Shown here one piece after another: positions 1 to 64,000 of a stretch of DNA of 64,000 bases (the stretch's first letter is position 1; every line of letters starts with the position of its first letter). The notes beneath the pieces were generated by a model. It was not told where the DNA came from, did no database searches, and saw only the letters and a list, made by a program, of their open reading frames with translations. The DNA is from Oikopleura dioica (taxonomy: Eukaryota > Animalia > Chordata). Made by a program: the position numbers and the translations under genes. The DNA is taken from contig OU015570.1 of the NCBI GenBank assembly GCA_907165135.1, positions 1,426,001-1,490,000 of the forward strand, given 5' to 3'.

Positions 1-745
1 GACCCGTTTAGTCCCAGGAACAGCGGGTTCAGGATTCGTTTAGCTCGCGTGGAAGGTGGTTCGGCTGGTCTGAAAAAGCTTATTGCTCAAACAATGGCTG
101 AAGTTAGTCCTGAGGACATCGTGGACCACGCTTTATACTGCGGAAAACAGCTCTTGGGCGCGATCGCACCGTCATGGGTAAGTGAACAGTTGATATTTAT
201 CAGCCGGCCGCGTCAGATGTTATGAATCGGTCGAGCGCCCGGGGAAGATATGTCACGCGTGATAGAGTTTTAAGATCGACCCGCCGCTGAGCGGAACGCC
301 GAGCGAAGACGAAATCGCGGAATGGGTGGCCAGAGTCAACCAGGAAACGATCAAAACGCGAGAGGGGGCCTTGGAATTCATAAGCCAGCTCGAAGGGATG
401 AAAAACTGGTCTATTGATCAGACGATCTCCTACCTGAGGAATTGGTCGGAGAAGGCGAAGCTCACCAACGTCTTCGCGCTGGACCACCAAAGCGAAACGC
501 CCATCATAACGATCCAGAATAACGGAGAACTTAGAGCTTTGGGAATACGATGGAGCCAGGAAAATAACCGTTACCAGGTGGAGCGCGTGAGAAAGCCCAA
601 CTGGTGCTACAATTGGCGCGTAGTAACGGAAGGCCGGAACTTGGGCGAAGCAGACGGAGGTTTCCGCCCACCAAACGCGTACAAACGACCAGCTCCTTCG
701 CGACCCGGCTACGGAAAACGCGGTAGAGGTGGAATGCGCCGCTAA
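1..745 (+). CDS. Spliced ORF (5' end off-window) with RG-rich C-terminus; possibly the coiled-coil/RGG gene of a third YR-type element
   Basis: Frame is open 1-177. A GTAAGT..TAAG intron at 178-274 (phase 0) joins APSW|IDPPLSGT in frame with ORF 326-745, which ends RPGYGKRGRGGMRR. The family assignment rests only on resemblance to ORF-X tails in elements A and B. Confidence 0.45.
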
Positions 746-1161
746 AGGTATACACTTCGATAAAATGTGGGGGACGTAATGGTTGGTGTATGTCGGTGCT
801 ACCAGACGGTTCGCCCCGAGGAAGAGTACACCTACGCGGACCTCGTGTTGAGTACAACTCAGTGCTTTCGCGTTATTCGCGCTGAGCGTACCTAACTCGA
901 GGTAGAGAAACGGAAGTCCTGTTTTGGGCAAGTAAGAGATTGCCCCGGCTAACAGGTCTTTAGGTTTATCCTGTTCCTGGACCGCAGCTTCCTCCATCTT
1001 CTCCAACGCCGTCCAAGCCGCCGCTGTGATCGCCAAAGTCGTCACCGTGGTCGCACGCGTTTTACCTGAGAAGGTGGTTAACTGCTGTACAGAATAAACC
1101 AGTTTCGTAACGCCAGTTCTGGTCACGAGAGTGTTGATATTGCAGGTTTCGCAGGGGTAAA

Positions 1162-4119
1162 TTACGCAGAGAGATGAAGAGAGAAGTCATCGAGCAAGGT
1201 AAGGTAGTGGAGGAGTTTGTCTCCAACTGTGAGCTCGATGAGATCGACAAAAACTTTTGTATAGCATGCGTGAGAAGGTTTAAATGAAACGATGTCCTTT
1301 TTAGACTTAAATCTAGATGGCTGGACTATATTACAGTAGAGGCAGCCTCCAACTGCTTCTGCGATCGCTTGTGTCTTGTTTTCCAGCCAGATTGGCTCTG
1401 TTTTGAGCTTCTCTTCGATCGGTGCCTTGCCTGAATGGGCTGTGGCCACATGGTAAAAATTGACAAAATCCTTCGTGAGGGATTTTGGAATGATCGCGAG
1501 AAGATCACCTCTTTTAGTCGAGCGATATAGTAAGCCGTTATGCAATCTGAAAATAGTTTTGTCGATAGTCACTGATGATTTTTTGTGAAGCTTCTCACGA
1601 ATTTTCGAAAATTTATCAGACATCATCTGATGTTTTTTGATGGTTTCAATATCCACCACTGGTCGTTGTTGGCGGAAAATTTGTGTATTGAGCTGATTGA
1701 GAGTTTTATGCTCTTTAGTTATATTTTCAGGGTCAAAGAACCTTTTCTTGACCTTTCCGATTTCAAGGACAGGTAACCTGGAGAGTGCATCGGCGACCCC
1801 TATGAGCGGGTGCTCGCCTGGGATATAATGGACCGTACAAAGCGGATATTCAAGAAGCCTAGAAAAAGCAAGTCGCACTCTGCTGCTACCGGAGGTCTTC
1901 AGTTTGCACGAGTGCTTGGCACCTTCCAGGGACTTATGATCGCAAAGAAGCATAAATGGTCGGTCTTTTGGGATAAGATCCTCAAAAGCCTTAAGGCAAT
2001 GACCTAGTCCTATAAGTTCTCTGGCTCGACTTGACAGTAACTGTTCCTGCTTGTCGAGGGCGCGGCTAGCGTAGCCGGCGACGGTTATATTGGTAATAAC
2101 GTCCTCGTTTTTCGTTAGGTTGCCGATAATGCAACCTGTTCTTGTCAGCGACGTATCTGCGGCTAAAAATAGGCTGTCTGGGTCACCCTCAGAAGGATAT
2201 CTAAGATGGTCAACGCTGACGCCTTTCTTGATTTCCTCTTTCAGCTCGTCGATTCCTTTTGTTATGGTTTCATTCAGTTGGAATTCCTTTCCTTTCCCAA
2301 TTTCCTTTGTCAAGGGCTCAAGAAGCGCCGACATTTTGGGAATGAGTCTTGAGTAGTAGTTGAGGGAACCGATGAATCTCTGACCTTCCTTCTGGTTACG
2401 AGAATAGTCAAGGTCAAGTAGAGCTTTGACTTTCATATCGTCAGCTCTGATTCCATTTTCAGTAATTAAGAAACCAAGAAAGTTTGCTTCTTCTTTGAAA
2501 AATTCACATTTTTGGAGGGCAATGACTAGATTTTGGTCCGACATACGATGAAGGAGTCGGTCAACACATTTATTGTGAAATCTCTCGTTCACAATGATGA
2601 AAAAGTCATCAAGGTAATTGACAAGGAAGTAATCCTTGTTCATGCCCTCAGTTCCGCTCATGACTTTATTGATAAAATACTGGAAAGTTGCAGGGCTGCT
2701 GGAGAGTCCTTGTGACATCCGCTGATATCGAAATTGCTCTCCTCCGAAAAGGAAGCTTGTTACATCGCGGCTTTTTTCCCGGATGCTAATTGAGTAGAAA
2801 GCATTACGGACGTCCAGGCCGATAAAGTATATTTTTTCATGAGGGAAACGATTTTTGAGTGTCGTTATTGCGGAGCTTATTTTTGATAGGACCGATCGAA
2901 TCGGTAGTGACGGATATTTTGGAATGATCAGTCTGCTGTTAACACTGCGCGGCCCGCAACTTGAGTAATTATTAACGACACGAATGGAATTATCTTTCTT
3001 TTACACAAATAATACTGGAGAATTCCAGGCGGAACAAAATTCTTGGATAATTCCGGCGTCTTTAAGCTCTTTGAGCTTCTGCTCGACGCTTTCCTGCATG
3101 CTAATATCTATTTTATAAGGCTTAGTGTAGACTGGATCTGAATTGTCTTTCAATTTTAATTCCGTTAGGTAATGAGCCGAAAGTCCAGCCTCACTCACGT
3201 TTCGTGAGAATGACCAGCTGTATTTTTTGAGAATTTCTATCAAATTTGCCTTGTATTTACTTGGCACTTTTGCGCAGATCTCATAGATTTCTTTGTCTAA
3301 GGGGACTTTTCTAACAAGCTCATTCCGTCTTCTTCTCCATTTTCGTAGTTCTTTTTGGTGAGTGATACGCTCATATGGTTCGAGTTACTTTTCGGTAAGA
3401 AGAAAATTTAGGTCGATAGATCTTTTTGGAGCGATAAGAGCCCCGAGGGGTGCTCCCTTTTCGATAATAATTACTGAGTTAGATCAATTTTGAATTTCAA
3501 CAATTTTATTTTTTAACGATACAGGCATCTGCTTGACAAAAACGTCATTCTCAAGAAATACTTCTTCGGGGTGCAGTATTACTTTCGATTCCGGCGTAAA
3601 TGTCTTACGGATGCAAAAATATATTTTCCTATTGCTATGTGGCGATAATTCAGTATCACTTTGAGCTACAATTGTGTTTGGTAAAATTTGGTCTGTCTTT
3701 TCAAAAATAATAGTCGAAACAACATCTTTGTCTTTTTTGAAGATATTATTAATAAACTTAAGTTTATGGTGTCGAAAATCAATTTTGAAGAAAGATAAGC
3801 AGTTCATACCAAGAATAACATTATATCTTATTGGTTCCTCAAGAACATTTAGTGCAACATTAGGGATCTCAATATTAGAATTTTTAATGAATACATTGGC
3901 ATGCAAAACGTTATATACTGTGCTAATTTGTTCCTAAAATGCATTTGATATTATGTCAGGCTCCTCAAGCCTCGATATTTTCATGCCGTCGGGGATAACC
4001 CTTTTGTTAATGTAAGTTTCCCCTGCTCCAGTATCAACAAGGCAATTTGGCAGTTCTAGCTGTTTAATGGAGCCGTCATCTTGGTACTGCTTTAGAATGA
4101 TCGATGTTGTTGGAGCCAT
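1162..4119 (-). pseudogene. pol: pol polyprotein (protease, RT, RNase H, N-terminal part of integrase) with stops/frameshifts
   Basis: Protease LVDTGA. RT WNSPVLFV..RVVNNY..LDVRNAFYSI..MSQGL..YLDD (2605-2616). RNase H LAADTS..RELIGL..CDHKSL..ADALSR. Integrase zinc finger HVATAH..CLYC and KVFVDLIE. In-frame TAA at 3001. Confidence 0.92.
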
Positions 4120-6034
4120 GAGTTATTTTTGTTAAAGCCCCCTCTACGGCTGTCTGCGTTCTTTTTCTTGAAGCACTGGGAAATAACGTGTCCAGGCTTC
4201 TTACAGTAATTACTTTGGCCATTTGGCTTGAAGGATTTTTGATCCTTATTCTGCCATGGCTTTTGTGCATTTTGCTTTTTAGAACGACATTCAGGGGACT
4301 TCTGGCCTGGACGGCCACACGAGTAGCATTTTATCTGAGAATTCTTTTTCTCAGTTTTCTGGCGACCGTTTTTCTGGTCAAACTTAAGCTTGCGGCAGTC
4401 ACGTTTTATGTGATTTGCTTTACCGCAGTAATTACAGGTCTTTCCGAAATTGTTTAATGATTTTTTCCCATTATGAAAATTCTGGTTGGTTCTCCCTTTA
4501 AAGACATTGTTGATTTCTTGGAACTCGCCGTTTTTATATTTTAAATATAATTGAGAGCATTTATCGACAAGGTCCATTATTTCCTTCCTCTTATCTTTTC
4601 TATATTCAAGGAGCATTTCGGAATGTTGAATTTTCTTTGGAAGTTTGTCCAAAAAGTGTTGAAATGAGATAGCTTTCATGGCTTTGTCCGAAATTTGCTC
4701 TGTGATGGTGTTTTTTACGAGTTCTTTAACAGCGTAAAAGAAATTTCTAAGGTTTTTGTATTTATCCTCAATGAGGATTCCTCATCGAAGCGGATTTTTT
4801 TAAGCATGGATTCATATTCAAAACTGTCCTTTTTGCAGCATTTCGTTAATGTCTGCTCAAAAAGCTCTATTGTCATTTTATCCTCATCTTCCCCGAGCTG
4901 TGCCAGCTCAATTATGACAGTTCTTTGCAGGGGCTGTGGAAGATGGGTTGACATATGAGAGACTTGTTTCCATGCGTCTTTTACTCCTGCATAAAAAAGA
5001 ACAAACTTGCATTGCTTAATCCAAGATTTTATGTTATCCGTTTCGTGAAATTTTGGGAAGTTGTATTTGGTTGAGCTCGACATTTGATTAAGAGATATGT
5101 GGGCTCGATCATTTGAGGAACATTCTGAGTCGGAGTCACTATCCATAGACTCATCACCACTCGAAAGTGCTCTGATGCTTTTTTGTAATTCCTCCTCATG
5201 CTTGTCTTCAAGAATTGCTTCATCAAGGTTGTCGGGCCCTTTGCCGGGCATTTTCTCAATTTTAGTTTCCTCAATAATTTCATGCTGTGGCTTATCGACA
5301 ACAAGAAAAAAGTCCTCGACTTAAGTGTCGGAGGGGCTCGGAGCTTCTTCCTTGATGTCCTCATCCTGCTGAGGTTCTGCACTCACCATTTCTGATGCGA
5401 GTGATTTTTCTTTATCGGCCTCATCTTCCAGTTCCGCTACCGTTGTATTTAAATTCAAGTTTGAAAGGCTTTGGAGGGTTTCCTCAAGATCGTCCTCGGC
5501 TTCGGCGACCTTCTCTTGAAAATTTTGTACGGGCTCTATCTCGATATTATCGAGAATTCTATAATCGGCAATTTCTCCTTTAATGACTCCATTGAGTCGA
5601 TTGTTTACTGCGGCGAACCTGCTGTCAAGATTAATTTCGTCTTGAGTCTTTATGACAGTATAGTATTAGCCGAATTCCTCCGGCTTTTTTGTAATGCCGG
5701 CAACAAGGTTTCTCCAAGAGAAAATCGGAGATTTTTTGCGTACTGAACCGCCGATTGGAACGACGTAAACGGAACAGGATTTAGATTCGAGGCATATCAC
5801 CTCGAGGATAACAGCGGGAAAGCAAGCATCTATTCTTTGAAGGTGAGCAATAATTTGTGTATCTTCCGTTCTTTCGAAAATTGGGGTGCCTGAGTCAATT
5901 GCTACTGTTTTAATTACGACAGACCTTATGGGCTTTTCAATTTTAACGAAAACCGGTATTATATCTGACACACTTTTTGGGGATTTTCTAGTTAAAAATT
6001 TTTCGTATCTCGAAAGTTTTGGTGGATTAGACAT
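4092..6034 (-). pseudogene. gag: Long gag ORF broken by stops/frameshifts
   Basis: CNYCGKANHIKRDC, CYSCGRPGQKSPEC and a degenerate third knuckle (NYCKKPGHVISQC). Capsid-like FPKFHETDNIKSWIKQ. ORF 5666-6034 reads on in frame past a single TAA to about 5395. Confidence 0.75.
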
Positions 6035-6417
6035 ATTCTTACCTTTTTCGTAGTGGTTTCTTCGTTGAATGTGATGGATTCTTTACGGAAGCTACAAGAA
6101 GAGATCAAAAGAAGAAAAAGATCGATTTGTGGACAAGAGCTACTTTCGATGGCGAAAGTAGGGAATCAAACAGATAAGACTGAACGTTGTCAGTTAAGGT
6201 TCGTAACCTATATGACTATTGTAGTCCACACAGAAGTTTTTCCTCAATGTGTTGTTGAGGGTTCTTTTTATGTCCTTGCTTCCCTTTTTTCAGGTATAGG
6301 CTAAGACGGAGTTCGTGAAAAAACACGAGACTATTAAAAGAGTCCGTTAACGTAAATAAAAGCTTATTGGAAAGCCTGGGTCTACGATAACGTGGATTTC
6401 GAAACTTTAGTCACCAA

Positions 6418-6741
6418 TGTAACAAAGACACTTGATGTATGCACTAGAGTTCGAAAGTCCTGCTCTGTTTTTATCCTAGGGCTTCAGCGAAAATACACGG
6501 ATGTACTCGCTTGACTACTAGCAGTTAATAAAGGTGAACAAGCCTTAGTACGAAAGAGTAGATTCGTAGGGCTTGGTGGAGGAGAACTGGTCTGAGGTAT
6601 AGAGTTCTATCGTCTTGTTTGCTGTTGGTTGGTTTGCAAGTTGTTTTAGTTGCTGTTGTTTGTTGCGAAGTCAGTAAAAAGTCAAGTTATTTTGTTTTTT
6701 GGGTTTCAAGTTAATGAATTAATTTATTCCGAATTGTTACA
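6418..6741 (-). repeat. 5' LTR (324 bp) of the gypsy element
   Basis: Ends are TGTAACA..TGTTACA (7-bp inverted). Immediately followed on the minus strand by TTGGTGACTAAAG (PBS-like, 6405-6417). Confidence 0.85.
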
Positions 6742-6986
6742 GTTTTTATAGGAGATATGAGGATTCTAAAAATGTATGACTCATCACCATACGAGTTGGG
6801 AATAGGATTCTAGAGCCGTTTAAAGTTCCAAAAAATAAAATTTTTAGTTTTTTCTTTTTGTTAAAAATGAGTGCCCAACGGGGTTTTAAGGCACGCAGAT
6901 TTCAAAAAATATTGTCTCAAAAGCGCCCGCGGGCATTTTTCATTGATATAAATGATTCCCCCCATCATATTTAATTTATATCCGAA

Positions 6987-7140
6987 GGGCCGTTTCCCCC
7001 CCTCCCCTGGCTTTAAATTTAATTTGGGCTTGACGGCCCAAAGGGCCGTTTCCCCCTCCCCTGGCTTTAAATTAATTTGGGCTTGACGGCCCAAAGGGCC
7101 GTTTCCCCCCCTCCCCTGGCTTTAAATTCTATTTGGGCTT
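6987..7140. repeat. About 54-bp minisatellite, 3 units, with GACGGCCC-AAA-GGGCCGT hairpin
   Basis: Three near-identical units; reverse-complement homologue of the array at 27273-27603. Confidence 0.9.
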
Positions 7141-8786
7141 GATATAGGCAGGAAAGTCTAACCTTTCAAAATAGGAAGATACAAGACTGAGTTTATCAAT
7201 TTCAGTTTTGTCCCCAACCCCACCCTCACTCATCATTCATTTAATTTAAATTGTTCCTTTTTAAATCATAATTATGGTTCCTATTCAATTGAAGATCTTT
7301 TCTTCTTTATTTGGGATAAGACTGGCCCTTCAGAAACCCAGAATGCCAATATTTAAAAATGGAGTTGATTATTAAAAAACATTTTCATTATTGCACCACC
7401 AAGTTTGCACCAAAACACCAAAATAATATGCATCATTAATTTTTGTTTTTAAGTAAATTTAATTTTGTTTTTAATTAAGGTTACTTATATTATGAATTCG
7501 AAGTTCATATGTTTTAAGTAAGAGCACCACCAAAAATGCATTTTTACACCATAAAATCCGGTTTTTGAAAGATTTTTTGAAGAATGATTCAAGACTGAAG
7601 TAATCTGAGGTCACTGAATGAAAGAGTCAACGCTTTCTAAGCAAGTATCTTCAAGCAAAAGTCCTCCGGAGGACTTTCCCAAGGCTGAAATACCGTATTT
7701 CAACCTCGAAATCCTTAAATATCTTACGATTCCCAACTCGGCAAAGAGTGATTGACACTTCTATCTGTAGATAAGCGTCTGCGCTATTATAATCAAGAAA
7801 GTTTTTCGCTTCAAGTTGAGGTTTACTGTATTAAATTCTTGATTGAAACTTATGGAAAGGTAAAATTTTGGCGTTTCTTGAACTTTGAACTGGAAATTTT
7901 CCAAGAAAATACCGATGAAATTCCATCAAAGACCTCTATAAATGAAGCTCAGAGTCTATTCTTCAGGTTTAATAATCAAGCGATCAAAAAATTTGACTAC
8001 AGTAAAATTTTTCTTAATAAAAACAATGATAACCCAAAATAACTCTCAAAAATCCTAAAAATTGCCTGTAAATTTTTTCTTGTTGGGTTTCACTGTAATG
8101 GAATAAAATATGTTTTTTTGGCCTAGGGAATTCGATAAAAGTGAAATGGGCTTATAAAAAAATCTGACCCTGATCCATGTCGGACCCTACTATAGACAGT
8201 TTCAACTATAAAAGGTTCTTTATAACATATTTGAAAGAAATTCCAAGAAAATGTTTACGAAAAATACCTGATCTTCCCCATTTCTCGCCTGTTTTCCGGC
8301 AATTTTTTTGCAGGCCTGTTTCACTTTTACAGGGCTGTTCCTGTATACAGGCGTGTTTTCCTGTATTTCCTGTATTTCCTGTCAACAGGCCTGTTTACAG
8401 GTTTATTTTGGTCTCGAAATGCAAGACAGGAAACAAGACAGGGTCCAAAAAACAGGAAACACGACCTGTTTCAGGTTTTTAGACAGGTCAGTATTCCGAG
8501 GCCAGCCCTAATTAGAGCTGAGCTGAGCTGAACTGAGCTGTTTAGCTCACCCAGTTTTTAGTAGTAAAATTGTCTTAAAATCATTTAGCTGAGCTGAGCT
8601 GTGATGAGCGATATTTGTCTGAGCTGAGCTGAGCAACAAATTTGCAACTCTGCTTTAAGCAGAAAATTTCGCTAATATTACTGCCCTGTTAAAACTAGAC
8701 ATTAAAAGTCTTTTTTGACATCAGATTCGGATTCCTCGCATCAAAAAACCCTACTAGAGAGATTTTCAGCCAATTCAGTTTTTCTC

Positions 8787-9479
8787 GGATACACGACGTT
8801 TTCCTCAAACCGACGTTCTCCTCAACCGACGTTTTCGTTAAACCGACACTCTCCTCAATGATCAAAACATCGGTTTGATCAAAACGTCGGTTGATCAAAA
8901 CGTCGGTTTTCCCTAAAAATGCGGGGGCACTCAGAGCGAATGAGAATAGGTTCTTTCTGGGTTTAAAATCTTGTCTAAAACCCGATGTCTTACTAAAGCC
9001 GACATTTTCATTATATTGTGTATCTTGGATAATGATAACAAAATAAATTATTTGGAAAAAATAAAAAGTAGAAAAAAATTAAATATTATTTAGAGTCGAT
9101 ATGTTTATCGGATAGAAATTATTCTACATTATTTATTTAATAAAAATGATCTTCTTACATTTTATCTATCTTGAGATCAATTTTAAGAGATTTATTTTAA
9201 TTGAATTAATTCATTAAATGAAAAAATCAGTATTCTTATCATTTTACTCTTCATAACTTAAGGTTCAAAAGATAATGAAAACGTCGGTTTGAGGAAAACG
9301 TCGGATTTCAAACTGAGTCTCAACCAAATTTAAGGCGCCCACGCATATTTAGGGAGAACCAACGTTTTCATTAAACCGACGTTTTGATCAAACCGACGTT
9401 CTGACCACTGAGGAGAACGTCGGTTTAACGAAAACGTCGGTTGAGGAGAACGTCGGTTTGAGGAAAACGTCGTGTATCC
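8787..9479. mobile_element. Mutator/foldback-type non-autonomous element
   Basis: Long TIRs GGATACACGACGTTTTCC.. built from AAAACGTCGGTT modules (about 60 bp perfect). Exact 9-bp TSD GTTTTTCTC at 8778-8786 and 9480-9488. Confidence 0.88.
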
Positions 9480-10453
9480 GTTTTTCTCCCACCATATCGC
9501 CGAATATGCTCATCCGGGGGTCGAGCTTGATTTAATTGAGCAGCTCAACTCGCTCATAATGTTTGCAAATCAGCTCAGCCATCACACGCCGAGACTAGCC
9601 TCGCCACCGTCGAGTTGGGCCGAGCTGCTGCCTCTGCGGGAGTTTGAACTTGGCGGTGGTCATCTTGCATCTCCCTGCCTCGGCCTGGCGTCTTCACCCA
9701 CCGAGAGTATGGACCATATTGGATCCTTGGCAAATTGCGGACTACCCCATTCAGGGGACTCCCGGACTATGCCGCGAATGTCGCAAAGGTCTCGAATGTC
9801 GCAAATTTCGCGAAAGTCGCGAATGTCGCAGCAAAAAGAAAATAATAAAATTGAAAACATAAACACTGAATCGCGGAAATTTCGCAAATCTTGACCTACC
9901 ATGATTATCATTTCTGAGTGACGGGACAATCAGGGCCGCCCACGCAATTTTCGCTCGTTCGGACAAATTTTGCATTGTAAAATGTCCAAACGGCTTGAGA
10001 GTCCGTGACTGTCCGTCATTCAGGAATGATAATCGTCTCAAGAATCTGCCTTCAATATCCTGAAATTCGATGAAAGATATTTTATGAAAGCATTTTTCAA
10101 GCTCTTTCATTTTATATGTGATTCGTTTTTGTGAGTCTTTGTGATCAAAAATGCCAGCCGAAAAACCTCAATTTGAGACAAAAATTTATCACGTGAAAAA
10201 ATTTTCAAAAAAATTCTTGGTTCAAAAATATGTCTTGACTATAATATTCAACTTACAAAACAGAAGATGGATAAATAAGGGGGCTGAAAAATCGCCTTTT
10301 TATTTCAGCGGGTACCTAATGTATAGTATATTAGGGCCTAATTAGGATAAATGGGCCTCCTAGAAGTTATTTTTCCCCGAAGTTATCTTACGTTACATAA
10401 GTTATGTTACATAACTTATGTATGAAGTTATCTTATATATAATATACCCTTAA

Positions 10454-11128
10454 GGGATCCCCCTGTTTTTTCAAGTGCTTCATAAAGGTCTGTATTTGAT
10501 ATTTTCAGATTCCTCGTGTTCTGAGGATCATTTTGATGTATCATATGACCCCTTTACGAACATATTTCCTCAAAATATTAGCCTTCAAAATTTCGAAAAT
10601 GCATGTAAATTGTACTTAGCGTAAAAATCGAATTTTTTCGGTTTTTCAATGTCATCGAAATAAGACATATAAGGGGTCTATCGAAAGCTTAGAACGCACA
10701 GAAAAAGAATATAATAACCGCACTGGAAATATCAGCCTTATATTGGCGCTAGAGAGCAAAAACACTAAAAACGCAATAAATGGGTACATTTGGTTGTTCT
10801 TAAGAAAAATTTTTTATTACTTGACCAAATCACTTCTCTGTACTAGAGATTAAAGATTAGGCTTCATTCTATCTGAATCTTGTTTTAGATCGTGTTTATC
10901 TAAGCCCAAATTGGCTGAATTTCGAATCAAAAATGGCCTAAAATGGCCTTTTTTGGAAATTTTCGAACTTTGACGCCTCCTAGTGGAAGGTTTGCCTTGA
11001 GCAAAAACTTCTCTGTACTAGAGAATAGCGGATAGCACCTGGGCTATCCGTAGAGCTATTATACGCCCCAATTCATCAGCCCAAATCGGCTGAATTTCCA
11101 GTTGAAAATGGCCAAAACGGGGGATCCC
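10454..11128. mobile_element. Kolobok-type MITE
   Basis: TTAA|GGGATCCCC ... GGGGATCCC|TTAA. Confidence 0.75.
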
Positions 11129-11514
11129 TTAATTTAATTGGAATTTATAAATTCAACCCTCGACTACAATCGTTTCCCTTATGATGATATCTCGATCAAC
11201 AACAGGCGGTTAAAGATCAGGTTGATAGGATCAAGCTTTTTCAGGGATTTTAGTTGAGGAAAACCTCTAATTTTTCAAGAGAAAGGTTTAGCTTTAGCCT
11301 TAACGCCCTAAGCTACAACCGTTTCCAAATATTGCCAAAATACTCGTTATTCTGCTACTCGTAATTTCCAGAGTCGACTGTACAACTTAACTAAAATAAA
11401 AATCCTTTCCGTCTCTAAACCTAAATAATTGAATTAACTTTAGACATCGCTTATGACAACAGTTGGTTTCCAAATTTCCGGAGTCCAAATTTCCTGACAT
11501 TTTTCAGATTTTAA

Positions 11515-12195
11515 GGGATCCCCCGATTTTTCAAGTCTTTATGACGGGTGTCTTTGCGGCATTTTTAGAATCCCCGTGTTCTGAGGGTCATTTTGATATA
11601 TTATATGTCCCCCTTACGAGCATCTTTACCCAAAATTTTGACCCTTGAAAATCCTAAAAATGCATGTAATTTGTACTTAGCGTGAAAATCGCAATTTTTT
11701 CGACTTTTCGATGTCATCGAAAATAGACGTGTAAGGGGTCTTTCGAACGCTTACAGTGCACTGAGTAAGAATCTGATAACCGCATTCGGATTTTCGGCCA
11801 TATATCGGCGCTAGAGAGCAATTTAGAGCCTGAAAAGGGCCAAAATGGCATCAAAAAGTTTTTCTTAAGAAAAATTTTTCTTACTTCACCAAACGATTTC
11901 TCTGTTCTAGAGATTGTAGATGAGGGATCAAGAAAGATAATAAAAATTGATTTAGGGCTCTATATAAGAGCAAAAAAAAAACTAGTTCGACTTTGAAAAA
12001 GGCCCAAAACGGGGGTTTTCGCGAGTATCTATGTATTCAGCCCGCTTTTTCGAGGTGTTTCCCCTTATGAAAATTTTTTTCTGTACTAGAGTTTGTTCAT
12101 TGAGAAACGGGCTTCAAAATGAGCCATTAACCATTTAAAAAGCTAAGTCCAGAAAAAAGTAGTTCGACGTCAAAGTTGGCGAAATCGGGGGTCCC
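11515..12195. mobile_element. Kolobok-type MITE (same family as 40518-41184)
   Basis: TTAA|GGGATCCCCCG ... CGGGGGTCCC|TTAA; internal similarity to the 40.5-41.2 kb copy. Confidence 0.78.
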
Positions 12196-12599
12196 TTAAG
12201 GCATCTTAGTGGGACACTACAAAATCGACCATTGTCCAAATTTCCGGACTTTTTCAAAATTGTATTGATTACCGATCATTTTCTCTAAAAAAGGAATCAA
12301 TTTACTTCAATTTACTTCTTTTTGGGCGCAAGCTGAGCTTGTTCGCGAGGTTGAAGAAGAAGAGTAAAAACTTAGGGTCATTAAGTGGTTTTTCTTTCAT
12401 AATCTCTTTGTATTGACCCTGTAGCAATGCTTTTTAAGAATACTTGGTGGGACATAAAACTTTTTCCGGTGACGCAAATTTCCGGACATTTTTTGGAAAC
12501 CAGGGGACAAAATTAGTCCGAAAATAAGGAAACCAACTGTATTTAATGATCTTACCCTAATTGGGCGCTTCTTATTCCTGAAACTACACATCAAATCAT

Positions 12600-12860
12600 A
12601 ATTTATTAATGAAAATTCACTAATTATGACCTTCATGCGGTAAATTGCCCTGATCCTCCTTGATTCCTTCAAGCTTGATTTATCCTGCCATTCATTCTTT
12701 CAACGCAATTCGACTTTTTGTCTAGAAAAACATCTGTGTCAAGCAAAATGTCGTCCAAACGAAGAAAGTCCTTGTGTTGAGAGAATCTAGTCCTAAGTGA
12801 AGCTAAAATTTTATCTATTTTACTAACCATATCTAAATGAAGCTCTTTATCTTCTTAATA
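12600..12860 (-). pseudogene. Possible DDE transposase fragment
   Basis: Hand translation EDKELHLDMVSKIDKILASLRTRFSQHKDFLRLDDILLDTDVFLDKKSNCVERMNGRINQA; SNxVERxNGxI resembles a third-catalytic-Glu motif. Confidence 0.25.
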
Positions 12861-13133
12861 AACTGTGTTTCTATTCCTAGTTATAATATAATCTTTTAAC
12901 GAAAGAACATAATCCCTATGTATAAGCACTTATTCACTGCAAATTGTATAAACATTATGAAGAGGCCCTGCTTTCAAGTAATAGACACCCGCTCCGCGGG
13001 TTTACTGGAAGGAATTTCAAAAGGATAAATAACAATAACAAAAGAATCTCTAAATTTTTAAAAAGAAACATGTTTTCGTGACATTCGTTACATTCGTGAC
13101 ATTCGTGACTTTTTCAGCACTGTCGGAAAATAG

Positions 13134-13499
13134 TCAGCGCTGTTTTTCACACTCCGAATTTAATGCTTGGTGGTCGGTTTTCCCGACCCCGTGTTTTGAG
13201 CGCTTAGTCGCCCGCCCGTGTATTGAGAAGTTAAACTTACCTTTCCAGCAATTTTCGATAAGGTTGGCATTTGGATTTGTGGTCTTCAAAGAATATTCTG
13301 AAGAAAAACCACTTGTTGATATCTTGAGCAACTTTCGCGTTTCTCCATTCGGCGTCTTGATATGCAGCTCATTGTCAAGTTTTAATAATGAAGCTTTTAC
13401 TTTAACTGGGAATTTCTTGCCTTCGTCGTCATAGATGTCCGCACTTTGACCTTTCTGGAGCTTTTTTACCCGCTTAGTCCGGTCATTTTCGTCATCCAC
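13134..13499 (-). CDS. Unassigned 121-aa ORF fragment
   Basis: Protein-like composition, no motif recognised. Confidence 0.25.
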   Translation of the reverse strand: MDDENDRTKRVKKLQKGQSADIYDDEGKKFPVKVKASLLKLDNELHIKTPNGETRKLLKISTSGFSSEYSLKTTNPNANLIENCWKGKFNFSIHGRATKRSKHGVGKTDHQALNSECEKQR

Positions 13500-14845
13500 A
13501 AGATTGGGGGCAGGCGAATTAATCTAACCCCACATTTCGAGGAAATCCTGCGACAAAAAATGTCCAGAACTTCCTTAAAAAGCGTTATTAAGTGGTGCCT
13601 TTTGTCTTAAATGAAATTGTCGTTTCAGTTATTAATGAAAATATGGTCCTTTATTTAAAGAGCAATCCTGATACGTAGCACCTTTTATGAAACATCCGCG
13701 AACAGTTTTCCCATAACCGTTTCTCAACACTATACTTACGCACTTTGTCATAATAATTATCTCCATCGAAGCCACCTAAAACGCGAATGGTTATTTTTTA
13801 TATTGATACCTCATATACTCATGTATTACATGAGTCATAAAAAGGCTATTTTTAGAAAAACTCGCCCCTTCAAAAAGTCTTCGAATTTCAATCTTTACCC
13901 TTTCTGAGGTTTATCTATACCAAAGAAAATGATTTTCGGGAGGAAAAATTTGTACGAAATTTCCTTACAGTACTTTTTGACTCAAAAGTACTAAAATAGT
14001 CAAAATCCAAAATTAACCATTATGCCCAAAGTTATACTTTTCTGGTGCAGTTTTTGATCGTGATTACAAAAAATAGTTAAAAATGTACTCGAAGTACAGA
14101 TGTTCTTGAAAAAAACAATTTATGAAAAATTTTCATAAAAACTCAAAATTCAAAAAACGTCTCTAGACGTTAAGAATCGATGTTTTTGTTATTTTCATTG
14201 TTGTTCACAAAAGAGAAATTGAGCAAAACGATAATATAAGCTAAATGTAAAGGTAATTAATCACACAGATTCTCTTAATTTATCTGATTTTTTACCGACA
14301 ATGCTTATTTGTCACCTTACTTCTCTGCTCAAAGCACTTTCTCAATCAGAAAAAGGAAAGAGTAAAAATGCAACATTTGAGAGTTTAATGGAACTACATA
14401 TAGCCTAGTCATAAAACACATTTACGTCCAGTTTCTTTGCTTGTTGCCCAAAAATTGGGAAAATAAGCATCAATATAACCAAGCCAGGGGTCTGGATTTT
14501 GGCAAAAATGAAAAGCAAAAGCGAAAGCCCATGAGCGGATTCGTTAAGCGAATCGAGACCCCTGACAAAGCGAGCACTGCTCGCCGTTCAGATCTTTCTC
14601 TTTCATGTCTAGAGAACCTGTAGGAATGCAGATCCTACAGTAATGACAACATAAAGAAATGGCTTGCCCGTCGATGCCGCTGCGGACGGGAGCCTTACGG
14701 CCGAAGCCGCTGCAGCCGTGAAGCCCTTGGCTCGTGTAAGCTGAATCACATCCGTAGACCCTCACTCTCCTTATAAATAGACCGCCCTAGAAATCTGGTT
14801 ATTGATGTCACTCAGTTCATTGCTCTCGAATAAAGTATAATAAGA

Positions 14846-15382
14846 GGGTCGTCACTTCCAACCTTTCGGGATCCCGAATGTTTCGGGATTTCCCGAATCT
14901 TTCGGGATTACTCCCGAATCTTTCGGGAATTCCCGAACCTTTCGGGATCGCCCGAATCATTCGGAAATTTCGTTGAGGATTACGTTATGAAAAAGTGGTA
15001 TAAATGCCGAATTCGGGCATTTTACTTATCAAAAGAGAACTCTAGCTGCTTTCGTCAAATTCGATGGTCTAAGAAGGCCAAACATTGTTTCAATTGTGAA
15101 TTTGCAGTCAAAGAGAATGTGTGCGCTCCGCGCCTGTCTTATAGAGAACTTCATGAGTTATAAATCCAATTATTCGTGTAAATTATTTTTTTCCTTCGTG
15201 CCTTCATTTGCTTCAATAAAGATGTACTTAGACGTTACTATTTTGCTTAAGATATTTTCTCGGACAGAAATCATTCAAAAATCATCCCCGAAAGGTTCGA
15301 AGACAAAAGGCCCATTTTCACTGCGAATGTTTCGGGAAATCCCGAAACATTCGGGATACCGAAAGGTTGGAAGATTCAACCT
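14846..15382. mobile_element. MITE with modular TTCGGGA/TCCCGAA termini
   Basis: Imperfect TIR (CTTCCAACCTTTCGG..); second, truncated copy at 30964-31535. Confidence 0.7.
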
Positions 15383-15679
15383 TATAAGAGATACGTCAGA
15401 TGCGTGATTGATATGCATAGAGATAAAGAGGATAGTGCAATCCTACCGAACCCCTCTTAATTGTCGGTATGTATCATGGTCCGTGGTCCATGGCTGTTGA
15501 TTTCGAGGGAGATCGGGAACTCCCAGTTTCGACGCTTTTGGTACTGCCAGTACCAATCAAGGTTAGTACCTTACTCGCAGTTTCGAGTGCTCATTTTGTC
15601 TTTTCAATTGATAAGTTCACGGAATATTTCAGTTGGAAAAATAGTACGCGGAAAAATACAGTGAAAACCCATTTTCACT

Positions 15680-16328
15680 CTCACTCTTCAGCTTGTTTAA
15701 TTTTTCGATTATCGTTATTTTTTGCACACTAACAAATTTTTATGCTCTTTCATCTACATTTCTTAAAATTTTCATAGCTTATCGTTACGCTGAGTTAGGG
15801 CGAAAACATAAGCGCTCTCTTTCAAGAGTACATAAGTCCTCGAAATATTCGGATTGACACTTCGAGACTGCCCTCATTGAAAAGCCCGTGCCTTCTTGCA
15901 TAAGGCTTACTTATTGAGATTTAATGGAAATTTTTGCAGCTCTCGTAATCGAGCGGTTTATAAAGGTTCTTGTGACCAGCGCAGCTGGAATCCCGCGCAA
16001 ACAGTGTAAAATGGCCGTGTTTCACGCCGAGCGCTCCAGGTAACCCGCATTAATCCCACGATAATCAGATAAGTAAACGCTTCCAGGAAATCTCCATAAG
16101 TAAGCCTTAAAGCAGGGTTTTGAATGAGGGCAGTCTCGAAGTGTCAATCCGAATATTTCGAGGACTTATGTATACTTGAAAGAGAGAAAATTTTAAGAAA
16201 TGTAGATGAAAGAGCATAAAAAGTTTAATTAGTGTGCAAAAATATCGATAATCGAAAAATCAAACCAGCTGAAGAGTGAGAGTGAAAAAGGGCGAGAAGC
16301 GCGCGCGGAGCTCGGTCGGCGGGGTCCC
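15680..16328. mobile_element. Long-palindromic Kolobok-type MITE, left end lost (family of 44608-45352)
   Basis: Arms match the 44.6-45.4 kb copy; right end GGCGGGGTCCC|TTAA. Confidence 0.75.
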
Positions 16329-17088
16329 TTAAGGGGTCCCACCCCGGAATTTGAGATCTCATAAATACCCGACTTATAATACATTTTTGGAATCCTTAGA
16401 ACCTGAGGATCATTATTTGCTTCTACCGAAGGCTCTCGACCAACCGGTTTGCTGTAAAATTGAAAAAACGTTAAACTCGCGGTAAATCGCGGTTCGGCCC
16501 CTTTTGACCCTAAAACACCCCTAATATGGGTATCAATCGACTAATTATTAAATTTCTTGTCAAATGAAATATGAACCGCGGTCAACCGCTATGAACCGGG
16601 CGGTCAAAATCGCGGTTAAGCCCCTTCCGACCCAAAAATACCCCTAATATGGGTATCAATCGACTTATTTTTGAATTTCTAGTCAAATGGAATATAAACC
16701 GCGGTCAACCGCAATGAACCGGGCGGTCAAAATCGCGGTTTAGCCCATTCCGACCCAAACCTCGACAAATTATTTATCATTTGAATTTTTATAGGTTGAC
16801 CAAAACTCCTTCATCAATTGCTAAATCATAAAAAAGACAAAAATGGAAACAAATCTTGATAATTATAATCTGAAAATATTTTTACGCGAAAATATTTTGG
16901 CTCAATTTCGATTCATCCATCAAAAATCCGCGATTTTTGCGCACCTTTTCTCTTCACTCATTTTGCTTGCTCTTTTTCGGCACTCCTGTTATCAATCTTT
17001 GATTTGGCTGGGATTTTTGCTTAAAAGTTGTCTCCCTCGCCGAAGCCGAGACAAATAAAAATAGAAATTTGTTAAAATTCTCGGCAAA

Positions 17089-18650
17089 ATGGGTAGACCG
17101 AGTGAAGCAAAAAAGAGACGAAGTGAAAAATCGCAAGCTGCGCTCGCAAAGAGATATTCAAGAGAAATCGAACCGCAACAAGAGAATTCAGATAGCGATG
17201 ACAATTTTCTTGATCCTCAACTTGTGAATTTTTTCTATGAAAACAAAAAACGAAATCGGAAGCACTTTTCTCCTCACAACCGCTGATATATTTGAAGTAA
17301 GAATACTTCAAACCGATATTTGACTTTATTTTATTGATTAGATATTGAAACATTGGCGGCATTCATGTGACAAACCAACTCTCAAAATTCAAATTAATTC
17401 AATTAAATTGCTTCGAGTCAGTATGAAGCTTCTCTGCGAAAATTGCAAATTTTCAACTCTTCTGACAAACAACGATAAACTCTCCACCAGAGCTCTTTCA
17501 ATCGCACGCTCCCTCGGTAAGCTTTTAGAATAAGATTTCATTGAAATAATTTATAAGGAATAACGCAATCGCAACAAATGGGATTTTTATGTGGTATGAA
17601 TTTGAACGCAGTGGTTGACAAGAATGGGCGACATTTATCACCGTCTTTCCGTCGGGATTATTATTTGAGTGAGCTAAAAAAATTGATGATCTCTTCATAA
17701 AAATGGCAAAAAATGACTCCGCGACGCTTCTTGAGAAACTTTTATCTACTCGCTCCGATATACAATTATTTGTCGACGGAACCTATGTAAGAACCCATAT
17801 TTTTGATTTTGAAATTAAAAAAAAATTTTAGCCAATTAGAACAAATTATTCCTCGCCTGTTTGTTGTATTGTACTTGGTGTTTTCGTAGATGGGAAAGCG
17901 AAGATTCTAGATCATACTGTAGAAAAAGAGGGGCTCCTGAATATAATCCACTTGTCTCATCGGGCTACGGTCACATTCATCAAAATATCACCAGCAAAGG
18001 ACTTGAGGCAGTAGGAGTCAAACGACTCCTGATTTATTTTTCAGGCTTGAAACGGTGTATTCTGCTCTTGGGGTCAATTCCGATACGAAACTGGGCAATC
18101 GAAATAAGTGTCGAATAGCGGTTGCAGTTCAAAGTATTGTGTAGGGGATTTTCGGTTTGATCGGGATCGTAAAATTACTCTAGGACAAAACATGCGAAAA
18201 AAGCGCGGGAAGGAAAATTTAGTATCGCGGAATACACGGAAGCCATCGATGAAATGTTCCGTCACATGTGCGGTGACCATAGCTCTTGCAATGATCCTGG
18301 CCGATGTGGGGTGGTAGATTGCCTTGACGAAAAGACACTTGGAGGAAAACGCGAAAAATTTGTCGACACTATCAAACTAAATATTCTTTTACATAAAGAT
18401 ACATTGAATGATATAAGCAATTGCGGCTCGACAAGCGCCGCGGAGTCATTCAATTCGACTATCTATCGTCGGCGACTCCTTGTAAAAGTAGGCATTTTCT
18501 TAGACATAAGGCATATTTTTTCAGGGCGAACCCACGAGATATTTATCACGACACCCTGAAAGCATCTATGCCGCGGGCACTCTTATTTTTAATTCAAGTT
18601 GGGACGAATTTGCGAAACGAGTCGGATCCAAATTGGGTTTCTCAATGAAT
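17089..18650 (+). pseudogene. Kolobok/Mutator-like DDE transposase, intron-containing, frameshifted
   Basis: Reassembled motifs GITQSQQMGFLCGMNL, LFVDGTY|PIRTNYSSPVC..GKAKILDHTVEK, ITSKGLEAVGVKRLL, FDRDRKI, CGDHSSC, GSTSAAESFNSTI. Several short GT-AG introns. Confidence 0.72.
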
Positions 18651-18900
18651 CGTTCTGAGAAGGTTTTTCATGTCTAAAACCGCTTGTCGGAAGAAAAGCG
18701 ATTGTAAAAATAAGAGCCGCTTGCGGCTTTGAAAATCGGATTTCAATAAATGCCATAAAAACCTGTTTCAGCTTTGAAAAACTTTCTTCTATTAGAGAAA
18801 AAGAAGAAAAAATCTAAGCAAAGATACACGCGAAAATGTGAAAATAAACAGAAGGGAAGTTGCGATAAATTTTCATTTTTGTTTTTCTATCGCAAAAAAT

Positions 18901-19190
18901 GAACCCGGTCTTCACGAACCTAGCCTTCACGAACCTAATCCCAAGAACCTAGTCTTCACGAACCTAGTCTTCACGAACCTAGTCACACGAACCTAGTCAT
19001 CAACCCATTTCCCTTACTGCCCCAAAATTTTTCTATTTGAAATTTCACGAACCTAGTCTTCACGAACCTAGTCTTCACGAACCTAGTCCCACGAACCTAG
19101 TCTTCACGAACCTAGTCCCACGAACCTAGTCTTCACGAACCTAGTCTTCACGAACCTAGTCCCACGAACCTAGTCCTCACGAAACTGGTC
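18901..19190. repeat. 14-15-bp minisatellite (CACGAACCTAGTCTT)n in two blocks
   Basis: Direct tandem units visible. Confidence 0.95.
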
Positions 19191-19510
19191 ATGGGTCTCG
19201 TTTTTTCGACTCGATTTTTTAGAAAACTTCCATAAAAGGCCCTTTTCCGATTAGTTAAATATACAACGACAACGAAAGCTCGTATGCAACGCGAAAATGA
19301 CTACCGAACAAGTAGAGAGCAAAACAACGAGTTCAAAAAGAGTCTGATCAAAGACCTCGAAAACCTCGAGCTCAATGAAAACTAATCAATATTTCTAACA
19401 GATTTGCTTTTAGAATTCATTTTCTTTTACTAACTTCTTCTTTGCTTGCTTCTGAAATCTTCAGTAAATGGAATTAGCATGAAAATTTTCTAATTTTTCT
19501 CTTTCTTTAG

Positions 19511-20077
19511 AATGCATCAATTCAATTTTGTCAAAACAACAATTGGCACCACCCTCTGTGGTATTCTTTTTGTATAGAATTTTCTTCTTGCATTTTCTAA
19601 AATTATCTTATAGCTAACAAGTGCTCTCTATGGCTACAGTACCTACAGAATTCTTATTCGCGACTATTTTCTAGACGATACTCCTAATCTCGACAAAACC
19701 GAGCTTCAAAGTGTTGTTGACGTAGGTTTTTTCTGAAAAATGATTTTTCATTATATTCTAGTTTTTTGAAAAAGAATGTCATTATGCCAACGCTGAGCGC
19801 AGCAATCAGTATGATTGCATTTTTCTGCGTATTCAACAGAAGGATTATAAAATCTCCATCAGTCTTACGTAAGATCCTTTATCATGTTATTTTTCAATTT
19901 TTTTAGTGATTATAAGCTGTCATTGTATTGTCATTGTTATCAATATTATGGTCGTTGCGATGAACTTTACCGGTACGATGAGAGCGATTCGGCCATTGCC
20001 ATCATTTTGTTTTATGCTATACGTAAGATTATCATTTCTCGAAATTATCTTATTTACAAATAATAGGTAATCTATAA
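19511..20077 (+). CDS. Spliced gene inside the Kolobok element (possible KolX-like accessory protein; upstream exon(s) undetermined)
   Basis: Four GT-AG introns (19561-19613, 19722-19761, 19869-19906, 20023-20066) keep one frame: CINSILSKQQLAPPSV|LTSALYGY..SVVD|FFEKECHY..SLT|DYKLSLYCHCYQYYGRCDEL..FYAIR|NL*. Confidence 0.6.
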
Positions 20078-21947
20078 TGGAGCGTGTGCGTTTCTACTTT
20101 CTTTGCAAATTATGATTGGTATCTTTTATCTCCGCCAGGAAATCAGCGCGATGCAATTGGGTGAAATCGAAGTCCAAAGAAAAACCTTGAAAAACAAAAA
20201 CGAAATACATCAAATACGCGACCAAATAGGATTTATGAAAATTCCGCGTCTATGATGAGCGAAATCCAAAAACTTCAAATCAATCCAATCGAGACAATGA
20301 AAGTTCCTAGAAAAATCAGCGCACTCAATTATAACTGTTCCGACTGTATTGGAAGAGTCATTTGACTCTTGTAGTGAGCATTCGTATGCAAATGTACATG
20401 TTGGTGAATAAATTGGAATTCATAGATTCTCTTTTCCGGAAATTTTTTCGTTTTATTCTTTATAGCATTTATTTTATGAGTCTCTTGAATTTTAGCGAGA
20501 ATCCGCATCAAAAACATCGAAAAATAATGTTTATAACTCAACCTTCTGGACAAGAAAAATGTCAAGGTCTTTTGGGGTCACGTGACCTTTTGTGACCTTG
20601 AATGACCTTCAAAAAGATAAAGAAATTTGAATAAGGCATAAATGATAACAGACTATAAATAAATGACAAGTTATAAAGAAAAAAATAAAAATTTTATTTT
20701 GCGGGGCCGACCTTCATTTAGGAGGCTCTATCTTTTTACTGACTTTATCAAAACTCCCAAAACTACTCCCAAATACAGATTAGCGTCTGTCCTATCTAGT
20801 ATAGAAGTTTGTAGGGGCAAGCATAACCCCAATCTAAAGTTATTACGCCTTGAAAACACCCCAAAAAGCCGTTTTTTGAAAATTCGTTTTTTCAAAAGCC
20901 CCTGGGGGCATGTTTGACTTATCCAAACGCGCTAAAGCTACTCCCGAATTGCAATGAAGGCTTGAAGTTTTACATGCAAGTCGAATTATATTAAACCATA
21001 AGGCCAAACGAAAGTTATTTCGAGGCAAAGTTGGCGATTCCGGGGGATCCCTTAAGGCCACTTTTTCGGAAAATCTCCAAAATCTGTCATTCTAAAAAAT
21101 TTTTTAATTTTTTTAATCCGAAAGTTACAGTTCCGCTTGTAAAAGCTAGTTATTATCGACTGTGTCTTCGGCAATTTGGAAGTCGATGGCTAAAAATTCA
21201 GTGTCGGCATTGTCTGTCACTTGAACTTGAAGCATTTCTTCCATCTTCATCGGAGCGAATTCGCTTCGCCTCGCTTCTCTTCGCTACTCGGGCCTTCCGC
21301 TATAAGCCCTCATGATACATTTTGTCCCAAAAAATGGAAAAATTTGCTGTCATCCGATGTAAGGCAAAAATCCATTTTAAGGCCACTTTTGAAATTCGCT
21401 GTCATCAAAAATGGGTTATCACTGAAGAAGTGTATTCTGTCCAAATCTGTAAGTTTTCTATCACAGAGCCCGCGTAGCGAGCGTTTATAGCTGACTAAAA
21501 TTTCGCGGTATCGAATTCAATTCGACGAATTGGTACTTGCAGTGGTACTTGCTTTGGTACTAGGAGTTCCCGACCCCCTCGAGGCTACCGGGGACTCCTC
21601 GGCGGGGAGTAACAATTGGTACTGGGAGTCCCCGGTAGCCATTTCGAGTCCTTTGCCGCTACGTGGCATTTTTTCCGATTAATTTTGCCGTTTTAGAATG
21701 CTGCGACCGTTCATGCCCAGCTTTTTACAAATAACCGCCAATTCATTTCGACTGTGTGCACTCATATTTTGGTTACAGAGATCTAAGTCGACTCTTTTTT
21801 GGCCTCTCTCTAACTTTCAGCGTGCTGAGCGCGCTAGGATCTCTTGTTAATCAGCCTTTAAGGGGTCCACTTCCGGAATTTCAAATCTTGATGACGGGCC
21901 CTTTGAGACATATTAAGATTCCCCGTGTTCTGTGTATCATTTTAATG

Positions 21948-22896
21948 ATCAGTTATTTTCCTCTTTAGTGGACATTTTTGTCCCAACTTTTCATAAAAAT
22001 GTCCACAAAAGTGGGCAAGAGTCTTCCAAAATATGTCCCGCCGTAGAGCCTTAAAATTTTTCTTCGATAAATTTTCTTCGAAAAATGGAAAATTTTATCA
22101 TCAAAACGACTTTTTCTGCCTTTTTACCATTTTTAGTCAATAACACGGTTAAGGCCATTAATTTTTTATAAAAGACATCCATATTTTTGAAAAAACACCC
22201 TGTTAATTCCTCATAAATTTTCTTAGCTGGACAAATGTCCACATAGTGGAACATTATCCTTGCAAATATGTCCCACAAAAAGCCTATAAAATGAAGAAAA
22301 TATTCACAAAATTGGGGTCCACAAAAGAGGAAAAAACTGTATTATAGTCCCCCTAACCCAAAATTTAAGCCTTCGAAAATCGCAAAAATGCATGTTATTC
22401 ATGAAAATTCGTTTTTTTGACTTTTCAATGTCCTCAAAAATACACATATAAATGGTCTATCGAAAGGTCAGAATGTACTGATTAGAAATATTATAATCGC
22501 ACAAAAATTTTCGGCCATAATTCGGCGATAGAGAGGAATTTAGGACTTTTGTGTCAATTTGACTGATTTTGTTATCCTGAAAAGATCCAGACTTTCTAGA
22601 CTCGACACGAAATTATCGAGAACTAGAATAAGTGCATTTTTATCACGTGATCGTATTAAAAGAAACACAAAAGGGTCAAAGAAGTCAGTGATATCCATCA
22701 AAAAGGCAATTTTGAGGTTGACCCCATAAAAACAGATTTTTTGATGATAAAATTTTCCATTTTTCGAAGAAAATTTATCGAAGAAAAATTTTAAGGCTCT
22801 ACGGCGGGACATTTTTTGAAGACTCTTGCCCACTTTTGTGGACATTTTTATGAAAAGTTGGGACAAAAAATGTCCACAAAAGAGGTTAATAACTGT
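21948..22896. mobile_element. TA/CAGT-type (pogo-like) MITE with long inverted arms, nested in a Kolobok MITE
   Basis: About 135-bp inverted arms (21960-22100 vs 22740-22885); related termini at about 22320 and 30135. Confidence 0.55.
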
Positions 22897-23143
22897 AGAT
22901 CTATCAAGGATAAATTCGTTTATATGAGATAGTTTATACAGCCTAAAAGGGAGGGCGCCCAGACTCAAATGTCAATTGTTAATATGACAAGCAGAAGCGC
23001 TTGACCATGGACGCAATTGAATGGTACTGCGACTGAATCGCAGCGGTACAGTAGGGGGCAATCAAACGCTTACAAACAAAAATCGTTGGTGATTTTGTAG
23101 TTTGAAAGCGCAATTAAGTTCGCAATTATAATAAATAACAACC

Positions 23144-23215
23144 GATGAAATGGTGTAGTGGTTAACACACCGCACTACGTAGTAGGAGTCTCGGGTTCGA
23201 TTCCCGGTCTTACCA
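23144..23215 (+). tRNA. Degenerate tRNA (pseudogene or SINE head), anticodon position ACG
   Basis: A box TGGTGTAGTGG, B box GGTTCGATTCC, intact D and T arms, T5 at 23221-23225. Acceptor and anticodon stems are mismatched. Confidence 0.6.
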
Positions 23216-23380
23216 GACACTTTTTGGTTGTCCAATTCTATCATTGAGAGCCAGTACTCAAAATAGGAGAGCTAGGTGTGCACCTGCCCTCTGGAAGAAT
23301 TCCACCTTCGCGATCATGGGTCAGAACGCTCAGTCTTGATTTCGCTTCTCAGACTGAGCGTATTAGTACTCGAGGGTGTA

Positions 23381-23668
23381 GGGCGCCCAGGTTCACAATT
23401 GTGAACCCGGTTCACAATTTTGTGAACCCGGTTCGCAATCTGTGTGAACCCGGTTCACAAAATTTTTAAAAGTATAAAATCAGGGGTCTGTATGCGCTCC
23501 GCGCCTGATTTCAAAGAGAAACTCATTTTTGACGTTATAAACTTTCTCTACAGCCGCGCCTTTAGTCAGTTTGAGTCACTTTTTTGACCGAAATTGTGAA
23601 CCAGGTTCACAAAACTGTGAACCGGGTTCACAAAATTGTGAACCAACCGATTGTGAACCTGGGCGCCC
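23381..23668. mobile_element. MITE with GTGAACCCGGTTCAC modular termini
   Basis: TIR GGGCGCCCAGGTTCACAAT / ATTGTGAACCTGGGCGCCC. Confidence 0.8.
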
Positions 23669-24050
23669 GCCACCCGTACTCGAGCTAATAGAAGAGAATT
23701 TATTGATGCTGGACCGTACAGACGCAGAGCTAGAACAATAAATTCAATTAAGGTTTGTTTCGTCTCTTGGACTGCCACTTCCTTTCGCGATTTGAAGACA
23801 ACAGATTCCAGCCCTTCCTCTCTCGCGAGTAACTTGGTCTGTATTCTGTTTCTGTCGCTCTAAACTGTGGTCGTAATAAACCAGTCTAATACCAACAGAG
23901 ATACGCGAGGGTGTTGTTTAGGCAGTTTTGCAGGCAGGTTTTCGTGGTGACTGAATTCTGTGAAGGAACCCAAATTCCGAGATCAGAGTTCGGACCGAGA
24001 CCCAGCTTCTGTTTAAACAAACCTCGAGCCCGGTCGAATACCGTGGAGCT

Positions 24051-24440
24051 ATGAATGACAGTGTTGGAGTACAATTTGACACCACCGTGGGTCACGTGTA
24101 CTATAAAGGCGACAAGTTCCTGAGACTTGCTTTCGCGCAAAATGATGGCCCTATCCGGCATCGAAAATGTGAATCGTGGAAAGATCACATTACTGGCTTG
24201 TTAGCCAAAGAAATTCGTAAAGTTGATAAGGACAATCGCTTTATCAGTCAGGTGGCGCATTTGCCCTTGGCTTGGGGAAACAATGACGGCCGAATGCCGG
24301 ATGTGACTGGAAGACTTTCCATTCCTGCCAATCTCTGGCAATTCGAGGAATGGAGAGGCGAAGGGCGGTTTGACGGCATGGATGCCATTGAATTCGCGAG
24401 AGTAAACCAGCAACATGATGGTTTCATGAATTATTATTAA
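24051..24440 (+). CDS. Unassigned 129-aa ORF
   Basis: Lies in non-repetitive sequence, protein-like composition; weak CAP-Gly-like VEYRG..VGVQFDTTVG. Confidence 0.35.
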   Translation: MNDSVGVQFDTTVGHVYYKGDKFLRLAFAQNDGPIRHRKCESWKDHITGLLAKEIRKVDKDNRFISQVAHLPLAWGNNDGRMPDVTGRLSIPANLWQFEEWRGEGRFDGMDAIEFARVNQQHDGFMNYY

Positions 24441-25255
24441 AACGAGACGATTCTGCTCTTACGTCAGTTCATGGATGCAAAAATATTCAAAACTGCCATT
24501 CTTCAGTACTGCCAGAAAAAAAATATTAAACAAGAAGAATAAACTCTTTTGAAATATTATTAAAGAACGCAAAAAAAAAATATTTTTTTTTCATTAAAAA
24601 AATTCCGCTCAAAGTCCGCTCGCTCGCTCAAATTTTTTTTTTCGGCCGTCCGCTCAGCCGCTCGCTCAGCTCAATAATTTTTTTTTGTAGACCGCTCAGC
24701 CGCTCGCTCCGCTCAAATATTTTTTGAGAAAAATTGGAACCCTGTTCTGAGCATTCTTGTTTTTTAATGTAAGCTGCTATCACTTGTCGTTTTCAAGATA
24801 TGAGCGCTAGAAATCTGGTCGAAAAAATTTTTTGGCTTCAATTTTTATCAATGAGGCCTTTTAAGCTCAGAGCACAAGAAATATCATGGTAGTCTTGGTT
24901 TTGCTTTTGACAGGATATTATGGATTCTAGAGCCAAAAACATGAATCTAAGTTCCAAAAAATGCAAAAATCGCCGAGATCAATTTTTCAAAAAATTATTT
25001 TCGATGTAAAAGTATATTCACTCTAAACAAGCTTCTGACAAACCTTGCACTCGGCAGGTTATTGTTATCATAACCCCATTAGGCAACTTTTGTACAGAAT
25101 TTTCCGGGCTTTCCGGTGATTGTTAAATAATTATAATTATAATTTCATATCCTTAAAAATGAAAGTGCAGAATCCTTTTGAAGATGAACTTCTCTTTTCG
25201 ACCATAGCGGCTGTATCACAAATGATAGAGAAAAACTAAAAGCAAGAGGTTGTAG

Positions 25256-26008
25256 GCGGTCACCTAGGTTTTCAAACCCAGAGTCGCAAAAGTATCTAGC
25301 CTGGGTTTTCTAATCCCAGGACACAAAATCATTGAGCCTGGGTTTTCGAAAACCCAGGGTCGCCATTTATGAGAGTCTGGGATGGTCAAACCCAGGTTGC
25401 CGCATTTTATCAGTAAGTTGAGCCTGGGTTTTTTCACTTCAAGCAAAACAAAGCCTATCAAGTCTAGAGACTGCTTTAACAAAAAATGTTCAAGATTTAT
25501 GTCAATCCTGATCATCTGGTATTATCTGACCTTAGCTAACCTTAGCCTAACTAAACTACCGGTACCAATTTGTACTGTCAGCTCAAAATATAGTCCAGAA
25601 AAATGTGCAAAGGCAAAAAATTAAGGCCGGAGTGCGCTCCGCGCCTGGTTCGACAGGAAGAGTCAATCTTTAGCTAGTCAACTGTTTCTCCTTTCGCGCC
25701 TTTACTAAGAAGGCCATTTACGGTGTTGCTAGTACCAATAAGCTTTACTCCTGGATGTTCTTTGGGCCAAAATCGCGGGTATATGCAGCAATTCTGTTTC
25801 TAGACATATTAAAATCTGTTTTCATCCATGCAAAAAGACCCAGGGTCAACTTCCTGATAAAATGCGGTGACCTGGGTTTGCCAAACCCAGGCTCTCAGAG
25901 TGGCGAGCCTGGGTTTTGAAAACCCAGGCTGATGAATTTGAGAATCTGGGACTGGTAAACCCAGGCTGGGAATTTTGCGACTCTGGGTTTGAAAACCCAG
26001 GTGACCGC
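25256..26008. mobile_element. Foldback-like MITE with AAACCCAG modular termini
   Basis: TIR GCGGTCACCTAGGTTTTCAAACCCAGAGTCGCAAAA and its near-perfect reverse complement; about 170-bp imperfect arms. Confidence 0.8.
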
Positions 26009-26300
26009 ATACCACCAAGCAAGAATAGAAAGAAGACTTTCTGTAGATTTTGTTTGCAAAAAGAATTTTGAAAAATCTCATGTCAAAAATCAATGAAGCG
26101 CTGCTGAAGTCGCGCTTTAGCCAGCTCGCCAAGGTCCCTTAAGATAAAGGTCCGAACTTTCATTTAAGAATATGAAATATGCATGTTTACATGCTTCTTT
26201 ACTCGGAACACGGCCAGTTTTAGGGCGAATTTCGACCGAGATCAAAACTTTGAGGCGAAATTTTGTTAAAAACCTAAGAGAAAAATTATTTCCTTCTGAC

Positions 26301-28531
26301 CAGGGCTCCGAATCGCGGGGGCGCGCGCCGTGAGCGCCAGAGTTTGAACGCAAGCGCGAACGAGAATCTCGGGAGCAAGCGGCGCCCTCCCGAGCAAGTT
26401 GGGGAGCAAAATTTCAAAATGAAAGTGCCGGCGGGTCCGAGTTTGCGCCTCTTTTCTCGGTTTATAATCGATCAGCTTGTGAAAAATTGAATGAAAGAAT
26501 CTTACCCTGAAGAATATCTTTAAAAATTATGATAAATTATCTTCATTATGAATTTTGACATGAGCTATTTTCAAAAATTCTTTTTGCATATATAATTTAT
26601 ATACACTCTTCTTTCTATTGTAGTTTTAAGTTTTTCTCTATCATTCTTAATTCAGTCGCTATCGACGAAAGAAAATTTTAACTTCAAATGGATTCAGCAC
26701 TTTCGATTTTGAAGATATGAAATTATATGTAAAAGCTTCCACCAGAAAGCCAAGAAAATTCTGATCAAAAGTTATCTAATGAGGTCTTATGAAAATCATT
26801 AAAGTAGTAATAAAAATCTATAATCCATACAGTATGGACCATACTATGGAGCCTAAGTACCGAGGGCGAGAGATTTCACGACGGAGAGCGAAATAGATTG
26901 GGGCATTTGCGCGTGTTTTTCTCGTCCCAATCTTTTTGCTATTTTTGGCGCGCATCTTGCGCCACGTGGGAGTGGGTCCTCCGCGAAGAACAACAACAAC
27001 CCCCGTCTAGAAACATTTTTCACAATTCACCTCTCTCAATAATTGACCTTAGAAACTTCTTCTTCCTTCAATTTTTATAACTTTGATTTTGTTTTAATAA
27101 TAAATAAACTAAATAATAATAATTTGTAAATAATAATCAAAGAAAATCTTTAAATTAAAAATATATTCAAAACCATAACATAATTGAAAACTTGATCAAT
27201 TTGAATTTTAAAGACGATGGGTGTGGGCGGGGTTGGGGACTGAGATTGATCACCTCGGAGTTCCCAGCCATTGTCAAGCCCCTTAAATTTAAAAATCATG
27301 GAACGGGGCTGAGACGGCCCGAAGGGCCGTCAAGCCCCTTAAATTTAAAAATCATGGAACGGGGCTGAGACGGCCCGAAGGGCCGTCAAGCCCTTAAATT
27401 TAAAAATCATGGAACGGGGCTGAGACGGCCCGAAGGGCCGTCAAGCCCTTAAATTTAAAAATCATGGAACGGGGCTGAGACGGCCCGAAGGGCCGTCAAG
27501 CCCTTAAATTTAAAAATCATGGAACGGGGCTGAGACGGCCCGAAGGGCCGTCAAGCCCTTAAATTTAAAAATCATGGAACGGGGCTGAGACGGCCCGAAG
27601 GCCTGAATTTTTAGGGTCTTCCAGGAAGGCCGGTCTTCCACCAGAAAAGGTCCTCCAGGGGTCCTCCAAGAGTCACATGATCAAGATTTTTTAAAATTTT
27701 TATCTATTTATAAGTTAAAGATTAAATAATCTTAAAGAGTCTAGGTTAGACCTATCTTCCATCAATTGGGTCTTCCACCAGATAAAAGTCCTCCATTAGG
27801 CATGGGAAAATACTTGAATGTGCGCGAAATATTCAAAACCCCGGCCCGGGCCCTCAGACTCCGTCGTGATATCTCTCGCCCACGGTAGTCTAAGAGTAGT
27901 CTAAGAGTATGGACCATAGTTATTAGCGCATACTTAGCGGGAATCAAGCGCAAACAAGCCAAAATATTGCCTCGCGCAACGCGAACGCCCGCTGTGGAAC
28001 CGATCCACTCTGGAAAAGCTCACCATCCACTCGGCAGGTGATTGTTATCATAACCCCATTAGGTAACTTAAGTACAGAATTTTCTCGGCTTTTCGGTGAA
28101 TCAAATTTCGTTGAGAACAAATAAAGTTTTCAGGAGTTTATTCCTTTTGAAGTTGAATTTCTCTTTTTCACTCTAGCTCAAGAATTAATTGTGATGAGGA
28201 AAATCTGAAAGTGGGAGGTGAAGGCTGAGAGAATGTAGATATGTTTAACAAACAAAAATTTCGAAAAACTTTTCTGAAACATCAATGGCGACCGCGTGAA
28301 GTAGGACTTCGCGTTACTCGCCCGGGTACTCCTATACATCGGCGCGGCGCTGCTAGCTCGGTCCGCGCTCGGCCAGAACCTCGGCGGGATCGAGCCCTTG
28401 GAGCCCGTGAGCGCTGAAAAATGTTGCTCCCGAATTTTTGGGGAGGGCGCACCTTGCGCCCAAGAGTTTTGTTCGCGCGCGCGGTTTGACTTGGCCGCTC
28501 CCGGCGCACGCCCCCGCGATTTGGAGCCCTG
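26301..28531. mobile_element. hAT-type non-autonomous element carrying nested repeats
   Basis: TIR CAGGGCTCC/GGAGCCCTG with about 110-bp homologous subterminal arms. Exact 8-bp TSD CTTCTGAC (26293-26300, 28532-28539). Confidence 0.88.
27273..27603. repeat. 55-56-bp minisatellite, 6 units, with GACGGCCC-GAA-GGGCCGTC hairpin
   Basis: Units start at 27273, 27329, 27385, 27440, 27495, 27550. Confidence 0.95.
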
Positions 28532-28653
28532 CTTCTGACAAAATTAAGATCTAGAATAGTTCTTTATTTGGAAATGATTAGAAACCTTCCACCATTTACA
28601 GGTTTTCAGGAATACGGCCTCAAACGTAGCCTGATCGATACCCGTAGCCTTAA

Positions 28654-29116
28654 CCCGTTGCCGAGCGCGTAGCATCCTGAATGTTGGATGAAAAATTAAC
28701 ATTGAGAATTCTCGAAGATTTTTTGATTTTAAAAATTTCAACTTTTCTCAAATAGATCTTACGCTTTAAAATTATAAAAATATTGTTGTATGCCGCTAGA
28801 AAATGGAAAAGAAAAGTGAAGTCAGCCCTCGCGGCGCTGCCTTTCTTTTGTTTTACAGCGCGCCATCGTCTTTTCTCTAGACTTGAACAATGGCGCCGCT
28901 GAAGGAACCCTCATTATTTCGTGATTTTCGGTCTTTTACCTATTCGGAAACTTTGTGAAAAGGTATGAATCTAGTAGCTAAGGCTTTAGTGAATACCCAC
29001 AATTAAAAATTATGAATAAAGACAAAGTAAAAATGGGAGAAAAATGCGCTCAAAGTCGTAGCATTTAGGATGCTACGCGAGCGGCAAGCCAATGTAGCGG
29101 AGCGCTCGGCAACGGG
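28654..29116. mobile_element. piggyBac-type MITE
   Basis: TTAA|CCCGTTGCCGAGCGC ... GCGCTCGGCAACGGG|TTAA (15-bp perfect TIR). Confidence 0.9.
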
Positions 29117-29383
29117 TTAAAGTGGACATTTTCATTATTAGGGTTAGAAAAATCCGTCGCCACAAATACCATAGACATCGGTTTCAAGGATCTCCATCGA
29201 GACGAGTATCAGGCGAAATTGCATCTCGCGAAGCAGGAGGACAAGCACGTTATGCACAAAGGCATGCTTGTGCCTACCAAGAAGACAAACTTACGCGTGA
29301 AAATCCTCCTCCACGAGCAGAATATTCTGCAGCAAAATCCGCTTCCCTAATGAGCAAAAACTGCTTTCATCGAACCAGGGAAT

Positions 29384-29643
29384 GGGAAACGGTCGGTTAC
29401 AATACCAATTGGTATTCCAATACCAATTTTGGTATTCCAATACCAAAGTCGGCAAAAAATTGCCAATTTTTTAACTTAAAAGTCGGTTGTGCGCTTCGCG
29501 CCTGTATTATAAGATACCTAAGGAGTGTTTTTAATAATTTCTTTGGCAAAAAGTCCAAATTTTTTAAAAGAAGTTGGTATTGGAATACCAATTTTTGGTA
29601 TTGGAATACCAAAAAAGCTTTGGTATTGTAACCGACCGTTCCC
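29384..29643. mobile_element. MITE with GGTATTCCAATACC modular termini
   Basis: TIR GGGAAACGGTCGGTTACAATACC / GGTATTGTAACCGACCGTTCCC. Confidence 0.8.
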
Positions 29644-30364
29644 GTTTTCTTGGACATATTTGCAAGGATGTTCCATTTTTGTGGACATTTGTCCAGCCGA
29701 GAAAATTTAAAAGGAAAAAATAGGGTGTTTTTTTCAAAAATCAGGAATTTTTATTAGAAATCAATGGCTTTTACTGTTTAATTGACCAAAAATGGTGAAA
29801 AAAGGTAAAAATACGTTTCAATGATGAAATTTGCCATTTTTCAAAGAAAAATTTATCAAAGAAAAATTTTGAGCCCCTATATCATATAGGCTATATGTCA
29901 AGAAAAGCCGAGATCCCTAGAAAAAATGATGACAAAGAATGCGACGAGCACGTAAACCTTCGAGGTAGAAGGTTTACGTGTTTAAATTTAATCCATTTAA
30001 ATTAAAAAGCCAGAGATCGCTTACTTATATCCAAAAATAGTAATTTTGCTGACAATTGGAGGTGCCAGACCTATTATATGTCCCACAAAAACCCTATAAA
30101 ATGAAGAAGATGTCCACGAAATTGGGGTCAACAAAAGAGGAAAAAACTGTACCAATAAAAAATAGAAAACGACTAGGACTCATTATTTGAAATTCCGATT
30201 CCGAAACTCACAACGTACCCAAAAAATTGAGATTGAATTTACGCCGAAGTAGCATTTGAAAAATATCTGTCTTATTTTTATTTAACAGTTTTATTTTACA
30301 GATAGAAACATTGTAAAATTAAGTAGGAGCCTCTGACAAATTTCCAAGTTTTTGAGGGTAATCC

Positions 30365-30961
30365 TATACATCGGCGCGGCGCTGCTCGCTCGATCCGCGC
30401 TCCTCCAGAACCTATTTTCACTAGGCCATAAAATTCGAACGGAGTGGGATTTTCAAAATTCAAAGATTTGTAATCCTTTAACTCTCTTCTATTGCTCTAA
30501 CAAAAATGAAAAAATCGGCACTGAGAAACTATCAGAAAACCGCCGGTTTCTTTTAAAAGACATTTCCCGCCATTTTTCTCATTCAAATTTCACGAAAATC
30601 AGATGGTCTTGTAGAGAATCGTCTATTCTTCTCTGCTGGAGCGCGCCGTGAGAAATAGGAAGAAAAGAGGCGCTAAGAAGCATAGCGCTGATTCTCTACA
30701 AGACCATCTGATTTTCGTGAAATTTTAATGAGAAATGTGGCGGAAAATGTCTTTCGATGGAAACCGGCGCTTTTCAGATAGTTTCTCGTTGCCGATTTTT
30801 TCATTTTTGCTAGAGCAATAGAAGAGAGTTTAAGGATTACGAATCTTTTGAATTTTGAAAAATCTTACTCCGTTCGAATTTTATGGCCTAGTGAAAAATC
30901 TTTCCTAGTAAAAGGTTCTGGCGGAGCGCGGATCGAGCGAGCAGCGCCGCGCCGATGAATA
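30365..30961. mobile_element. Near-fully palindromic MITE
   Basis: About 290-bp inverted arms starting TATACATCGGCGCGGCGCTGCTCG; partial relative at about 28335. Confidence 0.8.
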
Positions 30962-31229
30962 GCGGTCGTCACTTCCAATCTTTCGGGATCGCTCGAATCA
31001 TTCGGGAGTTTTGGTGGGGATCACGCTATAAAAAAGTGGTATAAATGCCGAATTCGGGCATTTGCCGAATCAAAACGATAATTCTATCTGTCTTCGTCAA
31101 ATTCGATGGTCTTAGAAGGCCAGACCTTTTATCAATGGTGAATTCGCAGTGAAAGAGAATGTGTTCGCTCCGCGCCTGTCTTATAGAGAATTTCATGAGC
31201 TTTAGATCCACTTATTCGAGTAAATTATT

Positions 31230-31430
31230 AAAGGGTTAGCGCATTCCGGGCGAACCCGTTGAACTCTGATACTGATCAGTGGGACGTTGCGCGCGCAGTG
31301 CCAGTCTCGGCTGGCCAGTTGTCTCTCGAATAAAGTAGAAGCAGCAGCTAAAAACTAGAATTGTTGTCTTTTATTCCCAGGAGCTAGAGTCTCAGTGGGA
31401 GAGTGTTTCCAGCAAATGCATTGACCCTTT
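31230..31430. mobile_element. 201-bp insertion with 6-bp TSD inside a MITE
   Basis: ATTATT|AAAGGGTTAGCGCATT ... AATGCATTGACCCTTT|ATTATT; the empty site is visible in the paralogous MITE at about 15181. Confidence 0.7.
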
Positions 31431-31575
31431 ATTATTTTCTTTTTCGTCAAGCCTTAATTTGCTTCAATAAAGACGTACTTTGACGTAACTGTATGGCTTT
31501 AAATATTTTCTGGGTCAGAAATTACTGAAAATCATAGCTTTTTCCGAAGAGCCACAAAAGGCGAAGGACGAGTTC

Positions 31576-32064
31576 GTGATCTCGCTGCGAGAAGGCATGA
31601 TCGCCGTCTTCAAAGCGGTTTTTGCGACATTGTTCACGGAGCTGCTCCCGATGCTCATGGACCCGGAGAGGCTTCAGCGAGGCACGCTTACTCGCGTTGT
31701 TGCGAAGTTGAAACAGGGTCTGCTCGATTCCGTCGGTGATAACGTCGGGGCTGTTCGCATCTCTCGATGGTTGGAAAAGGCGAGATCTACGCAATCCAGC
31801 CTGTCGCGACACGAAGCTGTTGCCTCCCTGCGAAAAGTCTTTCCCACCTCTTCCGACATCGTGCCCAATGCCTACAAGGTTTGGGGACTGGCTGAGATCG
31901 ACAAGAAGATCGCCAAGGGCATCTCCAACTGGAATGATGCCTCTCAAGCGGCTGCGCCGAGCTCTGAAACGGAGCCTTACTTTCCTAAAGTGACTGCGGT
32001 CGGGCAGGTTAGCCCATACCAGTCCATGTCTTTCACTGAACAAGCCCGCAGTCACTACTTCTGA
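31576..32064 (+). CDS. ORF1 (C-terminal part; gag-position helical protein) of element A
   Basis: HEAVASLRKVFP..YKVWGLAEIDKKIAKGI aligns with element B WDAIRTLRKIWP..YRALNLNDIDNRLERGL. Confidence 0.7.
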   Translation: MISLREGMIAVFKAVFATLFTELLPMLMDPERLQRGTLTRVVAKLKQGLLDSVGDNVGAVRISRWLEKARSTQSSLSRHEAVASLRKVFPTSSDIVPNAYKVWGLAEIDKKIAKGISNWNDASQAAAPSSETEPYFPKVTAVGQVSPYQSMSFTEQARSHYF

Positions 32065-32403
32065 CTTTCCCTGCCGTCAATGCTGCCCCAGGTCGTCTTC
32101 TGCTTGCTTTTCTGATTGCAATTGCCAGTTGAAAAAGATATTGATCTTTTTCCTTCAAAAACCCTTTTTCAGAAGGATAAAATGAAAGAGGGTAATTGCT
32201 TGCCCACAGCTGCTGCAGCGTCCGAAACCTTTTCCAACTGGGCAACAGAATCGATCCGAATGAGTGATAGCGTCTCACAGAATAGCTGGGTGCCTAGCGA
32301 AGGAGAAGCAGCTTCCGTGGATACAGGAATTTTCTCCAACTGAGCTGTCCATGACATCTGAAGCTGCAATGCTTATGACTACAACTCCCAAAGGTTTTTC
32401 AAC

Positions 32404-34800
32404 TTGTACTTCAGATTCAGAAATCAAATGGGGAGAGTCGCTCGAGAAATGGCGGAGCTGGTTCAAAACGGGCGTTACAATGTTAAGAAAAGGGAGAGAA
32501 TTAGAGCGTGCTCTTTAAACCAGTCCCCGGAGGATGAGAATGCCCCCTTTGGTCCAACGGAGATTGGCACGCTTATGGGTGGAAAGCCTTAGATTTGATT
32601 ATTCCGCTTTTAGAAGGGAAAATTACTTCATCGTGGGATATGGTCAAATTTAGGTCGGAGAAAGATTTTGTCTGCGGTACTTTTTGCGAATTTAATGATG
32701 TGTGGCTGCCAATGATCAACCTTATGCCGCTTGAAGTTAGAGGGCAGTTATATCACACGGTATTTAACGAAGTTAATTTGTTTGATAACCTCGACAGGAT
32801 TGATCCACCCAAATTTGTGTGGTATAAGAACCACAAGGTCTGCACCTTTTATACCAGAAACCCGGATAATAAAAAGCTCCTAGCTTATAGGGGTAAGAAT
32901 GAGCCCAGAGCGAAGTCGGGGAATATGAATACCCCAGAAATGTTTAATATCCAGTTTTTGCTTCTGGACCGCTCAAGGGCAGCCCTTTTCGAGTTGAGAA
33001 TAGAAGGGACATTGGAAGTTTCCATGAGCCCATTCTTAAGCAGCTTATAAGCTGGGCAGACAGTTCTTCGGTAGAAGTCGTCGATAAAACAAAAGTCAAC
33101 CCCTAGCTTCAAGCAAATATGGTTGTAGTGCCGAAACAAGGCGCAGACAAGGTCCGAATCTGCTACAACGGGGGCCCCCTGAAGGTCATAGAAAAATTTA
33201 CCCAGCCTTGTAGGCTGGATAGTTGAGCCGAAGTGTTGCACTTTATCCGCAAAGGGGACCTTCTGTCAAAATTAGACGATAAGAGTGGCTTCTTCCACCT
33301 CAAGTTGGACAATTTTAGTAGAGAATTGGCCAGCTTTTTCGCTATAATGCCGGGGCGTTTGGGCTGCCCAAGCTCCCCGGCATTTATCAGCTGGTTAATA
33401 ATACGCCAGTTAACTTTCTAAGGCATTTCGGGATTCATATCTTTTTGTATTTGGACGATCGCCTCATCATTTTGCGCCCTAAGAATAAAATCGAGGCAAA
33501 GGCTATTAAAAAGGACAGTCTTATTAACGACAGCAGTTGGCACTTTTCTTAACAGAGAAAAGAGTGACCTTCTTCCAAAATCAGAATTGGAGTTCTTGGG
33601 TTTTACCCTGAACACGGATAGGTGCACTTTCCGGATTCCAAATGATAAATGGCAGCGGTTCTGCTCAACCCTCACCAAAATACTAAAGGGAAAGTCCACG
33701 CAGTGGCCCTCGAAAAGCTCAGAGGAAAAATGGCTAGCTTTTCGTTGGTAGCGCTTAATATGCGCATGTATATTAGGGAAACGACCAATGCCCTGGTCAA
33801 TGCGACTGATGAGTGGATCAAGGTAGAAGGTTGCTGAAAGATGAGTTGCGAGCTTGGCTTGAGACTCGTGTGATCCTCAAAGAGAGATCATGGCTGAAAC
33901 CTGGTCTGAACACGGTTAAAACAGAGGTTTGCACTGATGCTTCAAACTCGGCTGCCGGGTTATACATTCAGTCCGAAAAGCTGGAATTGTCAGTTTCATG
34001 GCCGGAAGGTCACAGCATTGCAACTCAGTCGATTTTCGCTAAAGAAGCTTGGGCTATCTTGTATCTTATCAAGACTTTTGGCTCAAGATTTGAAAATTCC
34101 AGGCTGATGCTCTATAACGACAATCAGAACGTGGTTGATACATTTTTGGTGGTAGTCGGAACATGTACATCAACAACATTCTTGAGGAGATTCACATGCG
34201 AGCTCAAGACCATAATATAAAGATGGAAATAAGCTGGGTTCCCACTACTGATCAAAAAGCCGATGCGGCGTCAAGAACTCAAGACAACAAGGAAGCAATT
34301 TTTCGTGAGAGCGCCTTCTTGCGAGTTCAAAAGACCTAGGTCTTTGCTTTTCCCTTGATGCTCTGGCTACCGAGGCCAACACCAAATGCCCCTGTTTTAT
34401 TACAAGAAAAAGAGCGAGAGATCCTTCGCAACCGATTTCTTCACGGTTAAAGACTTCGGCAATCATGTGATCTGGGCTTTCCCCCAAGGCCTATCACTAC
34501 GGCAGTTTTTCTTATCTCCAAAAAGCAGCGAGAAAAAACTTGTAGGTTTTAGTTATTGCGGAACTCAAACACATATCTCCCATTTGGCCAGAAATTTTAA
34601 ATCTCCCTTATTTCAAAAGAATAGACTTGGATTACAACGAGCCTCCAGTCATGTACCCGTCAGCAGACTTGGACAGCGAACTCGGCTATTGGCGAATTCC
34701 GAAGAGAGTGCACTTCTCGCTGCTTCTGCATTCTCCCGAAAAATTTGCCTCAGTTCCTTTCTTCATGAGTCCTTTAAAAAGTCTTCCTATCCTCCTCTGA
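32404..34800 (+). pseudogene. pol: pol of element A: N-terminal extension, RT, RNase H, methyltransferase-like domain
   Basis: KLDDKSGFFHL; AFGLPKLPGIYQ; YLDD at 33448-33459; EFLGF; VCTDAS..KEAWAI..NDN..WVPTTDQKADAASR; LDALATEANTKC..IWAFP (MT-like). Multiple frameshifts. Confidence 0.88.
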
Positions 34801-34833
34801 AAACTTTTAAATTTTGAACCATCGTTAATTAGA

Positions 34834-36117
34834 ATGTCGCTTCCGACGTTTCTGCCCTTGAATGCCTCGACGGATAAGGCGATAAGACAACGCTGCGACA
34901 GATGGAGCTGAAAAATCCACCACGCCCATCTCGGAGCAAGACTACCGGAACATCTTGAATGGTCAACTGGCCGATCACGACTACAGGTTCATCTACGATC
35001 TCCTGGTCGACTCCAAAGAGGCAGTTAAGGAAAACATGCAGAGCATCAACGTCGCCACTAAGGAACGAGCGGAGGCGGTTCGAATCTACGATATCTGGAA
35101 GCGTTGCGAATCTTGGGTTGCCCAAGGTAATTTACCTTCTGGTTATTACTCCTCGTTGTTTCTTAAGGGAACAAGATACACGTGGATGACCAGCCTAATT
35201 GGGATCGTGACGCTGAAGACGTCAAGTCAGCTGTGGACAACGAAGAAGCTAAACTGCGATCTCTTCCCTCGGAACGCCTCAAGCTTCAAGATGCGCTTCA
35301 AAAGAACGAGGCCAATTTGAAGAAGTTCGTGATGCATAACATGCAGAGCTCTTTCGTCTTTGAGCAAGGGGGATCTTACTTCCAAGTCAGCCTGGGTGCG
35401 TCAAAACTTCGGCAGCCGAAGCACAAAAACCTGGATTACCTGGGCATTGAACTCCGCAACATTGTCACGGACGAGGATACCGTTCGCTCGCTTAAGTTCA
35501 AAGATGTTTCCACCTTCATCAGAACTTACACCGAAGCGGCGGGCCACATGCACAGCGACTACCACAACCTCACCCGCATCAAGTTGGAATTGATGAACAA
35601 CCCGCGAATGTCGAGATACGCCTGCTTGAACTTCATCAAATCCATCTGTGATTTGAGCTTGCAAACCGACATGGTGGCGCTGGTCAATCGCCTTATCCTC
35701 GATCCAGAGGCGAAGAAGGATCTGAGCAACAGCGTCGACCCTGCTACTTCAAACGAGCAGCTCGTCAACCAGAAGAGGGCTCCCTTCATGACGAAGAAAA
35801 ACTACCAGGAGACCCTCACCAAATACGCGTCAGAAATGACCGCCGAGCAGAAGAAAGAGTACGGCTACATTGAGCCGAAACGTCAGCGATCTCGTCAGCG
35901 TCAGCGCAACCGAAATGGCCGAGGTCGTGGTGGAGCTCGCAGTCACTGGGGTGGCGGATCATGAGGTGGTATCTCTTCCAACTGGGGGAACTCTGGTGGC
36001 ATTTCCGGCCAATGAAACAACAACTACCGTGGCCGAGGTAGAGGTAGAGGCTTGTACCGTGGTGGCGCTCGCTCTGGACAAGCGCCTTCTGCAGACAACA
36101 AATCGCCGCCGAAATAA
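34834..36117 (+). pseudogene. ORF-X of element A (coiled-coil N-terminus, RGG-rich tail), spliced
   Basis: A 41-nt GT-AG intron (35127-35167) joins WVAQG|NKIHVDDQPNW. The tail GRGRGG..RGRGRGRG carries two TGA lesions and there is a frameshift near the start. Confidence 0.75.
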
Positions 36118-36275
36118 CTTCTGGTCTTCTTTAAAAGAGCTACTAAGCCCAATTCCCTTTCCGGAGTCACCTCGACTGCCTGGGTAGCATACCATTTATC
36201 CTAGCTCATTTATTCTCCAAATTCTTCCTAAACTAATTTGATTAGTTTCGTTTAGTCCTTTTAGCGCTCTTTAGA

Positions 36276-37142
36276 ATGAGCGACAAGCGAAATTCTTTTC
36301 CTCTCAGCCCGTTTGAGCGAATGTCGCAGAAGGAGCGGATTAACTGGGTCATCTCCGAATGGAGAAAATCTGTTAAAAACAAGAGAAAAGCGGCCACTCC
36401 GGGGATGATGAAAAAATTCCTAGAAGAACTCGAGGTTCAGAACCCGAGTTCTCCAGTAGGATGGTCCGTCCTTAAAAGGGCAATCGAGTTCGGGGTTTCG
36501 GAATATCAGGGAAAGGACCTGATCCCTGGTGCCAGGGCTGAACTCAAGCTCTGGAGCAACGCAAGAGTGCGGGCGCAGGCTTCGGAAGATTTACAGTAGC
36601 CGAAGCAAGCGCCCGCATTCTCCGAAGGCCAAACCACTGATCTCTGCAAAGAAATGTGGAGATCTGACAACAACAAGGCCAAGCAGGCGACCGTAGTGGC
36701 GGGCCTATCTTTTTACACCGGAGCCCGCACTATTGAGATCTGCTCGTTGTACATCGAGGATCTAGAGGTGACTCAATCTGACGAGGCCCTCTTCATCTCG
36801 ATGCCTTTGCGTTTTTCCAAAGGTAACCCCAGGAAAGAGCGCAGAGAAAGACTTGCGCTCCCGATCTTGAGCTCTACCCCCATCCCGCTCATGACATGGC
36901 TGAGGTCAAGCCATATCCTGAATGGGAGATCAAAGGGCCGACTGTTCTCGGTGAACACTCGTAACTGTAACTATCATAACAAGGCTGCTGCAGCTCGCTT
37001 AAACTGGGATACAGCTCCGAGTGGACACTCTTTTCGAGTCAGTTTTGTCCTTAACGCTCTTGTTGCAAGAGCCTCAGAGGACGACATTATCCAAGCTTGT
37101 CGCTTGCGTCACGGTGACATGCTTAATATTTACCGAACGTAG
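36276..37142 (+). pseudogene. Tyrosine recombinase of element A (one nonsense codon at about 36597)
   Basis: YTGARTIE (Arg), FSKGNP (Lys), SGHSFRVS (HxxR), terminal Tyr in LNIYRT; LQ*PKQA matches LQYPKQA in element B. Confidence 0.9.
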
Positions 37143-37562
37143 CTCCATAATACGATCCATGGGGCCCCCTTCAGGATTGTCAGGGCAATCCGAAATCAAG
37201 CGGGTGGTGAGGATTCCCCCTTATCTTGCCAACCTCTCGCCACCCCCGCTCGCTCGATCAACGGCAACTATGTTTGAACGGGACCAGGCACAGTCCTCTT
37301 CTACCCCCGTCGAAGCTTTGGATGCCGAAGTCTCCGTGGGGATAGAAAAGATTGACCTTACAAATGAGTCGGCCGCTCCCCTAAAAGCTTATCCAAACAA
37401 CGCTCAAGGTGGTGAAGAAGGAAAAATCCGCTCTTCCGAAAGTCGAAGTCAAAAATTTTCCTGAGCTTTGAAATTTGGAAAATATTTGCTTGGGCAGCCC
37501 AAGCTCTAGTTTGCTTTCCGGATCAGTGTTTTTCTAAAAATTCCGCACGTTTAGACTACTCT

Positions 37563-39030
37563 GTGACCATGATCCGCTTCCCAATTACCCGATATGGCTC
37601 CATCGATTTCAATAACTTGGATGAAATGAATTTTTCATTCAAGCTGCAGCCGATTCCGGTTGCGCGAGGAAGTAACAGAGGCTCTGCTTACTGGGGACTC
37701 ATTCGCCGGGGAGCGGCAGCCGCTATCCACCCCTTCTCCCTTAACCTTGTTGGAAAGGTGATTGGCGACTTGGTCGCGAGGTTTGTCACCCACGGCTTAC
37801 CGATTTTTGATACTCCACTTTAGCAGCTTGCTTTGTGGTCATCAGACCACCAATCTTGGAGATCTCTTCCGACGGGAAATCGCTAAAGTGGAACAAGAAA
37901 TGGCCATCTTGTTCAAGCTCGTGGTTGGCGAGGAAGTCGACGAGAACACCGCCAACGCCGACTGGGCTATCCAGCGCATTGATGAGCTGCGCGGCTTCTT
38001 TGCTAGAACTGAGCGTTCCATCTTCGTCTGAACCTGCAAAAAATGGTGAAAGTGGACTTTCCAGCGTTCACCGCTGACCCAAGGTAGTCTCTCTCGCTCC
38101 GTTTCATTAACTCTTTGCATTAGCAACTGGCCCCAATACAAACTGTTTTCGGAACGCCTGGTTGCCATTGCGAGGGACTCCTGGTGCGAAGTCGCCGCTT
38201 TCTGGCAACGCTCCTTTCGAGTGAATCGAGAGGGATATTGCCCTGAATTGCTGACCAGACCGGCTCAAGAAGATACAAAGCAATTCTTCCGCGAAGTTGC
38301 GTTGGCTCTCTCTCGAGAGAACTTCCGTCGCCCAGCTCCTCTGAACGTCGTTTGGTTGGTCGAACGAGCCTTAAACTGAACTTAACTGAGCCTTTGTTTA
38401 TCACCTACCATGTAAGCCTTCACTACAATTCTTGTACCTCACTCTCTAGTGCGACCACCTTTTGCTCCTTGATACTGAATCTGAGGAGAAATGATTCCCA
38501 TTCTGATTGAATGGGAATGGCTTGCCCACCGGGCACAGCCAGCGGACATGCATGTGGTGCTGCGGGAGATGATTGGTCGGTACGAGCGAACTCGACCATA
38601 CTTGTCCTCGAAGATCGCCTTTGTGATTCACATCGCTCACACTAACGACTGGCGAATCCCTGTCGCTCGGCGGCCTCGCAGCTGGAAGAACTTCTCCGAG
38701 CCCCCTCGTCTCGATGAGTTCTCCCTCTACGATGAGGAAGACGTTCCAATTTCCAAACGGGAAAGGGTAAACATTTTAATGTGGTTGATTCAAGCTAACC
38801 AATCCCTCAGATGGAGTCAAGAAAACGTCGCCCTAACAAGCGATTGCGACTCAACCTGCAGCGATCTGCCCACGAGCTGCAGATGTAAGCTAGATTTCTC
38901 GGCGGTGCGGTTTATTTGTCTCAACCTGCTTCCGAACCCGAGAAGAAAGATTGAAATATTCTTGAGACCTCGGGGTCATTTGGGTTGCCCAAGTGGCCCC
39001 TTCTTCTTTGTCTGCTTTTCTACTCAGTAG
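37563..39030 (+). CDS. Accessory ORF fragments downstream of YR in element A (37563-37823, 37762-38031, 38491-39030)
   Basis: Co-oriented, protein-like ORFs located between YR and the terminal repeats; no motif recognised. Confidence 0.4.
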
Positions 39031-39162
39031 ATTTATTTTCAAATAAAAAAGGGTTAAGTTCTCAAATTTTTGGAGTTTCTTGGTTTTATCTTTAGCGAAA
39101 GAAAAGATACCATTTACAGTCGAGGCTTTGCATTAATATCCGAATATTGGATAAGATAGAAT

Positions 39163-39602
39163 GTTTTCACTCTCCAATTGTTTGTAAAGTCGTTCTTTAC
39201 TGTAATAATTTACAGTATTTTCTATCCTCAGATCCTCCCGCCCCGGGGCCTGAGTGAGTACGCGATATGTCAAAAATAAGGAATCTTCTTTAGAACCCGG
39301 GGCGCGAGGATCCGTGCATTGAAAATACTCGCCATTCTGTTTTTAATGCGAATTAGTGGAGCGGCTCCAGAATTAATTCGCGTGAAAAACAACTCCTCCT
39401 GATTGGTTGAGATATCCCAAGTCAGTAGAGTTGAAGTTATTTTTACGCGCTTTAGATTAATTCTGTCGATGTACTCCTCTCATGCTGACAGAATATTATT
39501 ACGTACCCACCCACTCCACCCGGGTATCTTTCCTTTCTTTATGGTAAAGAACGATATCAGTTTTCACTCTCCAATTGTTTGTAAAGTCGTTCTTTACTGT
39601 AA
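39163..39602. repeat. Pair of identical 43-bp direct repeats (39163-39205, 39560-39602); putative B1-A2-B2 3' terminus of element A
   Basis: GTTTTCACTCTCCAATTGTTTGTAAAGTCGTTCTTTACTGTAA occurs twice. Confidence 0.9.
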
Positions 39603-40140
39603 GAAATGACTTTAAAAGTGTAAAAGAAAGCCTGCCAAAATATTTCTCCGAAAACAGTGGAAAAAGGTGAAAAAATTTCGGCTGCTACAAAAATATTAAT
39701 CAGAAAATAATCTCACCATATTTCGGCAGTTTTACCGAAACATTTCTCCATACTACCCTTAAAGGAGTTAATGGAGTTAATGGAGAGGTTTTGAAATAAG
39801 AGCTACACGGTCGTGAGGCGCACAGCGTGAGACAAAACGCGGCGCGGCGTGAAAGCACTTGTTTTTAACGGAACACTACAAACCTATCTGAATTGAAAAA
39901 ACGGATAAGAATTGCGAGAGGAGATAGAGTTTTACCAACTCAAGTCATTTTCTCCAATTTACTTTTTGACGATTCTGCTAATTTTTCATCTGTAAAGAGT
40001 TAAGGCTATGATGATAGCAAATCCGACGAAATTTTGGAAAAAGCTCCATTTGTTTCGATTTTACGGCAATGCAAAAGAAGGGCACGGGAGGGCGCTAGGC
40101 GAGCGAGGCACGCCGCGCCGATTTCTTGTTCTACCCTTAA

Positions 40141-40513
40141 GGGGCGGGTCGACGAGAATCGGGATTTCCGTGACCAAAAATGGGAGAAAACCTAAAAGAT
40201 AGGCGAAATCTGAATTTAGTGGCGAATAGAAAGGGTTGAAAAAATTAACCGGCGAAAAGTAGAAAAAATTTGGCCAGAAAAAATCGGTCAAAAATCCCAT
40301 CAAAGTGGGGCCATTTTCGCGAAAATGCACCAAAAATGGTCATTTTTTTACATTTTTCCTAATTTTACCCTCTAAATCTCATTTTTATCAAATGATTTTA
40401 GGCTCAAAAGATTTGGGAGAATCTGTAGATTCCAAAAATATAAGTTTCATATCCAGACTATGAGTACAAGCGAAATTACGATCACCCCTGAAAAATTCTC
40501 GTCGACCCTCCCC
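40141..40513. mobile_element. Kolobok-type MITE
   Basis: TTAA|GGGGCGGGTCGACGAGAAT ... ATTCTCGTCGACCCTCCCC|TTAA. Confidence 0.8.
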
Positions 40514-40517
40514 TTAA

Positions 40518-41184
40518 GGGATCCCCTCCCGATTTGAAAAATATCATCGAGGGCTTTTATGTGATATATTTTCGGAATCTCCGTTGTCTGGCGATCATTT
40601 TCATATATTATGTCAAAGGGAGTCCGTCACGTGGCAACCCGTGACACAGTTTTCAAAATGGCTTATTTTAACGAAAAATTTTACTTAGTTTTTGACTTTT
40701 CAAAGTCGACATAATCAGATGAATATGGGCACTTTAGAAAGCTTAGAAAAAATGTATTAGAAAAAATAGATTTAATGAAATATCTAACCACTCAAAGGCG
40801 CTAGAGAGCAAAGAAAGTCGAAAAAATGGCAAAAATCAGTTAAAAAACATCTTGTTTAGAAAAATTCTACAATCCTTGACGGAATCACATGCCTGTACTA
40901 GAGATTATAGATCAGGGATCAAGGAAGACAGTTGTTATTGATTTAAGGCTCTATCTAAGAGCAGAAAATACTAGTTTGATTTTGAAAATGGCCCAAAATG
41001 GGGTTTTTCGCGAATATCAATGTTTTCAGCCCGTCTTTTCTAGGTGTTTCCCCTTATGAAAATTAATTTCTGTACTTGAGTTTGTTCATTAAGAAACGGG
41101 CTTCAAAATGAGCCATCATACTTGTAAAAAGCTCAGCCCTAAAAAAGAAGTTCGAAGTCAAAGTTGACGAAATCGGGGGATCCC
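40518..41184. mobile_element. Kolobok-type MITE sharing a TTAA with the preceding element
   Basis: TTAA|GGGATCCCC ... GGGGATCCC|TTAA. Confidence 0.8.
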
Positions 41185-41804
41185 TTAAGCAGAGATTTAA
41201 ATTCAATAAAGTCCGAATCTGTGGGATCATGATTGAGCTCCTTTAATTTTGTTCTATCCGAAAACTTATTTAATAAAGCCTGTTGAGGTCATTTTATAAA
41301 TTAATTTGATAAAATTATGTCAGCAAGCTCGCAACATTCGTTACATTTTCGTAAGAATCCCTCCTCAGGTCAGTTAATAGATTTTTAAGACTTTGATTTA
41401 AAACAGCAGCGAGAATTCCCTTTAGTCAAGGGACTCTCAACAGTTCAGTGAAAGAAATTTATATACATATATGTAAATGACATATTTTCACTCTTATTAA
41501 CATGAAAAGGGTAAAGAATCATAATTCATTAACAGCTTATAAAAAAATAATAAATCCTTTATGGGATATACATAGGGATTTTAACCGGAAAGCGGCGCGC
41601 GGCGTGGCGCTTCTGGCCCAAAATGACGGATGTCTATTTCGTTCTCTTTGGGGTTCGCAATGAAAAGATTTATTTTTAGAGTCTTATGTAGGGCTCGAAC
41701 AAGTCGAACCCTTATGGTCAAAAAGTGGAAACTCTCTGGTTAATTTGATAATTTAGTTATTTCGAACATTAACGGTTATATTCAGAGTCAGTTGGAGCAC
41801 AGCT

Positions 41805-42527
41805 CAGGGGTCTGGATTCGCTTTGCGAAATCGCCATATAGCGAAGCGAAGCGAGGCGAAGCGCATTCGCTTCGCTTCGCTTTCGCTTTTGAAAATTTCA
41901 ATTCGCTTCGATTCGCTTTCGCTTTTCAAAAAAATTTCGATTAGCTATAATTTGATAATTAAAATGTTAAAATCTTTTCAAATAAATCCAAAGCTTTCTT
42001 CTCAAAACCCCTAAAACCATCATTTTTGGTCATATTCAGCCACTAGGATTACGAAAAATCATAAACATGAGCAGAAGTTTCAATTTGAGTCGGAAGGAGC
42101 ACAAGTGTACAAGACATTTGTGAGAAATGAGCTCATCTGCTACATTTTGATCACTAGTATTGAACCGTGTCAAGTCCCTAGAGGAATTTTTGGTCATTTT
42201 CCGATTTATGTTTTAGTTGAAGGCTGAAGAAAGCAGTCCAAAAAACTTCTGTCACCTAAAATCTAGAAATCTCCGAATGAGTAAAATCTACCTTGGTAAT
42301 CTTATTTTGAGCCCTGAGTATAAAGAAAAAAATTTTTGGAATTTTATTCATCCAAAAAATGATGAAAAATTCCGTTTTTTTCGCTTTTGAAAGAAAATTT
42401 TCGCTTCGCTTCGCTTTCGCTTGTGAAATTTTAATTCGCTACGCTTTGCTTTCGCTTAAATTTTTAAAAAAATTTTCGCCTTCGCTTCGCTTTCGCTTTT
42501 CACTTTCGGGCAAAATCCAGACCCCTG
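41805..42527. mobile_element. MITE with CAGGGGTCTGGATT TIRs and (GCGAA)n/(TTCGC)n subterminal repeats
   Basis: 14-bp perfect TIR; a lone related end at about 14485; no clear TSD. Confidence 0.7.
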
Positions 42528-43133
42528 CTGTCACAGCTTATAAGGTGGTCGTAAATGGTAGTGCATAGAGACGCCCCTGGTGACCAGAGGATTGTGCATC
42601 GACTTATCGAACCCCACAATTCTCGGGCCTCCGGGGACATCCGGTCAATCAGTGGTGAAGTGGCATATGTGGGAGAAAGTAAAGCGGATTGAAAAAGTTT
42701 TTGATCCATCTCTTCCGGCGGCACAAGCGGTCATTCTTTCATAGGTTCATAATAATCATGTTTATTCATTTAAGAGAATGTCAGATTTGCATCATGACTG
42801 ACAATGATTATGAATTCATTTTGTCAAAAGCGCGATAACACAGCGCGATTGATGAGCGCCAGTGAGAGAAGGAGTTATGGCCCGCACTTTCTCTTTCGAT
42901 CTTAAGTTCGCCAGAACACATTTCTCACTGAGAAATAAAATCGGAATGGGAAAAAGTTTTTCCAACTATTCGAAGATTTGAAAACGAACGTTTTTGCGCG
43001 GAAGTAGTGCATCATGAACATGAAGGACACGAATAAAAATAAAGATATTGGTTTGAAACAGACCACGATGATCTAGATATAACAAGTGAAAAGAAATTAT
43101 TGTAAAGAATGCGTAAAAAAAAATAACCAAGTA

Positions 43134-45520
43134 CAGTGAAAACCCATTTTAAGGCCCACCCTTTTAAGGCCACTTTTTTGGAAAGTCTCCAAAATCTGTC
43201 ATCCTAAAAAAATCCACTATAAGGCCAATTTTTTTAAATTTTTTTTTTCAAAATCCGAAAATTACAGTTTCGCTTGTAAAAGCTAGCTTTTTTCGACTGT
43301 GTCTTCGGCCATTTTGAAGTCGGTGGCTTTTCAGTGTCGGCATTGTCTGTCACTTGAACTTGAGGCACTTCTTCAATCTCTATCGGAGTCCGAGGACGTG
43401 TTTCATCAATTTGAAGCGCCAGAAAACTGCTCAACCAATTCTTCTTCATGACCAGAACATTTTCTGCAATATCGAGATCTTCAAACTGCTCGATTTCTTC
43501 TCAAAAATAAGCCTCTTGAAATAGTCCTGTGTTGATCCATGATCGCTTGAAGATTGCGGGGTTCAAGTGCAAGAAAATTTCGATGGATATTTTCGATCCA
43601 TTTCTCTTATATGTTGTCAGAAAAATATTTTTGAAAGAATGAAAGGGAGAATCACCAAGAGTCAAATTTAAAGAACACATTTGGAATCATACTTGATTCG
43701 GGCGATAGAAACATGCGGTAGACTCGTGTAATGATTATACACTACAAAGTGATTTTTATCTGAGATGTTTATTCCAGAAAAATGAAAAGTAGAATGATGC
43801 ATTCAAAAAGGTGCACTCGTTTTTATAGTTGGTTTCGTGTTCATTGACTGATTCCGTGGACTCGGAGAATTCGGAGTTCACGAAAATGAAAATAATGAGA
43901 ACAAGAACAGCTAGCGCTGAGCTGCCAGGATTGATTGATAGGAAAGGACAAATTTATACATAGCGCAATACAGTAAATAAACACTAAATATTCCTCCCTC
44001 ATTATTTGAAGCGAAGCTTAGGGAAAATAGAAATTTCTAACAGATACATCAATTAAAAATTTCACTGAGATTTTTAGGGAAAGATGGTTGATCGTAGTTG
44101 ATCGGCGAGTTTTCCACAGGTACTGGTTGACGATTTTGATTCTTCTTTTTAAGAGGTTATACAATAAGTTGGAAGATTTCGTCGTAGTTGAATTTGTATT
44201 TCGCCTTGATTGATTCTGCTTCTGCTTGCTCGTTTTCGATCATTTCGCGTGTTCTCTTCAAATTCTCCATGTAAGCGATGGGTAGAAAATCAACTGGAAT
44301 GATGATGTTGAAGATCGCTGGTAGTAAAAAGCGTTGCACGATCCTTTTTGAGTGAGCGGGGGCAAAAATGAAGAAATCATTTTCAAGATTTTTCATTTTT
44401 GGCTTTTCTCGTTTTTACGATTCTAGCGCTGCTAGACAGGTACCAGTCGGGACTCGGGCGCGACCGGGATAATTGCTGGGGGCGCTCAGCCGTGACGCGC
44501 CCCAATTGTGTTCCAACGCGAGGCGAATATTGTGCTTGGAATTTTTCTTGGGTTTGAGAAGGCTTTATTTCGATTCTTCGCTGAAGAATGAAACGATACA
44601 TCATTAAGGGACCCCGCCGACCGAGCTCCGCGCGCTTCTCGCTCTTTTTCACTCTCACTCTTCAGCTGGTTTAATTTTTTCGATTATCGTGATTTTTTGT
44701 ACACGAACTAATCTTTTTATGCTCTTTCATCTCCATTTCTTAAAATTTTCATAGCTTATTGCAACGCTGAGTTAGGGCGAAAACATCGGCGCTCGATTTC
44801 AAGTGTACATAAGTACTCGAATTATTCGGATTGACACTTCGAGACTACCCTCATTGAAAAGCCCGTGCCTTCTTGCATAAGGCTTACTTATTGAGATTTT
44901 ATTATAATTTATGCAGCTCTCGTAATCGAGCGGTAAATAAAGGTTGTTCTGACCAGCGCAGCGGGAATCCCGCGCCAACAGTGTAAACTGCCCGTGTTTC
45001 ACGCCGAGCGCTCCAGGTAACCCGCATTAATCCCACGATAATCGGATAAGTAAACTCTTCCGGGAAATCTCAATAAGTAGGCCTTATGCAAGAAGGCACG
45101 GGCTTTTCAATGAGGGCAGTCTCGAAGTGTCAATCCGAATAATTCGAGTACTTATGTACACTTGAAATCGAGCGCCGATGTTTTCGCCCTAACTCAGCGT
45201 AGCAATAAGCTATGAAAATTTTAAGAAATGGAGATGAAAGAGCATAAAAGATTAGTTCGTGTACAAAATCACGATAATCGAAAAATTAAACCAGCTGAAG
45301 AGTGAGAGTGAAAAAGAGCGAGAAGCGCGCGGAGCTCGGTCGGCGGGGTCCCTTAAGTCGCATGACAAAGAATTATTCTCCAAATACTTTTGCTTGTTTA
45401 TCTTCGCTGGAGATAATATTTCTTTGATTTTCGACAGAATACGCGCAGATTCATAAAACGCACAATTCATTTCTAGATAAATTCGCGTACGGAGCCTTTT
45501 TGGAGAAATTGACGGCATTT
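43134..45520 (-). pseudogene. pogo/Tigger-like transposase remnant interrupted by a MITE
   Basis: TA|CAGTGAAAACCC end at 43132. KWIENIHRNFLALEPAIFKRSWINTGLF (about 43519-43605). Removing the TTAA MITE fuses ORFs as NSLSCD-LMMYRF. A derivative copy lies at about 21055-21260. Confidence 0.45.
44608..45352. mobile_element. Long-palindromic Kolobok-type MITE
   Basis: TTAA TSD (44604-44607, 45353-45356); about 290-bp inverted arms starting GGGACCCCGCCGACCGAGCTCC. Confidence 0.9.
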
Positions 45521-46693
45521 TCAGTTAACTGTGATGTTTCCGCGAAAGACTATCACATATACCGCTCCTAACAAACTGAAGGCGATTTCAGTTATTAGTG
45601 ATTATCTTCGCTGAAGATTTGTCGAGTTGTTTTTGATTTCTTGTAAGGTGATTTTACATTTTACTTCGCTGAAGTTTGAATTGATACTGTCGCATGACAT
45701 GTTTAAGTTGAGCTGATATTTTCTTCGCTGAGGATATCAGTGCAAATGCCGCTATTCTCGCTGAGAGTATTCGAAGTTTTCAATTTAAGGTTAATGATAG
45801 GTGCCAATTGACAAGGTTGCATTTTGTTGTTTCCGCAGCCACGCTCGAAATGAACATATCAGAACTTAAGGTCTTCTGTTCGATTGTGGCCACGTGGTCA
45901 GCCGACGTAAGAAAAGATAGCAGAAAATCTCAAAGGCTGGTCATCTTTAACTTGTTGGTTTTGCGGCGGATATTCAATGGGGTTTTTAACGACGATAAAT
46001 CAGTTTATGTAGAGGTCCCTTCTCTGTGAGCTACCATTGAATTTTGCGTAAGTCGGACGTCCATGGTCTTTAAATAATGGCAACCACATACGCTGTATGC
46101 GGATTTTAGACAAAGGTTGTGAAGATCCATTCTCCCCCTTTTTATTAATTTTATCGCTTTCGCAGATGCAAATGCTTGATTGTGCATTAAGTTTACGTCG
46201 TAGTTGAACGTTGTCTCCGGCGACATCATTCACGCATTGTTGGAATCGGCTGATTTCTTCTGCTAGAAGATGTTGCATTGTTTGGATTGCGGCAGGTTTT
46301 TGTATTATGATAACATTTCATATTGGAAGATAACTGTGCTCGATGGTTGAATGAAACTCTGCTGAGTTGGATGTCCGCAAGACCGTTTGTTTAAAGGCAT
46401 GTCAGAAGTTAACGGGTCACATTTTAGACTGGTCGCGCTGCAAACCAGTTTTTTGTTATCCTTCTTTTTAATGGACAAAATTTTGGATTTGATCGCTGAT
46501 CTGGCTAGAATAAGCCATTTGATGAGGCAAGCGTCGTTTTCGTTTCAGTGCGTATAGTCGGTATCCATTTTTAAGCAAGAGAAGAACGGCTTCTTATGCA
46601 GATAATTTTTTCGAATTGATCTCTCTAGCTCGTTTGATCTCGTGATGATCGTTTTGATATTCAGCTTGTCTTTTTCCCGCAAAAGAAGTCCTT

Positions 46694-47340
46694 TCATTTT
46701 ACCATTTTGACACTGACAGAATCTCTCGACAAGCAGTTCTTCGTCAGTTTACGAAGATCGGCGACATTATAACCTAGCTTGAAGTAGGAACAGAGTTTAG
46801 CCATCGCGACTCCAAAAGCATTGGATCCTTTTTCGTAGTTCTCGAACTGAAACTTGTAGTAGTCTCTTGTTTTTCCAAGGCAGTCGAGCATTTTTGTTTT
46901 GAAGGAGTTCCAATCTTTCAATTCACTGAGTGACAGTGATAACGCAATGTGGCTGCCATCTTCATTTGCTAGCAAGCTGGTCAGAGCTACAGTGATAAGC
47001 TCTTCATCAGAAAGGGCAGAGACTTTGCCGGAAATTTCCAGACTTTAGAGCCATGAGCTGATAGGAAGATTCGAGTCATATTTTGGACTTTGACGGTCAC
47101 ATTTTTCATAGCGCGCGTCGGAATAACTCGAGAATTTGGCGGTGCTGGATTCTTGTTTTCAAGCTTAGGGATATTATCATCCTTGTTGCTTTCTCGAAAT
47201 GCAGCCGGGGTAAAAACTCGTAAATGTATTGCTAGAAAGCTTGAACCCTCTTCTATAAAAATAAACAATTGTAAATCGAAAGATCCGTTCCGATTTTTCA
47301 CCAGAGAGCAAAAGAGAAATCTGGCGCAAAACGCCACCAC
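46694..47340 (-). pseudogene. gag-like retrotransposon remnant
   Basis: LSDEELITVALTSLLANEDG..ELKDWNSFKTKMLDCLG..FENYEKG, capsid-like spacing; frameshifted. Confidence 0.4.
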
Positions 47341-47802
47341 TTTTGAGTTTTCATTCGAAACTTCGCAGAGTGATTCGTTTTTGTCCTGTTAGCTCACATT
47401 TCAAAATTCAGGTCAAACAGATAACTACAACGGGAATAACAGGGGGTCAAAGTCGCCGTGGTCCAATGATTGGACCACGTGCATTGAGAAGTTAATAGTA
47501 CTGCTGATAAACGAAGAATGAGATAATACAAAGATGACGATAAGAATAAAGAAAATAATAAAGGTTCAACCAAACAAAGAAAAGTTGAAATCCCTGTGTA
47601 TAAAAAACCTCTTTTTCGGATGAGGGGGAGGAGATGTAAGGGAGAATATCCCTTACATTAGTGTTTGAGTTGAGAGAGCAATATTCTGTTCTCAGTCACA
47701 ATGACTTTCCCTATGTTTGGTCGCCGGAGGGCGCTAATTGAGTGAAGATGTTAGGCAAGAATCGCTCTTGCCTGTAGCAAACGCTTGTGTCCATTTCTGG
47801 TT

Positions 47803-48099
47803 ACTTCCGGTCAACTTCCGGTCAACTTCCGGTCCACTTCTGGTCACTTCCGGTCCACTTCCGGTCACTTCCGGTTCATTTCCGGTTCACCTCCAGATCA
47901 ATACTATAAGTGCACATCGATCCATATACCTTACTAGTGCATTACTGAGCTAATGCTCACTTAAAACAGCGCCATCTAGTGTGTGCTCTCGCGCCCAATC
48001 TAGTGTTGGCTCTCGCGCCCCATCTAGTGTCAGCTCTCTAGCGCCACCTAGTGGACACTCTAGTGACCTCTAGTGGTGACACACTAGCGCCACCTATGG
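47803..48099. repeat. Array of ACTTCCGG units followed by an array of GCGCC(A/C)(C/T)CTAGTG units
   Basis: Six perfect ACTTCCGG plus variants (47803-47885); about five GCGCCxxCTAGTG variants (47968-48099). Confidence 0.85.
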
Positions 48100-48131
48100 T
48101 GAGCACAAAAACATTTGTTTACAAATAACAA

Positions 48132-48514
48132 TGTATTGACTCAATGTGTGGGTCAATGATTCACTTCTGACGCTTGAATGACATCATCCGAAGAGACTCC
48201 TGGAACCTTCTAGCGACAATGACTCACGCTGACGAATTATGACATCATATTGGAGAAGATACTTGATTGTTCTATTACTCTTCTAAGAAGCTACATGATT
48301 ATTCTATTACTGTTCCACGAAAGTTCTCGAACATTCTTATTATCCCTTTCTGCGTATATAAGGGCGATTTTCGCCTCAATAAATCATTCTAACGAACCAA
48401 ACAAAAACACTTGTCTTTTTATGCAGCAGAAGAAACCAGCAAACAACAGCAGAAGCAACAACAGCAGCAGCAACAACACCAGCAGCAGCAACCACAACGG
48501 CCGCTGAGCAATCA
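48132..48514 (+). repeat. Putative 5' LTR
   Basis: TG..CA ends with imperfect inverted termini, TATATAA (about 48356) and AATAAA (about 48378), followed by G-TGGTAAC. Confidence 0.6.
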
Positions 48515-48744
48515 GTGGTAACAAGTACTCTCACGGGTAATTGCGAACTCAGGTCTACGCCTTAGTAGAGCTGTTTTGAGTCTTGAATCTTGTAGTCGCA
48601 GTGTATTGTCTATTTAGTCGTACACGCATAGACCCAAGTATAAAAAACCCGAGCAGGAATTTGACTAGCGTCAGGAGACCGGTACCAGGGTACTTTATTT
48701 GTGCCCTATTAGTTCCTAACGCCAAATCTCTCAACGGCGATCTT

Positions 48745-49605
48745 ATGCGCGATCAAACGGCATCTTTACGTTCGTCTGAGTCTGCGCTCTCGTCACTTGA
48801 GTTCACCGGCCGCGATTTTGATCGCACTGCACAATTTCTCGTGCTTGTCGACAAGATTCACGACACCTACATCGACTCCGACGCCGCACTTGAAGCTACT
48901 TTCGTCAAGCAGGTGAAAATGCGACTTGCCGAAAATCCCTACGCCCGACTCAAGGCAACCACGACTTTTACTTCAACCTGGGCCGAGCTGAATGCCTGGA
49001 TTACCGCCAATTTTGGTCTCACGTCAATTCAATTGTTCACCCGGGCGATCGAGACCGACTACAAGAAAAATTCCTGCTGGAAAGCCTTCGCCACCGACGT
49101 CGACTCTCGCATAGCCGCCGTTAAAGCCGCAGTTGTCGAGCAGATACGAGCCCGCAATGCCAAAATTAACGGCAAAAGCAGTGACCATGCCGAAAACGCG
49201 CCATCTGTCGATGACATATTTTTCTTCTTCAGCGCCGCCGTTGTGGCAGAAAGACTGAAATCACACGCCGGCCAAACCCACTCCCTTCTCGCGCAAGAAT
49301 GGAAATCGGTCAACAACGCCGCCGACCTAGCCTGCAAAGCCGAGTTAATAATTGCGCAACCCGGCCGCTCATCTTCTGCCTTCTACACGAGCTACTCTAA
49401 GCCGAGCACAAAGCCCGCCAATCCCTCTGACAAAAAGCCCGATCAGAAAAAGACCGGCAAAAAGTGGCGCGAGCCCTGTTAATTGGGCAGAGACTGCCGC
49501 AAAGGCAGAGCCGGCAAATGCGAATTCTACAACGGCCCCGGTTTCGGCTCCATAACCCAATTTTCTGCATTTGTCGCCAAGGACAAAGCTCCACAGCAGT
49601 CATAG
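48745..49605 (+). pseudogene. gag: gag with one in-frame stop and a Cys-rich C-terminal motif
   Basis: Follows the PBS; helical capsid-like region; PC*LGRDCRKGRAGKCEFYN. Confidence 0.7.
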
Positions 49606-49699
49606 TCGCTTCTCGTCGAGTGTTCGGCGGTTTTTCAATAACTGCTGATGTTACTATGTGTGCAACCTCAGCAGAACTCCTCACTTGCCACACGTACTT

Positions 49700-50690
49700 C
49701 AACCTCGATCTGTCTTTGCGCATAAAAGGCTTCAACCTCAAGTTTCGCGCTCTTGTCGATTCTTGAGCGGCAAAGAACTTCATTCCGATGCACATGCTCC
49801 CGCCTGCGGTTCAAGACTTGATAAAACCGTGCGACATGACTTTCAACGGATGTGGTACTATGAGTTCGAGCGGCACTATCTTTGGTCGCCTCTCACACGA
49901 AGCAACGCCGCATTTGTTCGACAATGTCACCTTCTATGTCGTAAAACAGAACTTCCCAGCCATTCTCGGCGGCGAATATTTCACCGGTATTCACTTCAAG
50001 GATGGCTCATTTTTAAGCGCGATGGTGACCCTATCGGCGAGTTCAAAGAAATGGCACGCATCCCTACTATCTAGGCCTCACCAAAGCTCAACGTGAGCGC
50101 CCGATTCCAAAACACCTGCACCCGGAAGTCGAATTAAACGTCTGCAGAATGGCCTCAGGAGGCATCATCGAGCCTTGTAAAGACGGCAAAGACTTCCACT
50201 CTCCACTCATCCCCGTCAGAAAGAGCGACGATGGATTGCGCGTCTGCAGCGACTTCAAGGAATCCCTCAACAAGGTGCTCACCAAAACGACCGATTTCTG
50301 GCCTTTTTGCACGGCCACAAAATCTTCAACTCCCTCGATTTATCCAAGGCTTACTGAACTTGGTCAGAGACCCACGCGACCGCCACAAAACGAATTTTAC
50401 ATTCGACTCAAAATGCTTGCGATATGTGCGCGTCCCCTTCGGACTTCGATTTTCGGGTGATGCATTCTGGAAAGCCATCGCCAAGATGCTCTCTAAGGTC
50501 TTGCTGAAGCAGAATTTCTGCACATATGTCGACGACATATTAGTGTTCTCCGATGACACAGCTACTCATCTGGAAGTCCTACGCCATATCTACGCTGTTT
50601 GCCGAGAATACGGCGCTCGACTCGGCGCGAAAAATGCTCATTCGGCAAATTCTCGACCCTATTCATGGGCCGAATCAAAGCCAATCAGAG
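49700..50690 (+). pseudogene. pol: pol remnant (protease, RT)
   Basis: LVDS*AAKNFI (DSG mutated), GIIEPC..FHSPLIPVRKSDDGLRVCSDF, VPFGLRFSG, YVDD at 50525-50536. Confidence 0.9.
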
Positions 50691-51571
50691 GCCTGCCTCC
50701 GGTTTCCCTTCTGGTCGCCGCTTTTTCCTTTCTGAACCGCCGCGCTCGCGCTAAAACCTGCGCCGCGCGTCCAGTCAACTCTACTCTTCACCCTAGAATC
50801 ATCATCGTCTGGGGGCTGTCGTTGGTTCTCGAAGAAGCAGATCATGATCCTGTCTTGTTTGCTTGTTTTTATCGCGTACCGTATTTATGCGGAGCGCGCT
50901 GCATTTTCCACTCACTTCGTTCTTGCCCGCTCTAAGGAGCCCTTCAAAATATACCAGTCCTATTTCTACGCTAGACCCTCCATGATCTTTTTTGTTACAT
51001 TATTAGGCATATAATATGCCGCATATTCTTGTAATACTCCTCGTTTTCTAATTCTGGCGAGATCTGATTTGAATAATGTTTCATGTAATCGTCACGCTCA
51101 GCCGAATATCTTGTTTGAAATTGCAATTGCGAACAGAGCCGCCCGCCACCCGAAATTGGGAATATTTCATATCCTCCTTGTTATCTGTGATCTCAATATG
51201 AACAAGGTGGAATTCGCACTTGGCTCCAATAATCCTGTGCTCTAGTATGCATTACACATTACGCCCTTTTTCTAGAGCCTGACGCAGAAGAGCGTCTTTC
51301 TGAATGGATGATCGAGTCGCTTAATTTTCATCCCCAAGAACTTTTTGAAAAACTGACGCTTATAATTTATCCGTAAGCGGAAATGTAATAAACGGGGGCC
51401 AATCCCCCAAAGTTATACGTACTATCATAGTCTATCAAGTAGCAGCAGCTTCTTTCATGAGCGAACCGAAAATATTGCTCAAAAGAATTCGCAGAACGCC
51501 GTTCTGTATTTTCAGAACGCCGTTCTGGCAGAACGTACCCGCCCGTCACCCTACCCCCTACGTTAGTTAGT

Positions 51572-52047
51572 ATTATAATCACGCACAAATAACAATGGTA
51601 ATGGGAATATTCCCGAGCACGCGCAATAACAATACTGTGGTAGAGAAAGAGCCTTTCTAAGGTAATGGACTGGGCAGTATGTAGGGCGTGTGCTCGTTTA
51701 CCCTACATGTACTGCTTATTTCAGGGATGGTGGGCGGGAGAGTCTTTTGATTCAGCTAGGAGTCTTATTGGTAATGCTTCTGCTGAGAAAAAGGCTCTAT
51801 TTAAAATTCCTTTTTTAGGTTTTAGCTGCAGGCTAAGAACCTTTTGAATGAACCTGCGTGATTTCGGGGCACCCGCTCGAAACCAGGTGCTCTCGGGCGC
51901 CTTTGACACCTTCCGCTGCTTCCTGGGAGTCCCTGCCTCTGGTTACTAGGCTTCCTGCCGCGTTCTATTTCTAGCGGGCTGCTAATCCCCTGTCCTAGAT
52001 TCGGATTATAATCACGCACAAATAACAATGGTAATGGGAATATTCCC
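51572..52047. repeat. Pair of identical 43-bp direct repeats (51572-51614, 52005-52047); putative 3' terminus of element B
   Basis: ATTATAATCACGCACAAATAACAATGGTAATGGGAATATTCCC occurs twice. Confidence 0.9.
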
Positions 52048-52246
52048 TCCCTACCATTCTCGTTATTCTCGTCAATCGATGTCTAAGGATTCTTAATTTG
52101 GCAGGAAAAAGGATGGGAAGACTCTTTTTCATGTTGACAGCGTTATCTGTGGTCTAAGCTTCAGTTGTTTTCTGTTTCTTTTGCTTTTGATTGGCTTCTT
52201 GTGGTTCTTGGGGTATCTGAAACCTTTTTAAATGAATGAGTCTCCC

Positions 52247-53329
52247 TTATTGTGCCGTTTTTACCTGAAGAGAGTTGTCTTCGTTGTCGCTTCCGTTTCG
52301 CTTTCTGGCTCTTGATTTTGCGACGCTGACGGGCGCTCCCAAGTTGCTACACTCGAGCCAGCATCTTTCGTAGTAGTCCGGCATCGAGCTTCCTGGCGCC
52401 CAGCGGAGCGTGTGCGCGAGTGTTTGTTGCGAGAGGCCAGAGCGTCGTCCTTCGATGTAGAAACTGACTCTGCCTGTGTGTGCGGAAACCTGAATTGGAT
52501 TCTTACAGTTCGTGAGGACTTTTCGTTATGAACCTTCTTAGAGAGTCCTGCTTTGGCTCCGTAGCGGGCTAGGTAGTCCGAGGCGATTCTGGTGTGACCT
52601 TCGAGAGTCTTGAGGACGAGTCCTGTCGAGAAAATTTAGCTTGGGGTAAGTCGGATTCGGATTTTACCTGATTCTCGGTCTCTCACTTGTGCTCGGAGCT
52701 CGAGAACTAGCGGGACGCCGCGCTTCATTTCCATTGGAATGGTGAGAGTCTCCATGCGTTTGCAGAATGGGTCCGTTTTGCTGGTTCGGATGTGGAATCG
52801 CCAGAACTCTTTTCCGTCCTCCTTGACGCTTTCGCGATCTTCGATTCTGAGGTTGAGGGCCTCCTTCATTCTGGAACCCGTGGTGAAGCAAATGAAGAAG
52901 GCGATAACTGCTTCTCTTGGCTTTGGCTTGTTTGTTTTCATAAGCTCTTCCCACAACTGAATCGCTTCGGGCTCGTCGACGACTTCCGCTTGCTTAAGGA
53001 AAGGGTTATCGCCTAGAAGAGCGGAATTGGTTTACCTTGGGGTATTGGAGCGTCTCGGCTGCGGATTCCCGAGCTCTGTGCTCGCACCAGGTCTTGATCT
53101 TCCTTTTCTGTTTGGCCCTGAGAGTTTTCTTCGTTTGAGACGCGATTACGTCTTGGATCGTTGTGATTCCTTTTTCGTAAGCGTAGGCCTTGAGTCTTGG
53201 TCTGATGAGGAGCCTGTCGAGAAAGTGCTGAATCACGTCGTCGGTCTCGGCTTCGTCATAGCTGAAGGTAGCCATTGCCTCCGCCACTTCCCAGTGTTCT
53301 AGAAGATTCTTGTAGTCGAGCCAAGTCAT
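52247..53329 (-). CDS. Spliced tyrosine recombinase of element B (about 316 aa, intact)
   Basis: Exons 53329-53036, 52992-52668, 52622-52534, 52489-52247 (a further 3' intron is possible). Motifs TGSRMKE, TSKTDP, SAHTGRVS, LRW, DYY. Confidence 0.88.
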
Positions 53330-53505
53330 GAATCTGAATTGAGTCTTTTTGGGCTCGAGTTTTAGAGGGCCTGGATATTTAAAGTGTGAAAGGCTTTTTA
53401 GATTGGCAGTGTTTTTGAAAAAGAAAAACTAGGCGAAAAACTGCGCACTGCCAGAGGCTGTTCTTCGCTTAAGGAGTGGATTGATTCTTAAAGAGAGTCT
53501 TGAGA

Positions 53506-54793
53506 TTATTCGACTCCGCCTTGGTCTAGAAACTTCTTGGTGTCTCCTCCTTGATTGCTTCTACCGCCGCGGCCTCGCCCGCGACCTCGTCCTCGGCCTC
53601 CCGAATGTCCGCTTCCTTCGGCGTTGAATTTGGGGCTCGCATTTTCCCCTTGATGGTCCGTTTTCTGCTTCTTGCTTTGGCCGCCATTCGAGTGTCCTCC
53701 TCGGCGCCCACGGCCTGGTTTAGAGTCTTTTTCGGTGCGCCAGTCCTCCGAACCATCGCAGAGATTAATGATCATCTTTTTGAAGGTCGGATGAGTCGTG
53801 TTCATTGTCATGGCTCTGTCGAATTGGTGGCGCACGTTTGGGCGCATAACCGGCTAAAGCGGCTAAGGATTATGAGTCGTGGTGTTTTTTTTAAATGGTA
53901 GGTTTACCGTGAGGGATAGAAGCGCGTCTTTGCGAGTCATGTCCGGCATACGAATCAGTTCGTCGACGACGCTTTCGATGATCGCCCGCTCGGTGTACTC
54001 GGGAGTCATGGCTCTCTTATAGTTTCCGAGCAACTTCAGGAGCTTTTCTCGTCTGAAGGTCCGTTGAGTCTTGGCATCCGTGACGAACGCCCGGAATTCC
54101 TTGCCCATGTCTCGGAGGGAGTCTCCTTCATCTTTTGGCAGGCTTGTCGAGCCGACTTGAGTCTGAAAAATTAGGATTTTAGATTTTTTCTTTTCTTTTT
54201 TACTTTTTATTCTTACCATGAAATAGGATTCTACGCCAGTGAGCGGGTCCTTTTCCTTGAAGACCGCTGCAGACTCGGTCGTGTTTTGGGAGAGCTCGGT
54301 GATTTTCGTCTCCCGAGCTTTGATTTGGGCGAACATGGACCCCTTGAGGCTGTAGCGCTCCATCTTGTCGGCAATCAGGCGGCGGAGTTTAGATTCTATT
54401 TCCGATGGATTCCAACGATCATAAAATTTGTTCTCCTCCTCCGATCGCTTTTTGGCGTTGGGCTCTCGTTTTTTGATCTCGAGACTCTTGTCGCGGTTGG
54501 CTTCGAGTTCCGCGATCTCTTTCTATAATGAGAGGGAGTTTTTCCGCGTTTAGTGGAGATTAACTTACAATGAGGAAGTCGGTGAGCTTGTCGTGAGTCG
54601 CCATGTCTTTTCTGATATCCTCGATTTCCACGATGAGTCGGTCAGCCTCTTCCGTTTGAGCTTGAGTCTTTGAATGCTCATAGAATGCTGCCTTGGTGAT
54701 CTGGACTCTGACCGCCCGCGTTTTCGCTTCCTGCTCCGTGAGCTTCGTGTGGTCAGAGAGAAGCTTGGAGAGGGTCTTGGTCTGTTCTGCCAT
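53506..54793 (-). CDS. Spliced ORF-X of element B (377 aa; coiled-coil plus RGG tail, intact)
   Basis: Exons 54793-54569, 54522-54217, 54162-53908, 53853-53506 (three phase-0 introns). SYFMTQVGSTSL..GKEFRAFVTD aligns without gaps to element A SYFQVSLGASKL..GIELRNIVTD. Confidence 0.82.
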
Positions 54794-54898
54794 TTTTTCA
54801 ATTGATTCCGAGTCTAAAAAATAGGAGTTTTGAGATTCAGATTTTATATTTTCCGTGGATTGGCTGAATGGTGAATCTAAGAGAGAGGTTACAGAGCC

Positions 54899-57796
54899 TC
54901 AGAGTCTATTAGCAATAATTTTTATGGTTGAGATGTTCGTCGCGACTTTCCAGTAGCCTTCAGCAGTTTTCACTTTTGAGGGCGTGAGGATGGAATCCGC
55001 CGGTATGTCAAAGATTCTGTAGCCTTTGAGTCTGGCCTGTGTTACCACTACTGGTTCGGCTTCAAAGCATGGCACCACCAGAGCCCATGGCGTCGCTATT
55101 TCGGTGAGTCTGTTGTAGTATTTTTGAGAGATTTTGGAGGCGGGAACGCATATAATTTTCTTCCGATAAGTGCGTGGATTGGCAAGCTTAGGAAGTCTTT
55201 TCCAAAGGCTCCTTTCGTCTCTCGGCGTGCGATGAAGTCTCTGCATTTATTGTTGAGTGGCTGAACGGAATGAAAGTTTATTTGCGAGTCCGCTTCGCTG
55301 TTTGAGTCTTACCGTTGCTGCCACGTCGATGTCGAGCAGATCCCGGAGGTGAGATTGGAGATAAGCGAATCCGATTGCCGTTAGTTTTTGCTCCCTTGAG
55401 TCCAAATCCCTGGAAGGAGCGTCGGCCAGCTGCTTCTTTGTGCTGACCCAATCGACCTTCATGTCTATGTTGAAACGATGCGCCAGAGTCCAGATTCTGA
55501 CTAGAATCCGGTTCATTTCCGGGTCTTTGCTACCCGCTATCGCTCCTTGAACCACACTGTCGTTGTCGCAGAGAAACAGTGCTTTCTTGTTCTGAAGCCG
55601 TACCACTCGAGCGTGTATTTGATCGCGAGGGCTTCTTTGATACCGATGTGTTTGTCTGCTACGTCCGGCTCCCACGCGAATCTTTCTTCTAGCTTCCAGT
55701 GCTCGATGACGATGGCTCCTGCGTGCGAAGAAGCGTCTGTGTATACAGTGAAACCCCAACTTAAGGCCAAGCAACTTAAGGCCACTTTTTTGAAAAAACC
55801 CAAAAATATGTCATCCGAAAAAAATCCAACTTAAGGCCACTTTTTTTCCATTTTTATTCACAGTAAGTAAATCGCAGGAAAACAGGCGAGAAATGGGGAA
55901 GATAAGATATTTTTCGTAAAAAATTTCTTGGAATTTCTTTTCCGGTTTCTTGTCGATTTAATTTGGTCCAATGCCTCTTGAGTCCTTTTTCTTCCAGAAG
56001 ATTCCAGAGTCTCCATTCCTCTCGGACTTCTTGAGTCAGAATGCAGGATTCTTCTTCGTTTCTGATGGCTTCACTGATGAGGATTGTTGTTTGACGGATG
56101 AGCATTCTCATGTTCGGGAGGACTTCCGCCATGCTTGCCATTGTGCCTCTGATTCTTTCCAGCGTCCGCGTCGGAATTTCTGCCTCTGCTTCGGCCTCTT
56201 TCATGAGATTCTTTAGGGCTGACCACCTTGGGATTTGCATCTCTACCGTTTCGTTTTCTGTGTCTAGAATGAAGCCCAGGAATTCTATTCTTTGGGTAGG
56301 CTCGAAGGTGCTTTTCGCGATGTTAACATAGCCACCTAGCGCTACTAGCGTCGCTACCGTTGCCCAGACTTCCTTGCTGGTTTTTTCTCCCGACAGCAGT
56401 TGGCGGCGTTCTTCTTCAGATTCTGGAGTAACAGCCAAGAGTCTGTCATCCAAACAAAGCGTGATTTTGATTCCGTTTTTCCTCAGGAAATTGACTCCAC
56501 ACAGATTCATGAGTTGGTAGATTCCGGGCGCGGCTGGGATTCCGAAGGCTAGGATATTGTTTCTGAAATATTGGCCTCCCCATTCGAAGCAGGCGAGTTT
56601 CTTGCTCTCTTCGCTGAGCGGGAGCTGGTGGAATCCTAGATTTGAGTTTTTAGTTCTGAGGCTTTTGCTGTTGTTTTACCTTTTTTATCGTCGAATTTGT
56701 ACAGTAGATCCCCTCTTTTGAGCATCTGAATCGCTGTTCCAATGCCTTCCAATTTACACGGGAACGTGTATAGTTGAAGCGGTTTGAGAACTCCACCGTT
56801 CCAGCAGACTCTTGTCTCTCTGCCTGGCTTGTCAACCAGAAAGAATCCCGCGCGGATCCAGCATCCTTTGGCTTCTGTGACTCTTGTTACTGAGCCCATT
56901 TCGCACCAGTCGGTGATTTGTTGGGCAATCTCATCGCTTCTTTCTCTTACAGCTTCCTGGCTCGGGATTGTGAGAGTCTTGAATCGCTTGCCGATTTTTT
57001 CGTATGGTCGAGGCACAAATTTTGAGAGTCGTAGTCTGTGGTTGTACCAGGTTTTGAAATTTCCGTCCATCTTCCTAAGAGTGTCCGCGTTGGCTGCGTT
57101 TCTTTTCCAAATAGTTACCAGTTCCTTTCGCTAAAATTTGACTGGCTTCTTCGGCGGTATTCTTTTGAGATTCAAAAATAGGTCTGCTCCTGCGTGGACG
57201 AAGTGGTAGATAAAAGGCTTCACTTTCTCGGGCATCTGATGGATTAGGACTCTCCAGTTATCTTTGTTGTGGGTCCATTGGCCGGCGATGAAATCGGATT
57301 CTTTTTTGAGCGCCAGGTCCCTCCAGTCGGGCTTGATCTCGTTATTAAGGACTTTTATGACTCTGTGAAGCAGATCTGTCTCGTAGACTCTCCATTCAGG
57401 TAAGGATTTTGGGCCGGTGATTGGATCGTTGTGAATGTTTACTGGGTTTATGATTGGAAATCTCGGTCTATTGAAGATCCCTTTGTTCGCCATGGCCTGC
57501 ATCTCTGATTCGATTGTTTCCCAGCTCTTCGTCTTCTTCGTTTGCTCTCTTTCGTTTGAATCCCGCGGCTGTGCGGGCGGACTCATAGCTTCTCGGAATC
57601 GGGATTTTCCAGAAGAGTTTCTCGTATGTGGTGCCATAAAGTGAGGATGGATCTTCGAGTCCTCTCTCGAGGCGGTTGTCGATGTCGTTGAGATTGAGGG
57701 CTCTATATTCAGCATCAGCGATGCAATCTCTCGGTGGCCAGATTTTACGCAGCGTACGGATTGCGTCCCAGGCCGTGTAATCTTGATTCGAGTCAA
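54899..57796 (-). pseudogene. pol: pol of element B (N-extension, RT, RNase H, MT-like), with intron(s), a MITE insertion and CLDD
   Basis: Intron 56636-56679 splits DDKKG|FHQ. Motifs AFGIPAAPGIYQ, CLDD (56445-56456), EFLGF, YTDAS, KEALAI, CDN, WVSTKKQLADAPSR; C-terminal GYW is shared with element A. Confidence 0.88.
55746..55945. mobile_element. pogo-like MITE fragment inserted into the RNase H of element B
   Basis: TA|CAGTGAAACCCC at 55744, at the Tyr codon of YTDAS; similar to 43134-43230 and to about 8235-8290. Confidence 0.65.
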
Positions 57797-58679
57797 TGTT
57801 CGTTAAGAATTCTTTGAGCGTCAAACTAATGGGATTCGATGCTCCGCAAAGCGTGTTAAGGTGAGTTCATGCTGATCTTGCTGCACTTGATAGGAGTCTT
57901 GGAAAGATGCATCGCGTGTTCGTTATCTGGAAAAGGATTTCTCCAAATATTGAGTTGGCGATGGAGATGCAGAGTTGTCTTTCTTTCGCGAAGGAAGCGT
58001 GTCTTTTGTCCGGGCTCAACTCTAGAATCTTTTTGAATCTGATGTTCCAAATGTGAGCTATGAGCGTCATTCTTGGTGATGCTCGAGAGTTGAGGTTTTC
58101 TGGTGGCTTGCATCTCGCTAAGATCATTCTGAAGATGGCTTCTGCAGATTCATTACAGAGTCTTCCCAAGATCCAAGCGGCGGCCTCTTCTAGCTTCCGA
58201 AGATCATCTTTTGAAACTGAGTCTCTTTCCAGTGGCTCCATCATTTTGGCCCAGAAGGTTATTTCCGCCGAATTGTAGACGCTAGAAGCGTGGACTTGCT
58301 TCATTAGCTTCTCCACCACAGGTCTAACTGTCAGTTCCAGCGTGTCTTGAATCGTCTCTAGATCCACCTTGTTTGTGGACGCTTGTCTTCGGTTGATTCC
58401 TATGGATGGGCTGTGCGCGATTATGGCAATGGTTTGGAAGGCGTCTAGCAGTTGAATTCCCTGGAGACCCTCATGCTCGGCTTCTTGGAGGATCGTTTTC
58501 ATAATTTTTGAGGCCTCTTGGGACTCGGAGATGATTTTGGCAGCTTCTGTTGCTAGATTATTGATCTTGTCATCCAGCGTCTCGCCGTAGCATAAGATTC
58601 TTTTTGGTGGGATGGAAGCGTTTGTGTTGAGGCTGTTTTGGATGTCCCAAACGAGCCCTTTGAGTCTCTCCAGGTTCAC
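57468..58679 (-). pseudogene. ORF1 of element B (gag position, about 400 aa, one TGA), overlapping the pol 5' end
   Basis: ORFs 57867-58679 and 57468-57824 are in the same frame, separated by one TGA; homologous to element A ORF 31576-32064. Confidence 0.75.
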
Positions 58680-59069
58680 GCTAGTGCTTTGCCCTTGCTG
58701 AGGATTCTTCGAGTCAATTTGGCTCTCGTTTGGCGGGCTTTCCGGTTGGTCCGAAGGTGGAGCTTCGTCGTTCGAGTCTTCTTTTTAGGGGCTCTTTTTT
58801 TTTAAAGTCATTGGTTAAGAGGATTCTGGCTTTTTTGTGACTCTTTGTTGCCCTGGCCTGACTCTGAAGGTAATTTATATTCCTCTGGCATTCCTTCAGG
58901 CTCTGCATTTTGACTCTCCATTCTGAATTTTTGGCTCTTTTAATTTTGGCGAGTTTTCATATATTTTAATAACAAGATTTTTTATCTTGTAGCTTGAGGA
59001 TTTACGGTTTAGATTCCTATTTTATGATGCTTCGAAGTAAATAGGCGAGGATCTTCTGGTGAGATCGAA

Positions 59070-61766
59070 TTATTTATTATGTACAGCTTTTTTGGAATTT
59101 GGAAAATGGAAAGAGGTAAGTTCTGTTTCAATGTTTTGAGGAAAAAGGCAGTATGAGTCTAAGAGTCTGGAAAGAGTTTCTTCTCTTCTTTTTCTAGTAG
59201 TGGCGTGGAGGTTTTGGGGCGGCGTCTGAGTGCACTGGGGGAATCGGGATGTCGTGGAGTCTGAAGAGTCGGACGAACACGAATCTTTCTGCTCCGCCGC
59301 TGACTCGAAGAGTGTGTCTGTGCGTCTGCTCCAGTCCTGTTGTTCCTTCTGGGCTTGAGTCTCTGGGAATCCGACTGTAGCTTCATCTTCTTCTCCGCCG
59401 GATTCTTCCATGATTTCTTCGTCTGAAGAAAAGCCATCTTCGGAGTCTATTGGAGCATTTTGGCTGGCCGGAGGCATGAGTTGAGTTGGGTCTTTTGGGT
59501 GGAGTCTTTTGATTGTTACAGTTTTAATATGATTCCCTTTTTATGTGGTTACTTTTGCTCGATTTTCGATGTTTATGAATTTTATGACTCCTTCCTGAAC
59601 GGGCGTTGTACGAGTCTTCGTACAGATCTGGTTCTGAGACGCTGTCTGCCTCTTCGTTGTTGGCCGAGTCTTGTGCTGGAGCAGGGTCTGGTTGCTGAGT
59701 CTGAGTCGAAACTGAGGAGGTTGGATTCTCCGTCTGAGTCGCCGAGTCTGCCGAGTCTGAATCTTTCAGAAAGAGGGTTTTGAATTGTTTTTTTAATGGA
59801 TTTTCGATAATTTTGGATTCTTTGAAATCAGGACTGATTCTATTTTTTGAATTGGCCTAAGTGAGTCAAAATTGAAAGGCCAAGAGCTCATCCACCTTTT
59901 CTTATGTGGATTTGTTTTATGGTGCGTCATTTTTTCTTTTAATTTTAATTCGAGTTTTAATTCCGATTATTATTCTCAATGAATCTCTTTTTCTTTGAGA
60001 TTCTTACAGCCTTTTCCTTGGGTGGTTTGGGATTCCTGGCATTTTGCCTGCTGCGCTTCCACCGGGTGAGTCTGAGTCGTTCCGTCTCGCCGCGACGTCC
60101 AGCCGATGGTCCTTGAATCGCGTCTTGCCAGCGTAGCTGCAATGTCTTTCGGGACTCCATCGCTGACGTACTCGTTTCGTCTTTGCTTCTTCCAGCTACG
60201 CAGAGAGTCTTTGCCATCTTTGGAGAGTCGATCTTGGCGGAGGAGAAAGTCCGCTCTTGACTTTTGAAAGGGTTTTTTAAAGTTCTAAGGCTCGACTTAA
60301 TGTGTAAAGTTTTAATTTGACCCTTTTCCTTGAGAGCTGAGACTCTTTCTTGATACGCTGGGAGTCTTCCTTCCGGGATCACGAGTGACTCCTCAATGTA
60401 GACGATGTTGAGGAGCGGGTGGACGTCCATGGCGGCTTTGGCGGCGTTGAGGCAGCCGTAGAAGAGACTGTGGTCTGACTGGGCTCGGTCGTCCTCGGCG
60501 ATTTTCTGGTTTTCTTCGCGCACGAGCTCGGAGAGGACTCGGGAGATGTCGTTGATGGATTTCTGCCAGCCATCGAGGGACATCTGAGCGTTGGGGTCGG
60601 TGAGTCCTTTAATGAGAGTCAGAATTTTTTAATAGAAGCAGAATCTAAGGCTTGAGAGTCTGTTATGGAAATTGTTTTTCAAGATTTAAATTTTCTTTTA
60701 AGTTCTTTTTTCTTTTTATTCTCTGACCCATTCCTTCGACCATTTGCTCGAGAAGATTTTTGAATCTGTCTCCAATCTTCAGTCTGAGTCGAATGAGCAT
60801 TCGTCCCTTCGATTCCTGCGGGAACTGAGTCACCGGGTCCATCTTGATCGCCGATTTGATCTTCCTCCAGTAGTCTGGCTCGTCGATCGGGTTTTTGGTT
60901 ATTCCGGCTTTCTCTCGGAGTCTTTCGAGCTCTTCAGCGTCGTGAATCTGTGCGTCTTGTGCGTCTCGGGTCATTTCTAGGGTCTGAAGAAACGCCTTTG
61001 TTAGCAAAGAATCGAAATTTTGGTTTTGGCTAGTTTTGTTTGGAAGAGCGCAAGGAAAATTTGAAAAGAAAGAGCGAAATTTTAAAAAGAAACACGAGAA
61101 AAAAGAGTCTAAATTAAGATCCGGAAGGAAAGAATCTTTTTTTTTTTGATTCTCTGGTTTTGACGCGTCTGGTTCTAGCGTAATCCGGTGGTTTTTCTCT
61201 TTATAAAGGGCTCTGGATGATTCTCTTTTTGTTGGAGAAAAAATGATTCTGATTTAGGCAATTTTCGCTTGAGCCCTGGCTTATCCTGGCTCGTTTTGGT
61301 GCTCCGCCAATCAGCGCGCTCTATTTCGTGAGACAACTTTGCCACTTTCCCACGGTCTCCAATTTGGATTTTATGCTATTTGATTCCAATCTTTAGATTC
61401 TTGAGACCATTTCCTGATTCTTGTGCTCTTTCGGATCTTTTTTGTGGAGATTGGTGGTTGAGGAGGTGCGCAATTCGAGGAAAAAGTGTTTTTCTCTCGT
61501 AAGACTCTTTTTTCTGTGATTTTTGCTAATTGAGAGTGAAGTAGATTCTTTTTGAGTGAGAATTTATCAGATTTAGCGAGTCTTTTCCTGAGGTTTGAAG
61601 ATTCTTGAGCTTGTTTGCGGCAGAAAAGGGGGGTTTTTGGGCGATTTTTGAGTCTTTTCGAGGGCTCCGAGTCTCTTTTTCTTTTCTTTTTACTTTTTCT
61701 TTGGAAATTTCTGATTCTTTTGGGCCCTTTTCCTGACTGTATTTTTGGTGAAGTTTTTGGAGTCAT
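59070..61766 (-). CDS. Cluster of accessory ORF/exon fragments (59070-59477, 59957-60583, 60663-61007, 61371-61766)
   Basis: All on the minus strand with A-rich GT-AG-like gaps; acidic/basic low-complexity and helical segments; no motif recognised. Confidence 0.45.
61190..61320 (-). promoter_or_regulatory. Putative internal promoter (CCAAT box plus TATA)
   Basis: Minus-strand CTGATTGGC (about 61305) upstream of TTTATAAAG (about 61200), in an intergenic gap. Confidence 0.35.
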
Positions 61767-61769
61767 TTT

Positions 61770-64000
61770 CTAGTCGCTTTCCGTGGCTTCAGCGACATTC
61801 AGACGAGCGAATCGTTCTTCGATGTTTTGACGGTCTTGAGACCAGACGTTCGGGAAGAGATTCTCGACTTTGGCTTCCTCTCCGTGGTCTAGGTCAAGAT
61901 TCTCCGCTGCCTTGATTCCGTCGAGGATTATGTCCCTGATGTGGGTCGTGAACGGTGCGTCTGGGACTAGAATGTGGGTTTTGGCCGTCACATTCTCCCA
62001 GGTTGTTCGATTGGCTCTTATTTTGAGCTTGTATATTTTCGAGACTGCTCGGTTTTTAGCGTCGAAGCCGTTGCAGCATCTGACCATGGTTTCCGCCACC
62101 CTAGGGTGTGCCCAACACGGGGTAAATGCAGATTCGTAGTCCCAATCGCAGGCCATTTGGAAGATTTCCCAGAGTCCCGAGATTCTTGGGTTTTTGTCCC
62201 CTTGGAGTGTTCGATGAAGACTCTTCGTCGGGCCCTGGGTGACGAATTTAACGTAAGGTGCCGACCAGGTGACGAGAGCTTCTCTGAGTTTCTTGGCGTC
62301 TTTTTGTGAAGGGAGAATCAGCACCGTGTTTTTCTGGCATGTGAGTTCGCTGATAATTTTCGCCACTTCCATCCATTTGTCTCCAGATTTTTTGGAGATA
62401 GAATCCGCCAGTCTCGGGAGATGTTGATTCTTTCTGGCTGAGGTGTTTCCAACTACGAAAGCGTCGAATTTTCCTCCGCATCTTTCTAGCCCTGCGTGGT
62501 AGATGACTATTCCAGCTGCTCCCGGATTCTCGAATCGTGGCCTTTTTAAGACTCTTCCGAACTTCCGGAGACTTTCGCTGAGGTTCGCTGCTGTGTCGTT
62601 TTCTCCTTGAAAAAGGATTGCCGTGGATTTCCAAGCGTTTACGATAGAGTCGAATCCTTCGACTTCGCTGCTCTGGATTCTTTGGATGAGGTCTTCGTCA
62701 GCGTCCTTAAGCATAGTTGTTTTGAAAGATTCGGAGAGTTTGTAGAAGGTTTCTTGCCATTCCTCGCTGTTGATGGACATTTTTGTGCCCTGGGGGAGTC
62801 CTTTCTGTATGAAGCCGTTTGCGACTCGGCATTTCTCTGAGCAGTCTGGTTGGCGAGATTCTTTGAGTTCTTGGAATCCTTGATGTGTTTTACACCAAGT
62901 CGTGCTCGCCTCCGCTTCCCCACACATTGGCCATTCGCACGATCTTTCTCTTTTTTCTGGTTGTTCTCGAAGGAATCTGAGTCTCGTGACTCCCGTGACT
63001 TCTTCTCTTTTCTGCATCCAGGTGTCGATGAAGTTGTCCAGAGTCTTGTTTGGGCTGAATCTTTTGCCATTTGCCCAGTTCCAGCCAGTTGATAAGATTC
63101 CGAGATTATGCTCGAGTGAGCGCAAGTGAGAATGGGCTTTTGTGTCTCTTACAACCTTGGCGATGATTTCCAGGATGATCTTCTGAGTTCGAAAGGGGCG
63201 GTTGACTCCGACTAAGCAGGCTCCTGAGGCGTAGAAGTTTCTCGTTGGCTTCTGGAACGCCGAGATGCATTCTTTGACGTTTTGAGTGGTCCAAGGTTTG
63301 GAGGCTAGCTTCTCAAGCGCTTCTGATTCTAACGTCGTGAGCGCTGGGTGGGCTGCAAGGGAGAGGAGGGATTTCACTTTGATATGATCAGAGTCCTCGC
63401 CGTAGTTGAAAACCCATATTTGAGGTACGACTTTGTAAGGAATCCACAGGATCCAGTGGGAATCCCCTTTTCCAACTTCTTTGACTCTAACCGTGGTATT
63501 AATCGGGTACACCTTTTTCGCCGCTGACTCCAGCCACTTTTTGAGGGACCGGGAATCTTTGAGTTCGCTCCAGTCCACGTGCCATTGGGTGGGCATTTCC
63601 TTGCAGCTTCCGTCTTGGCCAATGACTGAGTCTTGGATGAGCTGTTTTTGCACCAAGTGAAGCAGCAGTGGTGAGAGAATCTTTGTTAAGGGAGTCGGAT
63701 TCGGAATGGGTGAGTCTTCCGGCGCATATTCGCCGATTATGTCGATGATCCATGCGTTCACATTCGCCGGTTTTTTGTTTGCCCATTGGGTGTCCTCGTT
63801 TGCTTTGAGTTCCAGCCAGGCATTTTTCTGATGGCAGATCTCATGCCAGTCGCTGTGGAGAGACTTCAGCATCTTGAGCGAGTCCAGTAGTTCTTCTGGC
63901 GTGATAAAAGCGTCTGACCTTGGCATTGCGTCGAAGATCGTTTCAAGACCTTTCTTTATGAGTCTTCGGAGCCAATTGTCGTCCGTGAAGCTTGGGCGTT
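61770..64000 (-). CDS. Large ORF (over 740 aa, open to the window edge) with a C-x4-C-x9-C-x2-H finger and a putative SGNH-hydrolase-like fold
   Basis: The frame is open upstream of the Met at 63926. Motifs CEWPMCGEAEASTTWCKTH; ILFQGENDT..FENPGAAG..FDAFVVGNT..VLILP..WAHP. Confidence 0.7.
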   Translation of the reverse strand, partial: RPSFTDDNWLRRLIKKGLETIFDAMPRSDAFITPEELLDSLKMLKSLHSDWHEICHQKNAWLELKANEDTQWANKKPANVNAWIIDIIGEYAPEDSPIPNPTPLTKILSPLLLHLVQKQLIQDSVIGQDGSCKEMPTQWHVDWSELKDSRSLKKWLESAAKKVYPINTTVRVKEVGKGDSHWILWIPYKVVPQIWVFNYGEDSDHIKVKSLLSLAAHPALTTLESEALEKLASKPWTTQNVKECISAFQKPTRNFYASGACLVGVNRPFRTQKIILEIIAKVVRDTKAHSHLRSLEHNLGILSTGWNWANGKRFSPNKTLDNFIDTWMQKREEVTGVTRLRFLREQPEKRERSCEWPMCGEAEASTTWCKTHQGFQELKESRQPDCSEKCRVANGFIQKGLPQGTKMSINSEEWQETFYKLSESFKTTMLKDADEDLIQRIQSSEVEGFDSIVNAWKSTAILFQGENDTAANLSESLRKFGRVLKRPRFENPGAAGIVIYHAGLERCGGKFDAFVVGNTSARKNQHLPRLADSISKKSGDKWMEVAKIISELTCQKNTVLILPSQKDAKKLREALVTWSAPYVKFVTQGPTKSLHRTLQGDKNPRISGLWEIFQMACDWDYESAFTPCWAHPRVAETMVRCCNGFDAKNRAVSKIYKLKIRANRTTWENVTAKTHILVPDAPFTTHIRDIILDGIKAAENLDLDHGEEAKVENLFPNVWSQDRQNIEERFARLNVAEATESD

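Follow-up and report, generated by a model that had tools for sequence, protein, structure and literature searches.

Two decayed tyrosine-recombinase retrotransposons with PAT-like anatomy in Oikopleura dioica Y-specific DNA and their large, gene-rich marine relatives

The window, the whole 64,000-nucleotide stretch that we analysed, is Oikopleura dioica Y-specific DNA. It holds two diverged, decayed tyrosine-recombinase (YR) retrotransposons with PAT-like anatomy, A on the plus strand and B on the minus strand. Both have the gene order ORF1-pol (RT/RNase H/Dam-like)-ORF-X-YR, and both 3' ends are split direct repeats. We favour, at a probability of roughly 60%, the reading that A and B represent a clade of very large YR retroelements with PAT-like ends, which would be copied through an unspliced full-length RNA and would recognise themselves by a lineage-specific word.

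Elements A and B

The initial annotation described four homologous genes in colinear order in A and B, and tblastn and shuffle scores bore this out. The pol N-extension and RT matched at E 1e-24 and 9e-16 (tblastn). For ORF1 (score 64, z 8.3), ORF-X (z 9.8) and YR (z 35.9), none of 200 shuffles scored as high. Element B, read from its upstream genes to its 3' end, consists of the following features.

61770-64000, minus: accessory gene U1, whose frame of at least 742 codons runs off the window
59070-60975, minus: multi-exon accessory gene U2; its first predicted intron, 60607-60727, preserves the frame
57468-58784, minus: ORF1 in the gag position, about 440 codons with one in-frame stop (57867-57869)
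54899-57500, minus: pol with N-extension, RT, RNase H and Dam-like domain; RVT_1 E 1e-6; 64-83% identical to chr1.g887
56636-56679 and 55261-55312, minus: predicted GT-AG introns of pol
55756-55940: MITE in pol between RT and RNase H, matching 43132-43246 and 8234-8305
53506-54793, minus: ORF-X, 380 codons, with coiled-coil hairpin, small helical domain and RGG tail
54523-54568, 54163-54216 and 53854-53907, minus: predicted introns of ORF-X
52247-53329, minus: tyrosine recombinase, 316 codons, open once predicted introns are taken out
52993-53035, 52623-52667 and 52490-52533, minus: predicted introns of YR
52005-52047, minus: terminal repeat B1, 43 bp, identical to B2
51615-52004, minus: presumed A2 repeat, 390 bp, placed by its position between B1 and B2; its partner A1 would fall past 64 kb
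51572-51614, minus: terminal repeat B2, 3' end of the element

The co-oriented frames described upstream of B's core amount to 5.2 kb of coding sequence beyond ORF1 (58.8-64 kb), and these genes very probably belong to B. U1 is 38% identical to XSR.g13516. Behind its U1 part this gene also matches U2 at 60616-60092 (E 2e-12) and 59495-59166, so the order is kept. XSR.g13516 is an X-linked U1-U2 copy. P0004 (94% to U1) was left out of the counts, as it may be the same locus in another assembly. A guessed second U2 intron was dropped because it breaks the frame. A 'helicase C' lead for U1 was likewise discarded: its Atlas score of 0.77-0.80 lies within the chance range, and Walker motifs are absent from U1 by eye. 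The single-sequence fold of U1 was of low confidence (pLDDT 37). A Foldseek search with that model gave no match at E 0.001, and a 3-row profile of U1 gave none against the PDB.

ORF1 occupies the place of a gag gene, and Pfam and PHROG searches with it gave no match. At the place of its in-frame stop the relative L017 is open, and ORF1 of L010 has 458 codons. B's pol is damaged by a stop near 57131, by the MITE and by two frameshifts near 55600 and 55140. The MITE coincides with a depth peak in DNA contigs and contains zero GANTC sites. In the recombinase the R, K, HxxR, W and Y positions are all present, and its exon junctions agree with those of PAR.g11282 and L018. B1 is 86% identical to the same place in L018. 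Depth is high at 51401-52000, which may reflect solo repeats, in a bin that takes in flanking DNA and was therefore set aside. Over 46-64 kb, 3 and 4 partial reads came from two RNA runs labelled as this species; population, sex and tissue may differ, and the counts carry no weight for expression or splicing.

A coiled-coil/RGG gene had been noticed between pol and YR, and B's ORF-X matches that description, with its RGG tail and a modelled coiled-coil hairpin. In the AlphaFold model of the paralogue from PAR.g11282, a long coiled-coil hairpin spans residues 45-156 with pLDDT ~90 over most of it. Its structure matches were generic coiled-coil hairpins (best Z 11.4, rmsd 3.5, 111 aligned). The model gave no match at E 0.001 in BFVD, and ORF-X had no usable match in the Atlas. 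The helical domain covers residues 192-278. For the third ORF-X intron, the first acceptor was rejected since it leaves a stop, which the AG nine bases further on does not.

Element A carries the same core in more damaged form.

31537-32064, plus: 3' part of ORF1, with a homologue in YSR.g17087
32419-34800, plus: pol, with many frameshifts and stops and no intron seen
34834-35964, plus: ORF-X, with one 41-nt predicted intron at 35127-35167
36276-37464, plus: tyrosine recombinase, Phage_integrase E 6e-5, in-frame stops at 36597-36599 and 37140-37142
37567-39030, plus: small accessory frames, three or four in number, lying within the terminal repeats
39163-39605, plus: split direct repeat end, with B1 at 39163-39208, presumed A2 at 39209-39559 and B2 at 39560-39605

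The 5' end of A is lost, cut at a MITE remnant (30964-31535). Insertion of A into a MITE at 30964 was rejected, as the right end of the MITE was not found after A. ORF-X of A is annotated as YSR.g17113, and the annotation splices at the predicted intron. The recombinase is 49% identical over 314 residues to the intact, 408-residue P0001 and P0002. B1 and B2 of A (46 bp) are 98% identical and flank 351 bp; the window holds no A1 repeat for A. Since these terminal repeats follow the roughly 2 kb after YR, that stretch lies inside the element. Its small frames gave no Pfam or PHROG match.

Relatives, accessory genes and predicted introns

A, B and some 50 marine sequences formed one clade with support 1.00, in a tree of 139 sequences and 385 columns built without named references for PAT, Ngaro or VIPER. 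It falls outside the branch with the tick sequence P0076. The sister clade holds sequences that carry a Dam-like domain, from amphioxus, hemichordate and sea anemone. The pol-X-YR order recurs in the O. dioica pseudo-autosomal copy PAR.g11282 and in the marine metagenome loci L004, L012 and L018. The proposed shared gene order thus stands for A, B and these four copies, but is not clade-wide: L009, L010 and L011, one sub-branch, have no ORF-X or YR within 1.5-2.4 kb after pol, where L010 carries three other frames. In L018 the core of the B repeat is kept though its pol is only ~65% identical to that of B. L004 and L012, 86% alike overall, share an end point, with the last 160 bases nearly identical and the end resembling B's repeat. 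No complete element, and no A1 repeat, was seen.

The suggestion of a large, multi-gene YR lineage of more than 12 kb with an extra gene between pol and YR was supported by relatives of at least 19 kb. Four colinear copies are 70-86% alike across 11.7-19 kb. These sizes are lower bounds, the contigs L006, L007 and L012 running on upstream for a further 4-5 kb each. L003 (a 2.9-kb exact doubling) and L005 (which duplicates L012) were excluded as further copies. In the relatives 24 extra coding segments outside the core are under purifying selection: they stay open, with dN/dS mostly <0.2. Purifying selection on RT is strong, with a dN of 0.02 against a dS of 0.87. A 15-bp motif stands upstream of several genes in the relatives, oriented with each gene.

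The accessory genes of B, A and L012 have no mutual similarity, and the common part is the core only. The term 'virus-like' in the initial annotation found no support. A Pfam search with 20 frames of L012 and L004 other than pol and YR gave no match, and IMG/VR held no relative among 41 pattern matches. We identified no capsid or envelope gene and no viral-family match in Pfam, PHROGs or BFVD, most accessory proteins being compared by sequence only. These missing matches are compatible with virus-like accessory proteins.

B's apparent frameshifts are predicted to be mostly eight GT-AG introns rather than decay. Removal of these segments (43-54 nt) reopens the ORF-X and YR frames and restores conserved pol motifs. 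Goodwin and Poulter reportedly found introns in a few YR retrotransposons. The median host intron is 49 nt (PMC8008620). Seven of B's eight introns are whole in L018, which starts inside the eighth, and this last one is whole in L013 and L017. One further RT intron is present in L017 and L018 and absent from B and L013.

Palindromic words and the Dam-like domain

Many lineages are enriched for a palindrome of their own, and its sites are conserved one by one. In B this word is GANTC.

51572-64000: GANTC barcode, 228 sites against 88 expected, all along B including the upstream genes

GANTC density is 30-45 per 2 kb in B against 2-14 elsewhere in the window, and it drops to background just beyond 52 kb, at the 3' end of B. 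Compared with synonymous-codon shuffles, GANTC occurred 84 times against 44.8 +/- 4.7, and it was the only one of 16 palindromes whose count none of the 300 shuffles reached. In U1 the codon-shuffle comparison gave 43 against 24.0. The giant relatives carry CCTNNAGG 65 times against 6 expected (8 against 1.1 in L012 pol), and between L012 and L006 24 of 31 sites are kept, compared with 16-19% for control words. B and L018 differ in their words (GANTC and GCNGC) with RT DNA 67% alike. Element A has no word above the host control (best z 6.1) though it is long enough to show one. The same was seen in 9 of 17 clade loci tested, which are mostly short (1.8-6.5 kb), L010 being long enough. At L020, an unrelated locus, a different word reached z 8.3.

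The Dam-like domain follows RNase H. In the relative P0018 it matches PF05869 at E 1e-4, below the curated cut-off, and it aligns with its counterpart in the DIRS-type P0076. The catalytic motif IV is (D/N/S)PP(Y/F). Every aligned clade member has FPP instead, so that the domain would bind and not methylate. FPP-type motifs also occur in the ordinary DIRS elements P0076 and P0045, and the motif therefore does not mark out the A/B clade. For the methylase-like domain of DIRS elements, passages of PMC7192593 and PMC9210276 give the function as unknown. On sequence grounds we consider it rather likely that the words are binding sites for a protein made by the element. That this protein is the Dam-like domain is a more doubtful proposal. 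The full picture is more tentative still: a widespread marine clade of giant (12 to >20 kb) recombinase retrotransposons in which each lineage may write its own palindrome all through its genes and the methylase-derived domain of pol may read it, specificity shifting between sisters.

Proposed mechanism and known systems

In the mechanism that we propose, the host would make spliced single-gene mRNAs, started at internal promoters, and a single unspliced RNA spanning A1 to B2. ORF1 and ORF-X, the latter through its coiled-coil hairpin and RGG tail, would bind the unspliced RNA and pol. RT and RNase H would then copy the RNA, jumping between repeats, into a DNA circle that YR inserts. With an unspliced template, introns would be inherited and would show rare precise losses. 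We hold a retrotransposon with such a template to be probable. The best candidate for the word reader is pol's Dam-like domain, binding without methylating. A reader coating the element every 55-300 bp might protect it from silencing or reserve its enzymes for cognate copies.

The words could instead arise from biased mutation or repair, such as the methylation-directed repair suggested for HIP1 of cyanobacteria; an active methylase of the element would then write a mark, and the words would have no binding role. Lineage-specific palindromes do resemble methylase sites, pol has a Dam-like domain, the methylase present is tracked by alternate HIPs in passages of PMC4390886, and such a bias would likewise hold sites in place. 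We nevertheless regard this as unlikely, given FPP at motif IV in all aligned clade members and words (GCNGC and GCCNNNGGC) without a fixed adenine, so that only N4-cytosine activity could serve them all.

Movement mainly as DNA, by YR excision and reinsertion as in Cryptons and Starships with RT serving a rare or other step, would account for introns and two-strand genes without a 20-kb unspliced RNA. L012 has three genes on the opposite strand, most genes seem to be preceded by a motif of their own, introns persist across deep divergence and no intron-less joint was seen among the DNA contigs listed from two runs. Against this improbable course stand the conserved split direct repeats, which passages of PMC6681497 and PMC9210276 treat as a mark of retro-copying YR elements. 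RT and RNase H have kept their motifs intact and evolve more slowly than any other part, sister lineages show a clean difference at one intron, and B's sense strand is strongly A-rich. A compact PAT-like element next to or within host genes or another, unrelated mobile element, with B's upstream frames foreign, is very improbable. No homologue of U1 or U2 was detected in the giant relatives and A1 was not seen, but GANTC is as enriched in the upstream genes (114 against 42) as in the core (109 against 45), with no excess elsewhere in the window. Along B, strand, skew and depth stay uniform, and single contigs span pol into U2 in two DNA runs, this coverage concerning the B side of the window. 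In four copies of the relatives, linked upstream genes extend over more than 9 kb.

YR retrotransposons are described as compact, the known relatives being about 5 kb, and the A/B clade is three to four times larger, gene-rich and, by prediction, intron-bearing. This raises the question of how a 20-kb RNA with internal genes on two strands would escape splicing and termination. The words mark element borders in raw sequence, in a genome where 44% of repeats are unclassified (PMC8008620). With different words in sister lineages, each Dam-like domain should prefer the word of its own lineage. If true, reading of the words would supply a function for the methylase-like domain of DIRS elements, which has long lacked one, and the clade would be a natural collection of small, programmable DNA readers.

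The family belongs to order DIRS, since it combines RT and RNase H with a tyrosine recombinase in place of a DDE integrase. PAT-like elements of that order (PAT of Panagrellus, SkowPAT, TOC, kangaroo) share split direct repeats, a pol with RT, RNase H and Dam-like domain, and YR. Passages of PMC3266345, PMC7192593 and PMC9210276 set them apart by these repeats and this pol from DIRS1-like (inverted ends) and Ngaro elements (no methylase-like domain). Both elements have the 3' B1-A2-B2 arrangement, with 43-bp repeats around 390 bp in B and 46-bp repeats around 351 bp in A. The layout departs from the compact three-ORF one of gag, pol and YR, as ORF-X separates pol from YR and accessory genes are many, and the family is therefore a variant working like PAT and not an ordinary member. 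DIRS1-like inverted terminal repeats with an internal complementary region were not seen; both 3' ends have direct repeats with no complementary copy in the window. The Dam-like domain separates the family from Ngaro-like elements and, together with the tunicate host, from VIPER-like elements, which have kinetoplastid hosts and no methylase-like domain. Compared with PAT-like elements, the A/B clade has a conserved additional gene that separates pol from YR, up to two dozen coding segments of cargo particular to each lineage, a size of 12 to >19 kb, many predicted introns and palindrome barcodes. Published YR elements of this order carry three or at most four ORFs, which often overlap, and DIRS1-like ones measured 4.0-6.3 kb, according to passages of PMC3266345.

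Volff is said to have described DIRS1-like elements in O. dioica in 2004. Available passages record four copies in two families (PMC3266345) and 519 Y-linked regions (PMC5240408). These share host, chromosome and three domains with A and B, and some may be pieces of the A/B family; they are filed as DIRS1-like, in passages that carry no structure, length, introns or accessory genes. The label 'undescribed' given initially holds within the literature searched (Repbase not covered), where no published description of this size, gene order or barcode was found; DIRS-order elements are on record for the host.

Terminons, other Penelope-like elements and the giant gypsy element Burro are likewise giant, with many accessory ORFs that include coiled-coil proteins (passages of PMC6431247, a giant-retroelement review whose available text has no occurrence of 'DIRS'), but they belong to other RT clades and lack YR and split repeats. 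Penelope-like elements are reported to retain introns. In the Arabidopsis anti-silencing system VANDAL/VANC, a transposon gathers short motifs that serve its own protein, and from family to family the motifs shift in step with the protein (PMC5735166, in part). VANDAL is a DNA transposon with motifs in non-coding tandem repeats and protein binding shown, while the words of the A/B clade are dispersed palindromes, also in coding sequence, with a putative binder. In cyanobacterial HIP1 and the alternate HIPs, one palindrome is highly iterated and its identity varies with lineage and methylase (PMC4390886, in part). HIP1 is genome-wide in bacteria with active methylases, whereas the words of the A/B clade are confined to one mobile element whose methylase-like domain is apparently catalytically altered.

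Core genes, ends and surroundings of the two elements

The annotated protein Oidioi.mRNA.OKI2018_I69.YSR.g17113 is 100% identical to the second exon of ORF-X in element A, so the window belongs to the Y-specific region of the Okinawan Oikopleura dioica. Two diverged, decayed tyrosine-recombinase (YR) retroelements lie in it:

31.5-39.6 kb, plus strand: element A
51.6 to beyond 64 kb, minus strand: element B

The initial annotation had reported colinear ORF1, pol, ORF-X (an extra gene between pol and YR) and YR in both. For each of the four genes the A-B similarity holds up in a search or in a shuffle test; the observation is real, and the elements proved richer than described. ORF1 occupies the gag position. 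Pfam found RT, RNase H and a phage-type integrase in the window, all below curated cut-offs, while a Dam-like domain was matched in a relative (E 1e-4) and can be aligned across the family. The 3' ends of A and B each consist of two short direct repeats flanking 350-390 bp. This B1-A2-B2 end is known from PAT-like, Ngaro and VIPER elements (PMC6681497, PMC8547959, PMC9210276), and it is the PAT-like group that combines split repeats with a methylase-like domain (PMC3266345, PMC7192593). We saw no A1 repeat in the window, where B runs past the edge and A is 5'-truncated.

DNA contigs of two sequencing runs carry B almost unchanged, in long pieces and at even depth (40-52 in X1, 66-80 in X2). 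B is therefore genuine sequence, and neither run contains a second, near-identical copy of it. Its pol is disrupted by one stop, one MITE and two frameshifts. Since the stated error rate of the assembly is 1.3% (PMC8008620) and the run contigs covering the broken part show one gap each, one of these frameshifts may be an error. Decay is much heavier in A.

A 36-bp hairpin (51492-51527) lies just outside the end of B, and the contigs of the two runs diverge there to other sequence. A gypsy-type element (48580-50935, plus; gag-like frame of 300 codons, RT E 1e-10) stops shortly before the 3' end of B; B may have landed within this element or next to it. Another, decayed Ty3/gypsy (Tor-like) element at 200-6100 (minus) has a CCHC gag and a pol with RT, RNase H and an integrase zinc finger. 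From 8 to 47 kb, MITEs and short tandem arrays without a long reading frame are densely packed, many of them nested. The MITE remnant before A holds a GC-richer 200-bp insertion (31230-31430) that matches nothing else in the window.

Predicted introns and ORF-X

B contains eight GT-AG segments of 43-54 nt (two in pol, three in ORF-X, three in YR). When they are removed, ORF-X is open over 380 codons, YR is open over 316 codons with its catalytic positions present, and two conserved pol motifs are recovered. The annotated paralogues chr1.g887, PAR.g12203 and PAR.g11282, gene predictions rather than RNA, are joined at the same places. Seven of the eight introns are whole in the metagenome locus L018, which begins within the eighth; that one is whole in L013 and L017. 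An additional RT intron is present in L017 and L018 and absent from B and L013. A has a single predicted intron, in ORF-X, at a position different from those of B, and the lineage of giant relatives L004, L006, L007 and L012 has other positions again and an intron-free pol. This distribution indicates that introns were gained, long kept and sometimes lost, a pattern consistent with copying from unspliced RNA. A possible ninth intron lies at the end of B's YR (52222-52261, minus), and L018 has one nearby.

ORF-X was modelled through 308 residues of its PAR paralogue (alignment of 10 rows, mean pLDDT 67, pTM 0.39). The predicted fold combines a long antiparallel coiled coil with a beta-hairpin and a small helical domain; its structure-search matches were generic. 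With its RGG tail, the predicted protein would most plausibly bind and package RNA. A 159-codon frame (266-745, plus) opposite the decayed gypsy element at 200-6100 also ends in an RGG tail, and the ORF-X profile gave no match to it.

Relatives and their cargo

Of the 2143 hits that the RT exon of B gave at E 0.001, the best 150 were retained. RT/RNase H cores were compared in a FastTree tree of 139 sequences and 385 columns: 136 of 163 that passed the length filter, together with A, B and a gypsy sequence as outgroup. In this tree A, B, loci from scanned JGI metagenomes (18 of 22) and about 50 mostly marine-metagenome proteins form one clade with support 1.00. Its sister is a set of Dam-like-bearing sequences from Branchiostoma, Glandiceps and Actinostola, and it is separate from the branch of the tick DIRS-type protein P0076 in this tree, which holds no named PAT or Ngaro reference. 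A and B fall into different sub-branches. Twenty proteins placed in or close to the top of the clade were looked up, and every clade member among them that carries a species name comes from O. dioica. Three clade pol proteins lie on ENA contigs whose lengths would fit further giant elements: P0010 (24.4 kb), P0013 (22.0 kb) and P0159 (12.5 kb).

Six loci reach at least 1.4 kb beyond pol. L004, L012 and L018 have pol, ORF-X and YR in order, as does the fused gene model PAR.g11282, ordered as in B; within the sequence reached, L009, L010 and L011 (one sub-branch) showed neither ORF-X nor YR. The colinear giant copies are 70-86% alike across 11.7-19 kb, on contigs of 15.9-23.7 kb. Apart from pol, ORF-X and YR, L012 has 24 coding segments that remain open in one or more of the other copies, with dN far below dS (e.g. 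0.035 vs 1.0); three of them are on the opposite strand. Pfam gave 0 hits for 20 tested non-core frames. A 15-bp motif precedes several giant-relative genes in gene orientation, and a nearly identical, B-repeat-like stretch ends both L004 and L012. Between divergent genes the motif forms a back-to-back pair (L006 4665-4744, L007 4762-4849) resembling a two-way promoter. One small segment is relocated (L012 8074-8261 vs L006 2188-2383).

U1 and U2, B's accessory genes upstream of ORF1, recur in order on the X chromosome (XSR.g13516); no homology was found between them and L012 cargo. On sequence grounds, the core is common to the lineages and the cargo is lineage-specific.

Palindromic words and comparison with known systems

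Every gapped palindrome was counted in 27 sequences and compared with order-2 Markov simulations. GANTC is enriched in B (228 observed, 88.5 expected), equally in the upstream genes and with a sharp edge where the element ends, and in L013 (34 vs 13). Other words are CCTNNAGG in the four giant relatives (41-65 vs 2-6), GCNGC in L018 (68 vs 30), GCCNNNGGC in L016 (13 vs 1) and TCTNNAGA in L015 (9 vs 1.4). The best host value, z 6.1, is surpassed by eight of the 17 clade loci; in A and the remaining clade loci no gapped palindrome rises above it. The distant DIRS-type locus L020, outside the clade, has GGAN6TCC (10 vs 1.1 expected, z 8.3), by chance or through barcoding beyond this clade.

The excess persists under synonymous-codon shuffling and occurs in all three codon phases, introns and spacers; the MITE inserted in B lacks it. 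Of 61 word sites compared between L012 and L004, 53 are kept (controls 44%); for L012 and L006 the figure is 24 of 31 (controls 16-19%). The palindromy points to recognition of double-stranded DNA. Barcoded lineages all have only core genes in common, and the Dam-like domain is the core part derived from sequence-specific DNA enzymes. Its motif IV is FPP, so it more likely binds without catalysis, and as such a binder it is the candidate reader of the words.

The A/B family is a giant, intron-bearing, often barcoded variant of PAT-like YR retrotransposons; it works like PAT, yet is not an ordinary PAT-like member. DIRS1-like elements are stated to stay below roughly 6 kb (PMC3266345), the known additional domains are the methylase-like domain and the Ngaro hydrolase (PMC9210276, PMC7192593, PMC3783388), and the accessible part of a giant-transposon review lists no YR retrotransposon (PMC6431247). 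The label "virus-like", proposed initially, is not supported for the family. DIRS-order elements known from O. dioica are Y-enriched with mixed H3K9me3 and active marks (PMC5240408), a state that would suit an anti-silencing role. The analogue systems are VANDAL/VANC (PMC5735166) and HIP1 (PMC4390886).

Follow-up and report, generated by a model that had tools for sequence, protein, structure and literature searches.

Spliceosomal-type introns within the genes of a tyrosine-recombinase retroelement family of Oikopleura dioica

A family of ~14.7-kb retroelements with a tyrosine recombinase, present in the genome of Oikopleura dioica, has true U2-type GT-AG introns in its pol, ORF-X and YR genes; they match host introns in size and number at least eight in the copy described here and ~16 per element. 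In the reading that we favour, with a probability of about 0.7 and on the strength of sequence comparisons, the intron-bearing genes would be expressed via splicing, an intron-containing RNA would serve as the template for copying, and a recombinase would carry out the integration. The passage of introns to new copies is unexpected for elements that are copied via RNA.

Element B and its introns

The analysed window of 64,000 nucleotides contains two elements, B and A (Table 1). B represents, in damaged form, a DIRS-order family whose split direct repeats are PAT/Ngaro-like. It is colinear with positions 2266-15515 of L015, a copy on chromosome 1 of the Okinawa genome (95-97% nucleotide identity), and at the protein level with L001; its 3' limit at 51567 is the counterpart of the L015 element end. 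ORF1, which spans 990 codons from stop to stop in L015, had no Pfam match in B, where it is 94% identical to P0013 and 27.7% identical to L001 1827-3821. The exon for the N-terminal part of RT is 98.7% identical to P0041 and 51-67% identical to L001, L002 and L005, while the MT-like region matched no Pfam family. GANTC is enriched 4-5-fold throughout B's family.

Five defects were found in B, all outside ORF-X and YR: an in-frame TAG at a site that is read through in its relatives A, L002 and L015, two frame changes (near 55600, from the list of indels relative to L015, and near 55136-55150), a 977-nt deletion at 59284/59285, and a 196-nt insertion. This insertion is a MITE-like repeat with further copies in the window at 8234-8305, 21051-21099 and 43132-43243; its 5' edge lacks a canonical GT, and its insertion site is contiguous in L015 and all other lineages.

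To follow the reading frames, the exons of B were translated by reference and their phases were tracked one by one, without building a joined sequence. The ORF-X gene starts at an ATG at 54793 and runs through four exons and three phase-0 introns to a stop at 53506-53508 with no internal stops, encoding a coiled-coil-like protein with an RG-rich C-terminus. Its exons have homologues in L001, L003, L005 and L011, and the annotated L015 model of 384 aa has a length consistent with three introns. The YR gene likewise has four exons (ATG at 53329, intron phases 0/1/0, stop at 52247-52249), with HxxR and catalytic-Tyr motifs in the last one, and PF00589 is on record for the annotated spliced YR homologues of L001, L010 and L015.

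A first-pass annotation of this DNA had listed seven gaps in B and one in A. All eight begin with GT and end with AG on the coding strand (minus for B, plus for A) and measure 41-54 nt, six of the seven in B having a GTAA donor, and the claim that their removal opens the ORF-X and YR frames of B agrees with the exon-by-exon tracking. The list for B was correct yet incomplete, as it lacked intron 2 in pol, and gene-model lengths in the sister copy L015 imply ~16 introns per element. The median length of the element introns is 45.5 nt, versus 49 nt for host introns of O. dioica.

Table 1. Features of elements B and A, with intron lengths at the corresponding positions of other lineages
Feature	Coordinates	Strand	Description	Other lineages
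Element B	51567..64000	-	3' 12.4 kb of ~14.7-kb DIRS/PAT-type retroelement; 5' end outside window
ORF1	61773..63998	-	742 codons, open up to window edge, intron-free
In-frame TAG	57131..57133	-	directly 5' of RT exon; defect of copy B
pol exon, RT N-terminal part	56680..57130	-	exon translation ends ...DDKK+G
Intron 1 (RT)	56636..56679	-	44 nt, GT-AG, phase 1, inside Gly codon of DDKKG|FHQ	position and phase shared by L001, L003, L005, L013, and by L014 as GC-AG; missing from L002, A, L012
pol exon, RT C-terminal part and RNase H	55313..56635	-	RVT_1 E=1.4e-6; exon alignments; disrupted by repeat insertion and frame change
MITE-like repeat	55746..55941	-	196 nt, insertion in coding exon, restricted to B
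Intron 2 (between RNase H and MT-like region)	55261..55312	-	52 nt, GT-AG, phase 0, after DVAAT	position shared by L001, L003, L005, L013, L014
pol exon, MT-like region	54902..55260	-	frame change
ORF-X gene	53506..54793	-	exons 54793-54569, 54522-54217, 54162-53908, 53853-53506
ORF-X intron 1	54523..54568	-	46 nt, GT-AG, phase 0	position shared by L001, L003; 3 indels in L015
ORF-X intron 2	54163..54216	-	54 nt, GT-AG, phase 0; in frame and stop-free in B	at equal residue, 45 nt L001, 52 nt L003
ORF-X intron 3	53854..53907	-	54 nt, GT-AG, phase 0	39 nt L001, 46 nt L003, 42 nt L005
YR gene	52247..53329	-	exons 53329-53036, 52992-52668, 52622-52534, 52489-52247
YR intron 1	52993..53035	-	43 nt, GT-AG, phase 0	40 nt L001, 42 nt L003, 40 nt L005
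YR intron 2	52623..52667	-	45 nt, GT-AG, phase 1	39 nt L001, 52 nt L003
YR intron 3	52490..52533	-	44 nt, GT-AG, phase 0, donor GTTC	47 nt L001, 79 nt L003
3' terminal repeat block (split direct repeats)	51567..52047	-	b1 52000-52047, A2 ~51739-52002, b2 51567-51614
Element A	32500..37142	+	decayed copy of distant, intron-poor lineage
A ORF-X-like region	34886-35961	+	part of element A
Candidate intron of A	35127..35167	+	41 nt, GT-AG
A YR	36246-37139	+	PF00589 E=9e-5; stop at 36597-36599

Element A has its RT/RNH pieces in several frames, its RT being broken by several frame changes, and its closest relative, P0044, is an uninterrupted pol ORF of 805 aa. Exon comparison supports the absence of B's introns from A. 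The three motifs that had been described as uninterrupted in A (YPK|QA, SYFM|TQVG and DDKKG|FHQ) are indeed contiguous there, except that a stop codon stands in place of the Y of YPK|QA. The candidate intron of A, which may or may not match ORF-X intron 1 of B in position, is itself weakly supported: the case for it consists of GT-AG ends and a frame switch within 150 nt over which both frames are open, and a 1-nt indel would explain this switch equally well.

Conservation of the introns among copies and lineages

L015 has flanks different from those of B and keeps all eight of B's introns. Substitutions between the two copies affect 25 of 373 intron sites and 103 of 1339 third codon positions, so that intron sites diverge like third positions, versus 35 of 2678 first and second positions (p=6e-9). 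Indels are concentrated in the introns, with 9 in 382 nt of intron and 6 in ~4030 nt of exon (p=8e-7), and the exons remain in frame. In the Bergen genome, three paralogues of a diverged family lie on separate scaffolds and keep all introns. Their exons differ at 22/9/142 sites by codon position (dN/dS ~0.04), with no gapped codons among 1026, while 13% of the intron sites differ and 11 gap columns occur there. Judged from these patterns, selection acts on the spliced frames.

Introns at equal residue and phase were also found in metagenome lineages with 35-70% amino acid identity. When all lineage-by-junction boundaries are considered, 31 of 32 are GT-AG and one is GC-AG; the probability of GT..AG by chance at a homology-fixed boundary is ~0.003. 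The lengths of the introns vary freely among lineages, and the flanking residues are conserved. As the first-pass annotation had stated, the retroelement genes contain introns of the spliceosomal type, and intron content varies within the family. Because four RT-region positions carry an intron in some lineages and not in others, gain and/or loss must have changed the intron positions between lineages. Among the ~8 intron-rich lineages sampled, no copy lacked more than 1-2 of the eight introns.

By the first-pass annotation's own criterion, young mobile copies that are intron-free, with introns arising only after immobilisation, would have spoken against it. Contrary to such an outcome, L015 has every intron and terminal repeats that are 99-100% identical, and the three Bergen paralogues carry the introns under strong constraint. 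Since a young copy, the Bergen paralogues and distant lineages hold the introns at the same positions, the comparisons indicate that the introns are genuine and ancient and have been handed down through transposition, and they rule out an origin after immobilisation. None of the copies examined is fully intact: the MT-like region of L015 contains a 1-nt frame change and two in-frame stops interrupt L001, some of these defects being possibly due to a Nanopore-based assembly with a stated error rate of 1.3%.

Splicing at these junctions is already part of public gene models, in which P0002, P0014, P0041 and P0043 join exons exactly there; these are AUGUSTUS/GAZE models, those for Okinawa having been built with RNA-seq hints. 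We found no paper that describes introns as a feature of DIRS-order elements, and the reviews and surveys of this order that we consulted are silent on them.

Proposed copying through an intron-containing RNA and its alternatives

The ends of the element bear on how it is copied. In B, the 48-nt repeats b1 and b2 are 96% identical. L015 has the same layout, with a 3-nt overlap at the junction, and its A1/A2 and b1/b2 repeats are 99.2% and 100% identical, respectively; an A repeat copy is present at the 5' end of both L008 and L015. Terminal repeats within one element (99-100%) are thus more alike than copies among themselves (95-97%), and the internal b1|A2 junction corresponds to the element end joined to the element start. 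Both features fit a regeneration of the ends during replication.

On the favoured reading, the element proteins could be produced from spliced mRNA only, as suggested by selection on the spliced frames and by the gene models. The template for reverse transcription would have to hold the introns, since these reach the daughter copies, and would be that same transcript in an unspliced or nuclear state. Spliced and unspliced RNA pools might then be kept side by side, by analogy with retroviruses and Ogre/BARE-type LTR elements, and the recombinase would insert a circular or junction-forming intermediate at a 3-nt core. Against this reading, a sense intron engineered into DIRS-1 of Dictyostelium was removed on retrotransposition (PMC7192593), and retention of ~16 introns would therefore need special RNA sorting.

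That the gaps are mere decay, i.e. random insertions in dead copies with coincidental GT..AG ends and frame restoration, could be suggested by the damage to both B and A and by the two B gaps that are multiples of three, one of them stop-free. But positions and phases match in 3-6 independent lineages with nearly invariant GT-AG ends, lengths vary freely between conserved flanking residues, and substitutions and indels are concentrated in the gaps; this cross-lineage comparison refutes the idea and leaves it next to no probability. It is also very unlikely that the loci with introns are host genes, domesticated or immobile and passed on vertically, whose introns would be uninformative on transposition. 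Both genome annotations list such loci as ordinary genes, and strong purifying selection acts on them, yet each genome has several copies with the same termini on differing scaffolds or chromosomes and in different flanks, the terminal split repeats have near-identical arms, copies have suffered disabling mutations, deletions and the insertion of a MITE, and at least three diverged families of the element coexist within one genome.

An unlikely but more serious alternative is spread at the DNA level, by Crypton-like excision and re-integration through the recombinase or by segmental duplication, in which case the introns would never be exposed and the RT would be dispensable for copying or have another role. 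A YR is encoded, the direct repeats could recombine into a circle, and intron-bearing YR DNA transposons, the Cryptons, exist (see PMC13465315). Moreover, L008 shows an inverted DNA-level duplication of a 5' fragment of B's family, with arms 99.8% identical. Against this, comparison of paralogues shows strong purifying selection on RT, RNase H and the MT-like region (dN/dS ~0.04), copies have exact element ends in common but different flanks, and the greater similarity of repeats within than between copies is predicted by single-template regeneration, not by cut-and-paste. We consider it improbable, too, that retention is passive, with weak introns, inefficient splicing and an ever-present unspliced template in place of dedicated sorting. 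Partly spliced templates would then cause frequent intron loss. Presence or absence does vary at the four RT positions, many acceptors are AAG or TAG instead of the strongest type, one donor is GTTC, and tagged DIRS-1 gave unspliced cDNA (PMC7192593); yet eight introns hold their positions even in lineages with as little as 35% amino acid identity, no sampled intron-rich lineage is without more than 1-2 introns, and in an element with ~16 introns very little RNA would stay fully unspliced unless splicing is regulated.

Comparison with known systems

PMC3266345 and PMC5240408 credit Volff et al. 2004 with the report of DIRS1-like elements in Oikopleura. Like other DIRS-order elements (Dirs1-like, PAT-like), the B family is multi-copy in O. 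dioica, encodes RT-RNase H with an MT-position region after it and YR in a gene of its own, has no integrase match, contains an internal terminal-repeat copy that mimics joined ends, and probably integrates without target duplication at a 3-nt core. It differs from them in its size of ~14.7 kb with at least seven genes, among them the ~990-codon ORF1 and, between pol and YR, an ORF-X, in having direct (A1...b1-A2-b2) rather than inverted repeats, and, relative to the elements as surveyed, in its many obligatory introns within coding exons.

Penelope-like elements also keep spliceosomal introns after retrotransposition, which was described as highly unusual (PMC8557442). Calling them the known exception, as the first-pass annotation did, was too narrow, given that the plant LTR elements Ogre, BARE1 and CRR keep spliced introns as well and must avoid packaging of spliced RNA (PMC3735527). 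Penelope-like elements pair a telomerase-like RT with a GIY-YIG endonuclease, usually have a single ORF and contain few introns, which frequently lie in the 5' UTR; the B family combines a DIRS-type RT with a tyrosine recombinase and at least eight introns inside coding sequence. In Ogre, BARE1 and CRR, as in retroviral env splicing, one transcript serves as spliced mRNA and unspliced replication template, as we propose for the B family. There, a single, mostly facultative intron lies between ORFs or at an ORF edge in elements with LTRs and integrase, whereas several genes of the B family would each need multiple constitutive splices for translation. Export of Cer1 gRNA appears to be a related case (PMC10309623). 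Finally, Cryptons resemble the B family in their tyrosine recombinase, possible introns and integration at short cores, but lack the RT/RNase H that is conserved under strong purifying selection in the B family.

Coding content and class of element B

Stop-to-stop translation of the window from 64000 to 51500 placed the coding pieces of B, the damaged 3' part of a DIRS/PAT-type element, colinearly on the minus strand (see the table). A Pfam search of all these pieces returned matches to reverse transcriptase (RT) and tyrosine recombinase (YR) only, both weak; ORF1, ORF-X, the upstream ORFs and the region at the DIRS methyltransferase position (MT-like region) had zero matches. Against RVT_1, B's own RT exon scored 28.7 bits, slightly below the cut-off of 29.6, and the homologous exon L011:6645-7226, from a second family, scored 35.9 bits, above it; PF00078 is precomputed for P0002, P0014 and P0041, which are public pol gene-model proteins. 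YR exons searched singly gave E=2e-4, and PF00589 is on record for the annotated spliced YR products of two Bergen paralogues (L001 and L010) and of L015, a copy of B's family on Okinawa chromosome 1. At the RNase H position (L011:7388-7837), RVT_3 reached E=5.9e-4 (20.2 bits, cut-off 21.6) and RT_RNaseH E=0.06; the place and conservation of this candidate agree with an RNase H following the RT. All translations and searches were performed per exon, and the spliced proteins used were database entries only.

Judged by its RT and YR sequences, B's family is a DIRS-order YR retroelement. Penelope-like elements possess a GIY-YIG domain and a PLE/TERT-like RT, whereas B's family combines a YR with a DIRS-like layout, and no piece searched in Pfam matched GIY-YIG. 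Similarly, no piece of B matched DDE integrase or protease families in Pfam, which argues against an Ogre/BARE-type LTR layout: those elements carry LTRs, a protease and a DDE integrase, whereas B's family has split repeats and a recombinase.

In L015 the element spans 790-15515. Its split direct repeats are ordered A1 ... b1-A2-b2, with the internal pair 3' of the YR: A1 (790-1055) and A2 (15077-15342) are 99.2% identical, b1 (15032-15079) adjoins A2 and is 100% identical to b2 (15468-15515, 48 nt), and a spacer of 125 nt separates A2 from b2. Because of these identities, the L015 insertion is taken to be recent. Self-comparison of L015 and L010 revealed direct repeats only, without inverted terminal repeats, and no inverted pair was found at the 3' end of B. 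By the criteria of PMC4157794, this repeat layout makes the family PAT/Ngaro-like, not Dirs1-like. An MT domain behind RNase H distinguishes the DIRS group (Dirs1-like and PAT) from Ngaro; in B, a conserved ~120-aa region without a Pfam match lies at the corresponding place.

At five places B is broken, and L015 is open at each of them. The 977-nt difference is a deletion in B, since the L015 segment has the GANTC density of the family, and the MITE-like insertion is recent, since L015, at 95-97% identity, is without it. This 196-nt repeat was considered as an intron and rejected: its 5' edge lacks a nearby GT, only non-canonical options exist, and it is missing from L015 and all relatives. 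Some of the 1-nt changes may be Nanopore errors; the Okinawa assembly has a stated error rate of 1.3%, and its small scaffolds are repeat-rich (PMC8008620).

Upstream of pol, two overlapping frames are both open and both similar between B and family C, the family of L001 (window 57471-57802, minus strand; L001 8501-8875). The upstream ORF ends in a basic tail and overlaps the pol start, an arrangement similar to gag-pol style overlaps or frameshift sites.

Features of element B and variable intron sites in the RT (positions in the window; a slash within a motif marks the intron site)
Feature	Position	Strand	Remarks
ORF1	63998-61773	-	742 codons, open up to the window edge
Several ORF pieces without assignment	between ORF1 and RT	-	stop-to-stop translation
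RT	57130-55857	-	RVT_1 E=1.4e-6, then candidate RNase H
Added intron	55261-55312	-	52 nt, phase 0, after DVAAT; found by cross-lineage comparison
MT-like region	55260-54902	-	conserved, ~120 aa, where DIRS elements have the 'MT' domain
ORF-X	54793-53506	-	exon translation
Tyrosine recombinase	53329-52247	-	HxxR and catalytic Tyr in last exon
3' repeat b1	52000-52047	-	followed by A2; repeat comparison
3' repeat b2	51567-51614	-	repeat comparison
Deletion, 977 nt	59284/59285	-	within upstream gene; segment at L015 6987-7963
In-frame TAG	57131-57133	-	B defect
MITE-like insertion, 196 nt	55746-55941	-	in RT/RNase H exon; copies at 8234-8305, 21051-21099, 43132-43243
Frame change	near 55600	-	B defect
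Frame change	near 55136-55150	-	B defect
RT site DDKKG/FHQ			intron missing in L002
RT site PKSEQ/ERF			intron in L002 only
RT site ELERIR/GTQ			intron in L005 only
RT site LxxQ/AE			intron in family C and L003/L011; none in B's family, L013, L014, L005

Introns in B, its relatives and its young copies

All gaps proposed by the first-pass annotation, seven in B and one in element A, read GT...AG on the coding strand, and the donor is GTAA in six of the seven in B. Exon-wise translation of B with phases tracked bore out the claim that removing them restores the frames, as ORF-X is open through three phase-0 introns and the YR through introns of phases 0, 1 and 0. The RT intron is in phase 1, within the Gly codon of DDKKG/FHQ. 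The gaps listed for B thus hold, but the list was incomplete, having overlooked the intron directly upstream of the MT-like region, which all six intron-rich lineages share. Reading all three frame changes in the RNase H-MT region of B as frameshifts was rejected, one of them being this intron. GT-AG boundaries were found at 8/8 introns of B, which measure 43-54 nt (median 45.5; relatives 39-79 nt). Host introns have a median length of 48-51 nt; the figure for the Okinawa assembly is 49 nt, and 11% of its introns are non-canonical (PMC8008620). Gene models built with RNA-seq hints splice at the same junctions, which are also modelled without comment in public annotations (CBY11109, CBY14967, OKI2018_I69 chr1.g1079 and PAR.g11282), and the lengths of the L015 gene models point to roughly 16 introns in each element. 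Judged by their boundaries, host-typical length and the non-coding evolution inside them, the gaps of B are U2-type spliceosomal introns.

The best matches of B's RT exon were Oikopleura dioica proteins and marine-metagenome ORFs. We compared B's exons one at a time by tblastn with L001, with L003/L011 (the second family, which occurs in Bergen too), and with the metagenome loci L005, L013 and L014 (Tara and others). L001 (GCA_000209535.1) is colinear with B for about 13 kb, with protein identities of 28-65%. In the loci compared, extra DNA of 39-79 nt lies at the same residue at every junction; over 32 lineage-by-junction cases the boundaries are GT-AG in 31 and GC-AG in one, and the phase is always as in B. 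The exception is the GC donor of the conserved RT intron in the metagenome lineage L014 (L014 46-88). At a boundary fixed by homology, GT..AG would occur by chance with a probability of about 0.003.

The copies most similar to B come from the Okinawa assembly (GCA_907165135.1). L015 (OU015566.1), a full-length copy with unrelated flanks, is 95-97% identical to B across window 64000-51567 and has all eight B introns, each GT-AG. Between the two, introns differ at 25/373 sites, a level similar to that of third codon positions (103/1339, p=0.58), and first plus second codon positions differ at 35/2678 sites, far below introns (p=6e-9). In window 57300-52240, 9 of the 21 indels fall in 382 nt of intron and the ~4030 nt of exon have 6 (p=8e-7), namely an in-frame 21-mer, 1 nt at the very end of the YR, three defects of B itself and a 1-nt change in the MT-like region of L015. 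The Bergen paralogues L001, L009 and L010, which lie on separate scaffolds with differing flanks and a common 3' end, are 89-99% identical and keep every intron. Their exon differences by codon position are 22/9/142 (dN/dS ~0.04) with gapped codons at 0/1026, and in five of their introns 13% of sites are substituted and 11 columns are gapped. This exon/intron pattern indicates that the copies diverged under selection for the spliced frames while carrying the introns. The introns thus belong to the anatomy of the element, are inherited, and interrupt frames that are selected as spliced. That introns arose only after immobilisation is contradicted by L015 and the Bergen paralogues, which carry them under frame selection.

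L008, an Okinawa locus with 5' fragments of B's family, was discarded as a young-copy intron test because it covers the intron-free 5' part only. Here, two fragments of the ORF1 region stand head-to-head in a ~6-kb palindrome (L008 10191-16121) on an unplaced scaffold of 110.6 kb, with arms 99.8% identical and an A repeat before each; it reflects duplication at the DNA level or else an error of assembly. L001 has in-frame stops at 2544-2546 (ORF1) and 11430-11432 (between RNase H and the MT-like region), the latter terminating the public pol model P0002, and an N gap at ~9350-9470.

Intron turnover and a proposed replication cycle

Element A, ~33% identical to B, represents a distant lineage. 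As had been claimed, B's introns are missing from A, at all alignable places, and the nearest relative of A (P0044) is an 805-aa pol ORF without interruption. A itself is decayed: its frame changes several times, and a stop (36597-36599) falls precisely at the 'Y' of the YPK motif. The one intron proposed in A (35127-35167) has GT-AG boundaries but is doubtful, its frame switch lying within a stretch open in both frames; L012, another relative, and P0044 have no alignable ORF-X. Within the intron-rich clade, intron content differs at four RT positions (see the table), which upholds the claim of change within the family. Gain and loss are nevertheless indistinguishable at these sites, because trees of single exons (RTa, part of RTb, RNH) place the outgroup inconsistently and leave the root unfixed.

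Retrotransposition is the textbook route of intron loss, and intron loss is the standard proof of RNA-mediated movement. For B's family, we infer both spliced mRNAs and an unspliced template. Splicing of a single sense transcript would yield the mRNAs, reverse transcription would use the fraction left unspliced, and the recombinase would insert the joined product; an occasional partly spliced template, or a fresh intron insertion, would alter the intron content. The main rival is spread at the DNA level through the recombinase, which we consider distinctly improbable. The sequence of the internal b1-A2 junction equals the element end joined to the element start with a 3-nt overlap (GAA in L015), seen at L015 770-800 and 15489-15545 and at window 51537-51593; this suggests that the recombinase crosses over at a trinucleotide core and that the target is not duplicated, and the flanks of L015 agree, the left one also terminating in GAA. 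Terminal repeats within a copy are far more similar than copies are to one another, a likeness that agrees with both ends being rebuilt from a single template in each cycle, as in replication through cDNA.

Going beyond replication through an unspliced RNA, this YR retroelement lineage may be an obligate multi-intron element with ~16 acquired host-type introns that persist in each round of replication, in which spliced mRNAs are actively separated from the unspliced template. We give this tentative reading a probability of roughly 0.3. Under it, ORF1 or the RG-rich ORF-X may be an export or packaging factor. Intron carriage may also make the element resemble a host gene to intron-based genome surveillance. 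Oikopleura is noted for extreme intron turnover, and if this reading is true, lineage-specific intron positions are a dated, multi-copy record of intron gain in this organism.

DIRS1-like elements are known in O. dioica, with enrichment on the Y chromosome (PMC3266345, PMC5240408). Intron retention by Penelope-like elements is regarded as highly unusual among retroelements (PMC8557442), but they are not the sole exception, as the first-pass annotation had it: Ogre, BARE1 and CRR each splice one intron, and in these elements packaging of spliced RNA has to be avoided (PMC3735527). In Dictyostelium DIRS-1, an engineered intron was lost on retrotransposition, yet some cDNA was unspliced (PMC7192593). 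Our literature search found introns undescribed in DIRS, PAT, Ngaro or Oikopleura DIRS elements, although an earlier mention in Oikopleura work is possible. With a DIRS-order family retaining 8-16 short coding introns in young copies and in lineages down to 35% identity, intron retention now reaches past Penelope-like elements and the single-intron LTR cases. This raises the mechanistic question of how a transcript with ~16 constitutive introns is kept unspliced for reverse transcription, for which paralogues of datable divergence, differing in intron presence at defined sites, offer a natural system. Metagenome ORF calls split these elements into fragments, and intron-rich elements are likely under-counted, since TE finders that rely on ORFs and gene callers of the prokaryotic style break them up.

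GANTC enrichment and surroundings of B

Element B is enriched in the palindrome GANTC over its whole length: 2-kb stretches contain 30-46 sites, versus 2-14 elsewhere in the window, a 4-5-fold excess. It occurs alike in all three codon phases, introns and spacers, and 43 sites were observed versus 24±3 in synonymous-codon shuffles. In the independent locus L015 (1000-15000) the enrichment stops at the element ends; there is none in A, the Bergen families, family C included, L003, L005 or L011, and the MITE inserted in B has zero sites. Among the elements compared, the enrichment is confined to B's family. Between B and the L008 copies (97% identical), GANTC sites were not conserved above background, with 6/276 columns varied versus 69/2865.

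An Rfam search of the whole window returned nothing besides one tRNA. Just past the 3' end of B, on the opposite strand, a third RT-coding sequence (50231-50935, plus strand; RVT_1 E=9.5e-11; ORFs 48583-49482 and 49658-50074) belongs to neither B nor A. The window, with many repeats and few genes overall, also contains a 14/15-nt tandem array (CACGAACCTAGTC..., 18869-19223), a 55-nt tandem array (27225-27610), a tRNA gene (23144-23215) and several MITE-like inverted-repeat units (44604-45356) common to 15.7 kb and 44.7 kb.
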